Positions 1 through 64,000 of a DNA stretch of 64,000 nt are shown here, piece after piece. Every line of letters starts with the position of its first letter. The stretch's first letter is position 1. The notes under the pieces were generated by a model. That model ran no database searches and was not told the origin of the DNA. It worked only from the letters and a program-made list of their open reading frames with translations. Source of the stretch: Candidatus Marinacidobacterium sp. (GTDB lineage Bacteria > Acidobacteriota > Vicinamibacteria > Marinacidobacterales > Marinacidobacteraceae); the NCBI GenBank assembly GCA_965220965.1, contig CBDCRI010000001.1, positions 256,001-320,000 of the forward strand, given 5' to 3'. The translations under genes were made by a program, and so were the position numbers.

Positions 1-529
1 CGGCGCCAGCGTCCCGGACCCCATCCGCCAGCAGCTGGCCGCCTTCGCGGATTCGCCGTTCGGAAAGCGAGACCGTCTCAACCGCATCGGCGAGTTCGTC
101 CACAGATCCCCGCATCCATTCCCCGCCGCGCTTTGGCCAGCGTTCGATGGCGCTTGCCACATTTAGCTGATGGATCGCGTAGCGCAGCTCGGCTCCCTCG
201 AGGCGCGAGGCGGTCAGCCCCTTCGGAAGCAGAAGCGAGACGCCCGACTCAATGGGGTCACCGGTGGAGTCAACGGTCAAGCCGATCCGGCCCTCGACCT
301 GCTCAGTCACGAGCCCTTCGGCGCCGGGCGCGTCGAACTTGGCCTCCACCGCGACGGGCTGCCCACCCGGGTTCGTGATTAGGACGTCGACCTTCAACGC
401 ACGGTTCTCACGTATGACGCCGGTGGAATCTATGTGGACGTTGGACTCGTCCCAGCGCGGGTGGCGTGCGATGAGCAGATTGCCCAGTTTGGCGTTTAGC
501 ACCTCTTCGCGTTGGCGGGATGGCGCCAT
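1..529 (-). CDS. N-terminus (runs off window) of a PD-(D/E)XK nuclease-containing protein, probably a type IIG-like REase-MTase fusion
   Basis: GGAGGT RBS at 535-540, ATG at 529; open to window edge; MAPSRQREEVLNAKLG...KVDVLI...PVAVEAKF fits a D...ExK nuclease motif. Confidence 0.55.
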   Translation of the reverse strand, partial: MAPSRQREEVLNAKLGNLLIARHPRWDESNVHIDSTGVIRENRALKVDVLITNPGGQPVAVEAKFDAPGAEGLVTEQVEGRIGLTVDSTGDPIESGVSLLLPKGLTASRLEGAELRYAIHQLNVASAIERWPKRGGEWMRGSVDELADAVETVSLSERRIREGGQLLADGVRDAGA

Positions 530-607
530 TAAGAACCTCCAGCTTTGCCAGTGACAGCAGCATTGTGCATTGCGCCCAGCGCAGATGCGCGGGATTAATT
601 TTCTCGG

Positions 608-856
608 TCAAGTCGACCTTTCGTTCAGGCCGGCAACCTCGCTATACGAGAGTTCGGCCAGAAGGGACCGCCGCGCCACGGAGAGGGCGACTTCCATGAT
701 CCCTTCCGGCGGCATTTCCCGGTATTGGCTGGAAGTGATCGCCTGTGGTCCCCAAGTCTCCCTCTCCGCCTTTTCGGCGGCGGAGACCAAGAGACGCCGG
801 GTCTCTTCGATGTCACTCGCAAGGTCATCGATGGTTATGGCTATGCTCATGCCCAT
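608..856 (-). CDS. hypothetical protein
   Basis: 82-aa ORF with purine-rich RBS, co-oriented with neighbours. Confidence 0.5.
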   Translation of the reverse strand: MGMSIAITIDDLASDIEETRRLLVSAAEKAERETWGPQAITSSQYREMPPEGIMEVALSVARRSLLAELSYSEVAGLNERST

Positions 857-1071
857 TTTCTCCCGATCTGTGTGTGTTTGGCTACGCAGGTCAGGCGCGA
901 CCGCTGATGGTGACCGCTAAATGGCCCCCATCTTTTTGCGCTGTCTTGCGGCGCTGATCGAGCCCTGCACGGAAGGCCACTGAGTCAGAGCCGGATTGGG
1001 CGGCCATGACCGCAAGCTGGACCGTGCCCGAGCCGTTGGAGCCGTGGCAGCATGTGGCGGCCAGGCCCATG

Positions 1072-1332
1072 CTAGCGCTCCGCTCCGTCGTTGTGGATCC
1101 GGATCAAAACGCTGACCGTTTCCCGTCTTGTCGGTCCGTTGCAGGCATCCCCCTTGCAGTGCGGCTCGCCAAGGAAGCCGTGCCAGAATTGCGGCGATCC
1201 ATGCGCATAGCCATCACCTATCTTGAAGCCCTCTTCCCATCCCGGTCGCATCACCGAGCCTACCGGCTCATGGTCGCAAAGGACGTCATAGCCCTGCCTG
1301 TCATCCCTGAATCGCAATCCGACATTAGCCAT
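1072..1332 (-). CDS. hypothetical protein
   Basis: GGAG RBS before MANVGLRF; protein-like composition. Confidence 0.45.
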   Translation of the reverse strand: MANVGLRFRDDRQGYDVLCDHEPVGSVMRPGWEEGFKIGDGYAHGSPQFWHGFLGEPHCKGDACNGPTRRETVSVLIRIHNDGAER

Positions 1333-1370
1333 CAGTCCACTCCGTTGGTTGATGTCCGCGCCTTTCGAGG

Positions 1371-1628
1371 TCAAAGCGGACGCCCCCTGCCCCGCTCCGC
1401 CAGATCGTGCTCGCGCTGCCCCTTCATCCGGCGGGCCAGCTCCGTCCACGCCGTCCAGTCGGCCCGCTTGGCCGGCGGCCACTCGGCCATCGCCGCGGGC
1501 GTCGGGGCGATGCGAAGGGCCTCCTCGTAGTGCCCGCGGCGCAGCGCCCTGATGAACGGGTGCGTGATGTCCTCATCGGTCCGCCTCCAGCCCCTTTGCA
1601 CGTGCCCAAGCCCGAATTCGCCGTCCAC
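1371..1628 (-). CDS. hypothetical protein
   Basis: AGGAGAAAGG before GTG start. Confidence 0.5.
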   Translation of the reverse strand: MDGEFGLGHVQRGWRRTDEDITHPFIRALRRGHYEEALRIAPTPAAMAEWPPAKRADWTAWTELARRMKGQREHDLAERGRGRPL

Positions 1629-1661
1629 GGCAACCTTTCTCCTCTGCCAAGTGGGGCGCGA

Positions 1662-2177
1662 CTATACTGGACGCATGAACATGTTCGCAAGAACGGCCGG
1701 GCTCCCCGCCGAGGGGCCGCCGCTCCGGGGGCGGCGGCCTTCGCCCCCGCTGGCCATCGCCGACGGTCGGCGGGCCGTGGCCGGCCGATGGCTGAGCTGC
1801 GCAAGGCGGGCGAGCGCCAGCCCAACCGCCGCGGCCTCCGTCGCCCCGCTGGCGGCTGCGGCGTTGCCGCGCCCGTCCGCAACCTCAACGCTCCAATGGC
1901 TGGCCGGAAAGCCCCGGCCGTCGCGCTTGATGGCGATCCGGGCCAGGCCGCGCAGGCGCGGCCAGATGGCGGGCTGGAGATCAATCCGGACCGCCGCCAA
2001 AGCGGCCGCCGCTGCCGCCTCAAGGCAGTCCGCCTCGGCGCGGGCCTCCTCCACGCCGGCCAGGCCGCCACGCCCGACGGCCGCGACCGCCGCCCAGCGA
2101 CCATTGCGCTTCACGCCCGCGGCCAGGCGGAGCCAATAGACGCCCGTGCCGGGCCTCCGTTCGGCGCGCCGCATCAT
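1662..2177 (-). CDS. hypothetical protein
   Basis: ATGA overlap with upstream dUTPase stop. Confidence 0.4.
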   Translation of the reverse strand: MMRRAERRPGTGVYWLRLAAGVKRNGRWAAVAAVGRGGLAGVEEARAEADCLEAAAAAALAAVRIDLQPAIWPRLRGLARIAIKRDGRGFPASHWSVEVADGRGNAAAASGATEAAAVGLALARLAQLSHRPATARRPSAMASGGEGRRPRSGGPSAGSPAVLANMFMRPV

Positions 2178-3184
2178 CGCGGCTGGGGCTCGGCGGCAGG
2201 CTTGGCGGGCCCTTCTCGCGGAGCGCCGGGAGCCGGTGCCCGCAGATCCAGCCCCTGGGCCTTGAGCAACGCACGAACTGCGCCGAACGCCTCCGTCGGC
2301 AAGGGCATGCCCCTCAGGCTGCATCGGGCCATCCGGTCGACCGCCAAACGGGCCGCTTCGATGGACGGGGGCTGAACCTCCGGAGGGGGGCCGTCGATGA
2401 GCCCATGCAGCGATTCCAAGTTGGCGCGGACGCCGTCCCAGTCGGAGGGCTGGAGCCGCCACCACTTCCATCCGAGGGCGTCCATCAAGCGGGCGCAGAC
2501 CTCCCATCCGTGGGCCGGCGGCTCCTCCGGCGCGGGCTGCGCATCCCCTCCCCCTTCGGGCAGCGGCTCGGTCCCGGCCTGGAAGGCCTCCAGGCGGCCA
2601 AGCACGCGGTAGGCCAGCTCCCGCGCGCTCCCGGCCGAGACCCCCTGCATGGCCGCCAGCAGCGCCACGTTGTCCCCGGCGCCGCTCCAGCGCGGATCGT
2701 AAGCCCCTTGCTTGGCGCCGTTGCGCAGACGGAACAGGGAAAGGGCGTGCTTGCCCGCCGACAGCCGCAGGAGGTCCTCGGCGCTCATGCTGGCGGCCTG
2801 GAGCATCCCGGCGAAGGCGCCAGGCGCGAAGAAGGGGAGGATGAGCGCCCGTTCCGCCATCACCGTGGCGGCGCGCTCGAATTCCATTTCCGGCGGCGGC
2901 GGGGGGTCGAACGCGCGCAATGCGAAGGCGTCCTCGCCCCGGGCCATCAGGTCGCACAGGCCGAAGTGCCAGACGTCCACCACCTCAAGCCGGAACAGCC
3001 CCTCGGCGCGCTTGGTTGGCGCGGCGCCGCGCCGTCGGAACGCCTCAAGCGCCTCGGCGCACTCCATCCAGACGGCGCGATGGAACGGGAAGCCCGCCGC
3101 CTTCCAGATGGGCGCGACCTCCCGGCCGTGCTCCTCCTGCATGGCGACCATGGCGCGCAACATCGATTCCGGTGTCCCTTCCAT
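2174..3184 (-). CDS. dimeric (all-alpha) dUTPase-family protein with a second degenerate domain
   Basis: WMECAEAL, EVVDVWHF, GKHALSLFR..G..QGAY...W.G..DN; GWKWW in the C-terminal half. Confidence 0.75.
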   Translation of the reverse strand: MEGTPESMLRAMVAMQEEHGREVAPIWKAAGFPFHRAVWMECAEALEAFRRRGAAPTKRAEGLFRLEVVDVWHFGLCDLMARGEDAFALRAFDPPPPPEMEFERAATVMAERALILPFFAPGAFAGMLQAASMSAEDLLRLSAGKHALSLFRLRNGAKQGAYDPRWSGAGDNVALLAAMQGVSAGSARELAYRVLGRLEAFQAGTEPLPEGGGDAQPAPEEPPAHGWEVCARLMDALGWKWWRLQPSDWDGVRANLESLHGLIDGPPPEVQPPSIEAARLAVDRMARCSLRGMPLPTEAFGAVRALLKAQGLDLRAPAPGAPREGPAKPAAEPQPR

Positions 3185-3217
3185 CCTTTCGCTCCATCCC
3201 CTGCGGCTGAGAGCCGC

Positions 3218-4426
3218 TCAAGCCGTCCCGCCGGCCCTTCCGTCAGCCTGCGCCGCGGCTGCCCCGGCGGGCAGGATGGCGGTCACGACCGTGCCCGCCG
3301 CCCTCGGCAGCCCGTCAATCACGCTCGGCGCCCCCGTCCCCCCTGCCCCACCGTCGGGCGACGCCGCCGCCAGCAGCTCCGCCGTTGACGAGCGGATGCG
3401 CAGGACGCCGCCGAACTCCCCGACCCGGCGCAGGATGCGCCCCATCCCAAGGCCGCTGTTGGGGCCGCGCTTGGCGGTGGCGAGGTCAGGCAGCGAGCCC
3501 TCGAGGTGCGCGCCGTCGCGGAAGCCCGGCCCCGTGTCGAGCACGGAGGCCTCCAGCAGCGGCGCGCCCTCGCCGAAGCCTTGGCGCAGGCCGGACGCCC
3601 AGCGCTCAAGCCCAGGGTGCCTGGCGTCGGCGAACCTTCCCGGCGACATGGCCTCGGGCGCGAAGCGCCGAAGGCCCACCAGGATGGCGCGCAGCCCCTT
3701 GGCCTCGAGCGGGCGCCAGCAAGCGGCGTAGCCGTGCTCCACCGCGTTGCGGAAGGCTTCGTGAATAACGTGGCCCAGCGGCAGGGCGGAGTCGTCCAGC
3801 AAGGGCGCCGTCCCCCGCAGCGCGTCGGCGCCCAAGGCCGCCTGGAGGGCGTTCGCCGCCCAGAAGTGCATCTCCCTGGGCGAGACGACCAGAAAGCCGT
3901 GGGCCTGCACGTCGAACAGCTCGAACGCACGCGGCCGGCGCAGGTACGCGGAGACGTGGAAGCCCAGATTGGGCGGCCAGTCCGGGAAGACCAGCTCGCA
4001 GGCGGACGCGCCTCCGGCGTCCGCGTGGCGCCGTTCGGCCATCGCGAGCAAGCGCCTCTGCGCCTCCTCGCGCAAGGCCCGCCAAGCGGGCCGCCAGCCG
4101 CAATGGCCCTCACCGCGGCACACGACGTGGTCGGAGAGGAGCGCCAAGGCCATTCCGGGAAGGTCGCCGGCCACGCTGCGCAGGCGGTGGCCGGGGGCCA
4201 GCCTGACGTGCGCCTCAGCGGCGCGGGGAGCGGCGCCGGCCGCCCAGGTGGCGATGGCCTGCGCGCAGGCGGCGGCGCGGCCGGGGGCGGGCGCGTCGAC
4301 GAACGGGCCGGAGAGCGAGAGCCGCAAGGGGCAGTCCCGGGGCTCGCGCGCGGCGGCCATCAAGCCGTCGTACTCGGCGCAGCCGTCGCTGGCGCGAAGC
4401 GCCCACGCCCGGGGGGCGCCGGTCAT
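3218..4426 (-). CDS. orphan GHKL/HATPase_c-domain protein
   Basis: N box EAFRNAVEHG, G1 DTGPGF, G2 GLGM, GTVV. Confidence 0.65.
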   Translation of the reverse strand: MTGAPRAWALRASDGCAEYDGLMAAAREPRDCPLRLSLSGPFVDAPAPGRAAACAQAIATWAAGAAPRAAEAHVRLAPGHRLRSVAGDLPGMALALLSDHVVCRGEGHCGWRPAWRALREEAQRRLLAMAERRHADAGGASACELVFPDWPPNLGFHVSAYLRRPRAFELFDVQAHGFLVVSPREMHFWAANALQAALGADALRGTAPLLDDSALPLGHVIHEAFRNAVEHGYAACWRPLEAKGLRAILVGLRRFAPEAMSPGRFADARHPGLERWASGLRQGFGEGAPLLEASVLDTGPGFRDGAHLEGSLPDLATAKRGPNSGLGMGRILRRVGEFGGVLRIRSSTAELLAAASPDGGAGGTGAPSVIDGLPRAAGTVVTAILPAGAAAAQADGRAGGTA

Positions 4427-4432
4427 TGGGGG

Positions 4433-4789
4433 TCAAGCTCCAAAGCGGCCTCCCGTTGCAGGACGCGCTCGCAATGGAGCGCCAAGGCCATTCCCGGAAG
4501 GCCGGCCGCCGTGCGGCTCAGCGGCGCGGTGGGAGGCGCCGGCCAACCAGCCGTCGCGGATCATTTTGAAGCCGGATTCCCGCATGGCGACAGCCCATGC
4601 GAACCACAGCTCGTCGGCCCTGGCGTCGGCCTCCTCGGACAGGCGGCGAAGCCGGTCAGCCTCCCCGTCCTCGGCCCGCTCCTCGGCGGCGCAAGCCTCC
4701 GACGCGAACAGGACGCTCGCGCCGCTGGCGGTGGCCGCCGCCTCACGCAACTCGACGGCTCGCATCATGCTCGTTGCCGGGATTGCCAT
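4433..4789 (-). CDS. hypothetical protein
   Basis: AGGGAG RBS; TGnTATAAT promoter upstream. Confidence 0.45.
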   Translation of the reverse strand: MAIPATSMMRAVELREAAATASGASVLFASEACAAEERAEDGEADRLRRLSEEADARADELWFAWAVAMRESGFKMIRDGWLAGASHRAAEPHGGRPSGNGLGAPLRARPATGGRFGA

Positions 4790-4972
4790 GGGCAGGTCTC
4801 TCCCTTCGTGGCTTGGTTCCAATGGCGCGCGCAAGGCAGGGCCGAAGCGCGTTCCGATTGGTCACACTTGCATTATACCATAGTCGCCGCGCGCCCCCTC
4901 CAAGGCGGCGGGAGACGCATTGCCCGGCCGCCGTCCGATCAAGCCGCCCGTGAAGGCTGGGCCGCGGCAGGC

Positions 4973-5449
4973 TCAAGGCGCCGTGCCGGCGTGCCGGCCG
5001 GCCCTCCCTGCGGAAGCCGGCCCGGGGGCCTGAACCGCCGGCTGGCGCTGGCCGGCCTCGCTGGCAACCCTTGCGCAGCCGCCGATCAGGGCAATCACGC
5101 GCCCGCCCTCCAGCTTGCCGTCCTGCGGGCCGGGCTGGTCAATGCCGTGCCAAAAGGCCACCGCATCCCATGCCCCGGTGTGCGACGCCACATCGACCAA
5201 GGCTTCCTTGTCGAGCTTGCCGGAGCCGTAGCAGTACTCCGCATCCTCCGCCATTTCAGCCGGCGGGGAGAAGGAGTCCGCCTGAGGCGGGCCTCCGGCA
5301 TCCAGCACCCGCAAGGCATCAAGGTCCACTTCGATCGGCACGACACGCTCCCCGTAAAGGCCTGCCAGCGCCCGGGAGTCGGTCGCCCAAAGAAAACGAT
5401 CCGGGTCGATTTCGAAGTCCTCGTCGTCGGTGCCGTGGTAGAAGATCAT
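4973..5449 (-). CDS. putative ADP-ribosyltransferase-fold protein
   Basis: N-terminal FYHGT followed by WAT...A..YG..V.P pattern of phage ART domains. Confidence 0.45.
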   Translation of the reverse strand: MIFYHGTDDEDFEIDPDRFLWATDSRALAGLYGERVVPIEVDLDALRVLDAGGPPQADSFSPPAEMAEDAEYCYGSGKLDKEALVDVASHTGAWDAVAFWHGIDQPGPQDGKLEGGRVIALIGGCARVASEAGQRQPAVQAPGPASAGRAGRHAGTAP

Positions 5450-5495
5450 TGCGCCTCGTCAGCTCAGCCGCAGGCTTGGAAGCGGTCCGGCAGGC

Positions 5496-6776
5496 TCAGG
5501 GCGCCGGTCCGGAGGGCCGCTTCGCCGCCTGCGCCGGAGCGGGCTTGACCTGCGCGGTCCGCCGCTCCTCCGGCGTGGCCGGCGCGCCGCCGCGCGGCAG
5601 GAACAGCCAGTCCTTTTCGTCCGCCACGCGCATCAGGTGCTTGTCGGACAGGCAATGGTTGCGCGCCATCTGGAACCGTCGGCCAAGCCAGTCGGCCAGG
5701 TCCTCGAAGGCGCGCTCGACCTCATGCACCAAGGGCGCGGGCACGGGCCGGCCGGTGCTCACGGGGCGCAGGTCGGCGACCTCCAGAAGGTCGCCCCAGC
5801 CCGCGGGCCGGCACACGCAGCAAAGCGCCTCGCCGTCCGGCATTCGAGCCTTCTCCAGGGCCTGGGCGATCCCATGCAGCTGGTCGTCCACCGGAAATTT
5901 GATTCTCATCAGCGCCTCCGCGTAGAGGGCGGTTATCCACAAGCCGCTGAACGCGCCGTTTCGGCCCTCGCCGTGCCACAGCACCGCGTGCGGGCCGGTC
6001 CTGAGCTCCAAGCCAAGGTACATGGCAGCCTGCCGGAAGTCCTGCTTCGCGGCCTCTGCCCAGTCGCCCCTGTCGGTGGCGTGGAACCACTGCCTGACGG
6101 CCACCTTGCCCGCCGCCCCGAGGGCCTCGAAGCGCACCGGGGCCGGATTGGCCGGCTCCCCGGGCGAGAGCGGCGCCCCGCCGCGCGCCGGGAAGCGCCA
6201 TCCCCTGCGGTCGGCGTCGTGCCGCACCCGGCGCTCCGTGGTGCCTGGGAGGAAGTCGCCGTCGATGGCCTCGCCGGCCCACTCGGCCAGCCTGTTGAGC
6301 TGCGCCTCCACTTGGTCGAGCTCGCGAGGGGGGGCGATCTCCCCGCGGCACGTCACCGCAGTGGAGACGTGCACGCGGCCGCCGCTGGCCGTCACCCGGA
6401 GCGGCAGCCAAGGGCGGAGCCCGGGCGCCAGGGAGGCCAGCCGCTGCGCGACGTGCTCGAGCGTTACGCCCTTCCAGAGCGCTTGGTGGTCCCGCAGGCC
6501 TCCCGCCCTCAGGGCCTCGGGCGACGGCGCCGCCCAATGCCCCTCGAATCCCGCGGGGCCAGGATGGGCCGAGCGCAGGGCCTGGCCTGCGGGCCCGGAG
6601 CCGTCGTGGTCCAGCGTCAGGCCCATGAGGCCGAGGAGCTCCATGACGCGCTCCTCGGCCGCGGTGGGGATGCTTGAGAGGCCGCCGCCCCCGAGCATCT
6701 CGTACCAGTGGCAGGTCGCCCGCCGGGCGGGCTCGGAGAGCTGGGAGAAGGCCAACCCCTCGGCTTGTTCGGTCAT
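5496..6776 (-). CDS. hypothetical protein with an internally duplicated domain
   Basis: FSQLSEPARRATCHWY vs FEALGAAGKVAVRQWF; both halves end in W.F...GGAP; AAGGGG RBS. Confidence 0.65.
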   Translation of the reverse strand: MTEQAEGLAFSQLSEPARRATCHWYEMLGGGGLSSIPTAAEERVMELLGLMGLTLDHDGSGPAGQALRSAHPGPAGFEGHWAAPSPEALRAGGLRDHQALWKGVTLEHVAQRLASLAPGLRPWLPLRVTASGGRVHVSTAVTCRGEIAPPRELDQVEAQLNRLAEWAGEAIDGDFLPGTTERRVRHDADRRGWRFPARGGAPLSPGEPANPAPVRFEALGAAGKVAVRQWFHATDRGDWAEAAKQDFRQAAMYLGLELRTGPHAVLWHGEGRNGAFSGLWITALYAEALMRIKFPVDDQLHGIAQALEKARMPDGEALCCVCRPAGWGDLLEVADLRPVSTGRPVPAPLVHEVERAFEDLADWLGRRFQMARNHCLSDKHLMRVADEKDWLFLPRGGAPATPEERRTAQVKPAPAQAAKRPSGPAP

Positions 6777-7224
6777 CGTCCCCTTTCGCAACGCGGCGTC
6801 GCTGCGATTGTAGCAACCAAGCGGCGCGCCACTCCTCAGCAGCGCGGCCCCAGTCAGTCCTCCCTGACGATCTCCCCCGAGGCCTTGGCCACCAGCGCGG
6901 CCACCGCCCTGTCCGCATCAAGGCCAGGCGGCGGCGGACGGCATCCCCGGGGTCGCGCCGCAGCCGCCAGTCCCTGCGGGCGGCGCGGCGGCCAAGTTCA
7001 CCGAGCGGCACGGCAGGCCCCGTGCATCCGGGTCGCCGGGCCTGGCGCCCGGTTCCGGGTGCGCGTTCCGCGCCCCTTCCGGCCTTTCCGTGCGGACCTC
7101 CCGTTCGCCGCCGCGTCGAATGGGCCATTCCATCCGCGTGGCCGTCCGGCCGCGCTTCCGGCCCAAGGGCTCCGCGCGAAGCCGCCTTGCTAAAATCGGG
7201 AGGCAAGGCCTTGGGAAGTTTCGC

Positions 7225-7479
7225 ATGGCGGTTTTGAGCTTGGACCAGTTCGAGGGGCTGAGGGCCGTTCCCGGCGACCCCGGCCATGTCGTGGAGGTGG
7301 GCCTGAACGAGGCCGACGTCGGACGCCTGCGGGCGTTGGTGGCCGCGTTCTCGGCGGACGGCGACCCGGCCAGCGTCGGCGAGGTGGTGCGCGCCTCGAT
7401 CCGCGCCCTGCACCGTCGGGAGTGCCGCGGCGGGGACGCCGTCGCAAGCCTGCAGGATGGACGCAGTGCGCGGCAGTGA
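7225..7479 (+). CDS. small ribbon-helix-helix-like protein
   Basis: V.L...LRALV...SVGEVVRASIRAL pattern; TGCTAAAAT promoter upstream. Confidence 0.4.
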   Translation: MAVLSLDQFEGLRAVPGDPGHVVEVGLNEADVGRLRALVAAFSADGDPASVGEVVRASIRALHRRECRGGDAVASLQDGRSARQ

Positions 7480-8380
7480 AGGAGATGCCGACGGCCGCGA
7501 GGCGATCGGCTACAGGGACTTCTGGAACGCGGCCGCGGGCCGCTGGCGCGACTTCGACCGGGTGAGGGTCCTGCCGGACGCTTGGATGGACCAAGTGCGC
7601 GGGAGCCACGTGCCGCCCCACCTGGTGGGGGCGAGCTTCCGGTCCGCCGACCTGTCGGGCGTGTCGCTGGCCGGCTGGAGCCTGCCCGGGGCGGACTTCT
7701 CGGATGCGCTTCTCCTAGAGGCCGACTGCTCGGAGGCGCAGATGACGGGCGCCGACTTCCGCCGCGCCCGGCTGGCGGGGGCCCGGTTCGTGAACGCCGA
7801 GCTGCCGTTCGCCGAGTACGCCTTCGCCGACGCGGAAGGGGCCTCCTTCCAAGGCGCCGCCGCGCCGTTCGCCCGCTGGCCGGAAGCCTCGCCGCCGCCG
7901 GAGGGCGAGGGGCGCCGCTCCCTGGCCCATGCCCGGAAGGGCTTCCCTCCGGCGGCTGGGGAGCCTTTCTGGGGCAGCGATCCGCACGCCCGCCAAGTTG
8001 CCCTGGCGGATTGGGAGGCGCGCTCGCTCGGCCTGCCGCCGCCCACGGCCGAAGTCATGGCGCGCGCCCTGTTCGCGCTCAGGCGCCTGGCCCGGGCGGC
8101 GGGGGCCGCCCCCGTGACCTTCGCCCTGTCCGACTGCGGCGGCGTCGGCATTGCGGTCGCATCGCCCCGCGACCCGCGGCGGCGCCGCGACGGCCTGGTC
8201 CTGCGGGTCAGCAACGTGCAGGACCACTTGACCGTCCACATGCTCTCCGGAGGCGTCCTGCGCCAATTCCTCATCGGCTCCCAGGAGCGCGACATGGCCG
8301 AGGGGGTGCCGAACGCCTGCGCAGCCCTGGCGGCGCACGCCTCCGCGAAGTCGCCCCGCCCGGCGGGCCTCGCCCCCTAG
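7457..8380 (+). CDS. pentapeptide-repeat protein
   Basis: ASFRS ADLSG ... ADFSD ... ADFRR ARLAG ARFVN repeats. Confidence 0.75.
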   Translation: MDAVRGSEGDADGREAIGYRDFWNAAAGRWRDFDRVRVLPDAWMDQVRGSHVPPHLVGASFRSADLSGVSLAGWSLPGADFSDALLLEADCSEAQMTGADFRRARLAGARFVNAELPFAEYAFADAEGASFQGAAAPFARWPEASPPPEGEGRRSLAHARKGFPPAAGEPFWGSDPHARQVALADWEARSLGLPPPTAEVMARALFALRRLARAAGAAPVTFALSDCGGVGIAVASPRDPRRRRDGLVLRVSNVQDHLTVHMLSGGVLRQFLIGSQERDMAEGVPNACAALAAHASAKSPRPAGLAP

Positions 8381-8485
8381 CCAGCCGGCGCGGCCCGGTT
8401 CGGAGCGCGGCGCTGCTACAATGCCAGCCATGGCAGTGGACACGCCCAGCGTGGCGCCGGACGCGTTCGTCCGAAGGCGGGCGCC

Positions 8486-9253
8486 GTGAGCGGCGCCGCC
8501 CCCATCACCCTGAGGGCCGGGCTGCAGGCCGACTTCGAGGCCGTCGACGCCGTCCTGAGCGCCTTTCCGATCCGCGGCGCCCTGCTCGGCGGAGGCACCG
8601 TGCTCGCCGCCCTCTGGGACCACAGGGACTCCAGGGACCTCGACCTCTTCGTGCCGCGCGGCGTCGCTTCCGCCCTGCCGAAGGGCACGCCGTCCGCGCT
8701 CGCCGGGCGGCTTCGGGAGCGGCTCGGCGCCGAGGTGATGCGCGTCGGGGAGCGGCTCGACGAGGACGTCTGGGTGGTGTCCGCCCGGCTGCCGGGAGGG
8801 ACGCCGCTCTCGATCCACTGCCTGACCCACGACCGGCACGCCCAAGGGCCGCCGATCCATAACGGCGCGGTGCCGTCGCTCAGCGTCGCCGACATCATGC
8901 GGGGCAAGCTCGCGGGGCGGGCCGTCATCGCCCACCTGCTCGCGGGCACCAGCCACGACCGGCCGCCCATCCGCGACCTCTACGACGTGGCGGTGTGCGC
9001 GCAGCTGGCCCCGGAGGCGCTTGCGGCGGTCCTAGGGGAGATGGGCGCGGAGTACCGGGCCATGGCCGCGGCGGCCTTCCTGGCGGCGCCGCCGGACTTC
9101 CACAAGCTCGACCCCCAGCCGATCATGAACCAGAGGTTCGACGTCGACCTGCAGGGGCTGCCGCAAGCCGTGGGGAGGGCGGTCGAGGCCGGCGACCCCG
9201 GCCTGATCCCGGCCGCGGCGCGGCTGCCCAATCCGAACGGCCCGGCCCCGTGA
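8486..9253 (+). CDS. AbiEii/DUF1814-family nucleotidyltransferase (type IV TA toxin-like)
   Basis: LGGGTVLA, HRDSRDLDLF, GKL, RDLYD motifs. Confidence 0.8.
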   Translation: MSGAAPITLRAGLQADFEAVDAVLSAFPIRGALLGGGTVLAALWDHRDSRDLDLFVPRGVASALPKGTPSALAGRLRERLGAEVMRVGERLDEDVWVVSARLPGGTPLSIHCLTHDRHAQGPPIHNGAVPSLSVADIMRGKLAGRAVIAHLLAGTSHDRPPIRDLYDVAVCAQLAPEALAAVLGEMGAEYRAMAAAAFLAAPPDFHKLDPQPIMNQRFDVDLQGLPQAVGRAVEAGDPGLIPAAARLPNPNGPAP

Positions 9254-9855
9254 CCAGGCGGCCGACCATCCCCACCGGGCTCACCCACAGCGGGATGCCC
9301 TTGGACGTCCTGATCGAGAGCAACTGCCTGATGCCGGACGGCTGCCCCCGGTGGGACGCTCCCGTGATGCGCGAGCCGCTGCTTCCGTTGGCGCGCTTCG
9401 ACCGCCCGGATTTGCGCGAGACGCCGGCCTGGGCGACCGGCGCGGATGCCCTGTTTTCGGTGGACTTGTTCCTCGCCAAGCGCTGCGCCGGCCTTGACCT
9501 CGGGATGCGGGCGTCCGGCGCGGAGGTCCGCGCCGCGCTGCGCGCCGGGGCGTTCGACGCACGCTGCCGGGCCACCCTGGAATGGACGCTCTCCTCCTGC
9601 CCCCGCACGGAGTTCCCCGACCTGCTCGGCCGCGGGGGAATCGCGATCTACGACATGGCCCGCTGCTTCTGGACGGCCTTCGACGGCCACGCCTTCTCCT
9701 TCGCGGCCTGGCTCAACCAGTGGGGGCGCGACGCCGCCCGCCCGCCGCCCGGCCAGGACTACGAGTACCGGAACTTCCCGCTCACGCGGTCATGGGTGGC
9801 GGCCGGGCGGCCGCCGGTTTGGCCGCCGCCGGCGGAGACCCCGCCTAGCGACTGA
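9250..9855 (+). CDS. hypothetical protein coupled to AbiEii-like gene (candidate antitoxin)
   Basis: GTGA start/stop overlap at 9250-9253. Confidence 0.55.
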   Translation: MTRRPTIPTGLTHSGMPLDVLIESNCLMPDGCPRWDAPVMREPLLPLARFDRPDLRETPAWATGADALFSVDLFLAKRCAGLDLGMRASGAEVRAALRAGAFDARCRATLEWTLSSCPRTEFPDLLGRGGIAIYDMARCFWTAFDGHAFSFAAWLNQWGRDAARPPPGQDYEYRNFPLTRSWVAAGRPPVWPPPAETPPSD

Positions 9856-10459
9856 CAGGGCACCCCGCGGCGGCGGCGCCCTCGCGGCGGCCGTCCGCCT
9901 CCTCGCCCCAGGCCGTCCAGCCCTCGCGCCCGCCCCGGGCGAAGAGCTCCAGGTAAGGAGGCCTAGAGCAGGCCTCGATCACGGCGTACTGCTCATCGGG
10001 CTTGCGGGAGTGCTCGCGCTTGCGCGAGGCGATGAGGTTGACTTGGCGCCGGCCGGCCTCGAGCGTCCGCGCCCGCCTGCCGCGGACGCCGAACAGCAGG
10101 ATCTCCGTCACGTTGCGGAAGTAGTGGCCGAGGCCGCGCCCGTCGGAGCCGCCGTCCTTGCGCACCTTGTGCCAGACCAGGTTCGCCTTGTACTCGAAGC
10201 CCCAGGCGGCGAGCACGTCCAGCCCCGCAGGCAGGAGGGCGTTCGGCACCCACAGGTAGCAGTGCGCCACGTCCTCCACGTGCGCCGCCACCGGCAGGGC
10301 GCGGATCTCGTCCATGGAGAGGGTGGCGTAGCGGGCCAGCCGGCGGTGCTCCGGGGAGGCCTTGCCGGTTCGGTGCCGGAAGCGCCAAGGCGGGTCCGCC
10401 AGCACGGTGCGGAAGCGCCGGCCCGCCAGGCGGCGCGCCAGATCGTCGGCGGCGCTCAC
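9845..10459 (-). CDS. MT-A70 family adenine methyltransferase
   Basis: LADPPW, HCYLWV, WGFEYK, REHSRKP, LELFAR. Confidence 0.9.
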   Translation of the reverse strand: MSAADDLARRLAGRRFRTVLADPPWRFRHRTGKASPEHRRLARYATLSMDEIRALPVAAHVEDVAHCYLWVPNALLPAGLDVLAAWGFEYKANLVWHKVRKDGGSDGRGLGHYFRNVTEILLFGVRGRRARTLEAGRRQVNLIASRKREHSRKPDEQYAVIEACSRPPYLELFARGGREGWTAWGEEADGRREGAAAAGCPVSR

Positions 10460-10506
10460 GGCGCTTCGCCCACGGGCGCCCGCCCCTGCGCGCGAGCCGC
10501 CATCCC

Positions 10507-10728
10507 TCACGCCTCCTTGGCGTCGGCGAGCGCGCGCCGCAGCCACGTCGCGGTGATTCGCGCGGCGTCCTGCGGGGCCGCCTTGCGCAGGAACGGCAGG
10601 AGCAGGCTCGCCGGGTCGATGCGGGCCAGCGCCACGTCCCTTGCCGGCAGCGGCTTGGTCTTGTAGAGCAAGGCGTCGCCGTTGCGGAAGTAGAAGGCGT
10701 TGCTCCTGTCGACGGTCACCTCGATCAT
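10507..10728 (-). CDS. hypothetical protein
   Basis: GGAGG RBS, MIEVTVDRS. Confidence 0.5.
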   Translation of the reverse strand: MIEVTVDRSNAFYFRNGDALLYKTKPLPARDVALARIDPASLLLPFLRKAAPQDAARITATWLRRALADAKEA

Positions 10729-10759
10729 TGCCCCTCCCAAGGTCGGCCCGCGGCGCGGC

Positions 10760-11053
10760 TCAGTCGGCCTGCGGGCCTTGCGGCCTGGATGCGGGGCGGC
10801 CCAGGTCGTCCACCGTCGCGCCCTCCGCCCGCATTCGGGCGGCGAACACCTCAAGCGCCTCCCGGTCGGTGCCGTGCCATGCGCCGCCGCCGAACAGGTC
10901 CACGGCGCCCCGAGCCTGCTGGTTGACGATCAGCAGGCCCTGCGGGTTGCGGTAGCAGAGCCTCTCCTTGCGGCCTTCCGGGCCGACGAAGAGGCCGTCC
11001 TGGGTGACTGTTGCGTAGATGGTCCGGCCGTTGAGCGTTGCGGTCTTCGTCAT
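10760..11053 (-). CDS. hypothetical protein
   Basis: GGAGG RBS, 97 aa. Confidence 0.55.
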   Translation of the reverse strand: MTKTATLNGRTIYATVTQDGLFVGPEGRKERLCYRNPQGLLIVNQQARGAVDLFGGGAWHGTDREALEVFAARMRAEGATVDDLGRPASRPQGPQAD

Positions 11054-11150
11054 GCCCCTCCCCCCTTGGTTCCGGCTTTCGCAGGCATGCCCGCAGCGTG
11101 CCGCTGAGGGCCGGCTGGCGCAACCCGGGATGGGCCTGCCGGGGCCGGGG

Positions 11151-11339
11151 TCACCCGTCCTCCCCCACCACGATGTGCAGGCAGCGCTCGCACTGGCTCA
11201 ATTCCGGCAGCTCGTCGTCCCCGGACATGAAGCCACCGCACTTCGGGCAGTCGCCGCGCCATTCCCCGTCGCGCAGCATGGCGTCCCTGGCGCTGGCCTG
11301 CTCGGCGATTCCCAACGTTCGCTCAAAGCCCGATTTCAT
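11151..11339 (-). CDS. small zinc-ribbon protein
   Basis: CPKCG...CERC. Confidence 0.45.
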   Translation of the reverse strand: MKSGFERTLGIAEQASARDAMLRDGEWRGDCPKCGGFMSGDDELPELSQCERCLHIVVGEDG

Positions 11340-11440
11340 GTCCGCACGCCTTCGAACAGCTGCTGCTCCGGCGGCCTGACCGCCACGCGCCCTGCCGGAC
11401 TGACGACGCCGCAGCTTCCGTCCGGACACCCCAGGCCCGT

Positions 11441-12121
11441 TCAGCCACCGGCGCCCGCCTTGGCAATGGGCCGGCCCTGAACAAGCGAAGCAGGGGGGCT
11501 CTGGCCGGGTTCGCCGGGGCCGTTCCCCGCCGCCAAGGCGGCGAGGCCCCGAACCATCCCTTCGCACGGGTCGGAGAACGCGGCGCGGAAGCGGCCAACC
11601 TTGGCGGCGTCGGCTTGGTGCAGCCGCAGGTCATCGTCCGTCAGGAACGCCTCTCCGTCGGCGACTATGCCCAGCTCTATCAACTGGCCAGGGGAGTCCA
11701 CCATGATGGGCGGATCGGGCACGAACAGGACGCTGGCGGTGCGCCCCTCCGCCGGCTCCCACCAGCTGGCGAGCCTGCCCCGCTCCCCATCGACCCCAAT
11801 GTCGCGGAATAGCAGAATGCCGTCCCTGTCCTCACGCCATCGGGCCAGGGCCCACGCAGCGAGGTCGTGGCCGAAACGGTCGCGCGCGAGGGAAAAGAGT
11901 TCCCACACGCGTGGCGTCTCCGCCCCTTCCCCCAGCGGGGCCTCGCAGTAGTGGGGCAGCCGTGCCATGAGCGTCTCCCGGCCGCCGTCGCCCGGGATGA
12001 GCGCCCAGCGATCCAGCCACCAGTCGGGGGCTGTAGCCCACAGCCAGGCAAGGCCGCCAAGAATAAGGGTCACGCAACACGTAGTCGCTGCCAAGAGCAT
12101 CTGCTTGCTTTCATTCCTCAT
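11441..12121 (-). CDS. membrane-anchored hypothetical protein
   Basis: N-terminal hydrophobic helix; AGGGAG RBS. Confidence 0.6.
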   Translation of the reverse strand: MRNESKQMLLAATTCCVTLILGGLAWLWATAPDWWLDRWALIPGDGGRETLMARLPHYCEAPLGEGAETPRVWELFSLARDRFGHDLAAWALARWREDRDGILLFRDIGVDGERGRLASWWEPAEGRTASVLFVPDPPIMVDSPGQLIELGIVADGEAFLTDDDLRLHQADAAKVGRFRAAFSDPCEGMVRGLAALAAGNGPGEPGQSPPASLVQGRPIAKAGAGG

Positions 12122-12177
12122 GGTCGTTCTCCCTTTCGGTCAGTTTCAAGTTTAGCGCCCAGGCGTCGCCGCGCCGC

Positions 12178-14763
12178 TCATCCGCACTGCGAGTCGCCGC
12201 AGGACAGGCACTCCAGGCAGCCGCCCTGCCGGACCACGGACCCGGGGGCGCCGCAGGCGCCGCAGTCCGCGCCCGGCGGCGGCCCGGCCGCGCCGTCCCC
12301 GTCCGTGCCGGACAGCTCGGCCATGAAGGTCTCTATGGCCACGCCGATCTCGCTGACCATGGAGCCCAGCAGGCCGCTCTCGCCGCTCACGGACCGCCCG
12401 AAGGCGGCCCCCTCTGAGCGGATCGACTTCAGCTCGCCGACCACCCCGCGGATGTCCACGCCGGAGCGCATCAGCTTGCTCAGGACGATCATGAGCGCGT
12501 CCTCCCACTCCCGGCAGGTGTTGTTGTCGGAGCGGAAGAACACCTCGTGCAGGCGCCGCTCGTCGCGGTCCGCGTTGATGGTGACGTAGCCGCGCTTGTT
12601 GCCCACCTCCAAGCGGTAGGTGGGGCCGTCGAGGCGCACCGGGCGCCGCCGGGCCGCCACCGGCACCGCCTTGGCCGCGTCGCCCGAGGCCCACTCGACG
12701 ATGCGCCCCGCGATGCGCCTGGCGTCCGCCGGCCAGTCGGCGCCGCCCGGCTCGCCCGGCTCGTAGTAGCCCTGGTTGAGGGCCTCGTGCAGGACCGCGG
12801 CCAGCGTCGGGGGGCGGCGGTCGTGGGAGACGGGCGCATCCCCCCGCAGCCGCGTCCAGCCGTCGGCGGTGCGGAAGGCCACGGTGCGCGCGGCCAGCTC
12901 CTCCGGGTCGATCAGCACGCCGACCCGCTCATCGGAGGGCAGGTAGATCGTGACGCCCTTCAAGCCCAGCTCCCACGCCCGCTCGTAGACGCCCACCATG
13001 TCCTCGTAGGAGGTGCCGGGCGGCAGGTTGATGGTCTTGGAGACGGCGCTGTCCATCCACTCCTGAACCGCCGCCTGCATGGCCAGGTGCTCGTCCGGCG
13101 ACACCTGCTCGGCGGTGACCCACACCTCCGGCGGGTCGGCGTCCGGGCCCGCCAGCGCCTCCAGGCAGAGCAGTTCCTTGGCGCGCATCGTGACCGACTC
13201 CTTGGCCTCCCCCGCCGCCCCGGTGACCGTGCGCAGGTGGGACATCATGAAGGTCGGCTCGATGCCGGAGGAGGCGTTGTTCGAGATGAAGCTGATGGTG
13301 CCGGTCGGCGCTATCGAGGTGGCGTGGGTCCACCGCAGCCCGTGCCTGCGGGCCTGCGCGAACCAGTCCTCAGCGAGCGCCCCGGCCTCGGCCAGCCGGG
13401 CGAAGTAGGGGGACGCCAGGGCGGCCTCCAGGGCCTTTTCGTCCTCGAAGAAGGGCGCCCGCCCCTTGGCCTTGGCCAGGCCGAGGGCGGCGCGCCACGA
13501 GGCCGCGGCGAGCGCCCGGGAGACCCGCGAGGCGAACGCCACCGCCTCCGGGGAGCCGTAGCGCACGCCGAGCAGGTTCAGCGCGCTGCCCAGCCCGAGG
13601 AAGCCCATGCCGTGGCGGCGCTTGGACTCGATCTCGCGGCGCTGGCCCTCCAGCGGCAGGCCGTTCACCTCGACCACGTTGTCGAGCAGGCGGCTGAAAC
13701 CCTCGGCGCTGGCCTCGAAGGCGGCGAAGTCGAACTTGGCCCGCGGCGTGAGCGGGCGGCGCACGTAGGCGGTCAGGTCGATGCTGCCGAGCAGGCAGGC
13801 GCCGTGCGGCGGCAGCGGCTGCTCGCCGCAGGGGTTGGTGGCCCACAGGCGCTCGCTGTCGCGCAGGGGGTTCCACTCGTTGATCCGGTCCACGAAGATC
13901 ACGCCCGGGTCGGAGTCGCTGTGGGCGTGGCGCATCACGGCCTCCCACAGGTCGCGCGCCCGAACCGTCCGCCAGACGCGGCACAGGTAGCGGCCGGACT
14001 CGTCCAGCGTGTAGTTCCCGTCCGGCCCCAGCCGGTCCCAGTGCGCCCAGCGCGTCGCCTCCGCCGGCGGCTCGGGGTCGTTGCGGTGCACCGGGAAGAT
14101 CAGCTCGTGGGCGAAGTCGGAGCGCACCGCCTCCATGAACGCGTCGGAGACCAGCACGCTGAGGTTGAAGTGGCGCAGCTCGCCCTTCTTCGCGACCTTG
14201 TCCTTGGCGTTGACGAAGTCGAACACGTCGGGGTGCCGGCAGTCGAGGGTGGCCATCTGCGCCCCGCGGCGCCCGCCCCCGGAGACGATCGTGGCGCACG
14301 AGGACTCGAACATGCGCATCCAGCCGACGACGCCCCCGGAGGTGGCGCCGATGCCGTTGACGGGCGCGCCCGCCGGGCGGATGGTGCCGAAGTGGTAGCC
14401 GATGCCGCAGCCCGCGCTCAGCGTCACCAGCGCCTCGCCCTGGGCGGCGGCGATGCCCTCGATGTCGTCGGTGACCGCGCGGCTGACCGTGCAGTTGATC
14501 GCCGAGCCCTTGGACCGCTCCGGGTTGGCGGCGGCCGACAGGATGCGCCCGCCCGGGCGCCAGCCCAGCTCGCGCATGCCGCGCTCGAACTCGGCCGCCA
14601 GCGCCGCCCGGTCCACGCCGGGCTCGTCGTCGGCCTCCGCCAAGGCGGCGGCCACGCGCCGCCAGGTGTCCTCCGGGGCGCGCTCGCCCGGGGCGGCGTA
14701 CTTGTCCCGCCAGGTGCCCAGGGAGGGCGCCTGAAGGGGCATCTCGTGAAGTCTCGGGGCCAT
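12178..14763 (-). CDS. nrdJ: class II (adenosylcobalamin-dependent) ribonucleotide reductase with C-terminal TSCPD/Zn-ribbon region
   Basis: GGRIL, INC, RRGAQM, NPCGEQPL, CLLGS, SIAPTGTIS, SKTIN, C-terminal CxxC...CxxC; GGAGG RBS at 14771-14775; no nrdB nearby. Confidence 0.9.
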   Translation of the reverse strand: MAPRLHEMPLQAPSLGTWRDKYAAPGERAPEDTWRRVAAALAEADDEPGVDRAALAAEFERGMRELGWRPGGRILSAAANPERSKGSAINCTVSRAVTDDIEGIAAAQGEALVTLSAGCGIGYHFGTIRPAGAPVNGIGATSGGVVGWMRMFESSCATIVSGGGRRGAQMATLDCRHPDVFDFVNAKDKVAKKGELRHFNLSVLVSDAFMEAVRSDFAHELIFPVHRNDPEPPAEATRWAHWDRLGPDGNYTLDESGRYLCRVWRTVRARDLWEAVMRHAHSDSDPGVIFVDRINEWNPLRDSERLWATNPCGEQPLPPHGACLLGSIDLTAYVRRPLTPRAKFDFAAFEASAEGFSRLLDNVVEVNGLPLEGQRREIESKRRHGMGFLGLGSALNLLGVRYGSPEAVAFASRVSRALAAASWRAALGLAKAKGRAPFFEDEKALEAALASPYFARLAEAGALAEDWFAQARRHGLRWTHATSIAPTGTISFISNNASSGIEPTFMMSHLRTVTGAAGEAKESVTMRAKELLCLEALAGPDADPPEVWVTAEQVSPDEHLAMQAAVQEWMDSAVSKTINLPPGTSYEDMVGVYERAWELGLKGVTIYLPSDERVGVLIDPEELAARTVAFRTADGWTRLRGDAPVSHDRRPPTLAAVLHEALNQGYYEPGEPGGADWPADARRIAGRIVEWASGDAAKAVPVAARRRPVRLDGPTYRLEVGNKRGYVTINADRDERRLHEVFFRSDNNTCREWEDALMIVLSKLMRSGVDIRGVVGELKSIRSEGAAFGRSVSGESGLLGSMVSEIGVAIETFMAELSGTDGDGAAGPPPGADCGACGAPGSVVRQGGCLECLSCGDSQCG

Positions 14764-14800
14764 GCGCCATCCTCCGCCACGCAGGGAAGTAGATATCTGT

Positions 14801-14860
14801 ATTATACCATACTTTCCACATCTTGGGTCCCCGCCGCCCGCCAGGCGCAAGATGTTGCGT
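14801..14860 (-). promoter_or_regulatory. nrdJ promoter (extended -10 TGGTATAAT) with tandem NrdR boxes
   Basis: CCACATCTTG (14816-14825) and CAAGATGTTG (14848-14857) match CWAnATnTWG (one mismatch / perfect), 32 bp apart. Confidence 0.7.
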
Positions 14861-14954
14861 CCCGGTCCGGCGCGTGCGCGGCTGCCGGCCGCTGGACGGC
14901 GGGCTCCCGGCGAGGGACAATCCCCTGCCCTCCCCGTGGACGAATGGACCCGCA

Positions 14955-15122
14955 ATGCAAGCCGACAGGAAGGGGCGCGAAGCCCCGCTGACCGCTGAGG
15001 AGATCGCCAAGCTCGACGATCGGGACATCGACGTGAGCGACATCCCGGAGCTTGGCGAGGACTTCCGGCGGTCCGCGAGGCGCGTTGATCCCGATTCCGA
15101 GGAACGGGGCGCAAGCGACTGA
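14955..15122 (+). pseudogene. truncated BrnA-like antitoxin N-terminus
   Basis: DDRDIDVSDIPELGEDF motif; C-terminal DNA-binding part absent. Confidence 0.5.
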
Positions 15123-15158
15123 TTCGGAAGGGGCGGGAATCCCCTCGGCCGCCTGCCC

Positions 15159-15902
15159 TCAGGGGGCCGGGGCCGCGCCGCGCTCGACGTGCTCGATGCG
15201 CGCCAGGGTGGTCGCCCCCTCGGGGCGCTCGCCGGCCAGGATGGCCCGCGCCAGCCGCCTGATCCGGGACAGCGCCACCGGCCGGTAGTCCAGCTGCTCG
15301 ACCGAGACGTTGACGTGCGGCGAGTCGGGCGCCTTGACGGTCCGGTGCTGGTGGCCGTGGACGTTGACGTGCCCGGCGGGGACGCGCGGCAGCGGCGCGT
15401 GGGTCCAGACCAGCGGCGGGTCGCCGGGCGAGACGAGCAGCGCCACCGTACGGTCGAACCCGCCCATGCGCGACCGGCCCAGCCCGTCCACGTCGTGGTT
15501 GCCGGCCACCAGAACCTTGGTGGCGCCGGGCGCTTGGCGCACGCTCGCCCACGTCTCGTCGCTCACCGCCGCGCCCAGGGCGAAGTCGCCGACGCAGACC
15601 ATGACCTCATCCGGCCGGACGTCCAGCCGCCAGCTCTCCCACAGCGCCGAGTCCATCTCCCCGACGCCGTCGAAGGGGCGGTCCTGGTAGCCGATGATGT
15701 TGGCGTGGCCCAGGTGCAGGTCGGACCACGCCTTGACGGCGCCGTCCGGCGCATCGAGCGTCCCCGCCCCGTGCAGCTCCAGCGCCCGGCGCATGGACGA
15801 CAGGCGCTTGCCGCCCCGGCCGAGCGCCTCCCGCAGGTCGTCGCGGTACAGCTCGGCCAGCTGCTTGGGGCGGGGCCTTGCGGGCCCCTTTCGTCGTGCC
15901 AT
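15159..15902 (-). CDS. calcineurin-like metallophosphoesterase
   Basis: SDLHLGH, GDF, GNHD, THAP, HGHQH; AAGGAG RBS 8 nt before ATG 15902. Confidence 0.9.
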   Translation of the reverse strand: MARRKGPARPRPKQLAELYRDDLREALGRGGKRLSSMRRALELHGAGTLDAPDGAVKAWSDLHLGHANIIGYQDRPFDGVGEMDSALWESWRLDVRPDEVMVCVGDFALGAAVSDETWASVRQAPGATKVLVAGNHDVDGLGRSRMGGFDRTVALLVSPGDPPLVWTHAPLPRVPAGHVNVHGHQHRTVKAPDSPHVNVSVEQLDYRPVALSRIRRLARAILAGERPEGATTLARIEHVERGAAPAP

Positions 15903-15964
15903 GGTCATCGCTCCTTCGAAGGGTCGGCATTTTACAGCGCCTGCCGCGCCGGGGCGGCGGGGAA

Positions 15965-16038
15965 TGGTCGGCCCGGAAGGAATCGAACCTTCGTCAGCAG
16001 GGTAAGAGCCTGGTGCGCAGCCACTACGCCACGAGCCG
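15965..16038 (-). tRNA. tRNA-Lys(CTT)
   Basis: cloverleaf, loop CT-CTT-AC, TTCGATT T-loop, encoded CCA. Confidence 0.8.
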
Positions 16039-16100
16039 AGTTCTCGGGTTGGTGCCTGGAGGCGGTCCCGGGCCGGCGGGCGGGGCGCCCGGGAGGGGAA

Positions 16101-16176
16101 TGGCCTGCCCAGGTGGACTCGAACCACCGACCTGCGCCTCCGCAGGGCGCCGCTCTTTCCGCTGAGCTATGGGCAG
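16101..16176 (-). tRNA. tRNA-Arg(GCG)
   Basis: GCGCC-CT-GCG-GA-GGCGC arm, encoded CCA. Confidence 0.9.
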
Positions 16177-16193
16177 GAGGCGGGCTTGCATGG

Positions 16194-16281
16194 TGGCGGA
16201 GGCTGTGGGGATCGAACCCACACACCCTTTCGAGCATCACCGGCCTCCAACCGGCTTAGCGCGCCAGCCGTGCGAGCCTCC
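16194..16281 (-). tRNA. tRNA-Ser(GGA), atypical D-arm
   Basis: GGAGGCT/AGCCTCC acceptor, G73, long variable arm, loop TT-GGA-GG. Confidence 0.8.
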
Positions 16282-16331
16282 GTGGTTTCCTTCGCGGCGC
16301 CCCGCTTGCCGGGAGCGGGGCGCCGGCCGCG

Positions 16332-16419
16332 TGGCGGAGGCTGTGGGGGTCGAACCCACACGCCCTTTCGAGCATCACCGGGTTCAAGCCGGCTTAGCGC
16401 GCCAACTGTGCGAGCCTCC
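16332..16419 (-). tRNA. tRNA-Ser(TGA), atypical D-arm
   Basis: near-identical body to the Ser(GGA) gene, loop CT-TGA-AC. Confidence 0.8.
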
Positions 16420-16428
16420 GCGATCGAG

Positions 16429-16504
16429 TGGCCTGCCCGGGAGGACTCGAACCTCCGTCCTGCGCCTTAGAAGGGCGCTGCTCCATCCGCTGAGCCACGG
16501 GCAG
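16429..16504 (-). tRNA. tRNA-Arg(TCT)
   Basis: GCGCC-CT-TCT-AA-GGCGC arm, encoded CCA. Confidence 0.9.
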
Positions 16505-16516
16505 TGGGAACGAAAC

Positions 16517-16603
16517 TGGCGGAGAGGGCGGGATTCGAACCCGCGCAGGCTTTCACCCTCCCGCTTAGCAAGCGGGCGCCATAAACCGCTCGGCCACCTC
16601 TCC
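16517..16603 (-). tRNA. tRNA-Ser(GCT)
   Basis: canonical type II serine tRNA, GGAGAGG acceptor, loop TT-GCT-AA. Confidence 0.9.
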
Positions 16604-16655
16604 GGTTCTTGCGCTGCCGGAGGCGCGCCCGCGACGCGGGCCGTTCCCGGCGAAT

Positions 16656-16745
16656 TGGCGGAGGCTGTAGGGATCGAACCCACACGGCCCTCTCGGGCCA
16701 TCACCCGTTTCGAGCGGGATAAGCACGCCAGCCTTGCGAGCCTCC
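16656..16745 (-). tRNA. tRNA-Ser(CGA), atypical D-arm
   Basis: GGAGGCT acceptor, loop CT-CGA-AA, long variable arm. Confidence 0.8.
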
Positions 16746-16750
16746 TGACT

Positions 16751-16824
16751 TGGTGGAGCGACAGGGACTTGAACCCTGATCTCCTGCCTGCGACGCAGGG
16801 GTTCTCCCGTTGAACCATCGCCCC
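16751..16824 (-). tRNA. tRNA-Ala(CGC)
   Basis: G3:U70 alanine identity pair, CCTGC-GT-CGC-AG-GCAGG. Confidence 0.9.
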
Positions 16825-16858
16825 GTGCGGCGCCGGCCGGACCGCCGGCGCCCGCCAC

Positions 16859-16943
16859 TGGTACAGGGAGAGGGAGTCGAACCCCCACAGCCCGAAGGCC
16901 CGTGGTTTACAGCCACGTGAGCTCGCCATTGCTCAGCCCCTGC
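16859..16943 (-). tRNA. tRNA-Tyr(GTA)
   Basis: CGTGG-CT-GTA-AA-CCACG, variable arm, A73-CCA. Confidence 0.85.
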
Positions 16944-17006
16944 GAAAGGACCGGGCGCAGGGGCTCCCCGGCGACGGGGAGCCCAGCGCCCAAGACACCA
17001 ACCCGA

Positions 17007-17018
17007 TTGTGAAAGATC
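17007..17018 (-). promoter_or_regulatory. boxA-like antitermination site
   Basis: GATCTTTCACAA resembles rrn boxA; lies between the leader terminator and the first tRNA. Confidence 0.55.
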
Positions 17019-17032
17019 GCTTTCCGGGGCCG

Positions 17033-17074
17033 AAAACGAAGAAGCCCCGGAGGTTTTGAACCTGCCAGGGCTTC
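17033..17074 (-). terminator. intrinsic terminator in the leader of the tRNA operon (attenuator)
   Basis: GAAGCCCTGG/CCGGGGCTTC 10-bp stem plus inner AGGTT/AACCT, followed by TTCGTTTT. Confidence 0.65.
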
Positions 17075-17143
17075 GGAGGGGTACTTGTGTGCTCCGTCTG
17101 TCAGGCTCAAGGCCTTCCAGACGCAGTTCGCAGCTGGAACGGC

Positions 17144-17224
17144 CTACACGGCAACGCCGCGGGAACGCTTTCTTGAAGCGCCCGCTTGCCGAGGACTATA
17201 GAACCCGTTTTGCGAAGTAAGCAT
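17144..17224 (-). CDS. putative leader peptide MLTSQNGFYSPRQAGASRKRSRGVAV
   Basis: ATG 9 nt after TATAAT; contains codons read by all nine downstream tRNAs; precedes a terminator. Confidence 0.65.
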   Translation of the reverse strand: MLTSQNGFYSPRQAGASRKRSRGVAV

Positions 17225-17233
17225 GATGGCTGA

Positions 17234-17263
17234 ATTATACCCCATTGGCCGAAGTCGGGGCAA
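17234..17263 (-). promoter_or_regulatory. sigma70 promoter of the tRNA operon
   Basis: TTGCCC-18 nt-TATAAT. Confidence 0.65.
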
Positions 17264-17358
17264 ATCGAAGTCTTGTCCAACGAGAAGTGAGCCTGAAGCA
17301 AGGGATGGTTTCCAGCGTGAAGCGAGCCCAGCCAGCGGGCTCCACTCTGCTCGGCGGT

Positions 17359-18486
17359 TCAGGCGTCGGGGGCATCGGCCAGCCGCTGAACTGCCGCGGA
17401 GTAGAATTCGGGAACGACCTCCGCACTGCGACACGCCCGATCAAGGCGAAGCGAGCACACCGCCGCTGGACACAGGCCGCCGAAGGGTTCCCAAACCGCG
17501 TCGCCGGGGTCAGTGGTCGCACTGATCGACCTCTCCACGAATTCCAGCGGCTTTTGGCTGCCGTGCAGGCTCTTGTACTTCCACCGCATTCCCTGACGCT
17601 CCCCGTTGATCCGTTCCTTGCCGGCCACCTGTGACTTGCGCCACACGTTGGTGACCCCGGCGGAGCAGCGGAACTTTGCGCGCATGCGGGACCATTGCTT
17701 GGCCGTTGTCGGCTGCTTGCCGTCTTGGCTGAAATAGGGTTTGCCGGCGGAGTGTCCGTGCTTGTTGGCGTAGTCAACGAGCCGTGCGAACGCCTCCGGC
17801 GGTGGGTAGTACCAGAGGTGATCGGCGGTTAGGTACTTTCGCGTGGCGGCATTGGCGACGCCGCAGGCATCGTTGGCCAAGCGCAAGGGCAGCCCGGCGC
17901 GGCGCCACTCGTGGCGGAGCCACTCCTGCATGGTCAGCGGCTTGCCGGACTCGGACGTGAAGCTCGCGGCCTTGACGTACTGGGCGCACACTTCCGTCAC
18001 CACGGGGAATTTCCGAAGCGTGCGGGTGTTGGCATTGCCAGCGATGTGGCCCAAGCCCTTGTCCCAGATGTGGCAGCTTCGGTACTCCCAGCCGTGCTCG
18101 GCCAGCAGGGGGTGAACGGTGGCCCAGCCGAGCTCGGAGTTCCAGAACCACAGCGTCGTCTCAGGCGTTGACCGCCTGGCCCAAGCCTCGACGTGAGGGC
18201 GGTACCAGTCAACGAGGCCATGGGCGGAGTGCAGGTCCCCCGGGAATCCGCTCAGGCCGCACGGCCCGTCCGCGATGATGCATGTCGGCGCCGGCCACTG
18301 TCCGTAGAGGGACTCCGCAGGACCAAAGTGAATCGTTGAAGCGGCTCGCTGGAAGGACTGGGGGTCAATCCACGCGGATGACGAAGCGTCCTCCATGCCG
18401 GTCGGCGCCGCATTCGTGCCGATTGGGGGGAATGGAGCTTGTGGTTCCGGAAACGGCGACCCTTGGCTGTCCGATTCACGCATCAT
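17359..18486 (-). CDS. N6/N4 (beta-class) DNA methyltransferase with altered catalytic motif
   Basis: ADGPCG at motif IV, HGSQKP, VWEPFGG. Confidence 0.8.
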   Translation of the reverse strand: MMRESDSQGSPFPEPQAPFPPIGTNAAPTGMEDASSSAWIDPQSFQRAASTIHFGPAESLYGQWPAPTCIIADGPCGLSGFPGDLHSAHGLVDWYRPHVEAWARRSTPETTLWFWNSELGWATVHPLLAEHGWEYRSCHIWDKGLGHIAGNANTRTLRKFPVVTEVCAQYVKAASFTSESGKPLTMQEWLRHEWRRAGLPLRLANDACGVANAATRKYLTADHLWYYPPPEAFARLVDYANKHGHSAGKPYFSQDGKQPTTAKQWSRMRAKFRCSAGVTNVWRKSQVAGKERINGERQGMRWKYKSLHGSQKPLEFVERSISATTDPGDAVWEPFGGLCPAAVCSLRLDRACRSAEVVPEFYSAAVQRLADAPDA

Positions 18487-18542
18487 GTCCGTTGACCCGA
18501 AGCTTCATTGTACGTGGGTTGAATCCCAAGCGGTGGCTGGCG

Positions 18543-19010
18543 ATGCAGCGGTTGTCGGAGCAGATCGGTCGAGTCCTGAAAAACGACAGGAGCGAGCGCT
18601 TGATTTCGTTCCTGCATGAGCCGACGCGCCGGCTCCCCAAACAACCGGAGCGCGGCCCTCGCTTGGATGAGCCATCCGGCGCAAAAGCCTGGCGTGATTG
18701 CCTCTAAGTGCCTGAAGGGCCATCGACACGTGCTCGCGCCCCGCTTCGCGACTGGCAGCGCCAAGGCATGCGACCTGATGAAAGCCTCCATTTGGAAGGT
18801 TGACGACTCCGGAGGCCATGCGCCTTCGCAACGGCATTGCCGGCGCCCCATCCCTGCTTGAGACGGATGCAACGCCGCTGGCGCAGCGGCTTAGGGGAGA
18901 GTTCGGCACGAACTGGACCAAAGCCGAGGGCCGTGACGAATTCGCCATGGGCGGCAGGACGCGTTTCCATGAAGGCCACCTGCGGAATTCCTGCTGCGCC
19001 CTGCTGAGCG
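18543..19010 (+). pseudogene. tcmP: degraded three-Cys-motif partner (TcmP-like) gene
   Basis: fragments in three frames: SERLISF..EP, LMKASIWKVDDSG, LRGEFG...TRFHEGHLR; adjacent to DUF5131. Confidence 0.5.
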
Positions 19011-19072
19011 CAAGGGCGAGATTTCAGTGCTCCGCCCGCAAGGGGGGAAGGGCCTCCCGGCGGGGAGGGACA

Positions 19073-19909
19073 TCAAAACCCGCTTCGACTGGCCGGCAAG
19101 CCGTCCCAAGTCCTGCCGCCGAGAACGCGACCGGCCGCCTTCTTGCCGAATCGGCCCATAGGGGCGGAATGGGCGCCCCCATTGACCACGGCCCTTGGCA
19201 CTGCCCCGGGCACCGCATCGACCGGCGCCCAGTCCCCCCATTGCTTGAAATGGAAGGGCGTGCCGTGCGCTGCGCACTCGTCCCGGATGCCATGGAACCA
19301 ACTGGGATCGCTCGGCCTCGCCTGCGGGCCGCTTTCACCGCCGGCGATGACCCATTGGACGGACCCGGACTCCAACCAAGGCCCGAGCTCAACTTGGTCG
19401 AGAAGCGGTTCACAGGAAACGAACCGAATGCGCGCACCCGCATGGGCAAGGTGGGGAAGGCGCTTGTCCGCCCAACGCTGGCTTTCAACTGTGGCGCCAA
19501 GCCACACGTTGGCAGGCCAGTCGCCCTTCCAGGGCACCAGCCGCTGCGCCAAATGGGGCCGTTTGGTCAGCAGCAGCCAATCCAGATTTGGCGTCGCTTC
19601 GATGAGCTCCCACAACCGACGCCTCCAAGGCGCCAACCCCTTCCCCCACTCGAAGACATCCGCCATCGATGCGCAGAAAACGCGAAATCGCGTTCCGGTT
19701 CGAGCCGCCTCCTGGTTCCACGCGTGAGGCTGCCGCCAATACGCGACGCTTTGAAAGCGACGCGGCTTCCCGGCGGACCAGACGTCAAGCCCCAGACGCC
19801 TTGCCCAGGCTTCAGCGTAGCAGTGGTCGCAGGCCGGAGAGACCTTTGTGCAACCCCACCATGGATTGAAGGTGTGGTCCGTCCATTCGATCCTAGAATC
19901 ACGCGCCAT
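19073..19909 (-). CDS. DUF5131 / phage Gp37-Gp68 family protein
   Basis: IEWTDHTFNPWWGCTKVSPACDHCYAE, SMADVF, LLTKRP, SCEPLL, GGESG, FKQWG. Confidence 0.92.
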   Translation of the reverse strand: MARDSRIEWTDHTFNPWWGCTKVSPACDHCYAEAWARRLGLDVWSAGKPRRFQSVAYWRQPHAWNQEAARTGTRFRVFCASMADVFEWGKGLAPWRRRLWELIEATPNLDWLLLTKRPHLAQRLVPWKGDWPANVWLGATVESQRWADKRLPHLAHAGARIRFVSCEPLLDQVELGPWLESGSVQWVIAGGESGPQARPSDPSWFHGIRDECAAHGTPFHFKQWGDWAPVDAVPGAVPRAVVNGGAHSAPMGRFGKKAAGRVLGGRTWDGLPASRSGF

Positions 19910-20071
19910 GGAGCGATCCTCGCCAGTTGCTGAAGGGTTATCCCCAAAACCCACATATGGTCACATGTACAGCTTACCGCATGTTGGCAGCGAATGGACC
20001 TGCCCGCCAGTGGGACGAATGAACCGTACGGAAGGCGCGGGCGGCGCCAAGGGCCGGCGCGGCGGCGAAGG

Positions 20072-21163
20072 TCAGGCCGGTCCCGGGCCGAGGCCGGCCC
20101 GCGGCGCGGCCGGGCGCTGCCAGGGGGCGAGCGCGTCTCCGGAGGGCCGGCGCACCGGCATGCCGCCTCCGGGGCCCTCGCGAAAGGCCCGCCCAGGCCC
20201 GCTGCCGCCACGCACGGCATTGCCGGCCCCGGGGCCGACGTGGCGGGCGTCGCCGCCTCCGGGGCCGATCACGTAGAGCGTGCCTTGGCCGGCGGCCTCG
20301 ACGTCGAGCCGGTCTCCGGCCCGGACGCGCACGACCATGTCGCGTCCGTCGAGCGTGACCGAAGCCGACTCGGCGTCCGCCGGCAGGCCGAGCGCGCGGC
20401 GCAGCGCCGCGGCGTCGAACTCCGCCATTGCGGGCACCTCGCAGTCCCACGGGATCGCGTCCGGCGCGTCGAGCGCCCCGGCCTCGATGCGGAAGCGTTC
20501 GCGGTCGATGTCGTCGGCAAGCCGCGCGCTGTCCCCTGCCCGCAAGCTCCGGAAGGAGGCCTCCCTGGTGGAGGCGCTGAGGCGCAACGCGTAGTCGAGC
20601 GCGGGCGAGGCCGCGCGCCAGCCACGGACCTCCGCCTTCGAGCCGAAGCTGGCCAGCGCCTGGCAGTAGCGCTCGAAGGGATTCTTGAGCCCGCGCTGCC
20701 GCAGCAGCGCGGCCGCCACGCGAAGCCCGTGCGGAACGCTTCGCGGACCCCCAGCCAGGCGGGACGCAGCGAGCAGGAGGGCGCCCTCGACCTCCCAGCG
20801 GACGCGGCCGGGGCGGCCGGACCACTCATCCGCCCCGGCTGCCGAGTCGAAGCCCACCGCTGCCAGCGCGAGCCGCCGCGTGGCCGGATCCGGCGCTCCC
20901 ATTGCCAGCGCGTCGGCCAGGCAGCGCTTGCGCGTGCGGAGGTTGGGGCGGCGGGGTTCGCGGCCGGATGGGGCTGCCAGGAAGGATGCCCGCAAATTGC
21001 CCTGCCGCGGGTGCGCGGGAATCGGCCAAAACGACGCGTCCGGGTCGCCCCCGACCCTCCAAAGGGCCGGGTGCGGCAGCAGCGCGGCCGCCGTCTCCAG
21101 CGCGCAGCGCGTCTTGACGTCCTGGAACGCCGCCCGAGCGGCGCCTTCCGATTGCCCCACCAT
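20072..21163 (-). CDS. hypothetical protein
   Basis: TACAAT 7 nt before ATG (leaderless-type start); long ORF. Confidence 0.5.
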   Translation of the reverse strand: MVGQSEGAARAAFQDVKTRCALETAAALLPHPALWRVGGDPDASFWPIPAHPRQGNLRASFLAAPSGREPRRPNLRTRKRCLADALAMGAPDPATRRLALAAVGFDSAAGADEWSGRPGRVRWEVEGALLLAASRLAGGPRSVPHGLRVAAALLRQRGLKNPFERYCQALASFGSKAEVRGWRAASPALDYALRLSASTREASFRSLRAGDSARLADDIDRERFRIEAGALDAPDAIPWDCEVPAMAEFDAAALRRALGLPADAESASVTLDGRDMVVRVRAGDRLDVEAAGQGTLYVIGPGGGDARHVGPGAGNAVRGGSGPGRAFREGPGGGMPVRRPSGDALAPWQRPAAPRAGLGPGPA

Positions 21164-21201
21164 GCCGACCATTGTAGCGTTCGGCTGGCGCGCCGTCCGC
21201 C

Positions 21202-21657
21202 TCAGGGACCAGGTGGGGCCGGCTTGGCCAGCAGGCCCTTGGCTTCGCAGTGCGGGCGCAGCCCGGACTCCTTCAGGAACGCGGGCACGACGAAGGCCAG
21301 GGCCGTGCCGCACTGCGCGTCCACCAGCCGCCCTCCGCCGTCCGCAAACTGCCCGAAGGCGCGGCACAGCTCAATGGCCTCGGCCTCGCACTGGATGGGG
21401 CCCATCCCCTCGCAGAAGACCTCCTCGATGAGGGCCGTGCCCCTCGGCCAAGCGTCCCCGCCGTCCCCCGTCATGCCGTCGGCCATCACCGCCAGCATGC
21501 CCTGCAGGCCGCGCCACTCCGAGCAGGTCATGTCGACGTCGCCCGCCGCGGCATGCGCCCCCGCGTGCGCGGCCAGCGCCAGCAGCGCGAAGGCGCCTGC
21601 ACGCGCCGAGCCGACGATCGATGCGCGGCGCCGCCGTCGATGAAGCCCAGCCAACAT
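21202..21657 (-). CDS. secreted six-cysteine protein (paralog 1)
   Basis: signal peptide ending AHA; strongly similar to 23397-23861. Confidence 0.7.
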   Translation of the reverse strand: MLAGLHRRRRRASIVGSARAGAFALLALAAHAGAHAAAGDVDMTCSEWRGLQGMLAVMADGMTGDGGDAWPRGTALIEEVFCEGMGPIQCEAEAIELCRAFGQFADGGGRLVDAQCGTALAFVVPAFLKESGLRPHCEAKGLLAKPAPPGP

Positions 21658-21902
21658 GGGGGCAGCTTGGCGGCTCCCCACCGGCGTGTCAACGGCGGCG
21701 CCGCAAGCCCCGCCAGCGCCCGTTCGGCCCTCAGCGGGCTGGGGCGGACCGGACCCTGGCCGGGCGGAAGTTGCTAGACTGCCTGCATGGTTGGGAATGC
21801 GCCCAAGGTGGGGGCCGCGGCGGGGCCGGAAGCCGCCGGGACGGGAGGCGCTCCCTCTCGGGGCGAGGCCCTGAATCCGGCCGGACGACCGGGCGCGTAG
21901 CC

Positions 21903-23186
21903 GTGCCCTGGCTGGACCGCCACAGGGAGAGCGAGCGCCTCGCCGGCGCGGCCGAGGCCGCCGCCCGCGAAGGCCGTGCCCAGGCCGCGCGCGAGCTGCG
22001 CCTGCAGGCGCCGCCCATGCGCACCCCGGGGAGGCCCGTCTCCCTTGAGGCGTTCCTCGCCGACCCCGTGGATCCGGAGCGTTCGGGGATCTTCGCCGGC
22101 CGCGCCGCCGAACTGCAATGGCTGCATGCGCAGGTCGCGACGATGCGCGGCATGTGGGAGCGCCGCGGCGAGGTGCGGGGCTCGATGCGGACGGTCACCG
22201 GGTGTCCCGGCATCGGCAAGACCGCCTTGCTGCGGCGGTTCGCCGACCGATGCGCGGACGAGCTCCTGACCGTCGAGGCAACGCCCGACGACCTGCGGTC
22301 CTTGGAGGCGCTGAACGAACGAGCCAGGGCGCGGGTCGCGCCCGCTTTGGGCGCCCTCCCCGAGGCCGAGCTCGCAACCTTCAGGCTCGACGCCGCCGGG
22401 CGGTTCCTGGGCAGGCTTGCCGAGCGGCACGGGATCGAGCGGCACGGCGTCCTGCTGCTGCTCGACGATGCGCAGCAGGTCGCGCAAGGCCATCACGATG
22501 CGGCCATCCACTTCCTGCACACCGGCTCGCTGGGCCAGCCGGTCTTCCCGTTCCTGTTCGGCTTGAACGGCACGCGCGACGCCCTTGAGCGGGCCGGCGC
22601 CCCGCGCGTTCCGCCGGAGAGCCGCATCGGCCTGTCGACGCTGCCTCCCGAGGACGCCGCAGCCGCGCTGCGCAACTTCGAACGGGCCTTCTCCGTGGAG
22701 GCGCCGCCGGACTTGGCCCAGCGCCTGTTGGCGGACAGCCGGGGCTTTCCGCAGCACCTGGACTCCGCCCTGCGGTCGCTGGGCGAGGAGTGGCTGAGGG
22801 CGGGGCGCCGAAAGGACCGCCTTGACGCAGCCGCGGTGGTGCACAGGGCACGGGCGCTGCGCGAGGCGTACTGCGAAGGCCGCTTCGGACCGCTGGCCAA
22901 AGACCCCCGCGCTGCCGGGCTGGTCGATGTCGCGAACCGGCAGGGCCTGACCGTTGCGCAACTGCACGTCGCGGCCACCCGGGCGCACCGGGACGGCGGT
23001 TGCGGTGCGAAGGAGGCGGAGGATGCGGCCACGGCCCTTGTTGCCGCCCTGTTTCGGGCCGGCGCGCTCTCCGAGGGCGACGACGGCATCTGCCGGACGC
23101 CCATTCCGTCATTCCTGGCGTGGATCCGCGACACGCGGAGCGGCGGGCGCCGCGCCGGGCCAGCGCCGCGCCGGCCTTCCCCGTGA
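21903..23186 (+). CDS. AAA+/STAND-like P-loop ATPase (start uncertain)
   Basis: FAGRAAEL, Walker A GCPGIGKT, Walker B LLLLDDAQ, GFPQHL. Confidence 0.75.
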   Translation: MPWLDRHRESERLAGAAEAAAREGRAQAARELRLQAPPMRTPGRPVSLEAFLADPVDPERSGIFAGRAAELQWLHAQVATMRGMWERRGEVRGSMRTVTGCPGIGKTALLRRFADRCADELLTVEATPDDLRSLEALNERARARVAPALGALPEAELATFRLDAAGRFLGRLAERHGIERHGVLLLLDDAQQVAQGHHDAAIHFLHTGSLGQPVFPFLFGLNGTRDALERAGAPRVPPESRIGLSTLPPEDAAAALRNFERAFSVEAPPDLAQRLLADSRGFPQHLDSALRSLGEEWLRAGRRKDRLDAAAVVHRARALREAYCEGRFGPLAKDPRAAGLVDVANRQGLTVAQLHVAATRAHRDGGCGAKEAEDAATALVAALFRAGALSEGDDGICRTPIPSFLAWIRDTRSGGRRAGPAPRRPSP

Positions 23187-23396
23187 TCCGGGGAATGGCG
23201 CCCCCGAGCCCGCCTTTGTGCGCGCATTCGCGCCAAGGGCCACGCCAGCTCGTGCAGCCGCTTGTTTGCGCTGCGGTGCCTGTCGTCACGGCGCCCTGAT
23301 CCGGCCGTTGCCCTGGGAGGCCGGCGCGGGGGGCTGGCGAAAACGGCGGCATGCGCCCGGCAGCCTGCGGCCTCGCCGGATTCCGCGACGTTCTCC

Positions 23397-23861
23397 TCAG
23401 GGACCGGCCTCAGGCCGCCCCTGCCCGTCCAGCAGGCCCTTGGCGTCGCAGTGCGGGCGCAGCTCGGACTCCTTCAGGAACGCGGCCGCGGCGAAGGCCA
23501 AGGCCGTGCCGCACCGCGCGTCCACCTGTCGGAGCAACTGCACGTCCTCGAACTGCGCGACGGCGCGGCACAGCTCAATGGTCCAGGCCTCGCACTCGAT
23601 GGGACCAATCTCCCTGCAGAAGGCCTCCTCGATGAATGCCGTGCCCCTCGGCACAGCGTCCTCGCCGTCCTGCGCCATGCCGTCGGCCATCTCCGCCAGC
23701 ATGCCCTGCAGGCCGCGCGAATTCGGGCAGGTGAATTCTAGGTCGCCGGCAGCGGTCTGGGCTCCCGCGTGCGCGGCCTGCGCCAGCAGCGCCAAGGCGG
23801 CCGCAAGGGCCGCGCCGCCGATTCGGGCGCGGAACCGCAGCCATTCCAGTTCGCCTTTCAT
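23397..23861 (-). CDS. secreted six-cysteine protein (paralog 2)
   Basis: signal peptide; RGLQGMLA..ADGM, CGTALAF, FLKES.LRPHC shared with paralog 1. Confidence 0.7.
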   Translation of the reverse strand: MKGELEWLRFRARIGGAALAAALALLAQAAHAGAQTAAGDLEFTCPNSRGLQGMLAEMADGMAQDGEDAVPRGTAFIEEAFCREIGPIECEAWTIELCRAVAQFEDVQLLRQVDARCGTALAFAAAAFLKESELRPHCDAKGLLDGQGRPEAGP

Positions 23862-24136
23862 GGACGGGAGATTGGTGGGTCTCCCCTCGGCTGTCAATGG
23901 GGGGGCGGCCCGGCCCATGCCGGCGCTGTCCGAACTCGACGCCTAGCGGCCCCGAGCGCTCGGGGCTCACCGCCGGCCGCGCTTGGGCCGGCCCTTGCCG
24001 CGGCGCTTGCGGCCGCGCTGCTCCGGCGGCCGCGCCGCCGCCTCGCGCACGGCCCGCTCCACCTCGGCGAACCGGTCATCCGGCTCGCCGCCGCTCATGG
24101 CATCGCTCCCAAGCGTGGGCTGCGGCGGCGTGCGCA

Positions 24137-24391
24137 TCAGGGGCTTGGCCCCGGCCGCGGCGAGCGGGCCGCCGCAGCCAGCCAAGCCTCCTCCGTGGGA
24201 GCCGTGATGGTCGCAACCGCGTTTTCGGCGGCGTATTGGACGCCTTCGGCAACGGTGTCGAACACCTCCAAGGAGATCATGTCCTGCGCCCGACCGGCCT
24301 CGGAGCTTTCGATGCGCAGGAACACCTCGCAGGCGCCGGTCTTGCCCAGCTCCTGCACGTCGATGCAGATCGTGTGCGTGGGGTCGCTCAT
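24137..24391 (-). CDS. hypothetical protein
   Basis: GGAGAGG RBS; TGCCATAAT upstream. Confidence 0.5.
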   Translation of the reverse strand: MSDPTHTICIDVQELGKTGACEVFLRIESSEAGRAQDMISLEVFDTVAEGVQYAAENAVATITAPTEEAWLAAAARSPRPGPSP

Positions 24392-24487
24392 GGTCCTCTC
24401 CGAAATGGGGTCGGACTCCATTATGGCATCCGGCGGGCCGCCGGCCCCCCGGAGGGCCCGGCGAAGGCGGTGCGGAGCCGGCGCCGC

Positions 24488-24712
24488 CTAGGAGGCCTTG
24501 GGGGATGCGGCCTGCTTGGCCGGGTTGATCCGGATGTGCTTGCGACCGCCCTCCTGGTAGCCGGACTGGCCGCGGGGGATCCGCTGCACGGAGCCGCCCG
24601 CCTTGAGGAAGCGCCGGGTGTCGGCGCGCAGGCGCTCGCGCGCCAGGTCTCGGCCCTCCTTGGAGGCGGTGGGGGGAAGCGCGTGGTAGCGCTCCAGCTT
24701 GCGTTGCGCCAT
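24488..24712 (-). CDS. SutA-like RNA polymerase-binding small protein
   Basis: RERL....RFLKAGGSVQRIPRGQSG resembles the SutA RNAP-binding motif. Confidence 0.55.
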   Translation of the reverse strand: MAQRKLERYHALPPTASKEGRDLARERLRADTRRFLKAGGSVQRIPRGQSGYQEGGRKHIRINPAKQAASPKAS

Positions 24713-24764
24713 GGTCAGGCTCCCGGCGTTGTCGTTGGTGTCCGCGGTCCCCGGGGGGCCGCTC

Positions 24765-25094
24765 TCAGTCCGCCGGCTTCGGCCCCGGATCGGGTCGTCC
24801 CGCCAGCATCGCGCGTATGCGCCTGTCCAGCCCCCCGGTGTACCCGCCGCGGCGCCGCACGGTGCGCTTCTGGCGGATCAGCGCGCAGAGCTGGCAGCGG
24901 CTGTTGTTGGCACGCTCCGGCTCCAGGGGCCGCTCGCAGTCGCGGCACAGGCCGCGGCGCTTGAGCTCCTGCCGGTAGGCCTGGTTCTCGGACTCGCCCT
25001 CCAGGACGTCGTAGTCCTCCACCCCCGGGTCCGGATCGCCCGACTCGTCCTTTCGGTCGCGCTGGGCCTCCCGCCGCAGGAATTCCGGTTCCAT
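24765..25094 (-). CDS. small zinc-finger protein
   Basis: GLCRDC...RCQLC; GGAGG RBS; TGGTATAAT promoter. Confidence 0.6.
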   Translation of the reverse strand: MEPEFLRREAQRDRKDESGDPDPGVEDYDVLEGESENQAYRQELKRRGLCRDCERPLEPERANNSRCQLCALIRQKRTVRRRGGYTGGLDRRIRAMLAGRPDPGPKPAD

Positions 25095-25206
25095 CAGCAA
25101 CCTCCATGGGCGCCGCCGCCCTTTCTAACACAGATATTATACCATAGGCCGGCGCCGGGGCCTGCCGTGGCCTGCCGGGGCCGCGGCGGGGCTGCCCCCC
25201 GGCGCC

Positions 25207-25848
25207 TCAGGGCGAGGGCGAGGCGGCGGCCCTGCGCATGGCGTCGCTGACCGCGCGCCTGCGGCGCCGCTCGGACGGGGCCGCACGCTGAAGGGCCTCG
25301 CGCCCGGCCTGGTCGGGCGGACGCATCAGGGGTGCGGCCAGCCCCAGCGAGGCCTTGGCCCAGGCGTTGACCTCGTCGGGGTCGATGCCGCCCCGGCGCC
25401 TTTCGGCCACGAGCACGGCCTCGGCGACGGCGGCCTCGCCAATGAGCAGCGCATCGCGCGCCGCGGCTGCCGGGGACCGGGGCCGCGCCGCCCGCCCGGG
25501 CAGGCCGGCGGCGATCGAGCGCGCCCTCCATGCCTGCTCAAGCGTCAGGGCGGCCGCGCGGTACGCGCTGTCCGGGCGGGCCAGCTCGTCCTCGAGCCAC
25601 TGCCGCGCCGCCCTGCCGGCCGCCCTCACGCAGCGCTCCTTGGCGTCGTCGGCCATGCGTGCGGACTGCAAGGCCCTGGCGGCGACGCCCTCCTGGGCCG
25701 ACTGGACGCCTTTCAGCGCCTGGGCCATGGCGGTGGGCAGGATGACGAGGGGCTGGCCCGAGGCGAGCGCCGCCCCGTGCAGCAATTGGCGCGTGGCCGT
25801 CCGGGCCAGCAGCCGGCCATCGGGCGCCAAGGGCCGCACCGGCTTCAC
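25207..25848 (-). CDS. hypothetical helical protein
   Basis: ORF with protein-like composition. Confidence 0.45.
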   Translation of the reverse strand: MKPVRPLAPDGRLLARTATRQLLHGAALASGQPLVILPTAMAQALKGVQSAQEGVAARALQSARMADDAKERCVRAAGRAARQWLEDELARPDSAYRAAALTLEQAWRARSIAAGLPGRAARPRSPAAAARDALLIGEAAVAEAVLVAERRRGGIDPDEVNAWAKASLGLAAPLMRPPDQAGREALQRAAPSERRRRRAVSDAMRRAAASPSP

Positions 25849-26097
25849 CGTGCGGCCAATGCGCCTGCGGCGGCGCTTGCAGCGGGTTCGCTCAAGGCGG
25901 CTCCTTGCCGTCGGCCCCTTCCCCCGTGCCCATCATACAGCGGGAGGAGGCTCCGGGCGCAGGCAGCTGGCGCGGCGGCAGGCATGTGCGCTGGAGCCGG
26001 ATTCACGTAACATGCCCGCCCACGCCCGCCCAAGCTTAGCCCCGATGGGGGCTGGGCCTTGCGGCGGTTCGACAACTCTTGGTTGGGAGATGACGGG

Positions 26098-26454
26098 ATG
26101 GGCCGCTTCCTTTGCCTGTGCGCCTTGACGGCCGCCGCCGGGGCGGCGTTGAGTGATGGGGCGAGCCGTTGGGACTGCTACGGAAGCCGCGCCGAGAGGG
26201 ATGCGGGCGTCGGTGACGTGGTTGTGCTCGCCGTCCATCAAGGCGATGCCGGGGAGGTCACCGCAAACGGAATCACGTACGAAGCGGACGTTGATGTCCA
26301 TGGCTTCGACAGGCGCTGGTTCTTCGGACCGCCCCAGGAGGACGGCTCCCGGCCATTCGTGTTCGAGATCGACGCGGGAAGGCAAGGCGAGTACTATGAC
26401 TCCACATTCCTTTTTGCCGAGCCCTCATTGATCGTGCACTGCAGGAGCGGTTAG
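26098..26454 (+). CDS. secreted hypothetical protein
   Basis: GGGAG RBS, signal peptide, two Cys in the mature part. Confidence 0.6.
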   Translation: MGRFLCLCALTAAAGAALSDGASRWDCYGSRAERDAGVGDVVVLAVHQGDAGEVTANGITYEADVDVHGFDRRWFFGPPQEDGSRPFVFEIDAGRQGEYYDSTFLFAEPSLIVHCRSG

Positions 26455-26779
26455 CCGAGGTCCGGGAGGGTTTCAGCGGACGAGCGGCGCCGCCCCTCCG
26501 GACGCCGTCAAGGGCGGCAGCCCCGGTTGGGGCCGTCGGCAGCGGGCCGCAGAGATTCATGCCAACCGCATGGGCACGGCGCAACGCGGCCGGCTCGGGC
26601 GTCCGTGCGGGTTCAGAAACACGTCGGAGCCTGCGCTCGGCAAAGGAAGCGGCGCATTGCGCCCTCGAACCAACAACGAGCTTTCGGTTCGCCACGACCG
26701 CAAGGCCTTGCCAGTGTTTGATAGTGGAGCCCAGATGAGCCACAGTGTCAAAGACACCCGGCAAGCGGGGAAGCGCATC

Positions 26780-27040
26780 ATGGCCGCAAACGAGATTGTG
26801 CGCGCCCGTGTAGACGGGCGGCTTAAGGCGGAGGCCGCCACCATATTGGCCACCATGGGACTCACGATATCCGATTTTGTGCGCATCAGCCTAGCCAAGG
26901 TGGTGAGCGAGCACGGGCTGCCGTTTGACATGCGGGTGCCTAACCCACTGACCGCCGAAACCCTTGCGCGGAGCGAGCGCGGCGAGGATCTCCACCAAGC
27001 TGAAAGCGCCAAAGCCCTGTTTGGGGACTTGGGCATCTAG
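26780..27040 (+). CDS. dinJ: RelB/DinJ family antitoxin
   Basis: VRARVD..LK.EA..IL..MGLTISD...LPF..RVPN..T. Confidence 0.9.
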   Translation: MAANEIVRARVDGRLKAEAATILATMGLTISDFVRISLAKVVSEHGLPFDMRVPNPLTAETLARSERGEDLHQAESAKALFGDLGI

Positions 27041-27110
27041 GTGCGCATCCCGACCGTCAGGGGCAATTCAAGCGTGATCTGAAAGCAGCCCAGAAGCGTG
27101 GCAAGGACAA
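27041..27110 (+). pseudogene. yafQ: frameshifted and truncated YafQ toxin
   Basis: GTG start then out-of-frame GQFKRDLKAAQKRGKD; remainder missing. Confidence 0.7.
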
Positions 27111-27534
27111 TGCCGCGCGGCGCGTGGCGCCGACGGTCCGGAACACGACCCGCAGCCCGTGCGATAGGCATCCAGCAGGCCCGCTTGAGCGTGCTAGGCG
27201 GTCCGGGGCTCCTAGCGCAGCAACGCGATTCGGGTTGGTTCCCAAGGCCCCCCAATTCGGGCGGAGGCAAATGAAACGGGGGGAAGCGGGGTGTCCGTCA
27301 GTGTGAGTTGACATTGGCCCGCGCCCTCGCTCATGATCCCGACGTCGCCTTGATCGGCGCGGATTGAAACATGCAGTTTGTCCCCAAGGACGAAGGCCTT
27401 GAGCCTGGCCCGGCGCCTCAACGGGCGCCGGGCCTCCATGCCGCATCCGCCCCTTCGAGCTCCGCCGCCAGCAAGGACGCCGCCAACGAGGCGTCCCGGC
27501 TGGCGAAGGCTGAGGCGCCCGCGCATGACGCAAT

Positions 27535-27798
27535 GCGTTCCCGCGACGCGGGATGACCCGAGCAACGTGCGCAGTACGGCAGTCGCGACGTAACGTTCCC
27601 CGCCTTGCGGGGATGCTTGGGCTTCGGCCCAAGGCGCGCGTCAAGCGCATCCCCGCATGGGCGGGGCCGTCATTCGGAATCAACGCACCATCGGCCCGAT
27701 AAAGGGCCCATCCCCGCATTCGGCGGGGAAGGCGCTTGCCTTGCGCGCTACCGCCTGCTTCACCTCGTGGGGTCCATCCCCGCCTGGGCGGGGCCATG
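27535..27798. CRISPR. two convergent mini-arrays of degenerate type I-E-like repeats (2 on +, 3 on -)
   Basis: five CCC(C)GC-loop-GCGGG(G)ATG palindromes separated by 32, 32 and 36 nt unique spacers. Confidence 0.65.
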
Positions 27799-28428
27799 CG
27801 GCAATGGCTGATGATAGCGGAGGCGGGGGCTCAGCGCACAAGGGACAGGCCGGCCCGGCGCCATTCCCTGACCCAGTCGATGTGGCGGGCCTCGCCCTCC
27901 TCCTTGGCCTCCCCGCACGGGAACGGGCACGGGGAGCCCGGGCCGGACCAGCTCCCGCACGAGCAGTGATGGCCGGTGTGGCGCCCGGCCAGCCGCCCGC
28001 CTTGGCCCGACGGCCTTCGCCAGCCGCCGCCCTCGGCGGCGAAGCGCCCCAGCGAGGTCGGGCTGCCGCTTGAGCCGTCCACGCCGGACCGAAGGACCGT
28101 CACCGTCCTCCGCTGCGCCGCACCGCTGCGCTTGACGGTCGTGGCGGGCATCAGACCTGTCATGGTCTCTCGCAAGCGCCTCCAACCCGCTGTTTTTCCG
28201 CTTTATTCCGTCGCCGATCCAAGCCGGGCGGCCCTGGAGAGGGGAGCGGCCGGCGCCTTGGAGGCGGCTGTGCAGGGGTGCGGGAGGGGCTGGCCAGGCC
28301 CGCGTTGCTAGAATCGCCGTGACGCCACCGAACAGGAAGCGCGCCAGTGCCGGGCGACCGACCTTCGGACCCTGCCAAGCGGCCGGCCCCCTCCGCGGGC
28401 CGGGCGCCGCGCTAGGCGCGCAAGGGCC

Positions 28429-29040
28429 ATGGCCAAGCTGACGACGAAAGCCGAGTTCCTCTACCAGGTCGACCTGCCCGACGGCGTGGACGCCGCCGTT
28501 GCCGCGGCGGCGATGGATGCGGTGATGAACGCGCCCGCCCGTTGGGAGGCGCCCTCCCGCGCGGATGCTCGGTTCCCGGACGCCTTCCCCATGGGCTGGC
28601 AGGGCGCGGGGGAGCATCCGCAACGGGTCCGCAAGGCCGCGGAGCCGCTGGCCCTGGCCCTGCTCGAAGCCGTTCGCGGCTTCGAAGGCGCGGTCCCGGC
28701 CGCGGCCGGGGGCGGCCCCCGCCCCCTCTCGCCGGGCGGCGCCAAGTTCAGGGACGGCGGCAAGCACGGTGCGCGCGGCGTGCTGGTGGGCGCCTTCGGC
28801 GCGGGCGACCCGGAGGCCGCGGCGGCTGTGACGTCCGCGGTCCTCAAGCACTTCGGCCTCGACCCGTTCTGGTTCGAGTGGCGGGAGCCGGAAGGCCAGC
28901 CGGCCCCGGCGCGGATGGGCGCCGCGGCCTGCAGCCCGGCCGGCGGGGAGGTCATTGACCTGTCGCCGGGAAGGCGGCCAGCCGCCGCCGGGGGCCGCCG
29001 CCAGCCGGAATCGAGCCGGCCCGGCCCGCCGCGGCCCTAG
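28429..29040 (+). CDS. hypothetical protein, paralog of 58740-59363
   Basis: AVMNAPARW / FGLDPFWFEW vs AVVNGPARW / FGLPPVGFAW. Confidence 0.6.
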   Translation: MAKLTTKAEFLYQVDLPDGVDAAVAAAAMDAVMNAPARWEAPSRADARFPDAFPMGWQGAGEHPQRVRKAAEPLALALLEAVRGFEGAVPAAAGGGPRPLSPGGAKFRDGGKHGARGVLVGAFGAGDPEAAAAVTSAVLKHFGLDPFWFEWREPEGQPAPARMGAAACSPAGGEVIDLSPGRRPAAAGGRRQPESSRPGPPRP

Positions 29041-29195
29041 GACGGACGCCCCGCCATCGCCCGGACGCCCGTGGCGAAGCGCAAGCCCCGGCACCGCCAA
29101 GCCCCCCCTCCGGGGCGGGGGCGCGGGTCCGGCGCGGGCGCGAACTCCTACAATGAGGCCAAGCCCGCAGGTTCCGTCCACCGAGGAGATTCCCC

Positions 29196-30569
29196 ATGAC
29201 CGAGCACCTTGACGGCACGCCCGGCGTCCCCGGCGCGGCCTTCGCCGTGAGCGCGTCCGACGCGCTGGCCGCCGCTCGCCACCTTGCGGCCCCGGAGGGC
29301 CACGGCGGCCGCCCCGAGTGGGACATGGCCATGGCCGAGCGCCTCGCCGAGGAGGGCTTCCTGGCGCGGCTGCGGCGGGCGGCGGCGCCGGAGAGCGCGC
29401 AGCCCGTGTCGCCGCTGGCCGCGCTTTGGACGGAAAGGCTGCTGGGCGCGGCCCCGCGCTACCTGCGGGAGGACGGGCAATGGCTGGCGTCAACCGCGGG
29501 CGCCATGCTGCCGGCCAGCCGGCTCACCGGCAGCTTCAGCGATTCCTGGCGAATCCGCCGGGCGCGCGATGCCGCCTGGAACGCGGCGCGGGACGCCTTG
29601 GCCTGCGCCCTGCCGCTCCTGCCGCCGGAGGCTTGGCGGGGGCCGCCCGGGCTTGCGGAGGGCCTTGGCCCTGAGCCGGCGGTCGAGCCCCTGGACGGGA
29701 ACGCGCCCTGCGACCGCCTCTCCGGACGGCGCCTGCTGGGCATGATCGAGCGCTTGGGCAGGGACGCCGCCGCAGCTCGGATCGATGAGCGCTCCGAGCC
29801 GCTCCGGCCCGGTCCGGAGGCCGCCCGCAGGCTCGGGCTGATGGCCGATTGCGTGTCCCTTTCGGCGTTTGTCGAGCTGGAGGTGCGGTACGTTTGGGCG
29901 GGGCCCGTCCCGGGAGCGACGCGCCAGCGGGTCTTCAGGGAGGCCTTGGGCGGAGCGGTCCGGGCGCTGGGGGGCGAGGGGATCGGCGATGCGCTGGTCC
30001 GGTCCGCCATCGGCCTGGCGACGGTCCGCTTCCACGGCGGGCCAGCCGAGTCGGGGCGGCACCTGGCGCACGCCCATCGGGTCGAGGCGCTGGTGAACGT
30101 CCACGGCGGCACCCCGGAGCAACGGTGCGCCGCCCTGCTCCACCGCTTTCGCGACGCCGAGCCCCCGCCGGACCCAGAGATTGCCGACGGGCTCGCGGGG
30201 CTCAGCCTGAGCGGGCACTTCGGCCCGCAGGTGGCCGCCCTGGTCGAGGGGCTGTCGGAAAGGAGCCGGCCCGGCGACGGGGACCGGGCCGCCCGCCGGG
30301 CCATCGACCACGCCCATTGGGCGGACCAGCCGCCGATGGCGAAGGCGGTGCGCTGCGCGGACGTCGCCTGCCGCCTGACGGCCTTGCGCGATGGGGACGC
30401 GGACGCCGCGAGGCGCGGAATCGACGAGGCGCGCGCGCTGGTGCCGCGGCTCAGCGACGCAGTGCCCAAGTCGCTGTGGACCGCGGCCGAGGAGGCGCTG
30501 GCGGCGGCTGAGGCGCTTTTTCCGGAGGGGCCGGCGGCCGGCCTGCGTTCGAGCCCGCCCGCGCCCTGA
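29196..30569 (+). CDS. protein with a C-terminal degenerate SpoT/Mesh1-like HD domain
   Basis: H..RV...V, AALLHR (HD lost), FGPQVAALVEGLS, AKAVRCAD. Confidence 0.6.
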   Translation: MTEHLDGTPGVPGAAFAVSASDALAAARHLAAPEGHGGRPEWDMAMAERLAEEGFLARLRRAAAPESAQPVSPLAALWTERLLGAAPRYLREDGQWLASTAGAMLPASRLTGSFSDSWRIRRARDAAWNAARDALACALPLLPPEAWRGPPGLAEGLGPEPAVEPLDGNAPCDRLSGRRLLGMIERLGRDAAAARIDERSEPLRPGPEAARRLGLMADCVSLSAFVELEVRYVWAGPVPGATRQRVFREALGGAVRALGGEGIGDALVRSAIGLATVRFHGGPAESGRHLAHAHRVEALVNVHGGTPEQRCAALLHRFRDAEPPPDPEIADGLAGLSLSGHFGPQVAALVEGLSERSRPGDGDRAARRAIDHAHWADQPPMAKAVRCADVACRLTALRDGDADAARRGIDEARALVPRLSDAVPKSLWTAAEEALAAAEALFPEGPAAGLRSSPPAP

Positions 30570-30587
30570 GCGCGGCCCCAGGCGGCC

Positions 30588-31145
30588 CTACGGGCCGATC
30601 GAGGCGCCGCGGGGCTTGGCCGCGGGGGGCAGCCGGGACGCCTCGCGCTCGGCCGAGAAGGGAAATCCCATGCGCGCCATCGCCCCCGCCATGGCGGCCA
30701 CCGCGCCGGCGGCGTGGTGGATGCTGTCCTCAAGCACGTTGGCGCCCAGCCAGTCCGCCCGCCAAAGGCCGCGCCAGGAGCCGTCGTCCTCCAGCTGGCG
30801 CGTGACCGCGATGATCGTGGGGCCGCCGAACTGCCTCCAGGGCCGGTCCCCGCGCCTGGCGGGCGTGATGTAGGCGTAGGCGTGGACGGTGCCCGCGGGG
30901 TTGCCGCGCCACTCGTGGCGCGGCACCGCGAGTCGCCTTCCCACCGCGTAGCCGCTCATGCCCTCGATCCGCGCCAGGTCGCCCACCCACCACGGCTCGC
31001 GCTCCCACATCTCGGCCTCGATGAGCTCGCCCGCGGTGATCTCCCCAGCTTTGCGGCGCGCGGCCGCCTCGGGGGCCCATCGGCCGGTGTCCCGAACGAG
31101 CAGGCCGTCGTCGAGGGCCGCCCCGATGTCGCCGTAGACCTTCAT
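30588..31145 (-). CDS. hypothetical protein
   Basis: GAGGGG RBS, TATAAT upstream. Confidence 0.55.
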   Translation of the reverse strand: MKVYGDIGAALDDGLLVRDTGRWAPEAAARRKAGEITAGELIEAEMWEREPWWVGDLARIEGMSGYAVGRRLAVPRHEWRGNPAGTVHAYAYITPARRGDRPWRQFGGPTIIAVTRQLEDDGSWRGLWRADWLGANVLEDSIHHAAGAVAAMAGAMARMGFPFSAEREASRLPPAAKPRGASIGP

Positions 31146-31205
31146 GGTGCCGTGCCCCCCTCAATTCGCGTGCCTGCCTTGCCGCCCTCGGGCGGCGCTC
31201 CCCGA

Positions 31206-31985
31206 TTATAGGAAGCCGCCGGCCCGCGGGGCCGGGCACCCGGCTCCCGGGGCGCAGCTTCGGCGAGGCGCCCAGCGCCCGGCCCGCAGGGCCTCCCAGG
31301 CGGCGCGGTCGATCAGCGTCTCGCGGTGGCGCGCCCGCTCGTGGGCGCTGAGCCGCTCGAACGGCCACTGGGCGAGGGCGTCGCCGATGAAGGCGGCCGC
31401 TGCGGGCGACAGCTCGCGGACGCGCCCGCCCGCGCAGGCGCGGACCAGCCGGACCGCCATGCCGAGCGGGTTCGGGGAGTCCCTCAGCACCACGTCGAGG
31501 CGGCCCTTGGCCAGATCCTCGAACCACCCGTCCGCGCACAGCAGCCGGCCGTCCGAGAGCCGCCAGAGCGCGCTCTCCCAGTTGCTGATCGTGGTGCGCA
31601 GCAGGGACTCGACGCCGGCGTACTCGACCAGCCCGGCGCGCACCGCCCAGGTCTCGCCAGCGGCCCAGAAGTCCACGGCCCAGCGGCGCGTGCGCGCCCG
31701 CCGCCCCCCGAGCCGGCTGTCGCCGAGCGGGACGGCGCCGGACGGCAGGGCCACGGCGCGGACGTCCCCCTCGCAGACCAGGTCGAGGTCGGCGCCGTCG
31801 CGCGGCGCGCCGAGCAGCGCGAGGTCGCGCAGCGCCCCGCCGAACAGCCAGACCTCGCCCTGAAGGGCGAGTCCGTCCAAAAGCTGCGCCAGGGGCGGGT
31901 CGTCGCGCCGCTCGCGGTCCAGGAAGCGCCTGGCCCGGCGCCGCAGCTCGGCGGCGCCCCCGGCCGGACGTCGGGGCGCGTTCAC
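31206..31985 (-). CDS. minimal poly(A) polymerase/CCA-head-like nucleotidyltransferase
   Basis: LFGGALRD...DLDLV; GTGA coupling to upstream gene. Confidence 0.65.
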   Translation of the reverse strand: MNAPRRPAGGAAELRRRARRFLDRERRDDPPLAQLLDGLALQGEVWLFGGALRDLALLGAPRDGADLDLVCEGDVRAVALPSGAVPLGDSRLGGRRARTRRWAVDFWAAGETWAVRAGLVEYAGVESLLRTTISNWESALWRLSDGRLLCADGWFEDLAKGRLDVVLRDSPNPLGMAVRLVRACAGGRVRELSPAAAAFIGDALAQWPFERLSAHERARHRETLIDRAAWEALRAGRWAPRRSCAPGAGCPAPRAGGFL

Positions 31986-32206
31986 GGGGCCGGGCCGGCG
32001 GACGGGGGCTTTGCGCCCCGCCCCGCCTTGGGCGCGCCGCTGGGCGCGTCCCCGTCGATGGCGAGGATGCCGTCGGCGCCGCCGCCGCAGGCCGGGCACT
32101 TGAGCGCCGCAAGCCTGCGGGCGGCCTCATCCAAGGGCATGGCCCGGTCCACCGCCCGCCACGCGTGCCCGCAGGGCTCGCAGCGGACCCCGCCGCCCCA
32201 CGCCAT
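31982..32206 (-). CDS. small zinc-ribbon protein
   Basis: CEPCGH...CPACG. Confidence 0.5.
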   Translation of the reverse strand: MAWGGGVRCEPCGHAWRAVDRAMPLDEAARRLAALKCPACGGGADGILAIDGDAPSGAPKAGRGAKPPSAGPAP

Positions 32207-32244
32207 CACCCCGCCCCTCGGTTCGCCATGCCGCCGCCCCCGCG

Positions 32245-35200
32245 CTACGGGGACATGCCGCCTGCGGCGGGGGGCCGTTTGGGTCCGGCGTCCGGCTCGT
32301 CCGGCTCCAAGGGCGGGGGCACGAACGCCGCCTCCACGGCCGGCCAGCCCGGCGCGCAGAGCAGCGAGCCGCGGTCCCACGCCGCCTGGTCCAGCCAGCG
32401 GCTGTTGCGGTCGCGCACCACGTACCCGCCGCCGGCATGGGGGAAGCTCTGCCAGTAGCCGCGGTGCGCCGTGAGCCACTCCCAAAGCAGGCCCTCGCCC
32501 CGCGCGTCCGCGCTGAGGCGCACGGTGCCCGCGCCGCTCCTGTTGAAGTCGTGGCGGCCCCACGAGCCCACGGTCCTAAGCAGCGGCGAATCGGCAAAGG
32601 CGAAGTGCCTTCCCATTGCGTAGGGCAGCGTGATGAGGTCCTTGGGCAGCCGGCTTGCCAGCGCGTGCGCCGAGCAGAGGTGGAAGCGCGCCATGAGGAG
32701 GTGCTCGCGCGGGGCTTTGGGCCGCTCGTAGACCCTGTCCCAGTGCTCGAGGAAGCGTCCGCGCAGCCCCTCGGGAAGCCGCTCGTGGTAGCCGTACGCC
32801 AGCAGGTCGACCGCCGCGAACCCCACCCGAACCGCGGTCGAGCCGTCCGGCGCGCGCCCGCGCACGCAGCCCATGGGCACCAGCAGGTCCACCTCCGGCG
32901 CCCTGCCCTTCCACCGCCATTGGCGCCCCACCAAGCGCACCGCGTCCGCCATGGCCTCCAGCAGCTCCTCGCCCTCCCACTCGCCGCGCAGCAGGGCGGC
33001 GCCCCGCTCATCGGCCATCCATCGGTCCAGCCGCTCCCACATGCCGGGGGAGACGGCCAGCATGTCGGGCGTGGCGTCAACCCAACGCGGGCTCGGGACG
33101 CCGGGGTCGCGCCAAAGGAGCGCCTCGCCGCCGGCGCCGGGCGAGAGCAGGCCGCCGGGCGCCGGCGAGGGGCCGCCGACCCGGCGCCAGCCCGTGGCGG
33201 TCCGGCGCAGCACCGAGCGCTCGACGGCCTCGGGCTCGGTGGCGCGCGCCGGCTGCGGCGCCGGCCGCCGGTAGGCGGCCAGCTGGCCGTTGGCGAGGGC
33301 CGCCAAGGCGCAGGGCGCCCCCCCGGCCGGGCCGGCGGCCGCGTCGATGAGCGCCTCGGGGGCCGCCCGGCCTTCGGCCAGGGCGCCCAGCGTGCCCAGC
33401 AGCGAGGCGCAGGCGGCGTCGAACCCGTCCTCGCCGGAGCGGGGCATGGGGGCGTCGAAGACGCCCCGCTGCCAGGCGTAGGCGGCATCGGCCCACAGCG
33501 CCGCGGGATCCTCGACCCCCTCGGCCCGGGCCGCCGCCAGCACGACGGCGCGGGCGTCCGCCTGGTTGGCGCGCACCTCCCTCAGCACGCCCCGCAGCCG
33601 CTCGAAGCTCGCGTAGTAGCGCAGGTAGTGCACGCGCGAGCGCCTGGACAGCAGGTGGCGCTCGATCTCCGGGAGGTCGTCGACCCGCGGGGCGCACAGC
33701 GGCATGCCGGCATTCCCCCATCGGAGCCCGTCGCCGCCCAGCCCGTCCAGGAAGACCTTGGCCTGCTGGCTCTGGAAGCCGGGGCCTTCGCGGCGCGCGC
33801 GAACCATCGGCATCTCCACGTAGGGGCGCCCGTGCGAGAGGCGCACGGTGGCATGGCCGAACTGCTCCGCAACGTCCCACCACTGCCCCCGCAACGCCTT
33901 GTACCGCTCCCTCGGCACGAGCTCCTCGCAGGCGGCCACGGCGTGCCAGTTGCAGAGCAGGCGCGCGCCGGGGGCGATGCGCTGCGCGGTCAGGCGGCTC
34001 AGCGCCCCGTCGAGGGACTCCAGGGCGTCGTCCTCCAGCAGCGCCTCGTCGTCGGCCACCCACTTGAGCGCCGCCGGGGCCGCGTCGGCGTCGAGCCACA
34101 TGTTGGACGTCCCGGAGGCCCGGAACAGCGCCTCGCGGTCCTGGACGCCCGCCAAGGTCAGCATGATGGCGCGGTAGCTGCCCTCGAAGCGCCGCACGCC
34201 CTTGACGGAGCGGTCCCAGTCGACGTGGTCCGGCGTCACCCGCTCGTCCCTGCCGAGAAACCGGACGTAGCGCGTCTGGGCTTCGCGGAGGTCCTCCCCG
34301 GTGGGCCAAAGGCGCAGGCCCTGGTGGGCGACCGAGGGCGCGAAGATGGCCCACGCGCGCCCGCCGTCGCGGTAGAGGAACCAGCGCTCGCGGTTGGCCC
34401 TGTTGCGCTCGATGTCCGCAAGCAGCGCTCCGATCTGGTCCGCCAGGTCCTCGCCCAGCTCCCGGTGCGGCGTGTGGCCGTACTTGTCCTCGCGCCGCCA
34501 CTGCATGAGGCAGAGGCCGACCGGGGCGGGGATGATGCGGTCGAGCGTCGCGTCGTCGGCGCACAGGCGGTCGATGAAGTCCGGCCAGTCGGCGATGTCG
34601 GCGCCGCCGTGGGCGAGGTGGGCGATGTACTCCTCGTCCATGAAGCGCACCGCCTGGTACATGTGCACGGGGCCTTCGGCGGCCGCCGGCTCCCCGTCCC
34701 TGACCTGCACCACCTCGACGTCGCGGCCCATGTAGGCCTCGAACTTGAACAGCGCCTCCCGGATCCGCCCCACCGTCCTCTGCGGACCCACCATCAAGGC
34801 CTGGGCGTGGGCCTCGCGGTGGTCCGCGTGGGCGCTGAGGGCGTCGGTGAGCGCCTTGGTGCGGGCCTCGAGGGCCTCGGCCAGCGCGGTGACCTCGGGC
34901 TCGGTCGCCAGGATGGCCCGCGAGGCCGCCCGCCGTTCGTCCGCGGCCGCGCCGGGGCCCGGCAGCGGCAGGGGCCGGCTGGCGCGCGCCTCGATCGCGG
35001 CCACCGCCGCCTGCTGCGCCTCGGCCGCGGCCCGCGCGGCGGCGTCGAGCCGCTGCCAGACCTCGGACTGGTCCTCGAGGTGGACGTGGGCGCGCAGGAA
35101 CTCGTCGAAGTGCATCTTCTCCGAGTGCGCGCTGCGCGGCTGGGCGCCCGGGCGCGGGGCGTGGCGCACGGTGACGGCATGGACCTCGCCGTCGACCAGG

Positions 35201-35367
35201 TGGACGTCCTCGACCAGCGCCAGCCAGCCGTCCTCGCGGATTCGCCAGTGCTCCCCGGGCGTGGGCGTGATCGCCTCGATGCGGTCCACGCGGGCCGCCT
35301 CCGGGCGGGGGCGCTCGGCGGGAAGCCCGGCGGCCTCCCCGTCGGGATCGGCGTCGGGGGCGCTCAA
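32245..35367 (-). CDS. large (~1040 aa) hypothetical protein of MGE type
   Basis: TTGA overlap with upstream stop; coiled-coil region then YQ...MDEE...P....RR..K globular region. Confidence 0.7.
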   Translation of the reverse strand: MSAPDADPDGEAAGLPAERPRPEAARVDRIEAITPTPGEHWRIREDGWLALVEDVHLVDGEVHAVTVRHAPRPGAQPRSAHSEKMHFDEFLRAHVHLEDQSEVWQRLDAAARAAAEAQQAAVAAIEARASRPLPLPGPGAAADERRAASRAILATEPEVTALAEALEARTKALTDALSAHADHREAHAQALMVGPQRTVGRIREALFKFEAYMGRDVEVVQVRDGEPAAAEGPVHMYQAVRFMDEEYIAHLAHGGADIADWPDFIDRLCADDATLDRIIPAPVGLCLMQWRREDKYGHTPHRELGEDLADQIGALLADIERNRANRERWFLYRDGGRAWAIFAPSVAHQGLRLWPTGEDLREAQTRYVRFLGRDERVTPDHVDWDRSVKGVRRFEGSYRAIMLTLAGVQDREALFRASGTSNMWLDADAAPAALKWVADDEALLEDDALESLDGALSRLTAQRIAPGARLLCNWHAVAACEELVPRERYKALRGQWWDVAEQFGHATVRLSHGRPYVEMPMVRARREGPGFQSQQAKVFLDGLGGDGLRWGNAGMPLCAPRVDDLPEIERHLLSRRSRVHYLRYYASFERLRGVLREVRANQADARAVVLAAARAEGVEDPAALWADAAYAWQRGVFDAPMPRSGEDGFDAACASLLGTLGALAEGRAAPEALIDAAAGPAGGAPCALAALANGQLAAYRRPAPQPARATEPEAVERSVLRRTATGWRRVGGPSPAPGGLLSPGAGGEALLWRDPGVPSPRWVDATPDMLAVSPGMWERLDRWMADERGAALLRGEWEGEELLEAMADAVRLVGRQWRWKGRAPEVDLLVPMGCVRGRAPDGSTAVRVGFAAVDLLAYGYHERLPEGLRGRFLEHWDRVYERPKAPREHLLMARFHLCSAHALASRLPKDLITLPYAMGRHFAFADSPLLRTVGSWGRHDFNRSGAGTVRLSADARGEGLLWEWLTAHRGYWQSFPHAGGGYVVRDRNSRWLDQAAWDRGSLLCAPGWPAVEAAFVPPPLEPDEPDAGPKRPPAAGGMSP

Positions 35368-36386
35368 GGGGAGGGGCTCCGCAGCTTGGCGCCGGCCGCG
35401 CCCTTGGCGGGCGGGCCGCTCACGGAGCCGGCGGCGGCCTGCCGAAGCCGGTCCGCGGAAGCGGGCCCGCGCCGGAACCGTTCGAGCCGCGGCCCCTCGG
35501 CCGGGCAAAGGCCCCAGCCCGCCCGGAAGCCCGCGCTGGGCAGGATGCCGTCGTCGCCGTGCCATTCGAGCCAATCGAACGCGACGGGATCCAGGCCGGC
35601 CTCGGCCGACAGGGCGCTGACCGCCTCCGCGCAGGGGGCGAGCGGGGCCGCCGCCTGCGAGAAGACGGCCGGCCCCCCGATAGTCATGTTGAGCCAGGCC
35701 ACCGAAGCGCCCGGCGCGAGCACCGCAAGGGGCGCATCGCTCCCGCAGGCCGCCTTGAGGCCAGGGCCGTTGCGGGCGGCAATGCGGGCGAACAGGCGGC
35801 CGGCAAGCGCCGCCTCGGGATCGCCCCCGCGCCGCAAGGGGAACAGCTCGCCGAGGGGCACCCGCTCGCCGCGGCGCGCGCGCCGCCAAGGCAGCTCCGA
35901 TCGCAGGACCGCCCGCAGGGCGCCGCCGACCACCCGGAAGGCGTCGCGCGGGGCGCCGACGTCGATGGCGAACCGGGTCCTGGGCGGCACCGCCCGCCCG
36001 GATCGGGACGCCTCCCCCGGCGCCCCGAAGGCGGCCAGCCTCGCCGCACGGGCGCCGCAGGGCGCGTCCAGGGCGTGCCCGTCGGGCAGGGGCTCGCCGG
36101 ACAGGGCGAACCGCGCCGCCCGCCGGATCGCCGCGGGGGACGGCTTGCGCCCGGGCTCGGGGGGCGTGCCGCCCGCATGGCCGGTCATGGCCCCAACGCA
36201 CCACCAGAACGCCGCCTCCCCGGGCAGGGGGGCGGCCTCGGGCGCCGCGGCGTCAAGCGCCGCGCCGTCGTCCAGGGCGGCCTTGAGGGCAGCGGCCGCC
36301 GACGGACTCCGGAAGTCCGGCGGCGCCGAGATCACCGCCATGAGCAGCTTGGGCGCGTGCTTGCGCAGCAGGTCCTCAGGGGTCAT
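35364..36386 (-). CDS. hypothetical protein (tandem paralog A)
   Basis: AGGAGG RBS; MTP..LLR.HAP, PGEAAFW.CV, RELPWRR shared with neighbour. Confidence 0.75.
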   Translation of the reverse strand: MTPEDLLRKHAPKLLMAVISAPPDFRSPSAAAALKAALDDGAALDAAAPEAAPLPGEAAFWWCVGAMTGHAGGTPPEPGRKPSPAAIRRAARFALSGEPLPDGHALDAPCGARAARLAAFGAPGEASRSGRAVPPRTRFAIDVGAPRDAFRVVGGALRAVLRSELPWRRARRGERVPLGELFPLRRGGDPEAALAGRLFARIAARNGPGLKAACGSDAPLAVLAPGASVAWLNMTIGGPAVFSQAAAPLAPCAEAVSALSAEAGLDPVAFDWLEWHGDDGILPSAGFRAGWGLCPAEGPRLERFRRGPASADRLRQAAAGSVSGPPAKGAAGAKLRSPSP

Positions 36387-36425
36387 GCGTCCTCCTTTTT
36401 CTCCAATGTCCGCATCCGGCCCGGA

Positions 36426-37433
36426 TCAGGGCGACGGAGCGCCCGCCCCACCGGCGGCCGCGGCGCCCAGGGAAGGCAGCCCGGCCCCGCGCGCGTGCAG
36501 GTCCTCCGGCCGCGCCGCAAGGGGCCGTGGCCCCTCCGCGGCGCAGAGCACCCAGCCGCGGCGGAAGCTGCCGGCGTCGGCCTCGCCGCCTTCGCGGCGG
36601 AACTCGATCCACTCGAAGGCCACCGGATCGAGGCCGCCCTCCCGCACCAGGGCGCTGGCGGCCTCCGCGCAGGCATCGACCGAAGCCTCCAGCCTGGAGT
36701 CCACCTGCACGGTGCCGGGCGGCAGCCCCGGCCCCTGCCAGCGCACGCGGGCGCCGGGGGCCAGGGCCGCAAGCGGGGCCTCGCCGCCGCACGCGGCCGC
36801 AAGGCCGGGGCCGGCCCGGAAGGCGATCGTGGAGAAAAGCCGGCCCGCCAGGTCCAGTGCGCGGTCCCGCTCATGGTCGGCCTCAAGCGGGAACAGGTCG
36901 CGGGGGGGCACCCGCTCGCCACGGCGCTGGCGCCGCCAAGGCAGCTCCCGGCGCAAAACCGCCCGCAGGGCCTTGCCCGCAATCCAGGTCTCGCGAAGGG
37001 GCGTTCGGAGCTCGATGGCGAAGCGCGACTGGGCCGCCGCGGCGCCGCCCGCAAGGCACGTCCCGACGGCGGCGAGCCGCGCGGCGCGCACGCCCGGCCG
37101 GGCGTCCAGGGCCAGGCCCGCGGGCAGGGGCTCCCCGGCCGCGGCGCGCTCAGCGTTGCGGCGGACGCCGTCAAGCAGCTCAAGGGCCGCCGTGCTCCGC
37201 TCCGGGTGCGGCAGGTCGCAAAGGCGCAGCAGGCTCTCGACGCACCGCCAGAAGGCCGCCTCCCCGGGCACCGGGTCGGCGTCGGGGAACGCCTCGCAGA
37301 GCGCCTCCTCATCGTCGAGCACGGCGCTGAGGTCGGCGAGCATGGCCGGGCCGGCCGCCTCCCGAAGGCCCGCCTCGCGGATGCGCGCGATCAGGTTGGG
37401 GGCGTGCCTCCTGAGCAGCTCGTGGGGCGTCAT
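36426..37433 (-). CDS. hypothetical protein (tandem paralog B)
   Basis: AGGAGG RBS; collinear similarity with 35364-36386. Confidence 0.75.
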   Translation of the reverse strand: MTPHELLRRHAPNLIARIREAGLREAAGPAMLADLSAVLDDEEALCEAFPDADPVPGEAAFWRCVESLLRLCDLPHPERSTAALELLDGVRRNAERAAAGEPLPAGLALDARPGVRAARLAAVGTCLAGGAAAAQSRFAIELRTPLRETWIAGKALRAVLRRELPWRRQRRGERVPPRDLFPLEADHERDRALDLAGRLFSTIAFRAGPGLAAACGGEAPLAALAPGARVRWQGPGLPPGTVQVDSRLEASVDACAEAASALVREGGLDPVAFEWIEFRREGGEADAGSFRRGWVLCAAEGPRPLAARPEDLHARGAGLPSLGAAAAGGAGAPSP

Positions 37434-37464
37434 GCGGCCTCCTTGGCGGCGGGTTCCGCCCGGA

Positions 37465-39675
37465 TTATAGGAGGCCGGGGGCGCCGCGGGCCTGGGGGCC
37501 GGCCGCCTCCGCCACGGCCGCCATGAACTCGTCATGCGGGTGGCCGAGGTCGGCCAGCTGGCCCTTGTGGACCGCGCAGACCCAGGCCGCCCGGCGCAGG
37601 TCGCCAAGCGTCCAGGCGTCCTTGGCGGCGAGCGCGCTGCCCGCCCCCACCGTGGCCCGGGAGAAGCCGGCGCCGTCCAGCCTCGAGACGCCGTCGCAGC
37701 GCGCCAGGAGGGCGCCGATGCGCGCCATGCCCAGCGCCTGGGCGGCCGCCGGGGCCGGGAGCGGCGCCCGCTCCGGCGCCAGCGCCACCTTCACCGCCTC
37801 GGGGGCTGGCGCGTTCTCCCAGTCGATCGGCGCGTCCATCGCCCGGTCGATGGCCTCCTGCTTGTCCACCAGCAGCCTGACGATGCGCTCGTCGAGCGAG
37901 CCCTGAAGCACGTAGTGGCGCACGTTGACCGCGGCGTCCTGGCCGATGCGGTGGCAGCGGTCCTCGGCCTGGCTCAGGTCGGACGGGCGCCACGGCAGCT
38001 CGGCGAACACCACGTCGCTGGCCGCGGTCAGGGTCAGCCCCACGCCGGCCGCCCCGATACTGCCGATGAAGGCGCGGCAGTCCGGGTCGCCCTGGAAGCG
38101 CTCCACCGCCGCCTGCCGGGCCTCGCGCCCGTCGCGGCCGGTCAGCCTGGCGATGCCGTCGACGCCGTTGGCGCGCAGCGCCGCCTCGATGCGGTCAATG
38201 GCCACGTGGTGGTGGGCGAAGACCACCAGCTTGGGCACGGACTCCAGCAGCCGCGCCGCCTCCTCGCCGACCAGGCGGGCCTTGCGCGCCCCGATGGCCT
38301 GCATGACGCGGGAGATCTTGCGGAAGGCGACGCCGCCGAGGCCCCCGCCGCCGTCGAGGGCCTCGGACAGGATGGCAAGGGAGCCCTCCCCGATCTCGGC
38401 GATGTCGGACTCAAGGGGCGCCAGCACGTCCCCGTCGGCGCGCAGCGGGATGACCTGCCGGCGCTTGGCGGGCAGCTCCCTGAGCACGTCGGCCTTCAGC
38501 CGGCGGACCATGCACGTCGAGCGCAGGCGCTGCTGCAGCTCCTCCATGTTGCTGGCTCCCTGCGCGTTCCAGCCGTGCTCCGTCCGGTGCCCGGCGCAGT
38601 AGGCGCTGGTGAAGCCCGGGTAGCTGTCCCAGGTCCGCGGGTCGATGCGCTGCAGCAGCGGCCACAGCTCGACCGGGCGGTTGAGGATCGGCGTGCCGGT
38701 CATGAACAGGTCGCGCCGCGAGCGCAGGGCGAGCGCCGCCTTGGTGCGCTGCGCCCGAGGGTTCTTCAGGTAGTGGGCCTCGTCGAAGACGATCAGGTCC
38801 CACTCCTCCGCCGCAAGGCGCCCCTTCAGCCGCGTCAGCATGGAGTAGGTGGCGATCGCCGTCACCGGCCCGTCGGGGATGGGCGCCTTGGGCTCCACCA
38901 GGCAGGCCGGGGCGCCGTCCGCGCGCCACTTGCGCGCCTCCAGCCGCCAGTTCAGGGCCAGCGAGGCCGGCGCCACAACCAGGGCGCGGCTGACGTCGTC
39001 GGCGTTGTTGATCAGGCCGAGCGCCTGGATGGTCTTGCCGAGCCCCATCTCGTCGGCGAGCAGCACGCGCTCGCGCGCCATGCAGTAGCGGATGCCGGCG
39101 GCCTGGAAGGGCAGGTAGGCGAGGCCCTCGGGGGCCAGCAGCCCCTCGGCGTCGGCGGCCGTGGCCCGGCTGCGCTCGGACGCCTCCAGGTCCATGTGGG
39201 GGGTCCTCCACCAAGCGACCTCCTCGCGCCCTTGGTAGGCGCCCAGGGAGATGCCGGCCTTGCGCAGGGCGCGCCGCGTCTGCGGCGCCGACCACAGCGC
39301 CCGGAACGCATCGTCGGGGGCCGCCTTGCGCAGCTCGCGGGCGCCGCGCTTGGTGTGGACCGTGCGCGGCTCGCTCCAGTCGAGCAGCCCGTCCAGGCGC
39401 ATCTCGTCCGGCTTGGCGATGCGCAACCCGTCGGGCAGCGGCTCGTCGGGGTCGGTCCACCAGCAGACCTCGTCGCGCTCTCCGGAGAGGCTGAAGCCGG
39501 CGGCCTTGAAGCGCTTGCGGCTCTGCAGCGCGCGCTCGAGGAAGGGTCCGTCGGGCGTGGCGGTGAGCAGGCGCCGGACGCCCTTGCGCGTGTGCACCTC
39601 CCGGGGCGCATCCCACTCCAGCATCCGCGCGAGCTCCCCCCGAAAGTCCTCCTCCCCCGCCATCGGCTCGTCCAT
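37465..39675 (-). CDS. SNF2-family helicase (SMARCAL1/HARP-like)
   Basis: LADEMGLGKT, FDEAHY, MTGTP, GVGLTL, QAEDRCHRIGQ. Confidence 0.9.
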   Translation of the reverse strand: MDEPMAGEEDFRGELARMLEWDAPREVHTRKGVRRLLTATPDGPFLERALQSRKRFKAAGFSLSGERDEVCWWTDPDEPLPDGLRIAKPDEMRLDGLLDWSEPRTVHTKRGARELRKAAPDDAFRALWSAPQTRRALRKAGISLGAYQGREEVAWWRTPHMDLEASERSRATAADAEGLLAPEGLAYLPFQAAGIRYCMARERVLLADEMGLGKTIQALGLINNADDVSRALVVAPASLALNWRLEARKWRADGAPACLVEPKAPIPDGPVTAIATYSMLTRLKGRLAAEEWDLIVFDEAHYLKNPRAQRTKAALALRSRRDLFMTGTPILNRPVELWPLLQRIDPRTWDSYPGFTSAYCAGHRTEHGWNAQGASNMEELQQRLRSTCMVRRLKADVLRELPAKRRQVIPLRADGDVLAPLESDIAEIGEGSLAILSEALDGGGGLGGVAFRKISRVMQAIGARKARLVGEEAARLLESVPKLVVFAHHHVAIDRIEAALRANGVDGIARLTGRDGREARQAAVERFQGDPDCRAFIGSIGAAGVGLTLTAASDVVFAELPWRPSDLSQAEDRCHRIGQDAAVNVRHYVLQGSLDERIVRLLVDKQEAIDRAMDAPIDWENAPAPEAVKVALAPERAPLPAPAAAQALGMARIGALLARCDGVSRLDGAGFSRATVGAGSALAAKDAWTLGDLRRAAWVCAVHKGQLADLGHPHDEFMAAVAEAAGPQARGAPGLL

Positions 39676-39751
39676 GCCGCGCCTCCTCGCCAGCCTGGCC
39701 GCGTCCTTGGATTGTAGGATTCCGCCGCCGGCCGGCCCCGGCGCTTGGGGG

Positions 39752-40874
39752 TCAGGCGCCCAGAAGCAGTGGGGCGAGGTGGCCGACGGCGCCCAGAGCG
39801 GCGGCGACGGCCAGCAGGCCGCTGAGCGCGCGCCGCGCGAGGTCCCCGGCTCCGGCTGCCCGGGGCTGCGGGGGCAGGCCCGCCGCGGTCGCCCGGAAGG
39901 CCGGCGACAGCGCCTGCAGCTTGCACTCCGCCAGCGCCATGGCGCGCAGCCCCTCCGCCATGGCGCGGGCGCGGGCCGAGCGGGCCCGGCCGGAGGCGGC
40001 GACCAAGGCCCCGCCCAGGGCGGCCAGGGCCGCGTGCCCGGAGAGGCCCAGCCAGGACCGCACCGGATCGAAGGCGGCCGGGGCCGCGGCCCACAGGGCG
40101 AACTGGCCGGCGATGACGGCAAGCGCGCACAGGGCGCTCAGGGCGGACGTCCCCATGGCGGCCGCCTGCTCGCGGGCGCACGCGCCGCGGGCGGCCTCCG
40201 CGGCGGCGAGCAGGCCCTCCGAGCGGCTCCCGGCCTGGCCGCGCGCCGACTGGCGCAGCAGCGCCGCCTCGGCGGTGACGTGCCACACGTCGGTCTGCGA
40301 CGGCGGCTGGCCGACGCCGGCCCCATGGGAGAGCACCGGCAGGAAGCCCAGCCGCTCGTGGAAGCGCGCCGACCTCAGGTTGGGCGGCTGGCTGACGACG
40401 GCCGCGAACACGTCGGCCGGCGGCGCGCCGCCCGGGCCCCGCTGCGCGGACCGGACGGAAAGCTCCCGGAAGAAGGCGTCGTACAGCGCCCTGCCGATGC
40501 CCCGTCCGGCCATGCCCCCGGCGACGCCGACCTGCTTGACGACGTGGAAGGGCGGCGCGCCGCCGAACAGGGCCAGCAGGCGCCGCTCCGTGCTCTCGGG
40601 AGCGAAGCCGCCGGCGCGCTCGATGTGGTCGGACCGGTAGGCCAGGAGGAAGCCGACCGGCGGGCCGCCGTCGGCGTCAGTGCAGACCAGGAGGTCCACC
40701 CCCCCCCCCCGAAGGCGGGCCGCTGCGCTCCTGGAAGGCCCGGTAGCGCTCGACGCTGAAGTCGGAGACCAGGAAGCCGGTCTCGCCGTCGGACGTGTCG
40801 CGGTGGGCGCGCGACAGGTCGAAGACGGCCCCCACGTCATCCGCGGCGGCATGGCGGACGGTCCATCCGGTCAT
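39752..40874 (-). pseudogene. GNAT acetyltransferase with C-terminal membrane helices, frameshifted at a G12 tract
   Basis: N-terminus in ORF 40677-40874; QVGV...GRGIGRALY, N..S..FHERLGF in another frame. Confidence 0.7.
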
Positions 40875-41226
40875 TTCAAGCCCCTTGGCGGCAAAGCCCC
40901 AACGCGTCGGGGGAGATGGTACGCCACGGCGGCGGAGGCTTTCACCCCCCTTCCGGGCGCACGCTCAAGCCGCGGGCGGCGGGCTTGGGCGGAGCGGGCC
41001 AAGCCGGAGCTCCGGGCTTCGAAGGGCCAAAGAGGCTATAGTTGGCCACACCCCCGCGGATAGGCCCAGGATGCGCGCAAGAGCGAGGAAAAGGACGCAT
41101 GCGGTCCCAGCCCGCAGGCCTGGCGCCCCCCTGCCCCGCCCCGGGCTTGGCGCATCCGCTTGGCTGCGGCGTCCGGCGCAGCCTTGAGACGGTTTTCAGA
41201 AGCCGTCCCCATTCCAGGGCCTGCCG

Positions 41227-44200
41227 ATGCGCTGCATTGCCATTGACCTCGAGGTCAAGTCAGACCGCATCGCCGAGCTCGCCGGGGTCGATGCGCGGTC
41301 CGGCGAGGCGTTGAAGCTTTCCTGCGAAGGCCGGACGGGCCGCAACCTGCGCGACGCCCTGGCGCAGCTCGACGAGTTCGCCCGGCCCGGCGACTGCCTC
41401 GTGGGCCACAACCTGATCGACTTCGACCTGCCGCACCTGGCCGCCGCCGCACCCGAGCTGGACCTGCTGCGCATGCCCGTTGTGGACACCTTGCGCCTCA
41501 ACCCCTTGGCCTTCCCGGCCAATCCCTACCACAAGCTCGTCAAGCTCTACCAGGACGGCCGCTGGGTTCGGGGACAGACCAACGACCCGGAACAGGACTC
41601 CCGGCTTGCCCTGAAGCTCCTTGAGTCGCAGCGCGGCGCCCTGCAGGGCGCCGAGCCGGACCTGCTCGCCGCTTGGCATTGGCTGACCGGCGGATCGGCA
41701 TCCGGCCTCGGATTCGACGCCTTCTTCGCGCAGTTGCGAGGCAGCCCCCGCCCGCCAGCCGACGAGGCCCGCGCCGCCATGGACCGGCGCCTTTCGGGCA
41801 GGGTCTGCCGCGCGCAGGGGCGCTCGCTCCCCGTCGGCGGGGAGGACGGCTGGCCGCTGGCCTACGCGCTGGCCTGGCTCTCCGTGGCCGAAGGCAACTC
41901 GGTCCTGCCAGGCTGGGTGCGCCACCGGTTCCCCGCCGCCGGACGGCTGATTCGGCGGCTGCGCGACCGTCCCTGCGCGGATGCGCGCTGCGCGTGGTGC
42001 CGCGAACGCCACGACGCCGCCAAGGAGCTGAAGCGCTGGTTCGGCTTCGACGGCTACCGCACGGCGCCGGCCACGCCCGACGGCGCTTCCATGCAGCGCG
42101 CGGTCGTCGAACGGGCGATGGCCGGCGGGCCGGTGCTGGCCATCCTGCCCACCGGCGCCGGCAAGTCGATCTGCTACCAAGTCCCGGCGCTGTCGCGCCA
42201 CGCCAAGACCGGCGCGCTCACCGTGGTGATCTCGCCCCTGGTGGCCCTCATGGCCGACCAGGTGGCGGGGCTTGAGGCGCGGGGCATCAGCAGCTGCGTC
42301 ACCGTCAACGGCATGCTGACGCCGCCGGAACGGGCCGACGCCCTGGACCGAGTGCGCCTGGGCGACGCCGCGATCCTGCTGACCTCGCCGGAGCAGCTGC
42401 GCAACGAGTCGCTGCGCAAGGCGCTTGGGCAGCGCGAGATTGGCGCCTGGGTGCTCGACGAGGCGCACTGCCTGTCCGCCTGGGGCCACGACTTTCGCCC
42501 CGACTACCGTTTCGTGGGCCGCTTCATTGGCGAGCGCCGCAGCGCCCAAGGCGCGGCGGATCCGCCCCCGCCGGTGACCTGCCTCACCGCCACGGCCCGG
42601 CCGGAGGTCGTGGCCGGCATTCAGGAGCACTTCCGCGAAACGCTGGGCATGGAGTTCACCGTGTTCAACGGCGGCTCCGAGCGCGACAACCTCGAGTTCG
42701 AGGTGCGCCGGACGGACTCGGCCCACAAGCTCGACGACATCCACGAAGCGTTGACGGCGGAGCTGCCGGTCGGGCAACCCGGCGGAGCGATCGTCTACTG
42801 CGCCACCCGCCGCCGGTGCGAGGACGTGGCCGAGCACCTGCGGCGCAAGGGCGCGGATTGCGAGCACTTTCATGCCGGCCTCGCGCCGGAAGCCAAGAAG
42901 CGCATCCAGCAGCGGTTCATCGACGGCGAGGTGCGCGTGATTGCCGCCACCAACGCCTTCGGCATGGGCATCGACAAGCCCGACGTGCGCCTGGTGGTGC
43001 ACGCCGACATCCCCGGGTCGCTGGAGAACTACCTGCAGGAGGCGGGCCGGGCGGGCCGCGACCGGAAGCGCGCGCGCTGCGTGCTGCTCCACGCCGCCGA
43101 CGACCTCGAGCGGCAGTTCGGGATGTCAGCCCGGTCCCGCCTCAGCCGCCGCGAAATCCAGGGCGTCCTCAAGGCGTTGCGTCGCGTCGGCGACCGGCAG
43201 CGAGACCCCGTGGTCGTGGCCACCCCCGGGGAGATTCTGGTGGACGATGAGGACGGGGCCTTCGAGCGCGACAGCGCCACGGACGACACCCGGGTGAGGA
43301 CCGCGGTGTCCTGGCTGGAGGAGGCGGCGCTCCTGCGCCGGGAGGAGAACCGGGTGAAGGTGTTTCCGTCGTCGTTGCGGGTGCGCTCGGCGGACGAGGC
43401 GAAGCGCAGGCTCGATGCGAAGGCAGGCCTCACCCAAAGCCGCCGCGATGCCCTGCTGCGCATCGTGCGGGCGCTGATTGCCGCGGACCCGGACGAGGGC
43501 GTCTCCACCGACGAGCTGATGGGCATTGCGCGGCTGGACTCCCCCGGCGTTCGCAACGGCCTGCATGACCTGGAGCACTTCGGCTTGGTCGCCAACGACA
43601 TGGCCTTGACCGCGTACGTCCATGTGGCCATGAAGGAGTCATCCCAACGACGGCTGAAGCGGGCCTGCGAACTGGAGGCGGCGCTGATCGCGCTGATGCG
43701 GGAGCAGTCCCCGGACCTCGCCAAGGGGGAGGCCCAGGACCTGCACCTGCGCGTCGCCGCGCAACGGCTGAGGAACGGCGGCCTCGCCCAAACGCCGCCC
43801 GATCGGCTGTCGCGCATCCTGCGCAGCCTCGAACGGGACGGGCGCGGCGATGAGCGGGCTGAGGAGGGGTCCGGGGGCAGCATCAAGCTGCACCGCCCGA
43901 ACCGCGAACTGGCCCGAATCACGCTGCTTCGGTCATGGCGCGCCCTGGCCCGCACTGCGGAACGGCGCCGCGACGCGGCCGGCCTGCTGCTCGACCACTT
44001 GCTGGCCGCCCTGCCCAAGGGCGCCCGGGGCGCCGACCAGCTGGCGGAGACCACCCTTGGCAAGCTGCGGCAGGCGCTGGCCGAGGACATGGTGCTGAAC
44101 GTCGAGGCCGGGAACTTGGGCAAGCTGCTCGACCGAGCCCTGCTCTGGCTGCATGAGCAGGAGGTCATCCGGCTCAATCGGGGGCTCACGGTGTTCCAGC

Positions 44201-46434
44201 CCGCCATGACCGTCCGCCTTGAGGGCCGGCCCGGAACGGGCGCCCGCCGCCGGCAGTTCGGGCCCGCGGACTTCGAGCCTTTGGCGCTCCACTACCAGGA
44301 GCAGGTGCGGCAGACGCACATCATGGCGGAGTTCGCGGCCCGCGGCCTGCAGGCCCCCGCCGACGCGCTGCGCCTGGCGAGGGACTACTTCGGGCTGGAG
44401 CGCGGCGCCTTCCTCGACCGCTGGCTGCCCAATCGCGGTTCAGGGATCAAGCGCGAGACCACCCCGGACAGCTGGACGGCAATCGTTGGCGGCTTGAGCC
44501 CGAATCAGCGAGAGATCGTTGCCGACCCCCGGGAGCGCGCCGACGTGCTGGTGCTGGCGGGCCCGGGCGCCGGCAAGACCCGCGTGCTGGCGCATCGGAT
44601 CGCCTACCTGCTGCGGGTTCGGCGCGAACGGCCCCAAGGCATCCTCGCCCTCGCCTACAACCGGCACGCCGCCGTTGAGATTCGGCGACGGATTGAGGGG
44701 CTGGTTGGGTCGGACGCCAAGGGCGTCACGGTGATGACCTGCCACGCCATGGCCATGCGCCTTGCGGGCGCCAGCTTTGCGGCCATGCAGCGCACCGACG
44801 CCGGGGATGCGCGGAACGCGTTCAGGAAGGTGCTGCGCGAGGCCACCGCGCTGCTGCAGGGCGAGGGGCTGCCGCCGGACGAGGCCGACGCCCAGCGCGA
44901 CCGCCTGCTGGCCGGGTTCCGACACATCCTGGTGGACGAGTACCAGGACCTCGACGGGGACCAGTATGAGTTGATCGCCGCCATGGCAGGACGGACCCGC
45001 AACGACCCGGACAGCAAGCTTGCGCTGTTCGCCGTCGGCGACGACGACCAGAACGTGTACGGCTTCATGGGCGCCTCGGTGAAGTTCATCCAGCGCTTCA
45101 AAGAGGACTACGACGCCGAGCCCGTCTACCTGACCGAGAACTACCGCTCAACCGCCCACATCATCGACGCGGCCAACGCCTTGATCGCGCCCGCCGAGCA
45201 CCGGATGAAGCGGGAGCGCCCCATCGAGGTGGACCGCAAGCGGCGCAAGGCGGTGCCGGGCGGCACGTGGGCATCCTGGGACCCGGTCGGCCAAGGCCGG
45301 GTGCAGATCATCCCGGCGGGGGGCGACGACCGGACCCAAGCCCAAGCGGCCATTGCCGAGCTGACGCGCCTGCAGGGCCTGGCGGCCCCACGGAACGCCT
45401 GGGACTGGCGCAACTGCGCGGTGATAGCCCGACGATGGCAAACCCTGGAGCCGGTGCGGAGCCTGTGCGAACTCAAAGGCATCCCCGCACAGATGGCCTC
45501 CGAGGAGACGGGCTACTTCTGGCGGCTTCGGGAAACCCGCGCGCTGCGCGATTGGCTGGCGGAGCGCGCCGGCGGCTTGGTGACGGCCGGCATGCTGGAG
45601 GACTGGGCGGACGCCCAGCACGCCAGCGGCTGGATGGATGCGCTGCTTGAGGCCGTGGCGGCGTTTCGAGCCGAACACGGCGCTGCGGAATGCGCCTTGG
45701 AGGCCTTTCTGGAATGGCTGGCCGAGTGGGGTCGGGACTTCCGGCGCGCCCAACGGGGCTTGCTGCTGGTCACGGCGCACAGCGCCAAGGGGCTGGAATT
45801 CGACCACGTCGTCATTCTCGACGACCAATGGCGCGTGAGCGAGCGCGATGAGGACCCCGACGCCTGGCGGCGCCTGCACTACGTGGCCATGACCCGAGCC
45901 AAGCAAACGCTGGCGTTGGCAAGCCTCGACCGGGAGGGCCGCGCGCGCCGCCACGGCAATCCGCAGCCGCGCCAGCCGCGTGCCACGCCGGCAGTCCCTT
46001 TGGAACTGCGCGACCGGGCTTGCGCACTGCTTCGCCCGGCGGCGGAACTCCCGCCGCCACCGCCCGAGCTGGGCCGCATCCGCGAGGCGCTGACCCTGGC
46101 GGACGTGAACCTGGGCTTTCCCGGCCGGCACGTCCCCAGCCACGCAATCCACGGCGCCATTCGCCGGCTGCGGCAGCATGACCCGCTAGACGTCCTCACC
46201 GACCGCAGCCCTTGGGAACTGGCCACCAAGGCGGGACAGGTCATCGGCCGGCTGGCCAAGCAGTACGAGCCAAAGGGGCAAGTTCAATCGGCCCGGGTCC
46301 ACGCGGTGGTCGGCTGGGGGCGAGACGACAGCGCGCCCGAATTCCAGGAGGGCCTGCCATGCGACGAGTGGGAGGTGGTGGTCCCCGAGCTGGTGTTCGA
46401 TTCGACAACTGGCGATGGGGCGCAAGGGCGCTAG
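41227..46434 (+). CDS. RecQ-family helicase fused to N-terminal exonuclease-like and C-terminal UvrD-like helicase domains
   Basis: DLE/GHN; TGAGKS, DEAHC, QEAGRAGRD; AGPGAGKT, DEYQD, GDDDQ, KGLEFD, YVAMTRA. Confidence 0.9.
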   Translation: MRCIAIDLEVKSDRIAELAGVDARSGEALKLSCEGRTGRNLRDALAQLDEFARPGDCLVGHNLIDFDLPHLAAAAPELDLLRMPVVDTLRLNPLAFPANPYHKLVKLYQDGRWVRGQTNDPEQDSRLALKLLESQRGALQGAEPDLLAAWHWLTGGSASGLGFDAFFAQLRGSPRPPADEARAAMDRRLSGRVCRAQGRSLPVGGEDGWPLAYALAWLSVAEGNSVLPGWVRHRFPAAGRLIRRLRDRPCADARCAWCRERHDAAKELKRWFGFDGYRTAPATPDGASMQRAVVERAMAGGPVLAILPTGAGKSICYQVPALSRHAKTGALTVVISPLVALMADQVAGLEARGISSCVTVNGMLTPPERADALDRVRLGDAAILLTSPEQLRNESLRKALGQREIGAWVLDEAHCLSAWGHDFRPDYRFVGRFIGERRSAQGAADPPPPVTCLTATARPEVVAGIQEHFRETLGMEFTVFNGGSERDNLEFEVRRTDSAHKLDDIHEALTAELPVGQPGGAIVYCATRRRCEDVAEHLRRKGADCEHFHAGLAPEAKKRIQQRFIDGEVRVIAATNAFGMGIDKPDVRLVVHADIPGSLENYLQEAGRAGRDRKRARCVLLHAADDLERQFGMSARSRLSRREIQGVLKALRRVGDRQRDPVVVATPGEILVDDEDGAFERDSATDDTRVRTAVSWLEEAALLRREENRVKVFPSSLRVRSADEAKRRLDAKAGLTQSRRDALLRIVRALIAADPDEGVSTDELMGIARLDSPGVRNGLHDLEHFGLVANDMALTAYVHVAMKESSQRRLKRACELEAALIALMREQSPDLAKGEAQDLHLRVAAQRLRNGGLAQTPPDRLSRILRSLERDGRGDERAEEGSGGSIKLHRPNRELARITLLRSWRALARTAERRRDAAGLLLDHLLAALPKGARGADQLAETTLGKLRQALAEDMVLNVEAGNLGKLLDRALLWLHEQEVIRLNRGLTVFQPAMTVRLEGRPGTGARRRQFGPADFEPLALHYQEQVRQTHIMAEFAARGLQAPADALRLARDYFGLERGAFLDRWLPNRGSGIKRETTPDSWTAIVGGLSPNQREIVADPRERADVLVLAGPGAGKTRVLAHRIAYLLRVRRERPQGILALAYNRHAAVEIRRRIEGLVGSDAKGVTVMTCHAMAMRLAGASFAAMQRTDAGDARNAFRKVLREATALLQGEGLPPDEADAQRDRLLAGFRHILVDEYQDLDGDQYELIAAMAGRTRNDPDSKLALFAVGDDDQNVYGFMGASVKFIQRFKEDYDAEPVYLTENYRSTAHIIDAANALIAPAEHRMKRERPIEVDRKRRKAVPGGTWASWDPVGQGRVQIIPAGGDDRTQAQAAIAELTRLQGLAAPRNAWDWRNCAVIARRWQTLEPVRSLCELKGIPAQMASEETGYFWRLRETRALRDWLAERAGGLVTAGMLEDWADAQHASGWMDALLEAVAAFRAEHGAAECALEAFLEWLAEWGRDFRRAQRGLLLVTAHSAKGLEFDHVVILDDQWRVSERDEDPDAWRRLHYVAMTRAKQTLALASLDREGRARRHGNPQPRQPRATPAVPLELRDRACALLRPAAELPPPPPELGRIREALTLADVNLGFPGRHVPSHAIHGAIRRLRQHDPLDVLTDRSPWELATKAGQVIGRLAKQYEPKGQVQSARVHAVVGWGRDDSAPEFQEGLPCDEWEVVVPELVFDSTTGDGAQGR

Positions 46435-46669
46435 AGGCAGACCGGAAGCCGCGCCAACAAGCGCATCACCGCCCTTCGAGGAAAGGGCGCCCGGCGCCGA
46501 GTCCACCGGGCTCCCGATTCCGTCCGCTTGGCGACGCCGCCCTCGCCCAAGCGGAGCCTCCGAGCAGGACGGGGCGAGCAATGCGCCCACGAAGGGGAAG
46601 GCGCTGCAAGTTGCCCAAAACCGTGCTTTAGCGTTAAGCTTTTGGCTCGTTCGAACCGAGGCCTGCCTC

Positions 46670-47245
46670 ATGCGACTTCGCGATGCCGTTCGCGTCCTGG
46701 TCCTCGGCAAGGGGCGCCAAAGGCAGATATTGACCTCCAGCGACCTAGCCTGCCTCTTCCCTGAGGACTCTCCAGCGGCTCTCGCAAGGGGCGTTCGGTC
46801 GCTGGTTGACGTGGGGTTGCTGTCGCGGGTGACGCACGGCGTTTACGTGAACTGCGCCGCTGCGCCGATGGGGTTGGAGGCCCCCGGCCGCCTTGTGGCG
46901 CACATCCGCCCCCACGACGTCAGCTACCTGTCCTACGAGTCCGCCTTGAGTTGGCATGGGGCGATCAATCCCATCCCGCACGTGGAGACGTTCGCCACCA
47001 CGGGCCGTAGCGGTCGATTCAAAACCCTGGTCGCGCACTTGGAGCTGACGCACACCAGGCGCACGCCAAAGGAGATATTCGCCCGGACGCTCTTCAGGAA
47101 GGACTTGCGCTGCCGGGTTGCGTCGCCCGACCTGGCCCTTGAGGACCAGCGCCGCGTCCGTCCCTACATGATCGGATGCCACGTCGAGGAGGTCTATCTG
47201 AGCGAAGCGCGCGCCGACTGGCGGGAGATGGGAGGCCCTCATTGA
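46670..47245 (+). CDS. abiEi: AbiEi-family type IV antitoxin
   Basis: wHTH GLL.RV.HGVY, SYLSYESALS.HG.I..IP, TTGRSG. Confidence 0.85.
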   Translation: MRLRDAVRVLVLGKGRQRQILTSSDLACLFPEDSPAALARGVRSLVDVGLLSRVTHGVYVNCAAAPMGLEAPGRLVAHIRPHDVSYLSYESALSWHGAINPIPHVETFATTGRSGRFKTLVAHLELTHTRRTPKEIFARTLFRKDLRCRVASPDLALEDQRRVRPYMIGCHVEEVYLSEARADWREMGGPH

Positions 47246-48204
47246 TGAACAGCTTCATCCACGACCAAGCGGCGGCGATTGTCCAGAACAAAAAGGACCT
47301 CGTTACGCACCTTCGGTCCGTGCGAAAGGAGATCGTTCAGCTGCATGTCCTGCGCGCCCTCAACAGCAGCGGGATTCTCGATGAGATCACCTTCATGGGC
47401 GGCACCTGCCTGCGGCTTTGCCACGGCGGCATCAGGTTCAGTGAGGACTTGGGCTTTCGCGGCGGCGGCTTTGACGGCCTCGCGAACGGCTTGGGGGCCA
47501 CGCTTCAAGACGCCCTTCTGAAGCGCGGCATCAATGCCGATGTCCGCCCTGCTGGGGCGCCCGGCAGGGCGAAGGGAGGCGTGGAGCGCTGGTGGGTGCG
47601 AGTCGTCGTCAGGAAGGATGCCCCCAAGGACCAGCCCTCTGTCGAGCGAATCAAAATCGAGATTAACGCCCGAACGCGTCCGGAGGAGCGCGAACTCGGC
47701 CACTTGGCCGACCGTTTCGGCGAGCTGTCGGGAGACCTGTCGGAAGCCCCCCTGATCCATTGCATGCCCATGCTGGACATTTGCGCTGACAAGCTCGCGG
47801 CCTTTCCGTTGAGCGTCGTCCAGCGCCCAGAGAATCCGCGCTACAGGGATGTGTTTGACTTGGCTTGGGCGTTGCCCCGGCTTGACGATGGAGCCGTGCC
47901 GGACCGTGCGGCGGAGGTGGCCAGCCAACGAGGACTGGCGCCGGACGTGCGCGACGCCATCTCAAAAACGCTGCCAAAGCTGCGCGCGATTGTGGAGTCC
48001 GAAGAATACCGACGCAAGATTTCCCCCTTTTTGACTGACAGCGTGGCTGAAAGGACAGTGCGCGACGCGGAGTACAGGCGCAATTCGATCCAAGCATTGA
48101 GGCGGCAGCTGGATCTGTTGGACCGAGCGCTCGCGCTCCTTGGCCGTGGCCAGCGCGGCAGGCCGACCCAAGGCGGCGTTCGCCGCCGGCCCCCTTCCCC
48201 CTGA
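47245..48204 (+). CDS. abiEii: AbiEii-family nucleotidyltransferase toxin (DxD altered)
   Basis: KE, FMGGTCLRL, RFSEDLGF, IKIEI, ADKL, RYRDVFD. Confidence 0.85.
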   Translation: MNSFIHDQAAAIVQNKKDLVTHLRSVRKEIVQLHVLRALNSSGILDEITFMGGTCLRLCHGGIRFSEDLGFRGGGFDGLANGLGATLQDALLKRGINADVRPAGAPGRAKGGVERWWVRVVVRKDAPKDQPSVERIKIEINARTRPEERELGHLADRFGELSGDLSEAPLIHCMPMLDICADKLAAFPLSVVQRPENPRYRDVFDLAWALPRLDDGAVPDRAAEVASQRGLAPDVRDAISKTLPKLRAIVESEEYRRKISPFLTDSVAERTVRDAEYRRNSIQALRRQLDLLDRALALLGRGQRGRPTQGGVRRRPPSP

Positions 48205-48605
48205 CCGTCGGCGCATCGCCTAGACGCACGCGCAGGCTTGTGGCCGAACTGTCCAACGGACTGACCGCCCCCCCCTCCCGCATCCCAAGCGCATTGGCCA
48301 TGCGAATTCGAGATGGCCTTGAGTTGGACAGGCCTGAGTCAAAGGGAGTGTGCGGGTTGTTGAAGACCGCTCGGGACAGCGCTATCATGCCGTCATCCGG
48401 ACGCGGCCTCATTGAAGCCAAGGCAAAGCCATCTGATCCGCACCTTCCGCGTTCGGCAGCCAGCTCCGCCGCTGGATGCGGCCAGCCACCTTGCTATGGC
48501 GGCGCTGGCGCCCTTCCCTTCCTTGTTTCGCGCGGATGCCCTCTGGCCCCAAACGCGGCCCCGGCTGAAGCCGAGCCGGGAGCGCCCCCAAGTCGGCCTC
48601 GCGCG

Positions 48606-49448
48606 CTAAAACCGCAAACCCACCGATGACCTGGCGCGGCGCATGCGATCCATTCGCTTGGTCTCGACGTCCCGCACCCGGCGCCATTCCCGGGTTCCTA
48701 TCAATTGGGCTGCGCGGTCCCACCGGGCATCGCGGCCGCGGGTCCGCTCCTCGACGATCAACGTGTTGCCGATGCCCGGCATGGACGCGTTCAGCTTGTC
48801 GCCAAATCGAATCAACAATTCGCGTTCCTCATGCGGAGCCATCCGCGTGTTCGGCATGACCATGTTGACGGCGCATTGATGCAGGAACGGCTCGTCGGGA
48901 AACCGCCTCCCGTGCCGGGCCATCAATTGCGCGACGCCTGGCGCGGGCTCCAGCATGAATGGCGAATTGCGCACGCCAGAACGGACAGCCCAATCATTGA
49001 GCACATGGTGAAACATCGTGCCGCAGTTGTTGGTCATCAAGCCTTCCGCGCCGCCGGCCAGAGCATCCGCGACGATCAGCATGTCGTTGACGGCGCCCGC
49101 GTCCGTCCTTGCCTTGAAAGCCTCGGTCGGCAAGCGGTCGATCCATTGCTCCCGATCGCTTTCGGTCTTGGCTGCGCAAACGTCGAAGACGCCCGATGGG
49201 CCAAGAAAGTCAGTGTCGAGCCAATCCGTGACTCTTTCCCGCACCATGTCGCCATAGTCGTCGGACCACTCGGATGTGCGTTCGCGGATGAACTGGCGCT
49301 CTGAGTAAGCCACCAGCCTGAGCATTTCGGTGCGAACCGCAGGGGTGATGGCCAGGCGTTCGCCGGTTGCCGCGCTCAAACCCATCAGAAAGCGCCGCGG
49401 GGCCGCACAAGCGACCAAACTGCAGTCGATCACGCAGAGGGACGCCAT
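48606..49448 (-). CDS. PIN-like domain protein (putative toxin)
   Basis: VID, V..E, D..IVADA....A..LMT.N acidic-residue pattern. Confidence 0.55.
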   Translation of the reverse strand: MASLCVIDCSLVACAAPRRFLMGLSAATGERLAITPAVRTEMLRLVAYSERQFIRERTSEWSDDYGDMVRERVTDWLDTDFLGPSGVFDVCAAKTESDREQWIDRLPTEAFKARTDAGAVNDMLIVADALAGGAEGLMTNNCGTMFHHVLNDWAVRSGVRNSPFMLEPAPGVAQLMARHGRRFPDEPFLHQCAVNMVMPNTRMAPHEERELLIRFGDKLNASMPGIGNTLIVEERTRGRDARWDRAAQLIGTREWRRVRDVETKRMDRMRRARSSVGLRF

Positions 49449-49675
49449 CGCTGCGCGAAACCGGGCGACCGGCCCACTCGCCTGCGGTCGATTTCGGCAA
49501 GGGTTTCAGGCATGTTTTCGCGATCGGCGAGCCATTCGGAAACTTGTTCGCCGGTCCATCCGAAACGGTTGGCAAGGCGTTCGGCCAAGCGGCCTGCAAG
49601 CCCGCCCTCAACGGCCCGAACCGCGTTCAGTCGGAGACCCTGCGCTTGCAGGGCGTCTTGGCCAGATGCGTTCAT
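49430..49675 (-). CDS. small protein upstream of PIN-like gene (putative antitoxin)
   Basis: overlaps PIN-like start; helical/HTH-like. Confidence 0.45.
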   Translation of the reverse strand: MNASGQDALQAQGLRLNAVRAVEGGLAGRLAERLANRFGWTGEQVSEWLADRENMPETLAEIDRRRVGRSPGFAQRWRPSA

Positions 49676-49828
49676 GGCGGCAGCTTGTGCCCCCATGCCC
49701 GCACTGTCAACTTCCGCTAGGGGGTGCCTGGAGCCACAACTGGGTCCGATCCAAGCTTCAAGGCGCCCTTCTCAAGCGCGGGGTCAAGGCGGGCGTCCGC
49801 CAGGCCGGGGCGTCCGCAGGACCGCGCC

Positions 49829-50695
49829 TCAGCGCAGGCCCGCGTCCTCCAAGGCGGCGCGCACGTCCGCCAGACGCCGGGCCTCCGCCGCACGCGCCCT
49901 GCCGGGCAGCGCGGCGCGCACCATTGCGAAGGTCGCCGCGGGGTCGCGGTCGGCCTGAAGCTCCTGAAGGACGCGCCGGCCCATGTAGTCCAGCCCGGCC
50001 TCCCTGAGCTGCGCGGCGTTCCGCTCGATGATGCGCAGGTCGTCCTCGGAGGGCGCCTCGGGCAGGAACGCGCCGAGCATCCAGTGGTAGAGCGCCTGGT
50101 CGCCCGCCGACTCCTCAAGCCTCTGGTGGGCGAGCCCGTTGGCCTGCACGAGCCGCCTTCGATCCGTCCAGCCGTTGTCCCTGAGCCAGTTGTTGAGGCG
50201 CACGTGGCGGATGGTCCGCTCATCCTCCGTGAGGAGCAGCGTGCGCTCCGTGACCGCGGCCTCGGCCACCATGCGCCGGTCCACCTCCTTGCGCGGGCCG
50301 TCCTTGCCCACGAACAGTTCATCGGGCATCGCCAAGTAGAGCTCGAAGGCCGCCAGATCCTCCTCTGCGGAAAGCGGCTGCGTCGCGAACATGCCTCCCG
50401 GCCGGTCGAGCTCGGCCCTGAACCACGCCCGGGCCGCCCGCTCCGCGGCGACCAGCGCGTCCCGTTGCGTGGCCGGGGGAACCTGCGTTCGGCCGAACTC
50501 ACGCCTGAGCCGACGCCTCTCGGAGGCGCCCACGCAACGCTCGAGCTCATCCACGACCGCGTTCAGCACGCGGATGCGTCGGCGTCCGTTGTCCGCCATG
50601 GCCATGTTGACCCGGCGCTGCGGCGGGTCGGCAAGGTTGTTCGAATCGTGGGCGACGCTCGCCAGCTCGGGGGCATCGGGCCACATGCCCGTCAC
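49829..50695 (-). CDS. PIN-like domain protein, paralog of 48606-49448
   Basis: AHDSN, VVDE, DRRMVAEA....LLLTED..T..H..LNNW. Confidence 0.55.
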   Translation of the reverse strand: MTGMWPDAPELASVAHDSNNLADPPQRRVNMAMADNGRRRIRVLNAVVDELERCVGASERRRLRREFGRTQVPPATQRDALVAAERAARAWFRAELDRPGGMFATQPLSAEEDLAAFELYLAMPDELFVGKDGPRKEVDRRMVAEAAVTERTLLLTEDERTIRHVRLNNWLRDNGWTDRRRLVQANGLAHQRLEESAGDQALYHWMLGAFLPEAPSEDDLRIIERNAAQLREAGLDYMGRRVLQELQADRDPAATFAMVRAALPGRARAAEARRLADVRAALEDAGLR

Positions 50696-50907
50696 AGCCT
50701 CCCCGTCTTGGCGTCCTCCCGCGCCCTGAACCGTCGGTCGGCCTCCCAAAGGTAGGCTGCGGACACCGGGCAGGTGGTGCGCACGACGGGGTCGTCATAT
50801 CCCGCCATGACCGTCTCGATGTCGCCCTCGGTCACGCCCAGCGCCCTAAGGAGCGGCGGATAGCCGTCCCGGAGCCGGGCTTCGCTGGCGGATGCCTTGG
50901 GGGTCAT
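50692..50907 (-). CDS. small protein upstream of PIN-like gene (putative antitoxin)
   Basis: GTGA coupling; TACAAT upstream. Confidence 0.45.
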   Translation of the reverse strand: MTPKASASEARLRDGYPPLLRALGVTEGDIETVMAGYDDPVVRTTCPVSAAYLWEADRRFRAREDAKTGRL

Positions 50908-51049
50908 GGGGCGCTTTGGCCTCGCGTCGCGTGGAACGTGGCGTCCATTGTAACAGCCACCGCGCGGCAGCCCACCGTTGGCCCCGGCCCGCGCCGGAAT
51001 TGCTTGAATGCAGGCGCGAACAGCACTTTCAGCCGCCGGAGGCCCCGCC

Positions 51050-51628
51050 ATGAACACCGCCCCACCGCCCATCAGCCTGCTGCGCCTGGTCGAGACGGCC
51101 ATCGGCCACGCCCGCGACCTCGAGGCGGGCGGCAGGCACGTCCCGTCGTACGCCAGCTGGCACGAGCCGCATCGGGACGGCTGCCGCATCAGCCTGGCGG
51201 GCGCGTACGCGGCGGAGGCGCTGTGCGTGCGCCCCGACGAGCCGGGCGGCCCTGAGGACTTCGCGCCGCCGCTGCGACAGCAGGTCCAGGCGATCGGCGC
51301 GGCCGACAGGGGCCACGTGGGAATCGCCTACGGTCGGCTCGGGGAGCTGGCCTGCGGTCCGGACCGCAGGCGCTTGGCGCGGTGCGCGGAGGATTGGCTG
51401 GATGAACTGGAGTCGCCCGCCGTCCGGGGCCGCATCGACGGCTTGAGGTACCACAGCTGGGACCAGTTCCTGCGCCACCTGGACCAGCTGGAGAGGGCTC
51501 TCCTGCCGGCGCTAGGCCGGATCGAGGCGGTGGCCCCGATGCCGGCCTACGCCCTGGACGCGCCGCGGATGACGGCGGACGCAGGCCGGCCCGGGGCGGC
51601 TGCCAAGGCTGGGCCGACCTCCCCGTGA
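51050..51628 (+). CDS. hypothetical protein
   Basis: GGAGG RBS; WH....C...LAG motif. Confidence 0.6.
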   Translation: MNTAPPPISLLRLVETAIGHARDLEAGGRHVPSYASWHEPHRDGCRISLAGAYAAEALCVRPDEPGGPEDFAPPLRQQVQAIGAADRGHVGIAYGRLGELACGPDRRRLARCAEDWLDELESPAVRGRIDGLRYHSWDQFLRHLDQLERALLPALGRIEAVAPMPAYALDAPRMTADAGRPGAAAKAGPTSP

Positions 51629-51827
51629 GGCGCGACGGCGATGGCGCGTGGCTGACCGAAGCGTTGCCTCCCAGCGCCACGCTGCGCTCCGCCTTGGCGC
51701 CGGGCCAGATTGCCCGCCGTGCCAATGCCGATTGAAATTTCCCCAAAATCGCCAAAGTAAAATTCCCCGGCTTTTCGGTTCCGGTCAGGTCGCCGCACTG
51801 ACGTTCCTTCGCTTGGTTGCGGGCGGC

Positions 51828-52232
51828 TCACGGCCCCGGCGCGGGGGGCCTCGGCCCGGCCAACGGACTGGCGGACAGGCCGGGGCTCCCGATGAACCTG
51901 CGCAGGCCCTCCGAGTGGAACGCCCTGATCGCCTCCACGGTGGGCTGGAACCCGCCTAAGCGCAGGGTTTCCCGGATGCGCTTCCAATGCCCGTCCTTGC
52001 GGATGACGTCGAGGAACTCGGCGCCAGCCCACGTCAGGCGCGGCATCCAAACCTCGGCGCTCGTGTATTTCCGCGGCATCGCCTCCCCGTGGATCGAGGT
52101 GATGAAGCCGGCGTCAAGCAGCAGCAAAAGCTGGGCCGACTCCGGCGAGTTGCTCTTCACTTCGAGGGGGCGGCCCGTCCCCGCCTCGACATCCAGAAGC
52201 AGCTTCCTGATCGCGTCCATGTCCCGCTTCAT
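51828..52232 (-). CDS. DUF2513 domain protein
   Basis: MKRDMDAIRKLLL.VE, L.DAGFI, LTWAG.EFLD.IR...W. Confidence 0.85.
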   Translation of the reverse strand: MKRDMDAIRKLLLDVEAGTGRPLEVKSNSPESAQLLLLLDAGFITSIHGEAMPRKYTSAEVWMPRLTWAGAEFLDVIRKDGHWKRIRETLRLGGFQPTVEAIRAFHSEGLRRFIGSPGLSASPLAGPRPPAPGP

Positions 52233-52341
52233 GCGTTTCCCTCCCTTTCGGCCGGCATCGCCGACGTTGCGCAACGCGTCCATTGTAGGGTCCGCAATGG
52301 GCGGCGGCTCTTAAAGGCCGCCCACCGCGCCTGGGCGGACG

Positions 52342-52854
52342 CTAGGGCGACGGCGAGCACTGCTTGGGCGCGGCGGCCCGCTTGACGCGCTCCGCGTGCA
52401 CCCCCTCAATGGCGGCTTGCGTGACCGGAACCTCCTTCGCGGCGAGCTGGCGCTTGATTATCCGCCACTGGCGGGGGTCGCGAATGATGTCGAGGAGCTC
52501 CGCGCCCGCCCACGTGAGGCGGACGCCATCCCAGACTTCGGTTATGGTGCTGTCCGCCTGCAAGGGGCCAATCCTCGGCTCGCCGGCCCGCAGCCGGATG
52601 AGGCCGGCGTCCCGCAGCTGCCAAAGGACGGCGGATCCGTCGGAGCCCCCTTCCGTCGAGACTGCGCCTGGCCCCTTCCCCCCTGCCGCCTCCACCTGCA
52701 GCAGCGCCACGCGCGCCTTGTCCATGGACCGCCTGCCGGGCGGCCCGAACATGCCCGTCGACCACCACCACTCGGACCATTCCGCCGGCTCGCGCCCGGC
52801 GGCCTTCCGCATGGCCTTCCACTCCAAGTACTCGGGATCACGTTCGACTTCCAT
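52342..52854 (-). CDS. DUF2513 domain protein with N-terminal extension
   Basis: MD..R..LL.VE, L.DAGLI, LTWAGAELLDIIR...W. Confidence 0.75.
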   Translation of the reverse strand: MEVERDPEYLEWKAMRKAAGREPAEWSEWWWSTGMFGPPGRRSMDKARVALLQVEAAGGKGPGAVSTEGGSDGSAVLWQLRDAGLIRLRAGEPRIGPLQADSTITEVWDGVRLTWAGAELLDIIRDPRQWRIIKRQLAAKEVPVTQAAIEGVHAERVKRAAAPKQCSPSP

Positions 52855-52961
52855 GCGCTGCGCTCCTGCGGCCGGATTGGGTTGGGTGCGGCCATGCGCC
52901 GCAACGCGCTGGATTATAGTGACGAGCCGCCCGGCGGGGCCGCAGGACGCCTCCGGCGGCC

Positions 52962-54134
52962 CTACCGCCCCGGCGCGGGCGGGGTCCCGGCCCGACGCCG
53001 GGCCGCAGCCTCGCGCACGGCGTCCCTCAGGTTCAACAGCCGCTCGGCGCTGGCCGGGTGCGTGGACGCGTGCTCGATGGCCACCGGGTCGAGCTGGGCG
53101 AATCGCCCCCACACGCGGGGCAGCGCGGCCACGTCCATGCCGGCCTTGGCCATGAAGCGGCTGCCGAGGCGGTCGGCCTCCAGCTCGTAGCGCTGCGCGT
53201 ACGCCAGCCGGCGCGACTCGTCGGCCTCCCACGGGGCGCGAAGGCGCCGGGCCGCCCGCGCCAGCAGCGGCCTGGGGCCGACCGCGGCCGGCCTGCCGAC
53301 CGCGGCGGGACCGCCGACCGGCACGGTCGGCCCGTGGCCGGCGACGTTGTGGGCCAGCTCGTGGGCGAGGATGGCCTGGTGCTCGACGTCGGCGTGCAGG
53401 AACTCCAGCATGCCCTCGGTGACGAGGATGGACCGGCCGTCGGCGAATGCGTTGACTGCGTGGGAGGTCAGCAGCCGGACCGGGTAGTCGCAGGCGCGGA
53501 CCTGCGCCATGCGGATCGGCAGCCCACGGCCGCCGCGCTCGACCGTCAAGGCCAGGCGGCCGTCCTCGCCGCCGGCCCGGACCATGCGCCCGACCCGCGC
53601 CTTGGCGCGGGCGTGGGCGCCGTGGGAGGCCGGCTCGGGCGCGGGCCGGCCCTCGACCTCGAGCAGGCGGTCGCCGACCCGCAGCCCGGCGCGCTCGGCC
53701 GGCGAGCCGGCGGCGACGTGGGCGACCACGAAGCCGGTCCCGTCCATGCCGAGCGCCTCGCGGTGCGCGACGCCCTCGAACAGCGGCATGCTGAAGGACC
53801 GCTCCCACATGGACTCCAGCGTGAACCCGCCGCTCGGGCGCACGCGCGGGCAGGCGTCGGCGTTGGCCGCCAGCAGCCGGAAGGCGTTGTCGCGCAGCCG
53901 CGAGAGCTTCGCCAGCCGGGAGGCCACCAGGGGCCTGGCCTCGGCCAGGCCGCCCTCCGAGCGCTGCAGGCGGTCGAGCGCCAGCCGGTGGGCCGCCCCC
54001 GGATCCGGCTGGCCGAGGGGCAGCGCGCAGCCCTGCAGGAGCATCCCCAGGCAGAGGGCGGCGCAGGCCGAAAGGCCGGTTGCCGAGGAGCGGCGGGCGG
54101 GCGTCGGTGCGGCGGTCCGGACGGGCTTGGGCAT
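52962..54134 (-). CDS. M48 metallopeptidase lipoprotein with PDZ domain
   Basis: lipobox LQGC, GSPAERAGLRVGD, NAFA, HELAH, ELEAD, STHP. Confidence 0.85.
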   Translation of the reverse strand: MPKPVRTAAPTPARRSSATGLSACAALCLGMLLQGCALPLGQPDPGAAHRLALDRLQRSEGGLAEARPLVASRLAKLSRLRDNAFRLLAANADACPRVRPSGGFTLESMWERSFSMPLFEGVAHREALGMDGTGFVVAHVAAGSPAERAGLRVGDRLLEVEGRPAPEPASHGAHARAKARVGRMVRAGGEDGRLALTVERGGRGLPIRMAQVRACDYPVRLLTSHAVNAFADGRSILVTEGMLEFLHADVEHQAILAHELAHNVAGHGPTVPVGGPAAVGRPAAVGPRPLLARAARRLRAPWEADESRRLAYAQRYELEADRLGSRFMAKAGMDVAALPRVWGRFAQLDPVAIEHASTHPASAERLLNLRDAVREAAARRRAGTPPAPGR

Positions 54135-54417
54135 GCAGGGGGTCGCTTGCAGTGGCGGGCGCCTCCGACGCGGCGGGACTTCGAGAGAGGGAAGAACCAG
54201 ACCCATTGTGAATGGCCGCCGCGCCGGAGTGCCCGAGCGGAATTTTGCACAAGGCGGGCGGGCGGCGTCAACGGCCGCGTGTCCGGGGCGCCGCAATGGG
54301 ACGCGCGGCCGCCGCCTCACCAGTTGTTGCGCCGTGTCGACCGCCGCGCAAGCGTGGCGCTTGGCCCGCCGACCCGACTGCTTGGATCAGGGCGCACGGC
54401 GACCGCAAGCTCCTGCC

Positions 54418-55092
54418 CTACGGCAGCTTGGCGGACCGGTTGCGATTCGGGTTGGGGGCCGGACCTGGCTCATGGGACAGACGGACCTTGGCCCTTACCA
54501 TGTCGGCCCAGTGGTGCCCCGTGAAGTAGGTCTTTTGAAGCGCCCCTTCGACGGTTCTGAAAAGCAACGCCGGCATCTCTCCCTCGACGGAATTGTCATA
54601 GACATAGGCTCGATCGACAATCGGGATGGCTCTGGCAAGATTGGTGACGGATTTCCCGTACCTGCTGATTATCTTGCTGATTGGCACGTCGTGCCCGCCT
54701 TCCATCACGCGAGCGGCCACCCGCGTGGCGTTGATCGTCGGCGAATCGGTCCCAACGAAGAACAGCCGGACGAAGAAGCCATGTGAGATCGCCCGCCGAA
54801 CGAAGGCGAGTTTCTCTTCCGTGGAAAACACCGTCTCGAACGCCAGGGACTTGCCGCGTTCCAAGCACGCCTCGCGCCTCCGAGCGGCCTCACGCGCCGC
54901 TTCGAGGATTGCCTTTGGGTCATTCCAGTCTCCGAATGACTGCTGGGCGATCGCATCGGGGTTCACGTATTCGCAGCCTCCCAGCCAGTCGTGAGCCAAG
55001 GCGCGCTCAGTCAGGGTGGTTTTGCCGGCGCCGTTGGGGCCGGCGATCACGATCAGTTTTGGGCGAAGGGCGCTTGCCGATTCAGGAGCCAT
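54418..55092 (-). CDS. zeta-toxin/AAA_33-like P-loop kinase
   Basis: AGPNGAGKTT, NPD, FETVFS, RV..GGHDVP. Confidence 0.85.
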   Translation of the reverse strand: MAPESASALRPKLIVIAGPNGAGKTTLTERALAHDWLGGCEYVNPDAIAQQSFGDWNDPKAILEAAREAARRREACLERGKSLAFETVFSTEEKLAFVRRAISHGFFVRLFFVGTDSPTINATRVAARVMEGGHDVPISKIISRYGKSVTNLARAIPIVDRAYVYDNSVEGEMPALLFRTVEGALQKTYFTGHHWADMVRAKVRLSHEPGPAPNPNRNRSAKLP

Positions 55093-55300
55093 ATCCGAAG
55101 CTGGAGGAAGCGGGGGGACTCACGGATTGCGGGTCATCCAGCATTGCCTCATCGATCGAATCAGCAAGGCTTTGGAAATAGGCGGCTTGCGCCGCGTCGC
55201 CGCGCATGGCGACCACGCGCTGGAAGTCGAGCATGAGAGCTTCGAGCTCCGCATCCGAAGGCTCAGTTTGCGCATCAAGCAAGTTGACTTTTGGAACCAT
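55082..55300 (-). CDS. small acidic partner of the zeta-like kinase
   Basis: overlaps kinase start; EPSDAELEALM. Confidence 0.5.
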   Translation of the reverse strand: MVPKVNLLDAQTEPSDAELEALMLDFQRVVAMRGDAAQAAYFQSLADSIDEAMLDDPQSVSPPASSSFGYGS

Positions 55301-55596
55301 AAGACCCTGCTGGCTTACTCGGAACTGCAGCAATGGTAGCACGCTGCCCGCAAGATGGTCCGAACCGGATTTTTTTCGTGGCATGCGGATGCCCTCCAAG
55401 GGACGGCCTCGCCCACCTCCCCGACACCGCCTGAAGCGCCTCTGCCCGATTGCGCCAGCCCTTGGCCGGCCGATTCGTTCCAGAGCGTCATAAGACCTGA
55501 CGGCGCGGCTCAAGCTCTCTTAAGCCGGCAAGCTCGTGCAACATTCGGGCTAGGCAGCCGCGGGGGCCGCCCAAGGGGCTGCGCCGCGCCGGTCGG

Positions 55597-56580
55597 TCAT
55601 CCGGGGGCGGGGCCGGCCGCCCTCCCCGCCTGCGAAGGCCCGTCCGTCGGCGCGGGCCGCCCCGCCCCGAGGCCATGCAGCGCGGCGGGGTCGTAGCGGT
55701 GCACGGCGGACAGGATGTCGTCGACCAGGCGCGCCTCCCTCCCGGTCGAGGGCAGCGCCTCGGCCAGCGAGCCGTAGTGCATCTCGAGCGCGTCCATCAG
55801 GAGTCCGCGCAGCGCCTCCAGGTCCGGGGAGCGCGGCAGCGCGGTCCTCGCCTTCAGGGCCTCCAGCTCGCGCTCCTTGTCGGCGAACCAGTCCTTGATC
55901 CGCTGCTTGGACCACTCGCCGCGGCGCACCGCCTTGTACAGCTCGCGGTCGCGGTCGAGCACCAGGTCGCCGCCGGCGAGGATCTGCTCGCACTCGCAGG
56001 CCAAGCGCACGATGTGGTAGGCGAACTTGGTGTCGAAACCGTGGGCGTCGATCGCCGCCTGGCGCTGCGGATTGGCCCGCTTGGGCCGGCCGTCGAGCTT
56101 CTTCAGCTGGGCGTAGGCGTAGCCGCGGAACCGGGCGAAGGCGCCTTGGTGAAGGAACAAGCGGCGGTGGTCGCGCACGTGCTCGTAGAGCGCGGTGGAG
56201 TGGCGCACGCAGCGCCGCGGGCAGAACAGCGCGTCCACCATGTTGGGGTTGTTGTCGGCGCACAGGTCGAAGAAGCGCACGAGGGAGTAGATCGTGACAT
56301 CGTACTGCCTGCGCGTCTGCGCAAACTCGACGTGGTGCTGCTGGAACTGGTCGAAGGAGGGCGGCGCCGGACCGAATCCCGGTATGTGCCCGGCGAGGTG
56401 CGGGAAGACCTGATGCTTGGGCGGCATGGCGAACCCGACGATGTCCTCGTCCGAGTTGCCTGGCTCCGCGCAGCCGTAGGCGACCGAGCCGGTGGTCGCC
56501 TCGAACATGACGTTGTGCGGCAGCCAGGGCGGCGGCGTGATCAGCCCCTCCCGGGCCAGCTTTGCGGTGATTGAGGCCAT
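55597..56580 (-). CDS. Pol-beta superfamily nucleotidyltransferase (YcgL/RlaP-like)
   Basis: GS.AYG....SDED..G, NPN....L, DTKFAYH.VRL. Confidence 0.85.
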   Translation of the reverse strand: MASITAKLAREGLITPPPWLPHNVMFEATTGSVAYGCAEPGNSDEDIVGFAMPPKHQVFPHLAGHIPGFGPAPPSFDQFQQHHVEFAQTRRQYDVTIYSLVRFFDLCADNNPNMVDALFCPRRCVRHSTALYEHVRDHRRLFLHQGAFARFRGYAYAQLKKLDGRPKRANPQRQAAIDAHGFDTKFAYHIVRLACECEQILAGGDLVLDRDRELYKAVRRGEWSKQRIKDWFADKERELEALKARTALPRSPDLEALRGLLMDALEMHYGSLAEALPSTGREARLVDDILSAVHRYDPAALHGLGAGRPAPTDGPSQAGRAAGPAPG

Positions 56581-56652
56581 GTCGGACTCCTTCGCTCCGG
56601 TTGCGGGCCGAAGCGCCGCTTTCGTTGCGGTCGGGCTTGGGGCCGTCCGACG

Positions 56653-58182
56653 CTAGCGCGTCGCCTGGGCGCCCACCGCGATCTCGCTGTCGCGGGAGAT
56701 CGCCAAGGCCAGAGCGCTTCCGCCCCCGCCCGGCTCGCCCTCCCGGTCGCCGACGGCGACGAGCAGCTCCACGTTGAGCGCGATGGCCGAGCAGTCCACC
56801 GCCACCGCACCCCGGTACAGGCTGAACGCCGGGTTGACGCCAGCGAGCGTCCCGGACAGGGCGCAGTCGTAGCCGCCCGCGTCGAGGGAGCCGCCCAGCC
56901 GGCCCTGCCCGTCGACCGTGAAGGCCAAGCCCTCAGCGGACCATTGGCCAGCCAGCGCCGCGGCGTCAGCACCGCGGCCGAAGCCGGCGAACGCCCGGCC
57001 GCTGAAAGCCCGGGAGACGCCTGCGATCGAGTACTCGCCCTTGATCCAGTCGCCTTGGCGGTAGGCGGCGCGCAGCTCGAACGGCTCGCTGCCGCCGCTG
57101 ACGCCGAGGCCCGCCACGTTGACGACGCCGGACTCGTAGGCCCTGCCGCTGGCGCTGAGGCTGCCAGCGCCGGAGTCGTAGTCCGCGTCGGCGACGCGCA
57201 CGGTCCCCTCGCCTGGCAGCCAGCCGTAGAGGCGACCGTCCGGGGTGGCGACCAGGTAGCCGTCGTCCCCGCCGGCGGAGGGCAGCCGCCAGACGTTGGC
57301 GGCGCCCGCGTAGTCGGCCTTGGCGGCGGACAGGTTGGACAGGTGGCCGGTGGGCGTGTCCATCAAGCTCATTACGAGGATGGGGCGGTCCGCCGACACG
57401 GCCAAGCGCCACTTCACGGCGCCGTCGCCCAGGCGCCCCTCCAGGCCGTCGCCGCCGTTCTCCAGCTCCGCGGAGGTCACCGCCCGCGCGGCGTTGGCGG
57501 GCAGCGTCAGGGTGACCGGGCCGCCTGCCGACCCGGGCCGCCCCCGGTCGTCACGGCCGGTGACGGCGACCGCCGCCGGCTCATCGGACAGGTTGACCAG
57601 GCGCAGCCAGCTCCGCTGGCGGTAGTTGCTCGCGGGGTTGAAGATCGACACCCGGTGGCGCATGCGGCCTTCGGGGGCCACGGCGGACATGCTGGTGAGG
57701 AAGCCGTCGCGCCGGGTGCGGATGTAGGCCTGCGGCTCGATGTCCTGACGGCTGTGCAGGTGCAGGCGCCAGTTGCCCTCGGCCGGCCCAAGGCCGTCCG
57801 TGAGGCGCTTGCCGGCGTTGCCCTGCTCCATGTCCTCGGAGTTGAGGTGGATGGCCTGCAGGGCGGGCAGCGTCAGCCGCGCCGGTCCGCGCCGCCGGCC
57901 CGCGTCGTCGACGCCGAAGATGCGCACGGCGGCGTCCTCGTCGGAATGGTTGACGACCCGGACGAACCCCTGCTGGTCGAGGTTGGAGGTGGACATGAAC
58001 AGCGGCAGGACGTGCTCGCGCCCGCCCGGCTGGCCGAGCGCTCCCCCGGACAGGGAGAACAGGGCCGCCGTGGCCGCGGTGGCGCAAATCACCGTCACGC
58101 ATCGATGGAACGGCAGGCGCAGTGACGGCCACTTCGCCCGCGGCGGGCTGCTGGGCAAGGCCCCGGCGGAGCGGGAGGTCAT
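56653..58182 (-). CDS. secreted beta-rich protein with duplicated domain
   Basis: signal peptide; QGFVRVVN..DDAG..GNWRL and SWLRLVN..DDRG..KWRL repeats. Confidence 0.75.
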   Translation of the reverse strand: MTSRSAGALPSSPPRAKWPSLRLPFHRCVTVICATAATAALFSLSGGALGQPGGREHVLPLFMSTSNLDQQGFVRVVNHSDEDAAVRIFGVDDAGRRRGPARLTLPALQAIHLNSEDMEQGNAGKRLTDGLGPAEGNWRLHLHSRQDIEPQAYIRTRRDGFLTSMSAVAPEGRMRHRVSIFNPASNYRQRSWLRLVNLSDEPAAVAVTGRDDRGRPGSAGGPVTLTLPANAARAVTSAELENGGDGLEGRLGDGAVKWRLAVSADRPILVMSLMDTPTGHLSNLSAAKADYAGAANVWRLPSAGGDDGYLVATPDGRLYGWLPGEGTVRVADADYDSGAGSLSASGRAYESGVVNVAGLGVSGGSEPFELRAAYRQGDWIKGEYSIAGVSRAFSGRAFAGFGRGADAAALAGQWSAEGLAFTVDGQGRLGGSLDAGGYDCALSGTLAGVNPAFSLYRGAVAVDCSAIALNVELLVAVGDREGEPGGGGSALALAISRDSEIAVGAQATR

Positions 58183-58433
58183 GTCCGTCCCCATCCATTC
58201 AGAACGTCCATTGCGTAGCATAGCGCGTCATCCAGCCACCGCCGGGTGACGCCCGGATCGACCTGCCGCAATTTGTGGAACAGCGGAGCCAAAGGCCCAA
58301 AGTCGGCGATTGGATGAAGCTCGTTGGCCACCACTCTCGCTTGGTGGATTGTCTCGCCGGTGGCGGCGCTGACGAAGTCGAATCCGAGAACCCCCCTTTC
58401 GTCGCGCATCGCCGTCACGTGTATCCTGCTCAT
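58179..58433 (-). CDS. hypothetical protein
   Basis: ATGA coupling to downstream gene. Confidence 0.5.
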   Translation of the reverse strand: MSRIHVTAMRDERGVLGFDFVSAATGETIHQARVVANELHPIADFGPLAPLFHKLRQVDPGVTRRWLDDALCYAMDVLNGWGRT

Positions 58434-58466
58434 GCCCGGTCTGCCAACGGGAAGGCGCCGGCCGCC

Positions 58467-58673
58467 CTAGTCCACCGTGACGCAGGCGCACGGCCAGGGC
58501 ATGTCGTCGGTGTCGGGCCGGCTCCGCTCCGCGATGTGCGTCAGCCCGTGCTTGACGGCGTTGCGGGTGGCCTCCACGAACGGGAGGCACTTCGGGCAGG
58601 TGTCGACCTGATAGGTCTCCCCTGTGTCGCTGCGGGTCTCATAGGTCGTGATGACCTTGGATTGGGACGTCAT
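58467..58673 (-). CDS. small Cys-containing protein
   Basis: GGAGG RBS, CPKC...CAC; TGGTATAAT promoter. Confidence 0.5.
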   Translation of the reverse strand: MTSQSKVITTYETRSDTGETYQVDTCPKCLPFVEATRNAVKHGLTHIAERSRPDTDDMPWPCACVTVD

Positions 58674-58739
58674 TGGCCGCCTCCCGGGGCATTGCTGGAT
58701 GATGTCCGCATTATACCATGGCCGGCGCCCCGCACCGCG

Positions 58740-59363
58740 CTAGGGGGCCGGCCCGGGAGTCCCGGGCTCGGCGGGCGACGGCGGGTTGGCCTCCTGCCAG
58801 GCGGCCTTGCGCTCGTGCAGCCAAGTTTGGGTGTGGGTGAAGGTCGGCCCCACGGACGTGCAGAAGGCGGCGCCGCCATTGAACCCGTCGGCCTGCGGCC
58901 TCGAGCAGTAGTCCGCCCAGGCGAACCCCACGGGGGGGAGCCCGAAGGCCTCCACCAGCCCCGAGGCGCAGTGGCCGGCGAGCTCAACGTCGCCGTACTC
59001 CTCGGCGTAGATGCTCACGCCCCCGTCCCATGTCTCGACCAGGAAGTCGTCGCTGAGCTCATCCAAGTCCTCCGTGTCCGCATCCTTCAGGCAGTTGGGG
59101 CGCTCGATGCATAGGCGCGCGAAGAGCTTGGCGGCCAGCTGCCGCGCAACCGCACGGGCCTCGGCGTCGAACCGCGGCCCGGGCGGCTCCGCCTCCGGAA
59201 ACATGTCATCGAAGCCGAACGGGCGCCCGTGCTCAAGGGCCTGCAGCCCCTCGCGCCACCGGGCCGGGCCGTTCACGACCGCTTCAAGCGCCCACTTGGC
59301 GGCCTCGGCGCGCCCGCCCAAGTCCTCCACTCGGAACGAGAACTGGCGGTAGTTGTTGGCCAT
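58740..59363 (-). CDS. hypothetical MGE protein
   Basis: AGGAG RBS; MANNY.QFSF...GFAWA.YCSRP..DGF.GGA. Confidence 0.7.
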   Translation of the reverse strand: MANNYRQFSFRVEDLGGRAEAAKWALEAVVNGPARWREGLQALEHGRPFGFDDMFPEAEPPGPRFDAEARAVARQLAAKLFARLCIERPNCLKDADTEDLDELSDDFLVETWDGGVSIYAEEYGDVELAGHCASGLVEAFGLPPVGFAWADYCSRPQADGFNGGAAFCTSVGPTFTHTQTWLHERKAAWQEANPPSPAEPGTPGPAP

Positions 59364-59553
59364 GGACCTCTCCTGGTTGACTTGGCGGTCGCCGCCCGCG
59401 CCGCGGCCCGTGCCGGGCGAATGGCGCGCCCGGATTCATTATAGGAGGGCGGCCGGCCTTGGGCCGTTACCGTCCGCGGAAACGCCGCCATTGCCTGAGA
59501 GGGCTTGCCCAGAGGGATGGGGCGGCTCTGTGTCTGCCTGCTTTTCAGGTGGT

Positions 59554-60402
59554 CTAGGACGTCTCCAGCGCATGCTTCGTGTCCCACACCGGAGCCGAAC
59601 TGCCGTCCCGCCTCCAACATCGACGCTCGGCCAGCTCCTGAAGCAGGTACGGCATTAGCGCTCGCCGGACACGGATGACGCGCTTGCCCGTTTCAGGAAT
59701 GCCGTACTCGTGCTCGTAGCAGAGCCGCTCGTCATGGGAAAGCTCCTTGGAAAGGATGAACTCGCGTCTCTCGAACGAGTTCCAATCGTCGTCCCCATCG
59801 AGTCCGACAAAGGGCGCTTCGTCGTCTCGCCATGCATCGATGGACCGAGCAGGCACGACATCCACGTAGCGATCCTCGAGCGGCCGACTGAACTCGTCAC
59901 GGCAACCCGCTCTGTACCCTCGCACGTGATAGCGCCCCCTTGTGCGAACGAGTTCGGATGGCGAAAAGACGAATTCCTGACGGCCGGTTTTGGCTGCGTA
60001 GACCAGCCTCACTGGCTCCCTGTCGAGCCATGCAGCCACAAATTCCCGAACCGCAGCAGAAGGTGTCGCCGCGGTGAGCGACAAATCGTGTCCTCTGGCC
60101 TTGGGCACGGTCGATGCGAATGGGTTTCCCGGCAAGCCGTTGCCAATCAGCATCAGTGCAAACGCAACGCCCGGATCGATGACTTCGGGCGCCGGTTCAA
60201 AGCGTTCGTCCGGCACCAGACATCGTTCCGAACTCGGCTTATAAGGTGGCAAGAGGCCGCGAACCCGCCATTCGGAGATCAGGTTCCTTGCGGTGCGCTC
60301 GGAAACGCGCGCGAACCTCTGCACATCGCCCGCTTTGAGGCCTCCTCGCCAGAACAGCATGGTTTCAGCAAAACGGCGTGCAACTGCGCGACCAACATTC
60401 AT
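59554..60402 (-). CDS. wHTH-WYL transcriptional regulator (BrxR/CapW-like)
   Basis: LFWRG...F..S.RTA HTH; V.L.Y...R...P..L....RYHVRGY...YVD. Confidence 0.8.
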   Translation of the reverse strand: MNVGRAVARRFAETMLFWRGGLKAGDVQRFARVSERTARNLISEWRVRGLLPPYKPSSERCLVPDERFEPAPEVIDPGVAFALMLIGNGLPGNPFASTVPKARGHDLSLTAATPSAAVREFVAAWLDREPVRLVYAAKTGRQEFVFSPSELVRTRGRYHVRGYRAGCRDEFSRPLEDRYVDVVPARSIDAWRDDEAPFVGLDGDDDWNSFERREFILSKELSHDERLCYEHEYGIPETGKRVIRVRRALMPYLLQELAERRCWRRDGSSAPVWDTKHALETS

Positions 60403-60424
60403 TACAGATCAAATCTAGGTCAAC

Positions 60425-60443
60425 ACCTGCAATATTTGCAAGT
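60425..60443. promoter_or_regulatory. candidate WYL-regulator operator
   Basis: inverted repeat ACCTGCAA-TAT-TTGCAAGT between the divergent WYL and cas6 genes. Confidence 0.4.
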
Positions 60444-60507
60444 TTCACTCTCATGCAGATCACGTATGTTAGTCGGCAGTTCGTGTTGTCCAGAGGATAC
60501 ATTTGGG

Positions 60508-61236
60508 ATGCGATTCAGATTGACAGCGCCACGCGGTGAGAGTGCGCGGATTCGGTACTTGGACAGCCTCCACGCTGCACTGATCAACGCTTGGACCGCC
60601 AGTGGAGCGCAGCCCGAGCAATTGTTGGGGGGGCGTGCCGGCAACTGGTCCTTCGGGGCAGTGGGCGCCTCGAAATCCAGTGGCTTCGCGCTCAAGTCCG
60701 TAGTGATTGGGGCGGAAGACGGCGCCTTGGAGCCGTTCCTCCAAGACCTAGCTTGCGAAAACGTTCGAAAATCGTCTGTCAATGGCGACGTCATTGATCT
60801 TTCCGCTTGGGATCTGGCCCCGGAGGAGCTGCCGATTGAGTGTCCTCACGGCAGCTCGGCCGTCCTTCCGGCAATCATGCTCTCTCCGCTCGCCGTGTCC
60901 AAGCGCGGGGAAAAGAGGCGTTGGCATGACGATCTGACGAAGATCGGATCGAACCTCGAGCAGGCGGTCAGCGCGCGTCTGTCGCGACTGACTGGTCGAA
61001 AGGTGGACCTTGAGGTTGAACCCGACCGACTCTACCTTCGAGCGAATCCGAAGCACTCGACGCTGGTTCCTACCCGCACCGCCAGGGGAGCAAGGCCGGC
61101 ATTCGTGATCGGGACGCTTTGCCCGTTGCTCATCCGCGGAAGCATTGAAGACCTCCGTTCAGCCTGGGCACTCGGAATCGGCGAGAAGAATCGCTACGGA
61201 TTCGGGTGCATTGGCTACGCAGGACAACGCGCATGA
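60508..61236 (+). CDS. cas6: CRISPR-associated endoribonuclease Cas6
   Basis: C-terminal G-loop GIGEKNRYGFG; LSPL motif; GAGGA RBS. Confidence 0.85.
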   Translation: MRFRLTAPRGESARIRYLDSLHAALINAWTASGAQPEQLLGGRAGNWSFGAVGASKSSGFALKSVVIGAEDGALEPFLQDLACENVRKSSVNGDVIDLSAWDLAPEELPIECPHGSSAVLPAIMLSPLAVSKRGEKRRWHDDLTKIGSNLEQAVSARLSRLTGRKVDLEVEPDRLYLRANPKHSTLVPTRTARGARPAFVIGTLCPLLIRGSIEDLRSAWALGIGEKNRYGFGCIGYAGQRA

Positions 61237-64000
61237 CGGGCGCACCGCGGGGATTCGCTCACTCGGCAGCCGTTGAGGTCTACGGTGCCTTCCTAGACGA
61301 GTGTGTCATTGCGCACGTTGCCAAGGATCGCGTTGGCGCTCCCGCGAGGACTGCCAATGCAATCGTCGACGGCCGCCCAGTGCGCTTGGTGACGATCAGC
61401 GGGAAAGGAGGCTGGTCCCCCGATTCGCAATTGCGCGAGCGCTATTCGAAGAACCGCAACGTCAGCCTGCTGGACCACGCGCTCTCCGTGGCGCGCGGTG
61501 CGCTCATGTTCTGGCTTGCCAACGCGCCCAGAGCCTGGTCCGGCGAAAGCGACCTAAAGGAAATAGAGCAGCTAGGGTACAGTGTGGTCTGCATCGCGTT
61601 CCTTCACGACATCGACAAGGATCTGGGGTTGGCGCGCGGGGAGAAAATCCCCGCTGACGCGGTGGCCGAGCGCATGAGGCGCTACGGCATCGATGAGTTT
61701 CTCGCAAAGCATGACATCCGCATGTCGCCTGCAGCGATGCTCAACTACATCGAGGCTGTCGAGGGCACCCAAGTGGCCGGAAGCGCGCCGGCGCCGGATT
61801 TCAACGCGCGAATTGCATCCACCTGCCGTTACGTCGAGTTGGCCGACAAGCTCGATGGAACCTTCTCGAGCAATGAGCCGGGTGGAGGGGTCGAAGGAGT
61901 GGTTGCGTCACTGGGCGACCCAAACCGATGGCCGGTGCTTGGCGACGATTCGGCACTGAAGCGTTGGGAAAGGATAGAGGTTCACGATCATCTTCACCCC
62001 TTTCTCTTGGACGGACTTCAATCGGCACTATCCTCCGCCTGTGAGGACCTCTCCGGCCGCCTTCCCTTGGTCGAGGTGGTCCACGGCGGGCGCCTCCTGG
62101 CCGTGATTCCGCGAGAGCAAGCGGGACCGATCCAAGATCGTGCCCTGGAGCGCTTTCTGCAGGAACTTCCCTACGGCTTGGGCTTCTCGGTCAACAACCG
62201 GCTGGCGTGCGAGTTCGTTGGCGGAGCAGCCTCGTGGCAGGCGTGTCGCGAAGTCATGGACCAAACATCCAACTGGCGTGCCTTCGCAAACCTCCTCGCG
62301 CTCCCAAAGCCTTTTGTCCGTGAACACCGTCAAGCTGTGGACGAGCTTTTTGAGAGCGCGGGCATGTCGAGTTCGTGGAGTTCCATCGACGACGGCGGCG
62401 GCGCCACCGCGAAGCCCGCGCTGAATCACCCCGGAGGATACCCTGCTGACCTGGACATGGAGCCTGCCCATGCGCTGACGTTCCTTGCGATTGCGCTCAA
62501 CCACAGGGACAGCCCGCGCAAGGGCGGCGCGCCGGACGCCGCCTCGCGCGAACGGGAACTGACCGACCTGCTGGAGGCCAACGGCACGCCGTTGCCGCGC
62601 TTCATCGCGGCGAGCCTTGCGCGTGATGCGCGGGCGCGGCGGGTCATGCTCGCATTGTGGGCGGTGGCGGAGATATGGAAGCAGGCTGACGACGATCCAG
62701 ACTCGGCGCAGGAGCTGCTGGACCTCGTCGTTGGTCGCGGCGGCCTTGCGGGCCTGTGGATTGAAGGCGATGAAGCCCGGCCGGGGCTGGCGGCCCAGGT
62801 CGAGGATACGTCGAGTGAAATCACGAGCGCCCTTCGTGAGCGCTTTGGCGCTCAACTGAAAGGGGCCGCCGCGCGGCCGTTTGACGGCGACCAGCCCCGC
62901 AAGCGGTGCATTCTCTGCAACGAGCCGGTCCGCGAGTCACGGCGGGTGAGGACCGAATCGCGCGCCCACGGCATCAAGTCGTCCGCATTTTCGGGACGGG
63001 ATCTGCGCAACGACCACCTCGCCTCCCCTTCCGGCGACACCCACCTTTGCCTAGTGTGCCTCGCCGAGTCACAGCTGCGGCAAGATGCGCAGGAAGAGTT
63101 CAAGGGAAGCGGCGACCTTCCCGCACTCATGTCTTCCCCGACGACGACCGGCCTCTTCGGCGGGCTCGCGTTCCAAAGCGGAGGACCGGGGATCCCCATG
63201 GGCCTGAACGACCTCAATCGCCTCTCGATCAAGAAGGGACGCGTCTACGAAGGCCTCGACTGCCAGAAGCGCCGCATTCGCCTGGCCCGCCTGGAGGCCC
63301 AGCCCCGCAAGGATGGCGAGCTCGTCGCCCAGCTTCGGATGATTCTGCAAGCGGTTCGGCGGCTTGGCCGGCCGATCCACATCTTCCGTGGGGCGCCGCG
63401 CCAACACCCCGCCATCTTTCATTCCGATTCGTTGCCCACATGGCTCGAAAGGCTGCTCGGCGGCGACTCGCTGCGCATAGAACAGCTTGGCGGCGCCATG
63501 GCAAAACTGGAGTTGTTCGAGCGCATGGCCGACATGCCCGGCCTGGGAATCGAGTGGGCCAAGCAGCTTGCGGATCCCGACCACCTAGTGCGGCTCGGCG
63601 CCATTTGCGTTGCGTGGAGCCTGGCGGTCGACCGGGAGGGCGCCAGGAACGGCAAACAAGCGCGGTCCAACATTGAAGCAAAGACGCGCGAGCACGCGCT
63701 CTCGCTCATCAGAAGCACCGGAGGTGAACCAGTGAACTTGAAAAACAACGCGGACCCCCTGATTCGGCTCGCATGGCTCGCGACACGCATCCAGAAGCGG
63801 AGAGGATTCAAAGATTCAACCGGGAAGCAGCTGCTTTGCTGGAAAATCGCCGTGGACTTCTACGCGGGCGCTAGGGCTTCGACAACGCAAGATCGAACCG
63901 CCCTGATCCTCGGGCTCGCCGGCACGCTTGAGGAGGAGCTAACGAGAAAGGATGACGCGGCTGCGAAAAAGCACCGCGACGATGAGCTTCGGAAGGACCG
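61233..64000 (+). CDS. cas10d: type I-D large subunit Cas10d (partial, runs off window)
   Basis: ATGA overlap with cas6; SLLDH...AFLHDIDK HD nuclease, LADKLD, CILC...AFSGR...CLVC zinc finger; missing from ORF track because no stop in window. Confidence 0.8.
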   Translation, partial: MTGAPRGFAHSAAVEVYGAFLDECVIAHVAKDRVGAPARTANAIVDGRPVRLVTISGKGGWSPDSQLRERYSKNRNVSLLDHALSVARGALMFWLANAPRAWSGESDLKEIEQLGYSVVCIAFLHDIDKDLGLARGEKIPADAVAERMRRYGIDEFLAKHDIRMSPAAMLNYIEAVEGTQVAGSAPAPDFNARIASTCRYVELADKLDGTFSSNEPGGGVEGVVASLGDPNRWPVLGDDSALKRWERIEVHDHLHPFLLDGLQSALSSACEDLSGRLPLVEVVHGGRLLAVIPREQAGPIQDRALERFLQELPYGLGFSVNNRLACEFVGGAASWQACREVMDQTSNWRAFANLLALPKPFVREHRQAVDELFESAGMSSSWSSIDDGGGATAKPALNHPGGYPADLDMEPAHALTFLAIALNHRDSPRKGGAPDAASRERELTDLLEANGTPLPRFIAASLARDARARRVMLALWAVAEIWKQADDDPDSAQELLDLVVGRGGLAGLWIEGDEARPGLAAQVEDTSSEITSALRERFGAQLKGAAARPFDGDQPRKRCILCNEPVRESRRVRTESRAHGIKSSAFSGRDLRNDHLASPSGDTHLCLVCLAESQLRQDAQEEFKGSGDLPALMSSPTTTGLFGGLAFQSGGPGIPMGLNDLNRLSIKKGRVYEGLDCQKRRIRLARLEAQPRKDGELVAQLRMILQAVRRLGRPIHIFRGAPRQHPAIFHSDSLPTWLERLLGGDSLRIEQLGGAMAKLELFERMADMPGLGIEWAKQLADPDHLVRLGAICVAWSLAVDREGARNGKQARSNIEAKTREHALSLIRSTGGEPVNLKNNADPLIRLAWLATRIQKRRGFKDSTGKQLLCWKIAVDFYAGARASTTQDRTALILGLAGTLEEELTRKDDAAAKKHRDDELRKD
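63732..64000 (+). CDS. cas11d: putative internally initiated small subunit Cas11d
   Basis: GGAGGT at 63720-63725 and in-frame GTG 6 nt later. Confidence 0.6.
   Translation, partial: MNLKNNADPLIRLAWLATRIQKRRGFKDSTGKQLLCWKIAVDFYAGARASTTQDRTALILGLAGTLEEELTRKDDAAAKKHRDDELRKD

What the first reader, a model, noticed from the sequence alone, without database searches (positions are those of the whole stretch)
15965..17263. tRNA array apparently controlled by a leader peptide that samples the codons of all its own tRNAs
Seen: promoter TTGCCC-18-TATAAT, then a 26-codon ORF (17224-17144), a terminator, and nine tRNA genes. Each tRNA has a codon it can read in the leader: TCG (Ser-CGA), TAT (Tyr-GTA), AGT (Ser-GCT), GCG (Ala-CGC), and six consecutive codons TCA AGA AAG CGT TCC CGC (Ser-TGA, Arg-TCT, Lys-CTT, Arg-GCG, Ser-GGA, Arg-GCG). 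The four Ser residues use four different codons, one per Ser tRNA, and TCA/AGA/AGT/TAT/CGT are unexpected at this GC content. Established: ribosome-stalling attenuation controls amino-acid operons (trp, his, thr) and pheST; anticodon nucleases and TA toxins deplete specific tRNAs. Inference: a multiplex sensor that switches on back-up tRNAs when any of these isoacceptors is lost. I know of no described leader-peptide attenuator on a tRNA array.
Basis: partly seen in the sequence, partly recalled or inferred. Interest (0 to 1): 0.92.

Follow-up and report, generated by a model that had tools for sequence, protein, structure and literature searches.

The report
Possible ribosome-sensing switch before tRNA array
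A foreign cluster of nine tRNA genes on a second replicon sits behind a promoter, a tiny open reading frame and a switchable terminator that together look like a translation-sensing attenuator, but only one copy exists, so this cannot yet be confirmed.

Summary
The minus strand carries a TTGCCC-18-TATAAT promoter, a 26-codon ORF (17224-17144), a strong hairpin plus U-tract (17074-17032) and nine tRNA genes (16943-15965). The ORF holds a readable codon for all nine tRNAs. Chance for that is about 0.2-0.6%.

New support: this genome uses leaderless starts widely, and TATAAT-9 nt-ATG fits that pattern. The ORF's stop codon abuts three mutually exclusive hairpins, each about -20 kcal/mol, that lead into the terminator. 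In nascent-RNA folds the antiterminator disappears only when a ribosome covers the stop codon.

Limits: no homologous leader or array was found anywhere, so there is no conservation or covariation test, and no RNA data. The ORF has non-coding-like codon usage. Natural terminator flanks in this genome give comparable hairpin chains in 8 of 227 cases.

Verdict: a ribosome-mediated attenuator on a horizontally acquired, phage-type tRNA array is the best single reading (about 0.45). The 'samples all its own tRNAs' design is less likely (about 0.27). It would be a new variant of known kinds.

The parts
17269..17328 (-). IS-like terminal repeat remnant that marks the upstream edge of the unit; the promoter's -35 hexamer starts 6 nt outside it
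   Evidence: 81% match over 60 nt to G024:C10:21892-21951 and 76% to a second, inverted copy at 55472-55532. In G024 the repeat lies about 40 nt from the start of a transposase-like ORF (my reading of the sequence). Other contigs in run X1 match it with 2-7 differences. No second copy exists in this assembly.
17234..17263 (-). Sigma-70-type promoter TTGCCC-18 nt-TATAAT
   Evidence: the only promoter-like site in 15500-18000 (0.1 expected). The genome's rRNA promoter is of the same type, TTGACC-17-TATACT.
17144..17224 (-). 26-codon leader ORF with stop codon, no Shine-Dalgarno sequence, ATG 9 nt after the -10 hexamer (leaderless configuration)
   Evidence: The leaderless signature is genome-wide: TANNNT lies 4-10 nt upstream of 153 of 6672 start candidates against 24 of 19708 internal ATG/GTG, with spacings peaking at 6-9 nt (33 at 9 nt). 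GC3 is 14 of 26 (counted from the codon list printed), against 0.80-0.95 in the window's gene-like ORFs.
17149..17191 (-). Hairpin inside the ORF (codons 12-26). Its apical loop CAAGA and upper stem carry TCA AGA AAG CGT. Possible RNA polymerase pause hairpin (inferred).
   Evidence: MFE and centroid structures; it persists in the folds.
17110..17145 (-). Hairpin 1:2 (-20.6 kcal/mol); its 5' arm starts at the last two bases of the stop codon
17092..17126 (-). Hairpin 2:3 (-20.8 kcal/mol), mutually exclusive with 1:2 and with 3:4
   Evidence: it forms when the ribosome mask covers the stop codon.
17056..17110 (-). Hairpin 3:4 (-19.9 kcal/mol), the putative antiterminator. It sequesters CUG.CAGGUUCAA, the upper part of the terminator's 5' arm.
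17032..17074 (-). Intrinsic terminator: hairpin 17074-17041 (-23.4 to -24.8 kcal/mol) followed by UUCGUUUUC
   Evidence: It is one of 228 such sites in 3.25 Mb and one of 4 in the window. Its 3' arm can also pair with 17030-17023 (pair I6).
17007..17018 (-). boxA-like GATCTTTCACAA between the terminator and the first tRNA (weak evidence)
   Evidence: the only TCTTT[ACG]ACAA in the genome. About 0.8 are expected by my hand estimate, so this is not significant on its own. The rRNA leader has CACTTTCAACAA. The comparison with the E. coli boxA consensus is recalled, not tested.
16961..16984 (-). Perfect palindrome GGGCTCCCCG-TCGC-CGGGGAGCCC in the pre-tRNA leader
   Evidence: (pair I2). A related copy lies at C2:293114-293155.
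15965..16943 (-). Nine tRNA genes: Tyr-GTA, Ala-CGC, Ser-CGA, Ser-GCT, Arg-TCT, Ser-TGA, Ser-GGA, Arg-GCG, Lys-CTT. All encode CCA.
   Evidence: They are 60-78% identical to the chromosomal isoacceptors. Ser-GGA and Ser-TGA are 91% alike, Ser-CGA is 82% like both, and Arg-GCG and Arg-TCT are 84% alike. Arg-GCG has no chromosomal counterpart; the chromosome carries Arg-ACG.
15159..15908 (-). Phage-type phosphoesterase gene starting 56 nt after tRNA-Lys, with GAAGGAG before the ATG and no terminator between; probably co-transcribed (inferred)
   Evidence: phrog_547 phosphoesterase, E 7.6e-34. No Pfam hit. No terminator-like site between the array and this gene.

Best explanation
The locus is a horizontally acquired, phage-type array of nine supernumerary tRNA genes on the 363-kb second replicon. 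Its expression is most likely gated by ribosome-mediated transcription attenuation.

Proposed mechanism:
1. Transcription starts at, or 3 nt before, the ATG of a leaderless 26-codon ORF.
2. If a ribosome translates smoothly to the stop codon, its footprint covers segment 1, which begins within the stop codon.
3. Segment 2 then pairs with segment 3, segment 4 stays free, and the 4:5 terminator forms. Transcription ends at about 17032, before the tRNAs.
4. If the ribosome lags anywhere in the ORF or is absent, hairpin 1:2 forms first. Lagging could come from a hungry codon, damaged or depleted tRNA, or general inhibition of translation.
5. Segment 3 is then free to pair with segment 4 as an antiterminator. 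RNA polymerase reads through into the tRNAs, and probably into the phosphoesterase and ribonucleotide reductase genes behind them.
6. Newly made array tRNAs would relieve stalls at 10 of the 26 codons, which closes a negative feedback loop.

Shown here: the sequence elements, their geometry, the in-silico switch, and the foreign origin of the tRNAs. Inferred: the transcription start, translation of the ORF, kinetic competition between the hairpins, read-through, and any role of the codon-tRNA match.
For: 1. The promoter is the only sigma-70-like site in 2.5 kb, and the genome's rRNA promoter is of the same type.
2. Leaderless starts are common in this genome. TANNNT lies 4-10 nt upstream of 2.3% of start candidates (153 of 6672) against 0.12% of internal ATG/GTG (24 of 19708), with spacings of 6-9 nt. 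SD-like motifs are barely enriched, 22.7% against 18.3%. The leader's 9-nt spacing fits.
3. A strong terminator lies between the promoter and the first tRNA. Such sites are rare: 228 in 6.5 Mb of both strands.
4. Genome-wide, only 3 places combine a leaderless-type -10, a small ORF of 8-60 codons and a terminator within 160 nt. The other two lie inside a CRISPR array, so this locus is the only genuine case.
5. Four consecutive, mutually exclusive hairpins of -20.6, -20.8, -19.9 and -24.8 kcal/mol follow the ORF, and the first starts at the stop codon. None of 400 dinucleotide shuffles gives a chain with a weakest link of -15 or better; the observed value is -18.5.
6. In folds of the nascent RNA the antiterminator is in the MFE with no ribosome and with a ribosome at codons 1-25. 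It is lost with a ribosome at codon 26 or at the stop codon. An equally clean switch occurs in 26 of 2000 shuffles.
7. All nine tRNAs are matched by leader codons; chance is 0.2-0.6%.
8. The array duplicates chromosomal tRNAs but is only 60-78% identical to them. Its Ser-tRNA signature occurs in multi-tRNA arrays of viral and metagenome contigs: 20 of 24 loci hit carry three or more tRNAs.
9. A precedent exists for a plasmid-borne tRNA array switched on by translational stress: the Anabaena trn operon (PMC8421152, passages read; PMC10272220, abstract read).
Against: 1. It is a single locus. No homologous leader or array turned up in 61 relatives, 55 genomes of the order, 401 genomes of the phylum, PLSDB plasmids, GenBank phages, IMG/VR patterns or one metagenome scan. 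Conservation and covariation are therefore untested.
2. There are no RNA data.
3. The ORF's GC3 is 54%, and 8 of its 26 codons are very rare in this genome. That is what non-coding sequence of 59% GC looks like.
4. 16 of the 26 codons are not array-cognate, and the ORF also touches 17 of 34 non-array anticodons.
5. At equilibrium the full-length leader favours the terminator by 4.5-11.3 kcal/mol for every ribosome position. The model therefore rests entirely on co-transcriptional kinetics.
6. The structural statistics were defined after seeing the structure and depend on the rule chosen.
   - A first duplex-based version scored the real sequence poorly, with 227 of 3000 shuffles as good or better.
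   - A stricter overlap rule gave only -10.1.
   - The antiterminator alone is matched by 8.2% of shuffles.
   - Among 228 natural terminator flanks of this genome, 9 including this one reach -18.5 or better. The other eight are richer in GC, 0.73-0.85 against 0.60.
7. The predicted start may leave a 3-nt 5' UTR rather than none.
8. The U-tract is interrupted (UUCGUUUUC).
Confidence: 0.45

Rival explanations
1. The ORF is a chance open frame in a structured, untranslated leader. The promoter drives the array through a partly efficient terminator. That terminator is either constitutive (a damper) or controlled by something other than a ribosome, for example phage-type or Nus/boxA-type antitermination, a protein or a small RNA. 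The codon-tRNA match is coincidence.
For: - Codon usage is non-coding-like: GC3 is 54% and 8 of 26 codons are rare.
- There is no Shine-Dalgarno sequence.
- The frame is open for 96 codons upstream simply because stop codons are rare at this GC content.
- 6 of 2895 other small ORFs in this genome also cover 9 of 9 tRNAs.
- The rare codons TCA, AGA and AAG lie in the loop and upper stem of an RNA hairpin, which alone could explain them.
- 8 of 227 other natural terminator flanks show equally strong hairpin chains.
- A boxA-like motif follows the terminator.
- The neighbours are phage-like genes.
Against: - An ATG at the leaderless spacing from a perfect TATAAT is expected by chance only about 10% of the time (my hand estimate, not a tool result).
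- The stop codon coincides with the first arm of the hairpin chain, and the in-silico switch flips exactly there.
- 9/9 codon cover has p of 0.002-0.006.
- No Rfam family matches the leader.
Confidence: 0.33
2. Promoter, ORF and terminator form a self-contained small gene, either a 26-residue basic peptide or a small RNA of about 190 nt. The tRNA array is transcribed independently from an unrecognised promoter, or only by incidental read-through.
For: The promoter and a strong terminator bracket a unit of about 190 nt. The leader folds better than shuffles, with z -2.9 and -5.2. Small genes with their own terminators are common on mobile elements (general knowledge).
Against: - No other promoter-like site lies between the terminator and the first tRNA.
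- In one AT-rich viral array that I inspected (L135), promoter-like sites sit directly in front of the first tRNA. That makes the 290-nt gap here unusual if the upstream promoter is unrelated to the array.
- The peptide is not hydrophobic, so it does not look like a type I toxin (my reading of the sequence).
- The alternative pairings overlapping the terminator are not needed for a simple gene end.
Confidence: 0.12
3. The region is a decaying remnant. An insertion next to the promoter (IS-like repeat at 17328-17269) and the foreign origin of the island left a fortuitous arrangement with no regulatory role, and the array may be silent.
For: An IS-like terminal repeat ends 6 nt from the -35 hexamer. 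The island is absent from the other 54 genomes searched in the order. Supernumerary arrays are often poorly transcribed (PMC8421152, start of the abstract seen in the search listing).
Against: All nine tRNAs score as intact genes with encoded CCA. The promoter hexamers and the terminator are near consensus.
Confidence: 0.1

Closest known systems
Leader-peptide transcription attenuators of amino-acid operons and pheST (trpL, hisL, thrL, pheL, pheM); described from recall, except that PMC3082878 on pheL was seen in the search listing
   Same: A promoter, a short ORF, overlapping alternative hairpins and an intrinsic terminator lie ahead of the regulated genes. The ribosome's position on the ORF decides which hairpin forms. 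A ribosome at the stop codon favours termination and a lagging ribosome favours read-through.
   Different: The regulated products are tRNAs, not enzymes. The ORF is leaderless. There is no run of one amino acid's codons; instead ten scattered or adjacent codons match nine different tRNAs. With five pairing segments, the absence of translation also predicts read-through, whereas trp shows superattenuation in that case. No homologues are known.
Ribosome-mediated attenuation of antibiotic-resistance and ABC-F genes, found by Term-seq (Dar et al. 2016; ermC, vmlR, bmrCD); recalled, not read here
   Same: A small upstream ORF senses slowed translation in general and relieves a terminator.
   Different: Those systems respond to drug-stalled ribosomes and control resistance proteins. 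This one would control spare tRNAs, and no drug-specific stalling motif is evident.
Anabaena sp. PCC 7120 trn operon (long tRNA array on a megaplasmid): PMC8421152 (passages read), PMC10272220 (abstract read)
   Same: A supernumerary, horizontally acquired tRNA array sits on a secondary replicon. It is silent by default and switched on when translation is impaired.
   Different: [quoted passage not shown] The words leader, attenuat and terminator do not occur in PMC8421152. The published repeat motif is absent from this promoter: the only match in the window, with 2 mismatches, is at 60398. The array here has 9 genes rather than 23-26.
Phage tRNA arrays and phage tRNAs that replace host tRNAs hit by anticodon nucleases or tRNA-modifying toxins (T5 against PARIS, mycobacteriophage tRNAs, PrrC, colicins D and E5, MenT3); recalled, not read here
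   Same: - The Ser and Arg tRNA types of this array occur in viral-contig tRNA arrays.
- The content (all four Ser, two Arg, Lys, Tyr) overlaps known toxin targets.
- Several anticodon loops deviate from the chromosomal ones, for example Lys with A37 C38, Ser-GGA with G37 G38 and Ala with G32.
   Different: The array sits on a replicon where no capsid, terminase or portal family was found. It is preceded by a 290-nt regulated-looking leader, whereas the one inspected viral array has promoter-like sites directly at the first tRNA.
T-box riboswitches
   Same: A terminator/antiterminator leader tied to tRNA status.
   Different: No T-box or any other Rfam family matches the leader at E up to 1. 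T-boxes sense uncharged tRNA directly, without an ORF.

Membership tests
Leader-peptide (ribosome-mediated) transcription attenuator | A promoter followed closely by a short ORF with a usable translation start | tested here: met
   TTGCCC-18-TATAAT. The ATG lies 9 nt after the -10 hexamer, a spacing shared by 33 of the 153 leaderless-type starts in this genome. Translation itself has not been shown.
Leader-peptide (ribosome-mediated) transcription attenuator | An intrinsic terminator between the ORF and the regulated genes | tested here: met
   Hairpin at 17074-17041 (-24.8 kcal/mol) plus UUCGUUUUC. The tool's simple terminator scan missed it.
Leader-peptide (ribosome-mediated) transcription attenuator | An antiterminator that excludes the terminator, chosen according to ribosome position | tested here: inconclusive
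   The behaviour is present in silico. Significance depends on the null model: 0 of 400 shuffles; 26 of 2000; 8.2% for the antiterminator alone; 8 of 227 other natural flanks. An earlier statistic failed. At equilibrium the terminator always wins.
Leader-peptide (ribosome-mediated) transcription attenuator | Regulatory codons in the ORF that relate to the regulated product | tested here: inconclusive
   9 of 9 array tRNAs are matched, including six consecutive cognate codons; p is 0.002-0.006. However, 16 of the 26 codons are non-cognate and 17 of 34 other anticodons are also touched.
Leader-peptide (ribosome-mediated) transcription attenuator | The ORF and the alternative helices are conserved or co-vary in related loci | tested here: inconclusive
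   No related leader was found in any collection searched. Other sequencing runs held only identical copies.
Leader-peptide (ribosome-mediated) transcription attenuator | Read-through depends on translation of the ORF | not testable with these tools
   No RNA holder was listed. Reporter or in vitro assays are needed.
Horizontally transferred supernumerary tRNA array (L-array type, PMC8421152) | Clustered tRNA genes that add to a complete housekeeping set and are of foreign origin | tested here: met
   Nine genes lie within 979 nt. The chromosome carries isoacceptors for eight of the nine anticodons. Identity to them is 60-78%. The downstream phosphoesterase was found in none of the other 54 genomes searched in the order. 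At 9 genes this is shorter than the arrays called long in that paper.
Horizontally transferred supernumerary tRNA array (L-array type, PMC8421152) | [quoted passage not shown] | tested here: not met
   The published motif TGTWNWWNWNNWGTANYNWA has no match near 17234-17263. The only match in the window, with 2 mismatches, is at 60398. No direct repeats lie at the promoter.
T-box riboswitch | A match to the T-box covariance model (specifier loop, T-box sequence) | tested here: not met
   An Rfam scan of 15000-18500 at E up to 1 lists only tRNA-related and weak unrelated hits.
Phage or prophage tRNA array | tRNAs of viral type embedded among virion and packaging genes | tested here: inconclusive
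   The Ser and Arg tRNA signatures occur in viral-contig arrays, and the neighbours are phage-like: phrog_547 phosphoesterase, DUF5131, RNR. However, HK97 capsid, Terminase_6N and portal families have no match in the genome. Only these three families were tried.

The most novel reading that the evidence does not exclude
The 26-codon leaderless ORF may be a deliberately built multiplex hungry-codon sensor. It would carry one readable codon for each of the nine isoacceptors encoded downstream, four of them as codons that are very rare in this genome. Depletion or damage of any one of these tRNAs, for example by an anticodon nuclease or an acceptor-stem toxin, would then delay the ribosome and keep it off the stop codon. 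That would flip the hairpin chain to the antiterminator and switch on foreign replacement copies of exactly those tRNAs. The new tRNAs would then shut the switch off again. This would be the first leader-peptide attenuator known to control tRNA genes, and the first to read many different codons rather than a run of one.
Probability: 0.27. Interest if true: 0.9.

Novelty: new variant of a known kind. Interest (0 to 1): 0.66.

Why it matters
Spare tRNA arrays on plasmids and phages are increasingly seen as insurance against translational stress and tRNA-targeting defence systems. How a cell decides when to use them is known in only one case, promoter repression by TrcR in Anabaena.

A leader-peptide attenuator would be a direct, protein-free way of coupling the state of the tRNA pool to production of replacement tRNAs. 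It would also extend a textbook mechanism, trp/his attenuation, to a new class of targets and to leaderless mRNAs.

The model is simple to test. A leader of about 230 nt fused to a reporter, start-codon and synonymous mutants, and a defined in vitro translation system lacking single tRNAs would settle it. If the codon match proves to be chance, the locus is still a clean example of a regulated-looking leader in front of a mobile tRNA array.

Tried and rejected
Known RNA families: the Rfam scan of 15000-18500 at E up to 1 found nothing on the leader except a mir-637 hit at E 0.4.

Homologue hunts that found no leader or orthologous array:
- DNA search in 61 relatives found tRNA-sized matches plus the 60-nt IS-like repeat in G024.
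- 55 genomes of the order and 401 of the phylum gave only matches of up to about 40 nt, mostly to the GC palindrome.
- PLSDB plasmids covered at most 12% of the query, and GenBank phages at most 11%.
- Relatives of the neighbouring methyltransferase (2 viral and 80 genome loci) carry only three single tRNAs among them.
- The phosphoesterase was not found in viral contigs or in the other 54 genomes searched in the order.
- Four viral loci with relatives of the ribonucleotide reductase have no tRNAs.
- tRNA-signature patterns found other, non-orthologous arrays.
- An exact 22-mer from the terminator was not found in viral contigs.
- A 17-mer from the IS-like repeat hit 7 viral contigs with unrelated flanks; I read these as chance matches.

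G036, one of the relatives searched, is an unpublished genome. It contributes only to the 'not found' counts.

Expression: no RNA holder was listed. Laying contigs from four runs gave identical low-depth copies and no variants in the leader.

Structure statistics that did not support the model, or that changed with the rule used:
- Duplex-chain version: weakest link -4.5, with 227 of 3000 shuffles as good or better.
- Strict non-overlap version: -10.1.
- Antiterminator gain alone: matched by 8.2% of shuffles.
- Full-length equilibrium: always favours the terminator.
- Natural-flank controls: rank 11 of 228 without a position rule and 9 of 228 with one.

Other checks:
- The two other 'leaderless small ORF plus terminator' hits lie in a CRISPR array.
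- The TrcR repeat motif is absent from the promoter.
- HK97 capsid, Terminase_6N and portal families have no match in the genome.
- Supplementary files of papers were not consulted.
- Literature searches for a leader peptide on a tRNA array or operon found nothing relevant (3 papers; 0; 1).
- The organism's taxon was not determined.

Full report
**What is there**

On the minus strand of the window, ARAGORN finds nine tRNA genes between 16943 and 15965. Their order is Tyr-GTA, Ala-CGC, Ser-CGA, Ser-GCT, Arg-TCT, Ser-TGA, Ser-GGA, Arg-GCG, Lys-CTT. Rfam's tRNA model confirms six above its threshold. Three of the Ser tRNAs (CGA, TGA, GGA) match only the related tRNA-Sec model, below its threshold.

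Upstream lie the other stated features:
- The only sigma-70-like promoter in 15500-18000, TTGCCC-18-TATAAT at 17263-17234 (0.1 expected).
- A 26-codon ORF at 17224-17144.
- A bulged 15-bp hairpin at 17074-17041 followed by UUCGUUUUC.

The tool's simple terminator scan missed the hairpin. A scan of my own for a hairpin of -14 kcal/mol or better followed by six or more T in eight bases lists it among 228 sites in the whole genome and 4 in the window.

**Setting**

The window is C2:256001-320000 of an assembly with a 2.88-Mb contig (71% GC) and a 363-kb contig (73% GC). The large contig carries 52 tRNA genes and a tmRNA. These include isoacceptors for eight of the nine array anticodons. For CGN arginine codons it has Arg-ACG rather than Arg-GCG.

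The array tRNAs look foreign:
- They are only 60-78% identical to their chromosomal counterparts.
- All nine encode CCA, against 25 of 54 other predicted tRNAs.
- They show internal duplication with anticodon change: Ser-GGA and Ser-TGA are 91% alike, Ser-CGA is 82% like both, and Arg-GCG and Arg-TCT are 84% alike.

A 24-letter signature of the array's Ser tRNAs occurs in 3 viral contigs and 21 metagenome contigs. Of these 24 loci, 20 carry three or more tRNA genes. A signature of the Arg tRNAs occurs in two viral arrays.

The neighbouring genes are phage-like or belong to mobile elements:
- a phosphoesterase (phrog_547, E 7.6e-34) starting 56 nt after tRNA-Lys;
- a class II-like ribonucleotide reductase;
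- DUF5131;
- two DNA methylases;
- an AbiEii-family nucleotidyltransferase;
- SNF2 and UvrD helicases;
- an RlaP-family protein.

No HK97 capsid, Terminase_6N or portal family matches anywhere in the genome. I therefore call the setting a foreign island on a second replicon, not a prophage.

Immediately upstream of the -35 hexamer, a 60-nt stretch (17328-17269) matches two inverted copies in a relative's genome. There it lies next to the start of a transposase-like ORF. It looks like the terminal repeat of an insertion element and marks the upstream edge of the unit.

**Is the codon match more than chance?**

With standard wobble, the ORF has a readable codon for 9 of 9 array tRNAs. 10 of its 26 codons are cognate, and six of these are consecutive.

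Full cover is rare under every null model:
- 6 of 2895 other small ORFs of 22-30 codons in this genome;
- 203 of 100,000 and 356 of 200,000 stop-free shuffles of the ORF;
- 78 of 100,000 random draws at the intergenic composition.

The ORF uses 24 different codons and touches 26 of 43 anticodons, including 17 of 34 that are not in the array. Given that, the probability that all nine array anticodons are among those touched is 0.0055.

A run of six or more cognate codons occurs in 486 of 200,000 shuffles and in 80 of 2895 natural small ORFs. Cover and run together occur in 15 of 200,000 shuffles and 0 of 2895 ORFs. The run was noticed after the fact, so it carries less weight.

Having ten or more cognate codons is not unusual in itself: 4.7% of shuffles and 31% of natural small ORFs reach that. 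The signal is the one-of-each pattern.

So are ACT, CAA (twice) and CCT in the same ORF, and the array does not serve these. The ORF's GC3 is 54%, against 80-95% in the window's gene-like ORFs. TCA, AGA and AAG form the loop and upper stem of an RNA hairpin, so structure alone could explain them.

**Could the ORF be translated?**

There is no Shine-Dalgarno sequence. However, this genome shows a strong leaderless signature:
- Among 1356 gene-like ORFs, a TANNNT hexamer lies 4-10 nt upstream of 153 of 6672 start candidates, against 24 of 19708 internal ATG/GTG.
- Spacings peak at 6-9 nt (42, 36, 24 and 33 cases).
- SD-like motifs are hardly enriched, 22.7% against 18.3%.

The leader's TATAAT-9 nt-ATG arrangement is the local norm for a translated leaderless gene. 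By my own hand estimate, not a tool result, an ATG or GTG falls at such a spacing by chance about one time in ten.

Genome-wide, only three places combine such a -10 hexamer, a small ORF of 8-60 codons and a terminator within 160 nt. The other two lie in a CRISPR array at C2:190950-191500.

**Is there a switch?**

The 110 nt between the stop codon and the U-tract can form four consecutive, mutually exclusive hairpins:
- 1:2 at 17145-17110, -20.6 kcal/mol;
- 2:3 at 17126-17092, -20.8 kcal/mol;
- 3:4 at 17110-17056, -19.9 kcal/mol;
- the terminator 4:5 at 17074-17041, -24.8 kcal/mol.

Segment 1 begins within the stop codon. Hairpin 3:4 sequesters the loop-proximal half of the terminator's 5' arm, and pairing of the remaining bases with the 3' arm would cross it.

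I folded the nascent RNA (everything before the terminator's 3' arm) with a 28-nt ribosome mask. The minimum-energy structure contains 1:2 and 3:4 when there is no ribosome and when a ribosome sits at any of codons 1-25. It changes to 2:3, without the antiterminator, when the ribosome sits at codon 26 or at the stop codon.

This gives the classical logic. A ribosome that reaches the stop in step with the polymerase permits termination. A lagging or absent ribosome gives read-through.

**How much weight the switch can carry**

Support:
- With a chain statistic requiring three overlapping hairpins, the first within 15 nt of the stop codon, the observed weakest link is -18.5. None of 400 dinucleotide shuffles reaches -15.
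- An equally clean on/off switch appears in 26 of 2000 shuffles, or 114 of 2000 under looser limits.

Reservations:
- These statistics were designed after I had seen the structure.
- A first duplex-based version scored the real sequence poorly, with 227 of 3000 shuffles as good or better. A stricter overlap rule gave only -10.1.
- The antiterminator alone is matched by 8.2% of shuffles.
- Among the 228 natural terminator flanks of this genome, 9 including this one have a chain of -18.5 or better under the same position rule. The eight others are much richer in GC, 0.73-0.85 against 0.60 here, with a median of 0.71. Without the position rule this locus ranks 11th of 228.
- For the full-length leader at equilibrium, the terminator is favoured by 4.5-11.3 kcal/mol whatever the ribosome position. 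The model therefore depends on co-transcriptional kinetics, as it does for the trp attenuator (recalled).

I take the structural evidence as moderate, with p between about 0.003 and 0.04.

**What could not be done**

The decisive test, conservation and covariation in related loci, failed for lack of relatives. No similar leader and no orthologous array turned up in any of these searches:
- 61 relatives, 55 genomes of the order, 401 of the phylum;
- PLSDB and GenBank phages;
- 82 loci with relatives of the neighbouring methylase;
- 4 viral loci with relatives of the reductase;
- pattern scans of IMG/VR and of the metagenome collection.

The phosphoesterase was found in none of the other 54 genomes searched in the order. 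One of the genomes searched, G036, is unpublished, and only 'not found' counts rest on it. Public runs that hold the stretch gave identical copies and none is recorded as RNA. The one AT-rich viral array I inspected has promoter-like sites directly at its first tRNA and no leader.

**Comparison with what is known**

In the papers I could search, no paper joins 'tRNA array' with 'leader peptide' (0 papers). 'Leader peptide' + 'attenuation' + 'tRNA operon' gave 3 unrelated papers. 'Ribosome-mediated attenuation' + 'tRNA gene' gave 1 unrelated paper.

The nearest biological precedent is the Anabaena trn operon. It is a megaplasmid tRNA array that is silent until translation is impaired. It is controlled at the promoter, by direct repeats bound by the repressor TrcR (PMC8421152, passages read; PMC10272220, abstract read). 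That repeat motif is absent here. No Rfam family, T-box included, matches the leader.

**Verdict**

- A ribosome-mediated attenuator in front of a foreign tRNA array is the best single explanation, at about 0.45. It rests on promoter type, leaderless geometry, terminator placement and an in-silico switch that triggers at the stop codon.
- The leader as a purpose-built sampler of its own nine tRNAs is possible, at about 0.27 overall. As built, the switch would respond to any slowing of translation, and the codon match alone (p of 0.002-0.006, from a scan of many windows) cannot carry the claim.
- The rivals are a chance ORF in a structured leader (0.33), a separate small gene (0.12) and a functionless remnant (0.10).

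If the best explanation is true, it is a new variant of two known kinds: leader-peptide attenuation, and stress-induced mobile tRNA arrays.

Noticed in passing
window 17269-17328; L129 (G024:C10) about 1495-1565: A 60-nt stretch just upstream of the promoter matches two inverted copies, about 33.5 kb apart, in a relative's genome (81% and 76%). There it lies about 40 nt from the start of a transposase-like ORF. Other contigs of run X1 match it with 2-7 differences, one of them at the same depth as this genome. That may mean a further copy that is not in the assembly.
   Followed up: partly
window 17007-17018: GATCTTTCACAA, between the terminator and tRNA-Tyr, resembles a boxA antitermination element (consensus recalled). 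It is the only TCTTT[ACG]ACAA in the genome, but about 0.8 are expected by my hand estimate. The rRNA leader has CACTTTCAACAA.
   Followed up: partly
window 16935-16965: The pre-tRNA leader holds a perfect 10-nt complement (16965-16956) of the 5' acceptor strand of tRNA-Tyr (16944-16935). The tRNA's own acceptor stem has two G-U pairs. This pairing could compete with tRNA folding or processing.
   Followed up: no
window 15965-16943: Several array tRNAs have unusual anticodon loops compared with the chromosomal isoacceptors: Lys-CTT has A37 C38, Arg-GCG has G37, Ser-GGA has U32 and G37 G38, Ser-TGA has C38, and Ala-CGC has G32 and G38. Arg-GCG is an anticodon that the chromosome lacks. The pattern recalls phage tRNAs that escape anticodon nucleases (recalled).
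   Followed up: partly
window 8486-9250 (+), with 7457-8377 (+): An AbiEii-family nucleotidyltransferase (Pfam E 1.1e-9) lies 7 kb from an array carrying all four Ser isoacceptors. Members of this family (MenT3, recalled) inactivate tRNA-Ser acceptor ends. The ORF before it is a pentapeptide-repeat protein, not a recognisable AbiEi antitoxin.
   Followed up: no
window 55600-56580 (-): An RlaP-family protein ('RNA repair pathway DNA polymerase beta family', Pfam E 4e-14) lies next to a 522-residue ORF with no family match. This may be a second RNA-repair-related module on the same replicon.
   Followed up: no
G000:C2:190950-191500 (outside the window): A CRISPR array with repeats of about 28 nt of the type CCCCGCCTGCGCGGGGATGGACCC lies on the second replicon. 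It produced two false 'leaderless small ORF plus terminator' hits.
   Followed up: partly
whole genome (G000): The genome has a strong leaderless-mRNA signature: TANNNT lies 6-9 nt before about 11% of gene starts (153 starts among 1356 ORFs). Shine-Dalgarno enrichment is very weak. This is useful for annotating this lineage.
   Followed up: yes
window 17362-18486 (-): The N6/N4 DNA methylase next to the array has relatives of 62-84% identity in MAGs labelled as many different phyla (80 loci kept of 200 relatives). None of them lies beside a tRNA array. It appears to be a widely travelling gene.
   Followed up: partly
window 16961-16984 and 37114-37155: The GC-rich palindrome GGGCTCCCCG-TCGC-CGGGGAGCCC has a related copy (81% over 42 nt) elsewhere in the window. 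Short matches to it recur in other genomes of the phylum. It may be a small repeated palindromic element.
   Followed up: no

Follow-up and report, generated by a model that had tools for sequence, protein, structure and literature searches.

The genome of Candidatus Marinacidobacterium sp. (3.25 Mb in two contigs) includes a 363-kb second replicon of 73% G+C that looks like a large plasmid and carries an array of nine tRNA genes. The window, the whole stretch of 64,000 nucleotides that was analysed, covers bases 256001-320000 of this replicon. On the minus strand, a spacer of 415 nt separates the methylase gene from the first tRNA gene, and a promoter, a short open-reading frame (ORF), hairpins, a terminator, a boxA-like 12-mer and a strong hairpin follow one another ahead of the nine tRNA genes (Table 1). 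As in an attenuator, the promoter and then the short ORF precede the genes that would be regulated, the first of which begins at 16943, and a terminator-like hairpin lies between the promoter and that gene. Every motif quoted in a first-pass annotation of the locus was found where it had been placed, on the minus strand.

Table 1 The nine-tRNA array, its leader and its neighbours, in window coordinates
Feature	Position	Strand	Details
N6/N4 DNA methylase gene	18486-17359	-	upstream of the spacer
Sigma-70-like promoter, TTGCCC-18 nt-TATAAT	17234..17263 (-35, 17263-17258; -10, 17239-17234)	-	10/12 matches
Leader ORF, 26 codons + TAG (MLTSQNGFYSPRQAGASRKRSRGVAV)	17144..17224 (ATG 17224; TAG 17146-17144)	-	
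Codons 17-22 (TCA AGA AAG CGT TCC CGC)	17159..17176	-	six-codon run, all read by the array
Hairpin 1, wholly within the ORF	17149..17191	-	-21.6 kcal/mol; CGGCAA 17191/TTGCCG 17154, GCGGG 17185/CCCGC 17163, CGCTT 17180/AAGCG 17170
Hairpin 2	17110..17145 (arm 2a, 17145-17134; arm 2b, 17122-17110)	-	-20.1 to -20.6 kcal/mol; AGGCC 17145/GGCCT 17114, TTCCAG 17139/CTGGAA 17120
2b:3 hairpin	17096..17122	-	-13.8 kcal/mol; GUCUG..CAGAC, AGGC/GCCU
Antiterminator, UUGAGCCUG/CAGGUUCAA	17056..17110	-	-19.0 kcal/mol; inner CAG/CUG and CGGAG/CUCCG; core on DNA TTGAGCCTG 17110/CAGGTTCAA 17064
Terminator-like hairpin	17033..17074 (stem, 17074-17041; tail, 17040-17033)	-	15 pairs, one bulged C; tail UUCGUUUU; stem -23.4 kcal/mol, -24.8 kcal/mol with flanks
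boxA-like 12-mer, GATCTTTCACAA	17007..17018	-	unpaired in the minimum free-energy (MFE) fold
Strong hairpin	16955..16990 (perfect 10-bp core, 16984-16961)	-	-29.9 kcal/mol; core GGGCTCCCCG-TCGC-CGGGGAGCCC, UCGC loop
Nine-tRNA array: Tyr(gta), Ala(cgc), Ser(cga), Ser(gct), Arg(tct), Ser(tga), Ser(gga), Arg(gcg), Lys(ctt)	15965..16943	-	
Phosphoesterase gene	15159..15902 (ATG 15902)	-	phrog_547, E 7e-34
Class II ribonucleotide reductase gene		-	behind the phosphoesterase gene

Inspection of the printed sequences by eye gave a paralogue-like impression of the Ser(cga), Ser(tga) and Ser(gga) tRNAs of the array and of both of its Arg tRNAs. The chromosome has its own copy for eight of the nine anticodons, and identity between array and chromosomal tRNAs is merely 60-78%. 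All nine array tRNAs have CCA encoded in the gene and several have unusual anticodon loops. Given this divergence, the encoded CCA and the odd loops, the nine-tRNA module, which stands among phage-type genes, looks as if it had been acquired. The phosphoesterase gene has the Shine-Dalgarno sequence GAAGGAG and starts 62 nt past the last tRNA; since no terminator was seen in between, it is probably co-transcribed with the array.

The sigma-70-like promoter is the sole site of its kind in positions 15500-18000 (2.5 kb; 0.1 expected) and one of two in positions 1-20000 (0.5 expected), and its 18-nt spacing is shared with the genome's own rrn promoter, TTGACC-18-TATACT. No better promoter was seen by eye in 17033-16944. 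One family relative has two copies of an element similar to the 75 bases that precede the -35 hexamer, one of them adjoining an IS110-family transposase, and this conserved repeat-bearing element abutting the hexamer could be a binding site or the end of an insertion sequence.

The leader ORF has no Shine-Dalgarno sequence and its ATG lies 9 bases past the -10 hexamer, so that it would need to be read as a leaderless or near-leaderless message; for a truly leaderless start this distance appears rather far. In GC3 the ORF falls far short of the genome's genes, as non-coding sequence would. Every one of the nine array tRNAs finds a codon among the 25 that follow the ATG (TCG, TAT, AGT, GCG, TCA, AGA, AAG, CGT/CGC and TCC), and beside these stand rare codons outside the range of the array (CTT, ACT, CAA, CCT, GCT and GTT). 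The regulatory codons of an attenuator are thereby present in variant form, as many different codons and not one repeated. The uninterrupted run at codons 17-22 sits at the top and on the 3′ side of hairpin 1. Full coverage of the nine tRNAs is found in 16 of the genome's 5009 small ORFs, and dinucleotide shuffles of the leader produced an ORF with such coverage in 362 of 20000 cases with wobble codon sets and in 70 of 20000 with strict sets, while coverage together with a run of at least six was seen in 7 of 20000. For nine species drawn at random from the 44 tRNA species of the genome, full coverage by the ORF has a P of 4e-4 (strict) or 4e-3 (loose), and when every 25-codon window of the two strands of the 415-nt spacer is considered, a coverage of eight or nine occurs in the leader-ORF frame only. 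The match between ORF and tRNAs is rare by all four nulls, at 0.04-1.8%, small P values that overstate the case because the features were picked post hoc from a very large scan.

The 317-nt leader folds with z = -4.68, and none of 100 dinucleotide shuffles folded as well. Stable hairpins with a T-rich tail number 105 in 6.5 Mb (both strands; loose scan), and the leader terminator is one of six such objects on the minus strand of C2; it had been missed by a simple terminator scan because of its bulged C. As an observation, the leader anatomy is real and non-random. Downstream of hairpin 1, the leader can form a chain of mutually exclusive helices, namely 2a:2b (hairpin 2, which begins inside the stop codon of the ORF), 2b:3, 3:4 (the antiterminator) and 4:5 (the terminator). 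In the predicted folds, the 2b:3 hairpin captures the 5′ arm of the antiterminator once arm 2a is covered. The first-pass annotation had described an alternative helix that excludes both hairpin 2 and the terminator. Its 9-bp core in fact coexists with hairpin 2, the two being found together in the MFE structure of transcripts ending at 17056-17049, and it is the outward extension CTGG-AGG/CCT-CCGG that competes with that hairpin. One strand is common to the antiterminator and the terminator, and as the transcript grows it is the antiterminator that folds first; at -19.0 kcal/mol, against -23.4 kcal/mol for the terminator, the annotated helix is not energetically negligible.

The polarity of the switch, which the first-pass annotation had left open, was addressed by folding the transcript from 17227 with a 28-nt ribosome footprint masked at each P-site codon. 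For transcripts ending at 17056 or 17049, the antiterminator formed with a probability of 0.86-0.91 when no ribosome was placed or the P site lay anywhere in codons 1-22, of 0.26-0.65 with the P site at codons 23-24, and of 0.00-0.26 at codons 25-27. Hairpin 2 was melted whenever the masked P site lay at codons 23-27, codon 22 being the last position that spares it. In these folds, arm 2a lies under a ribosome that has reached the stop codon, so that the freed 2b pairs with the antiterminator 5′ arm and the terminator is left free. Footprint folding thus predicts a direction, in that a stalled ribosome gives the antiterminator and a ribosome at the stop codon gives none, and the predicted switch would pass from stalling to read-through and from smooth translation to termination, which is the homeostatic direction. 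Because the antiterminator also forms in the untranslated transcript, and given that the leader has five segments where amino-acid attenuators have four, the predicted default without translation is read-through, unlike in the trp operon.

A control for the switch was made by retaining the terminator and dinucleotide-shuffling the part upstream of it (n = 1500). In the real leader, sequestration of the terminator arm was 0.89 when stalled and 0.15 at the stop codon, a difference of 0.74. A sequestration of 0.8 when stalled was reached by 28 of the 1500 shuffles, a stalled-minus-stop difference of at least 0.5 by 22 and of at least 0.8 by one, and a switch of opposite sign appeared in 19. At equilibrium, the complete terminator has a probability of at least 0.96 for every ribosome position, which means that any switch must be kinetic. 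Stepwise MFE folding found the antiterminator to be the best structure only in a narrow window, with many long-range alternatives.

Past the terminator, the boxA-like motif occurs once in the genome. It agrees at 10 of 12 positions with an E. coli-type 12-mer, a level of agreement found twice in the window against 0.68 expected, and at 9 of 11 positions, all but 2 and 8, with GYTCTTTAANA, given in the available part of PMC5725501 as the gamma-proteobacterial boxA consensus. G2, C5 and U6, which the available text of PMC3177189 calls important in boxA, are kept. In the family's rrn leaders (24 aligned loci, that of the present genome included), a hairpin is followed by GGTTC(A/T)(C/T)TTT(C/T)AAC(A/G)AGG, with which the tRNA leader shares just CTTTCA and CAA with a one-base gap, and no match to the tRNA-leader motif within 3 mismatches was found on the sense strand of the rrn locus. 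The motif resembles an rrn boxA in being a U-rich 12-mer that is single-stranded and comes early in a transcript that is not translated; unlike the rrn arrangement, it precedes its hairpin (10 bp, with a tetraloop) and does not follow one. In lambda-type nut sites, boxB is a short stem with a purine-rich pentaloop a few bases past boxA. A nut site of this type was considered here and rejected, the hairpin lying 22 nt downstream of the boxA-like motif with a 10-bp stem and a UCGC loop.

The first-pass annotation had read the locus as attenuation followed by rrn-style Nus antitermination. The attenuation half of this claim stands in silico, with a promoter-like site, an ORF, a terminator and an antiterminator, and the Nus half is weak, given the 9/11 agreement and the unlikeness to the family's rrn boxA. 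In that second half, NusB/NusE would bind GAUCUUUCACAA past the attenuator, and polymerase would then resist Rho or later terminators along the array. Protection from Rho would be sensible in a long untranslated transcript, and the uniqueness of the motif, its unpaired state in the MFE structure, its 10/12 agreement with the E. coli-type 12-mer and the retained G2, C5 and U6 (as in the available text of PMC3177189) speak for such binding. Against it stand the lower agreement with the gamma-proteobacterial consensus as printed in the available part of PMC5725501, the different box kept at the 24 aligned rrn loci of the family, the lack of a match on the rrn sense strand within 3 mismatches, and the hexamer CACAAT within the motif, which could equally be a weak -10 hexamer. 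On this sequence comparison, we regard Nus binding as unlikely; it is compatible with the other readings of the leader and is at present a lead rather than a finding.

The leader is a single-copy sequence in its own genome, and contigs of other runs that contain this stretch are identical to it; the contigs of four runs offered no leader variant. No homologous leader was found in 60 relatives, where the matches were merely 32-35 nt to hairpin 4 and aligned to what reads as coding sequence, so that this similarity is attributed to chance. Nor was one found in 300 genomes of the phylum (three unpublished ones, G107, G083 and G209, included), which gave single-tRNA matches only, or among PLSDB plasmids and phages, where the matches listed were to single tRNAs only. 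A full-text literature search, covering journals outside subscription, found no work linking a leader peptide or attenuator to tRNA arrays or operons in the sense meant here, the overlapping article PMC3082878 being unrelated. There was no Rfam match in the leader and no T-box match in 16900-17400 even at E <= 10. The neighbouring genes were also used as guides. No tRNA array was found beside relatives of the methylase (80 genome loci and 2 viral loci), of the reductase (4 viral and 2 metagenome loci, three of the six scanned for tRNAs) or of the phosphoesterase (one viral locus; one of 400 phylum genomes), and a strict first look at 1e-50 found no reductase in 27 family genomes. One viral pattern scan with motifs of the array tRNAs gave no match; another gave two contigs, nearly identical to each other, on which an array of six tRNAs stands directly behind an AT-rich promoter, without a leader, and has the 5′ half of the Arg(tct) tRNA in common with the present array. 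Large plasmid arrays of 14 and 28 tRNAs were also encountered, which cover too many codons for the idea of a codon panel to be tested on them. With no homologous leader found in these searches, neither covariation nor the conservation expected of attenuators is seen for this single locus.

Leader-peptide attenuators are known for the trp, his, leu, thr, pheA and ilv operons. Those of amino-acid operons are reviewed in PMC1183508, as far as its available text goes. The tRNA leader resembles them in its promoter, its short ORF with regulatory codons and its antiterminator sharing a strand with a hairpin-plus-U terminator, and in the predicted way in which ribosome position would pick the fold, stalling leading to read-through and arrival at the stop codon to termination. 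It differs from them in that it would control tRNAs and not biosynthetic enzymes, in having nine different codons, one per tRNA, in place of a run for a single amino acid, and in lacking a Shine-Dalgarno sequence and known relatives. With T-box leaders it shares a choice between terminator and antiterminator that is tied to tRNA supply. T-box leaders control synthetase and amino-acid genes, and they do so by direct binding of tRNA and not by way of a translated ORF.

A closer parallel in physiology is the trn operon on a megaplasmid of Anabaena PCC 7120, which, according to the available part of PMC10272220, is silent until antibiotics that target translation induce it by way of the repressor TrcR. 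It is likewise an accessory tRNA operon redundant with the housekeeping tRNAs, with 26 tRNA genes against nine here, and it differs in relying on a ribbon-helix-helix repressor at the promoter, where the present locus has a candidate cis-acting RNA and a ribosome (PMC10272220, same part). By analogy, this operon is a precedent for the logic and not for the mechanism. The tRNA arrays of phages and plasmids have been proposed as counter-defence against tRNA-cutting nucleases (available parts of PMC10264068, PMC11555353 and PMC12803027). The present array is like them in its mobile, divergent tRNAs and phage-type neighbours, and shows odd anticodon loops besides; the available parts of the three papers describe tRNAs and not a leader that senses their supply. 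Given the documented tRNA counter-defence of phages, an inducible back-up array seems a reasonable idea.

We tentatively read the leader as a ribosome-mediated attenuator of transcription that stands ahead of a mobile nine-tRNA array in place of the usual amino-acid biosynthesis genes, a reading with a real chance of being right that is coherent and plausible and is built on one locus and on thermodynamic modelling. The analysis shows how the sequence is laid out, how stable its helices are and how the fold responds to a masked footprint; we infer where transcription starts, that the ORF is translated, that transcription terminates and that ribosome and polymerase are coupled. These steps would act together as follows. 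Transcription would begin a few nucleotides upstream of the ATG (17224), and the ORF of 26 codons would be translated in leaderless or almost leaderless form. A ribosome that reaches the stop codon without delay would cover 2a, 2b would pair with segment 3 and the antiterminator would be blocked, upon which the terminator would fold and transcription would end near 17033. A delay anywhere in codons 1-22, the run at codons 17-22 included, would keep hairpin 2 closed and let the antiterminator form before the 3′ arm of the terminator is made; polymerase would then go on to transcribe the tRNA array and, probably, the genes behind it for the phosphoesterase and the ribonucleotide reductase. In this way, slow decoding of the array's own codons, or a general slowing of translation, would turn the array on. 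We consider it rather doubtful that the attenuator goes further and makes a self-sensing back-up tRNA operon, in which the ORF would work as a nine-input OR gate, a shortage of any one tRNA would have the divergent replacements transcribed, and the boxA-like site would keep polymerase going through the untranslated array. The host tRNA shortage could then come from an anticodon nuclease of a defence or competition system.

Several of the same observations would also suit a structured, untranslated 5′ leader, in which the promoter and terminator are real and the codon match of the ORF is a coincidence. The terminator would then dampen or insulate constitutively, or answer a protein, a small RNA or Rho/Nus, and the hairpins would serve pausing, processing or the stability of the precursor. 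The missing Shine-Dalgarno sequence and non-coding-like composition of the ORF, the terminator favoured at equilibrium at every ribosome position and the rugged folding landscape all fit this explanation; the strong hairpin, which ends 12 nt before tRNA-Tyr, suits a role in processing or stability, and the repeat-bearing element abutting the -35 hexamer could be a binding site or an insertion-sequence end here too. Harder to accommodate are the match of ORF to tRNAs, rare under four nulls and confined to one frame, the stop codon exactly at the foot of hairpin 2, and a footprint-dependent fold switch that is reproduced by 1-2% of shuffles. An untranslated leader is in our judgement possible, if somewhat doubtful.

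The spacer might also hold unrelated pieces, with the terminator ending transcripts of the methylase gene or of an insertion-sequence remnant, the promoter-like site unused and the tRNAs driven from elsewhere. The methylase gene does lie upstream on the same strand, and the 75 bases before the -35 hexamer resemble the element that in the family relative has one of its two copies beside an IS110-family transposase; but the terminator is at least 285 nt past the methylase stop codon and past the region's best promoter match, and the inspection of 17033-16944 by eye revealed no better promoter, which makes this arrangement very unlikely. Chance alone, by which a GC-rich spacer folds many hairpins and a huge scan yields some attenuator look-alikes, gains from the post hoc selection, from the lack of conservation among the 60 relatives and 300 phylum genomes, and from the similarity to hairpin 4 elsewhere falling in coding-like sequence. 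It is highly improbable in view of the leader's z of -4.68, the rarity of terminator-like objects and of the promoter match, and the codon and switch statistics.

The expression of tRNA genes is usually ascribed to promoter strength and growth-rate control, and to our knowledge there is no known translated leader that senses decoding capacity and feeds back on tRNA gene transcription. If the attenuator reading is wrong, the locus would be an ordinary structured leader on a mobile tRNA array. If it is right, the logic of the classic attenuator would extend from amino-acid supply to tRNA supply, and the leader would do in cis what a repressor does in the stress induction of the Anabaena trn operon, besides being a compact, portable sensor of tRNA availability. 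Mobile tRNA arrays could then be kept back until host tRNAs fail, which would bear on the tRNA arms race among phages, plasmids and defence systems.

Four tRNAs of the nine-gene array were found to carry odd anticodon loops, namely Ala (GTCGCAG), Ser(gga) (TTGGAGG), Ser(tga) (CTTGAAC) and Lys (CTCTTAC), and inspection by eye showed that the array Arg and Lys tRNAs begin with C1, which faces G72. The CCA end is encoded in all nine array genes, and many chromosomal tRNAs lack it within the boundaries that ARAGORN assigns. Upstream of the array, a computed fold predicted a possible pairing (−8.8 kcal/mol) between the terminator's U-rich tail, UCGUUUUC, and GAAAGCGA, which lies just 3′ of it; bases 1 and 2 of the boxA-like motif fall within this pairing.

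Alignment of the 24 rrn leader loci of the family (L108-L131, that of this genome included) revealed a conserved promoter, a conserved short hairpin of the CGCCCTGCGGGGCG type, a conserved boxA variant, GGTTC(A/T)(C/T)TTT(C/T)AAC(A/G)AGG, which differs from the E. coli boxA consensus, and a conserved block, GCAGAGCGAGCTCAGTC. Two near-identical, AT-rich viral contigs from IMG/VR (L135 and L136) each have an array of six tRNA genes (Arg tct, Leu taa, Ile tat, Met cat, Lys ttt, Gln ttg) that begins directly 3′ of a promoter-like TTGATA...TATAAT. Bases 1-25 of the viral Arg tRNA fit a pattern drawn from the two Arg tRNAs of the window, with N at four positions.

Downstream of the array, the longest open-reading frame of the reductase gene overlaps the phosphoesterase gene in a different frame. 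Since reductase domains are present only from residue 278 onward, the true reductase start probably lies downstream of 15159. A second reductase-like copy with 50% identity has three TGA codons in frame, which break up its reading frame.

Coordinates of features of the tRNA-array locus and of the second reductase-like copy
Feature	Position	Strand	Remark
Reductase gene, longest ORF	12178-15552	minus	start 15552
Phosphoesterase gene	15159-15902	minus	
tRNA array	15965-16943	minus	
Predicted terminator tail pairing	17017-17039	minus	
Repeat-bearing stretch	17265-17340	minus	~75 nt, immediately 5′ of the −35 hexamer of the putative tRNA-array leader promoter
Second reductase-like copy	G000:C2:213327-216236		second replicon of this genome, outside the window

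Genes of defence or mobile type are numerous on the replicon (window 7457-10546, 37465-46434 and 55597-56580) and include those for a pentapeptide-repeat protein, an AbiEii toxin, an MT-A70 methylase, an SNF2 helicase, a 1735-aa DEAD and UvrD fusion, and an RlaP nucleotidyltransferase of the RNA-repair pathway. The G+C content of the window is reduced at 16-20 kb, 46-50 kb and 60-64 kb.

The repeat-bearing stretch contains CT(T/C)GCTTCA(G/C)GCT as two direct repeats with a spacing of 24 nt. This genome has one copy, and a family relative (G024) has two, inverted to each other with 33.5 kb between them. One of the two follows an IS110-family transposase gene at a distance of about 215 nt, and the other has an integrase and a reverse transcriptase of a group II intron in its vicinity. 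In the metagenome runs, matches with 2-11 differences occur on other contigs, and assembly unitigs are broken at the stretch. This element may represent the end of an insertion sequence, from which the −35 hexamer of the putative tRNA-array leader promoter would come, or else a protein-binding site.
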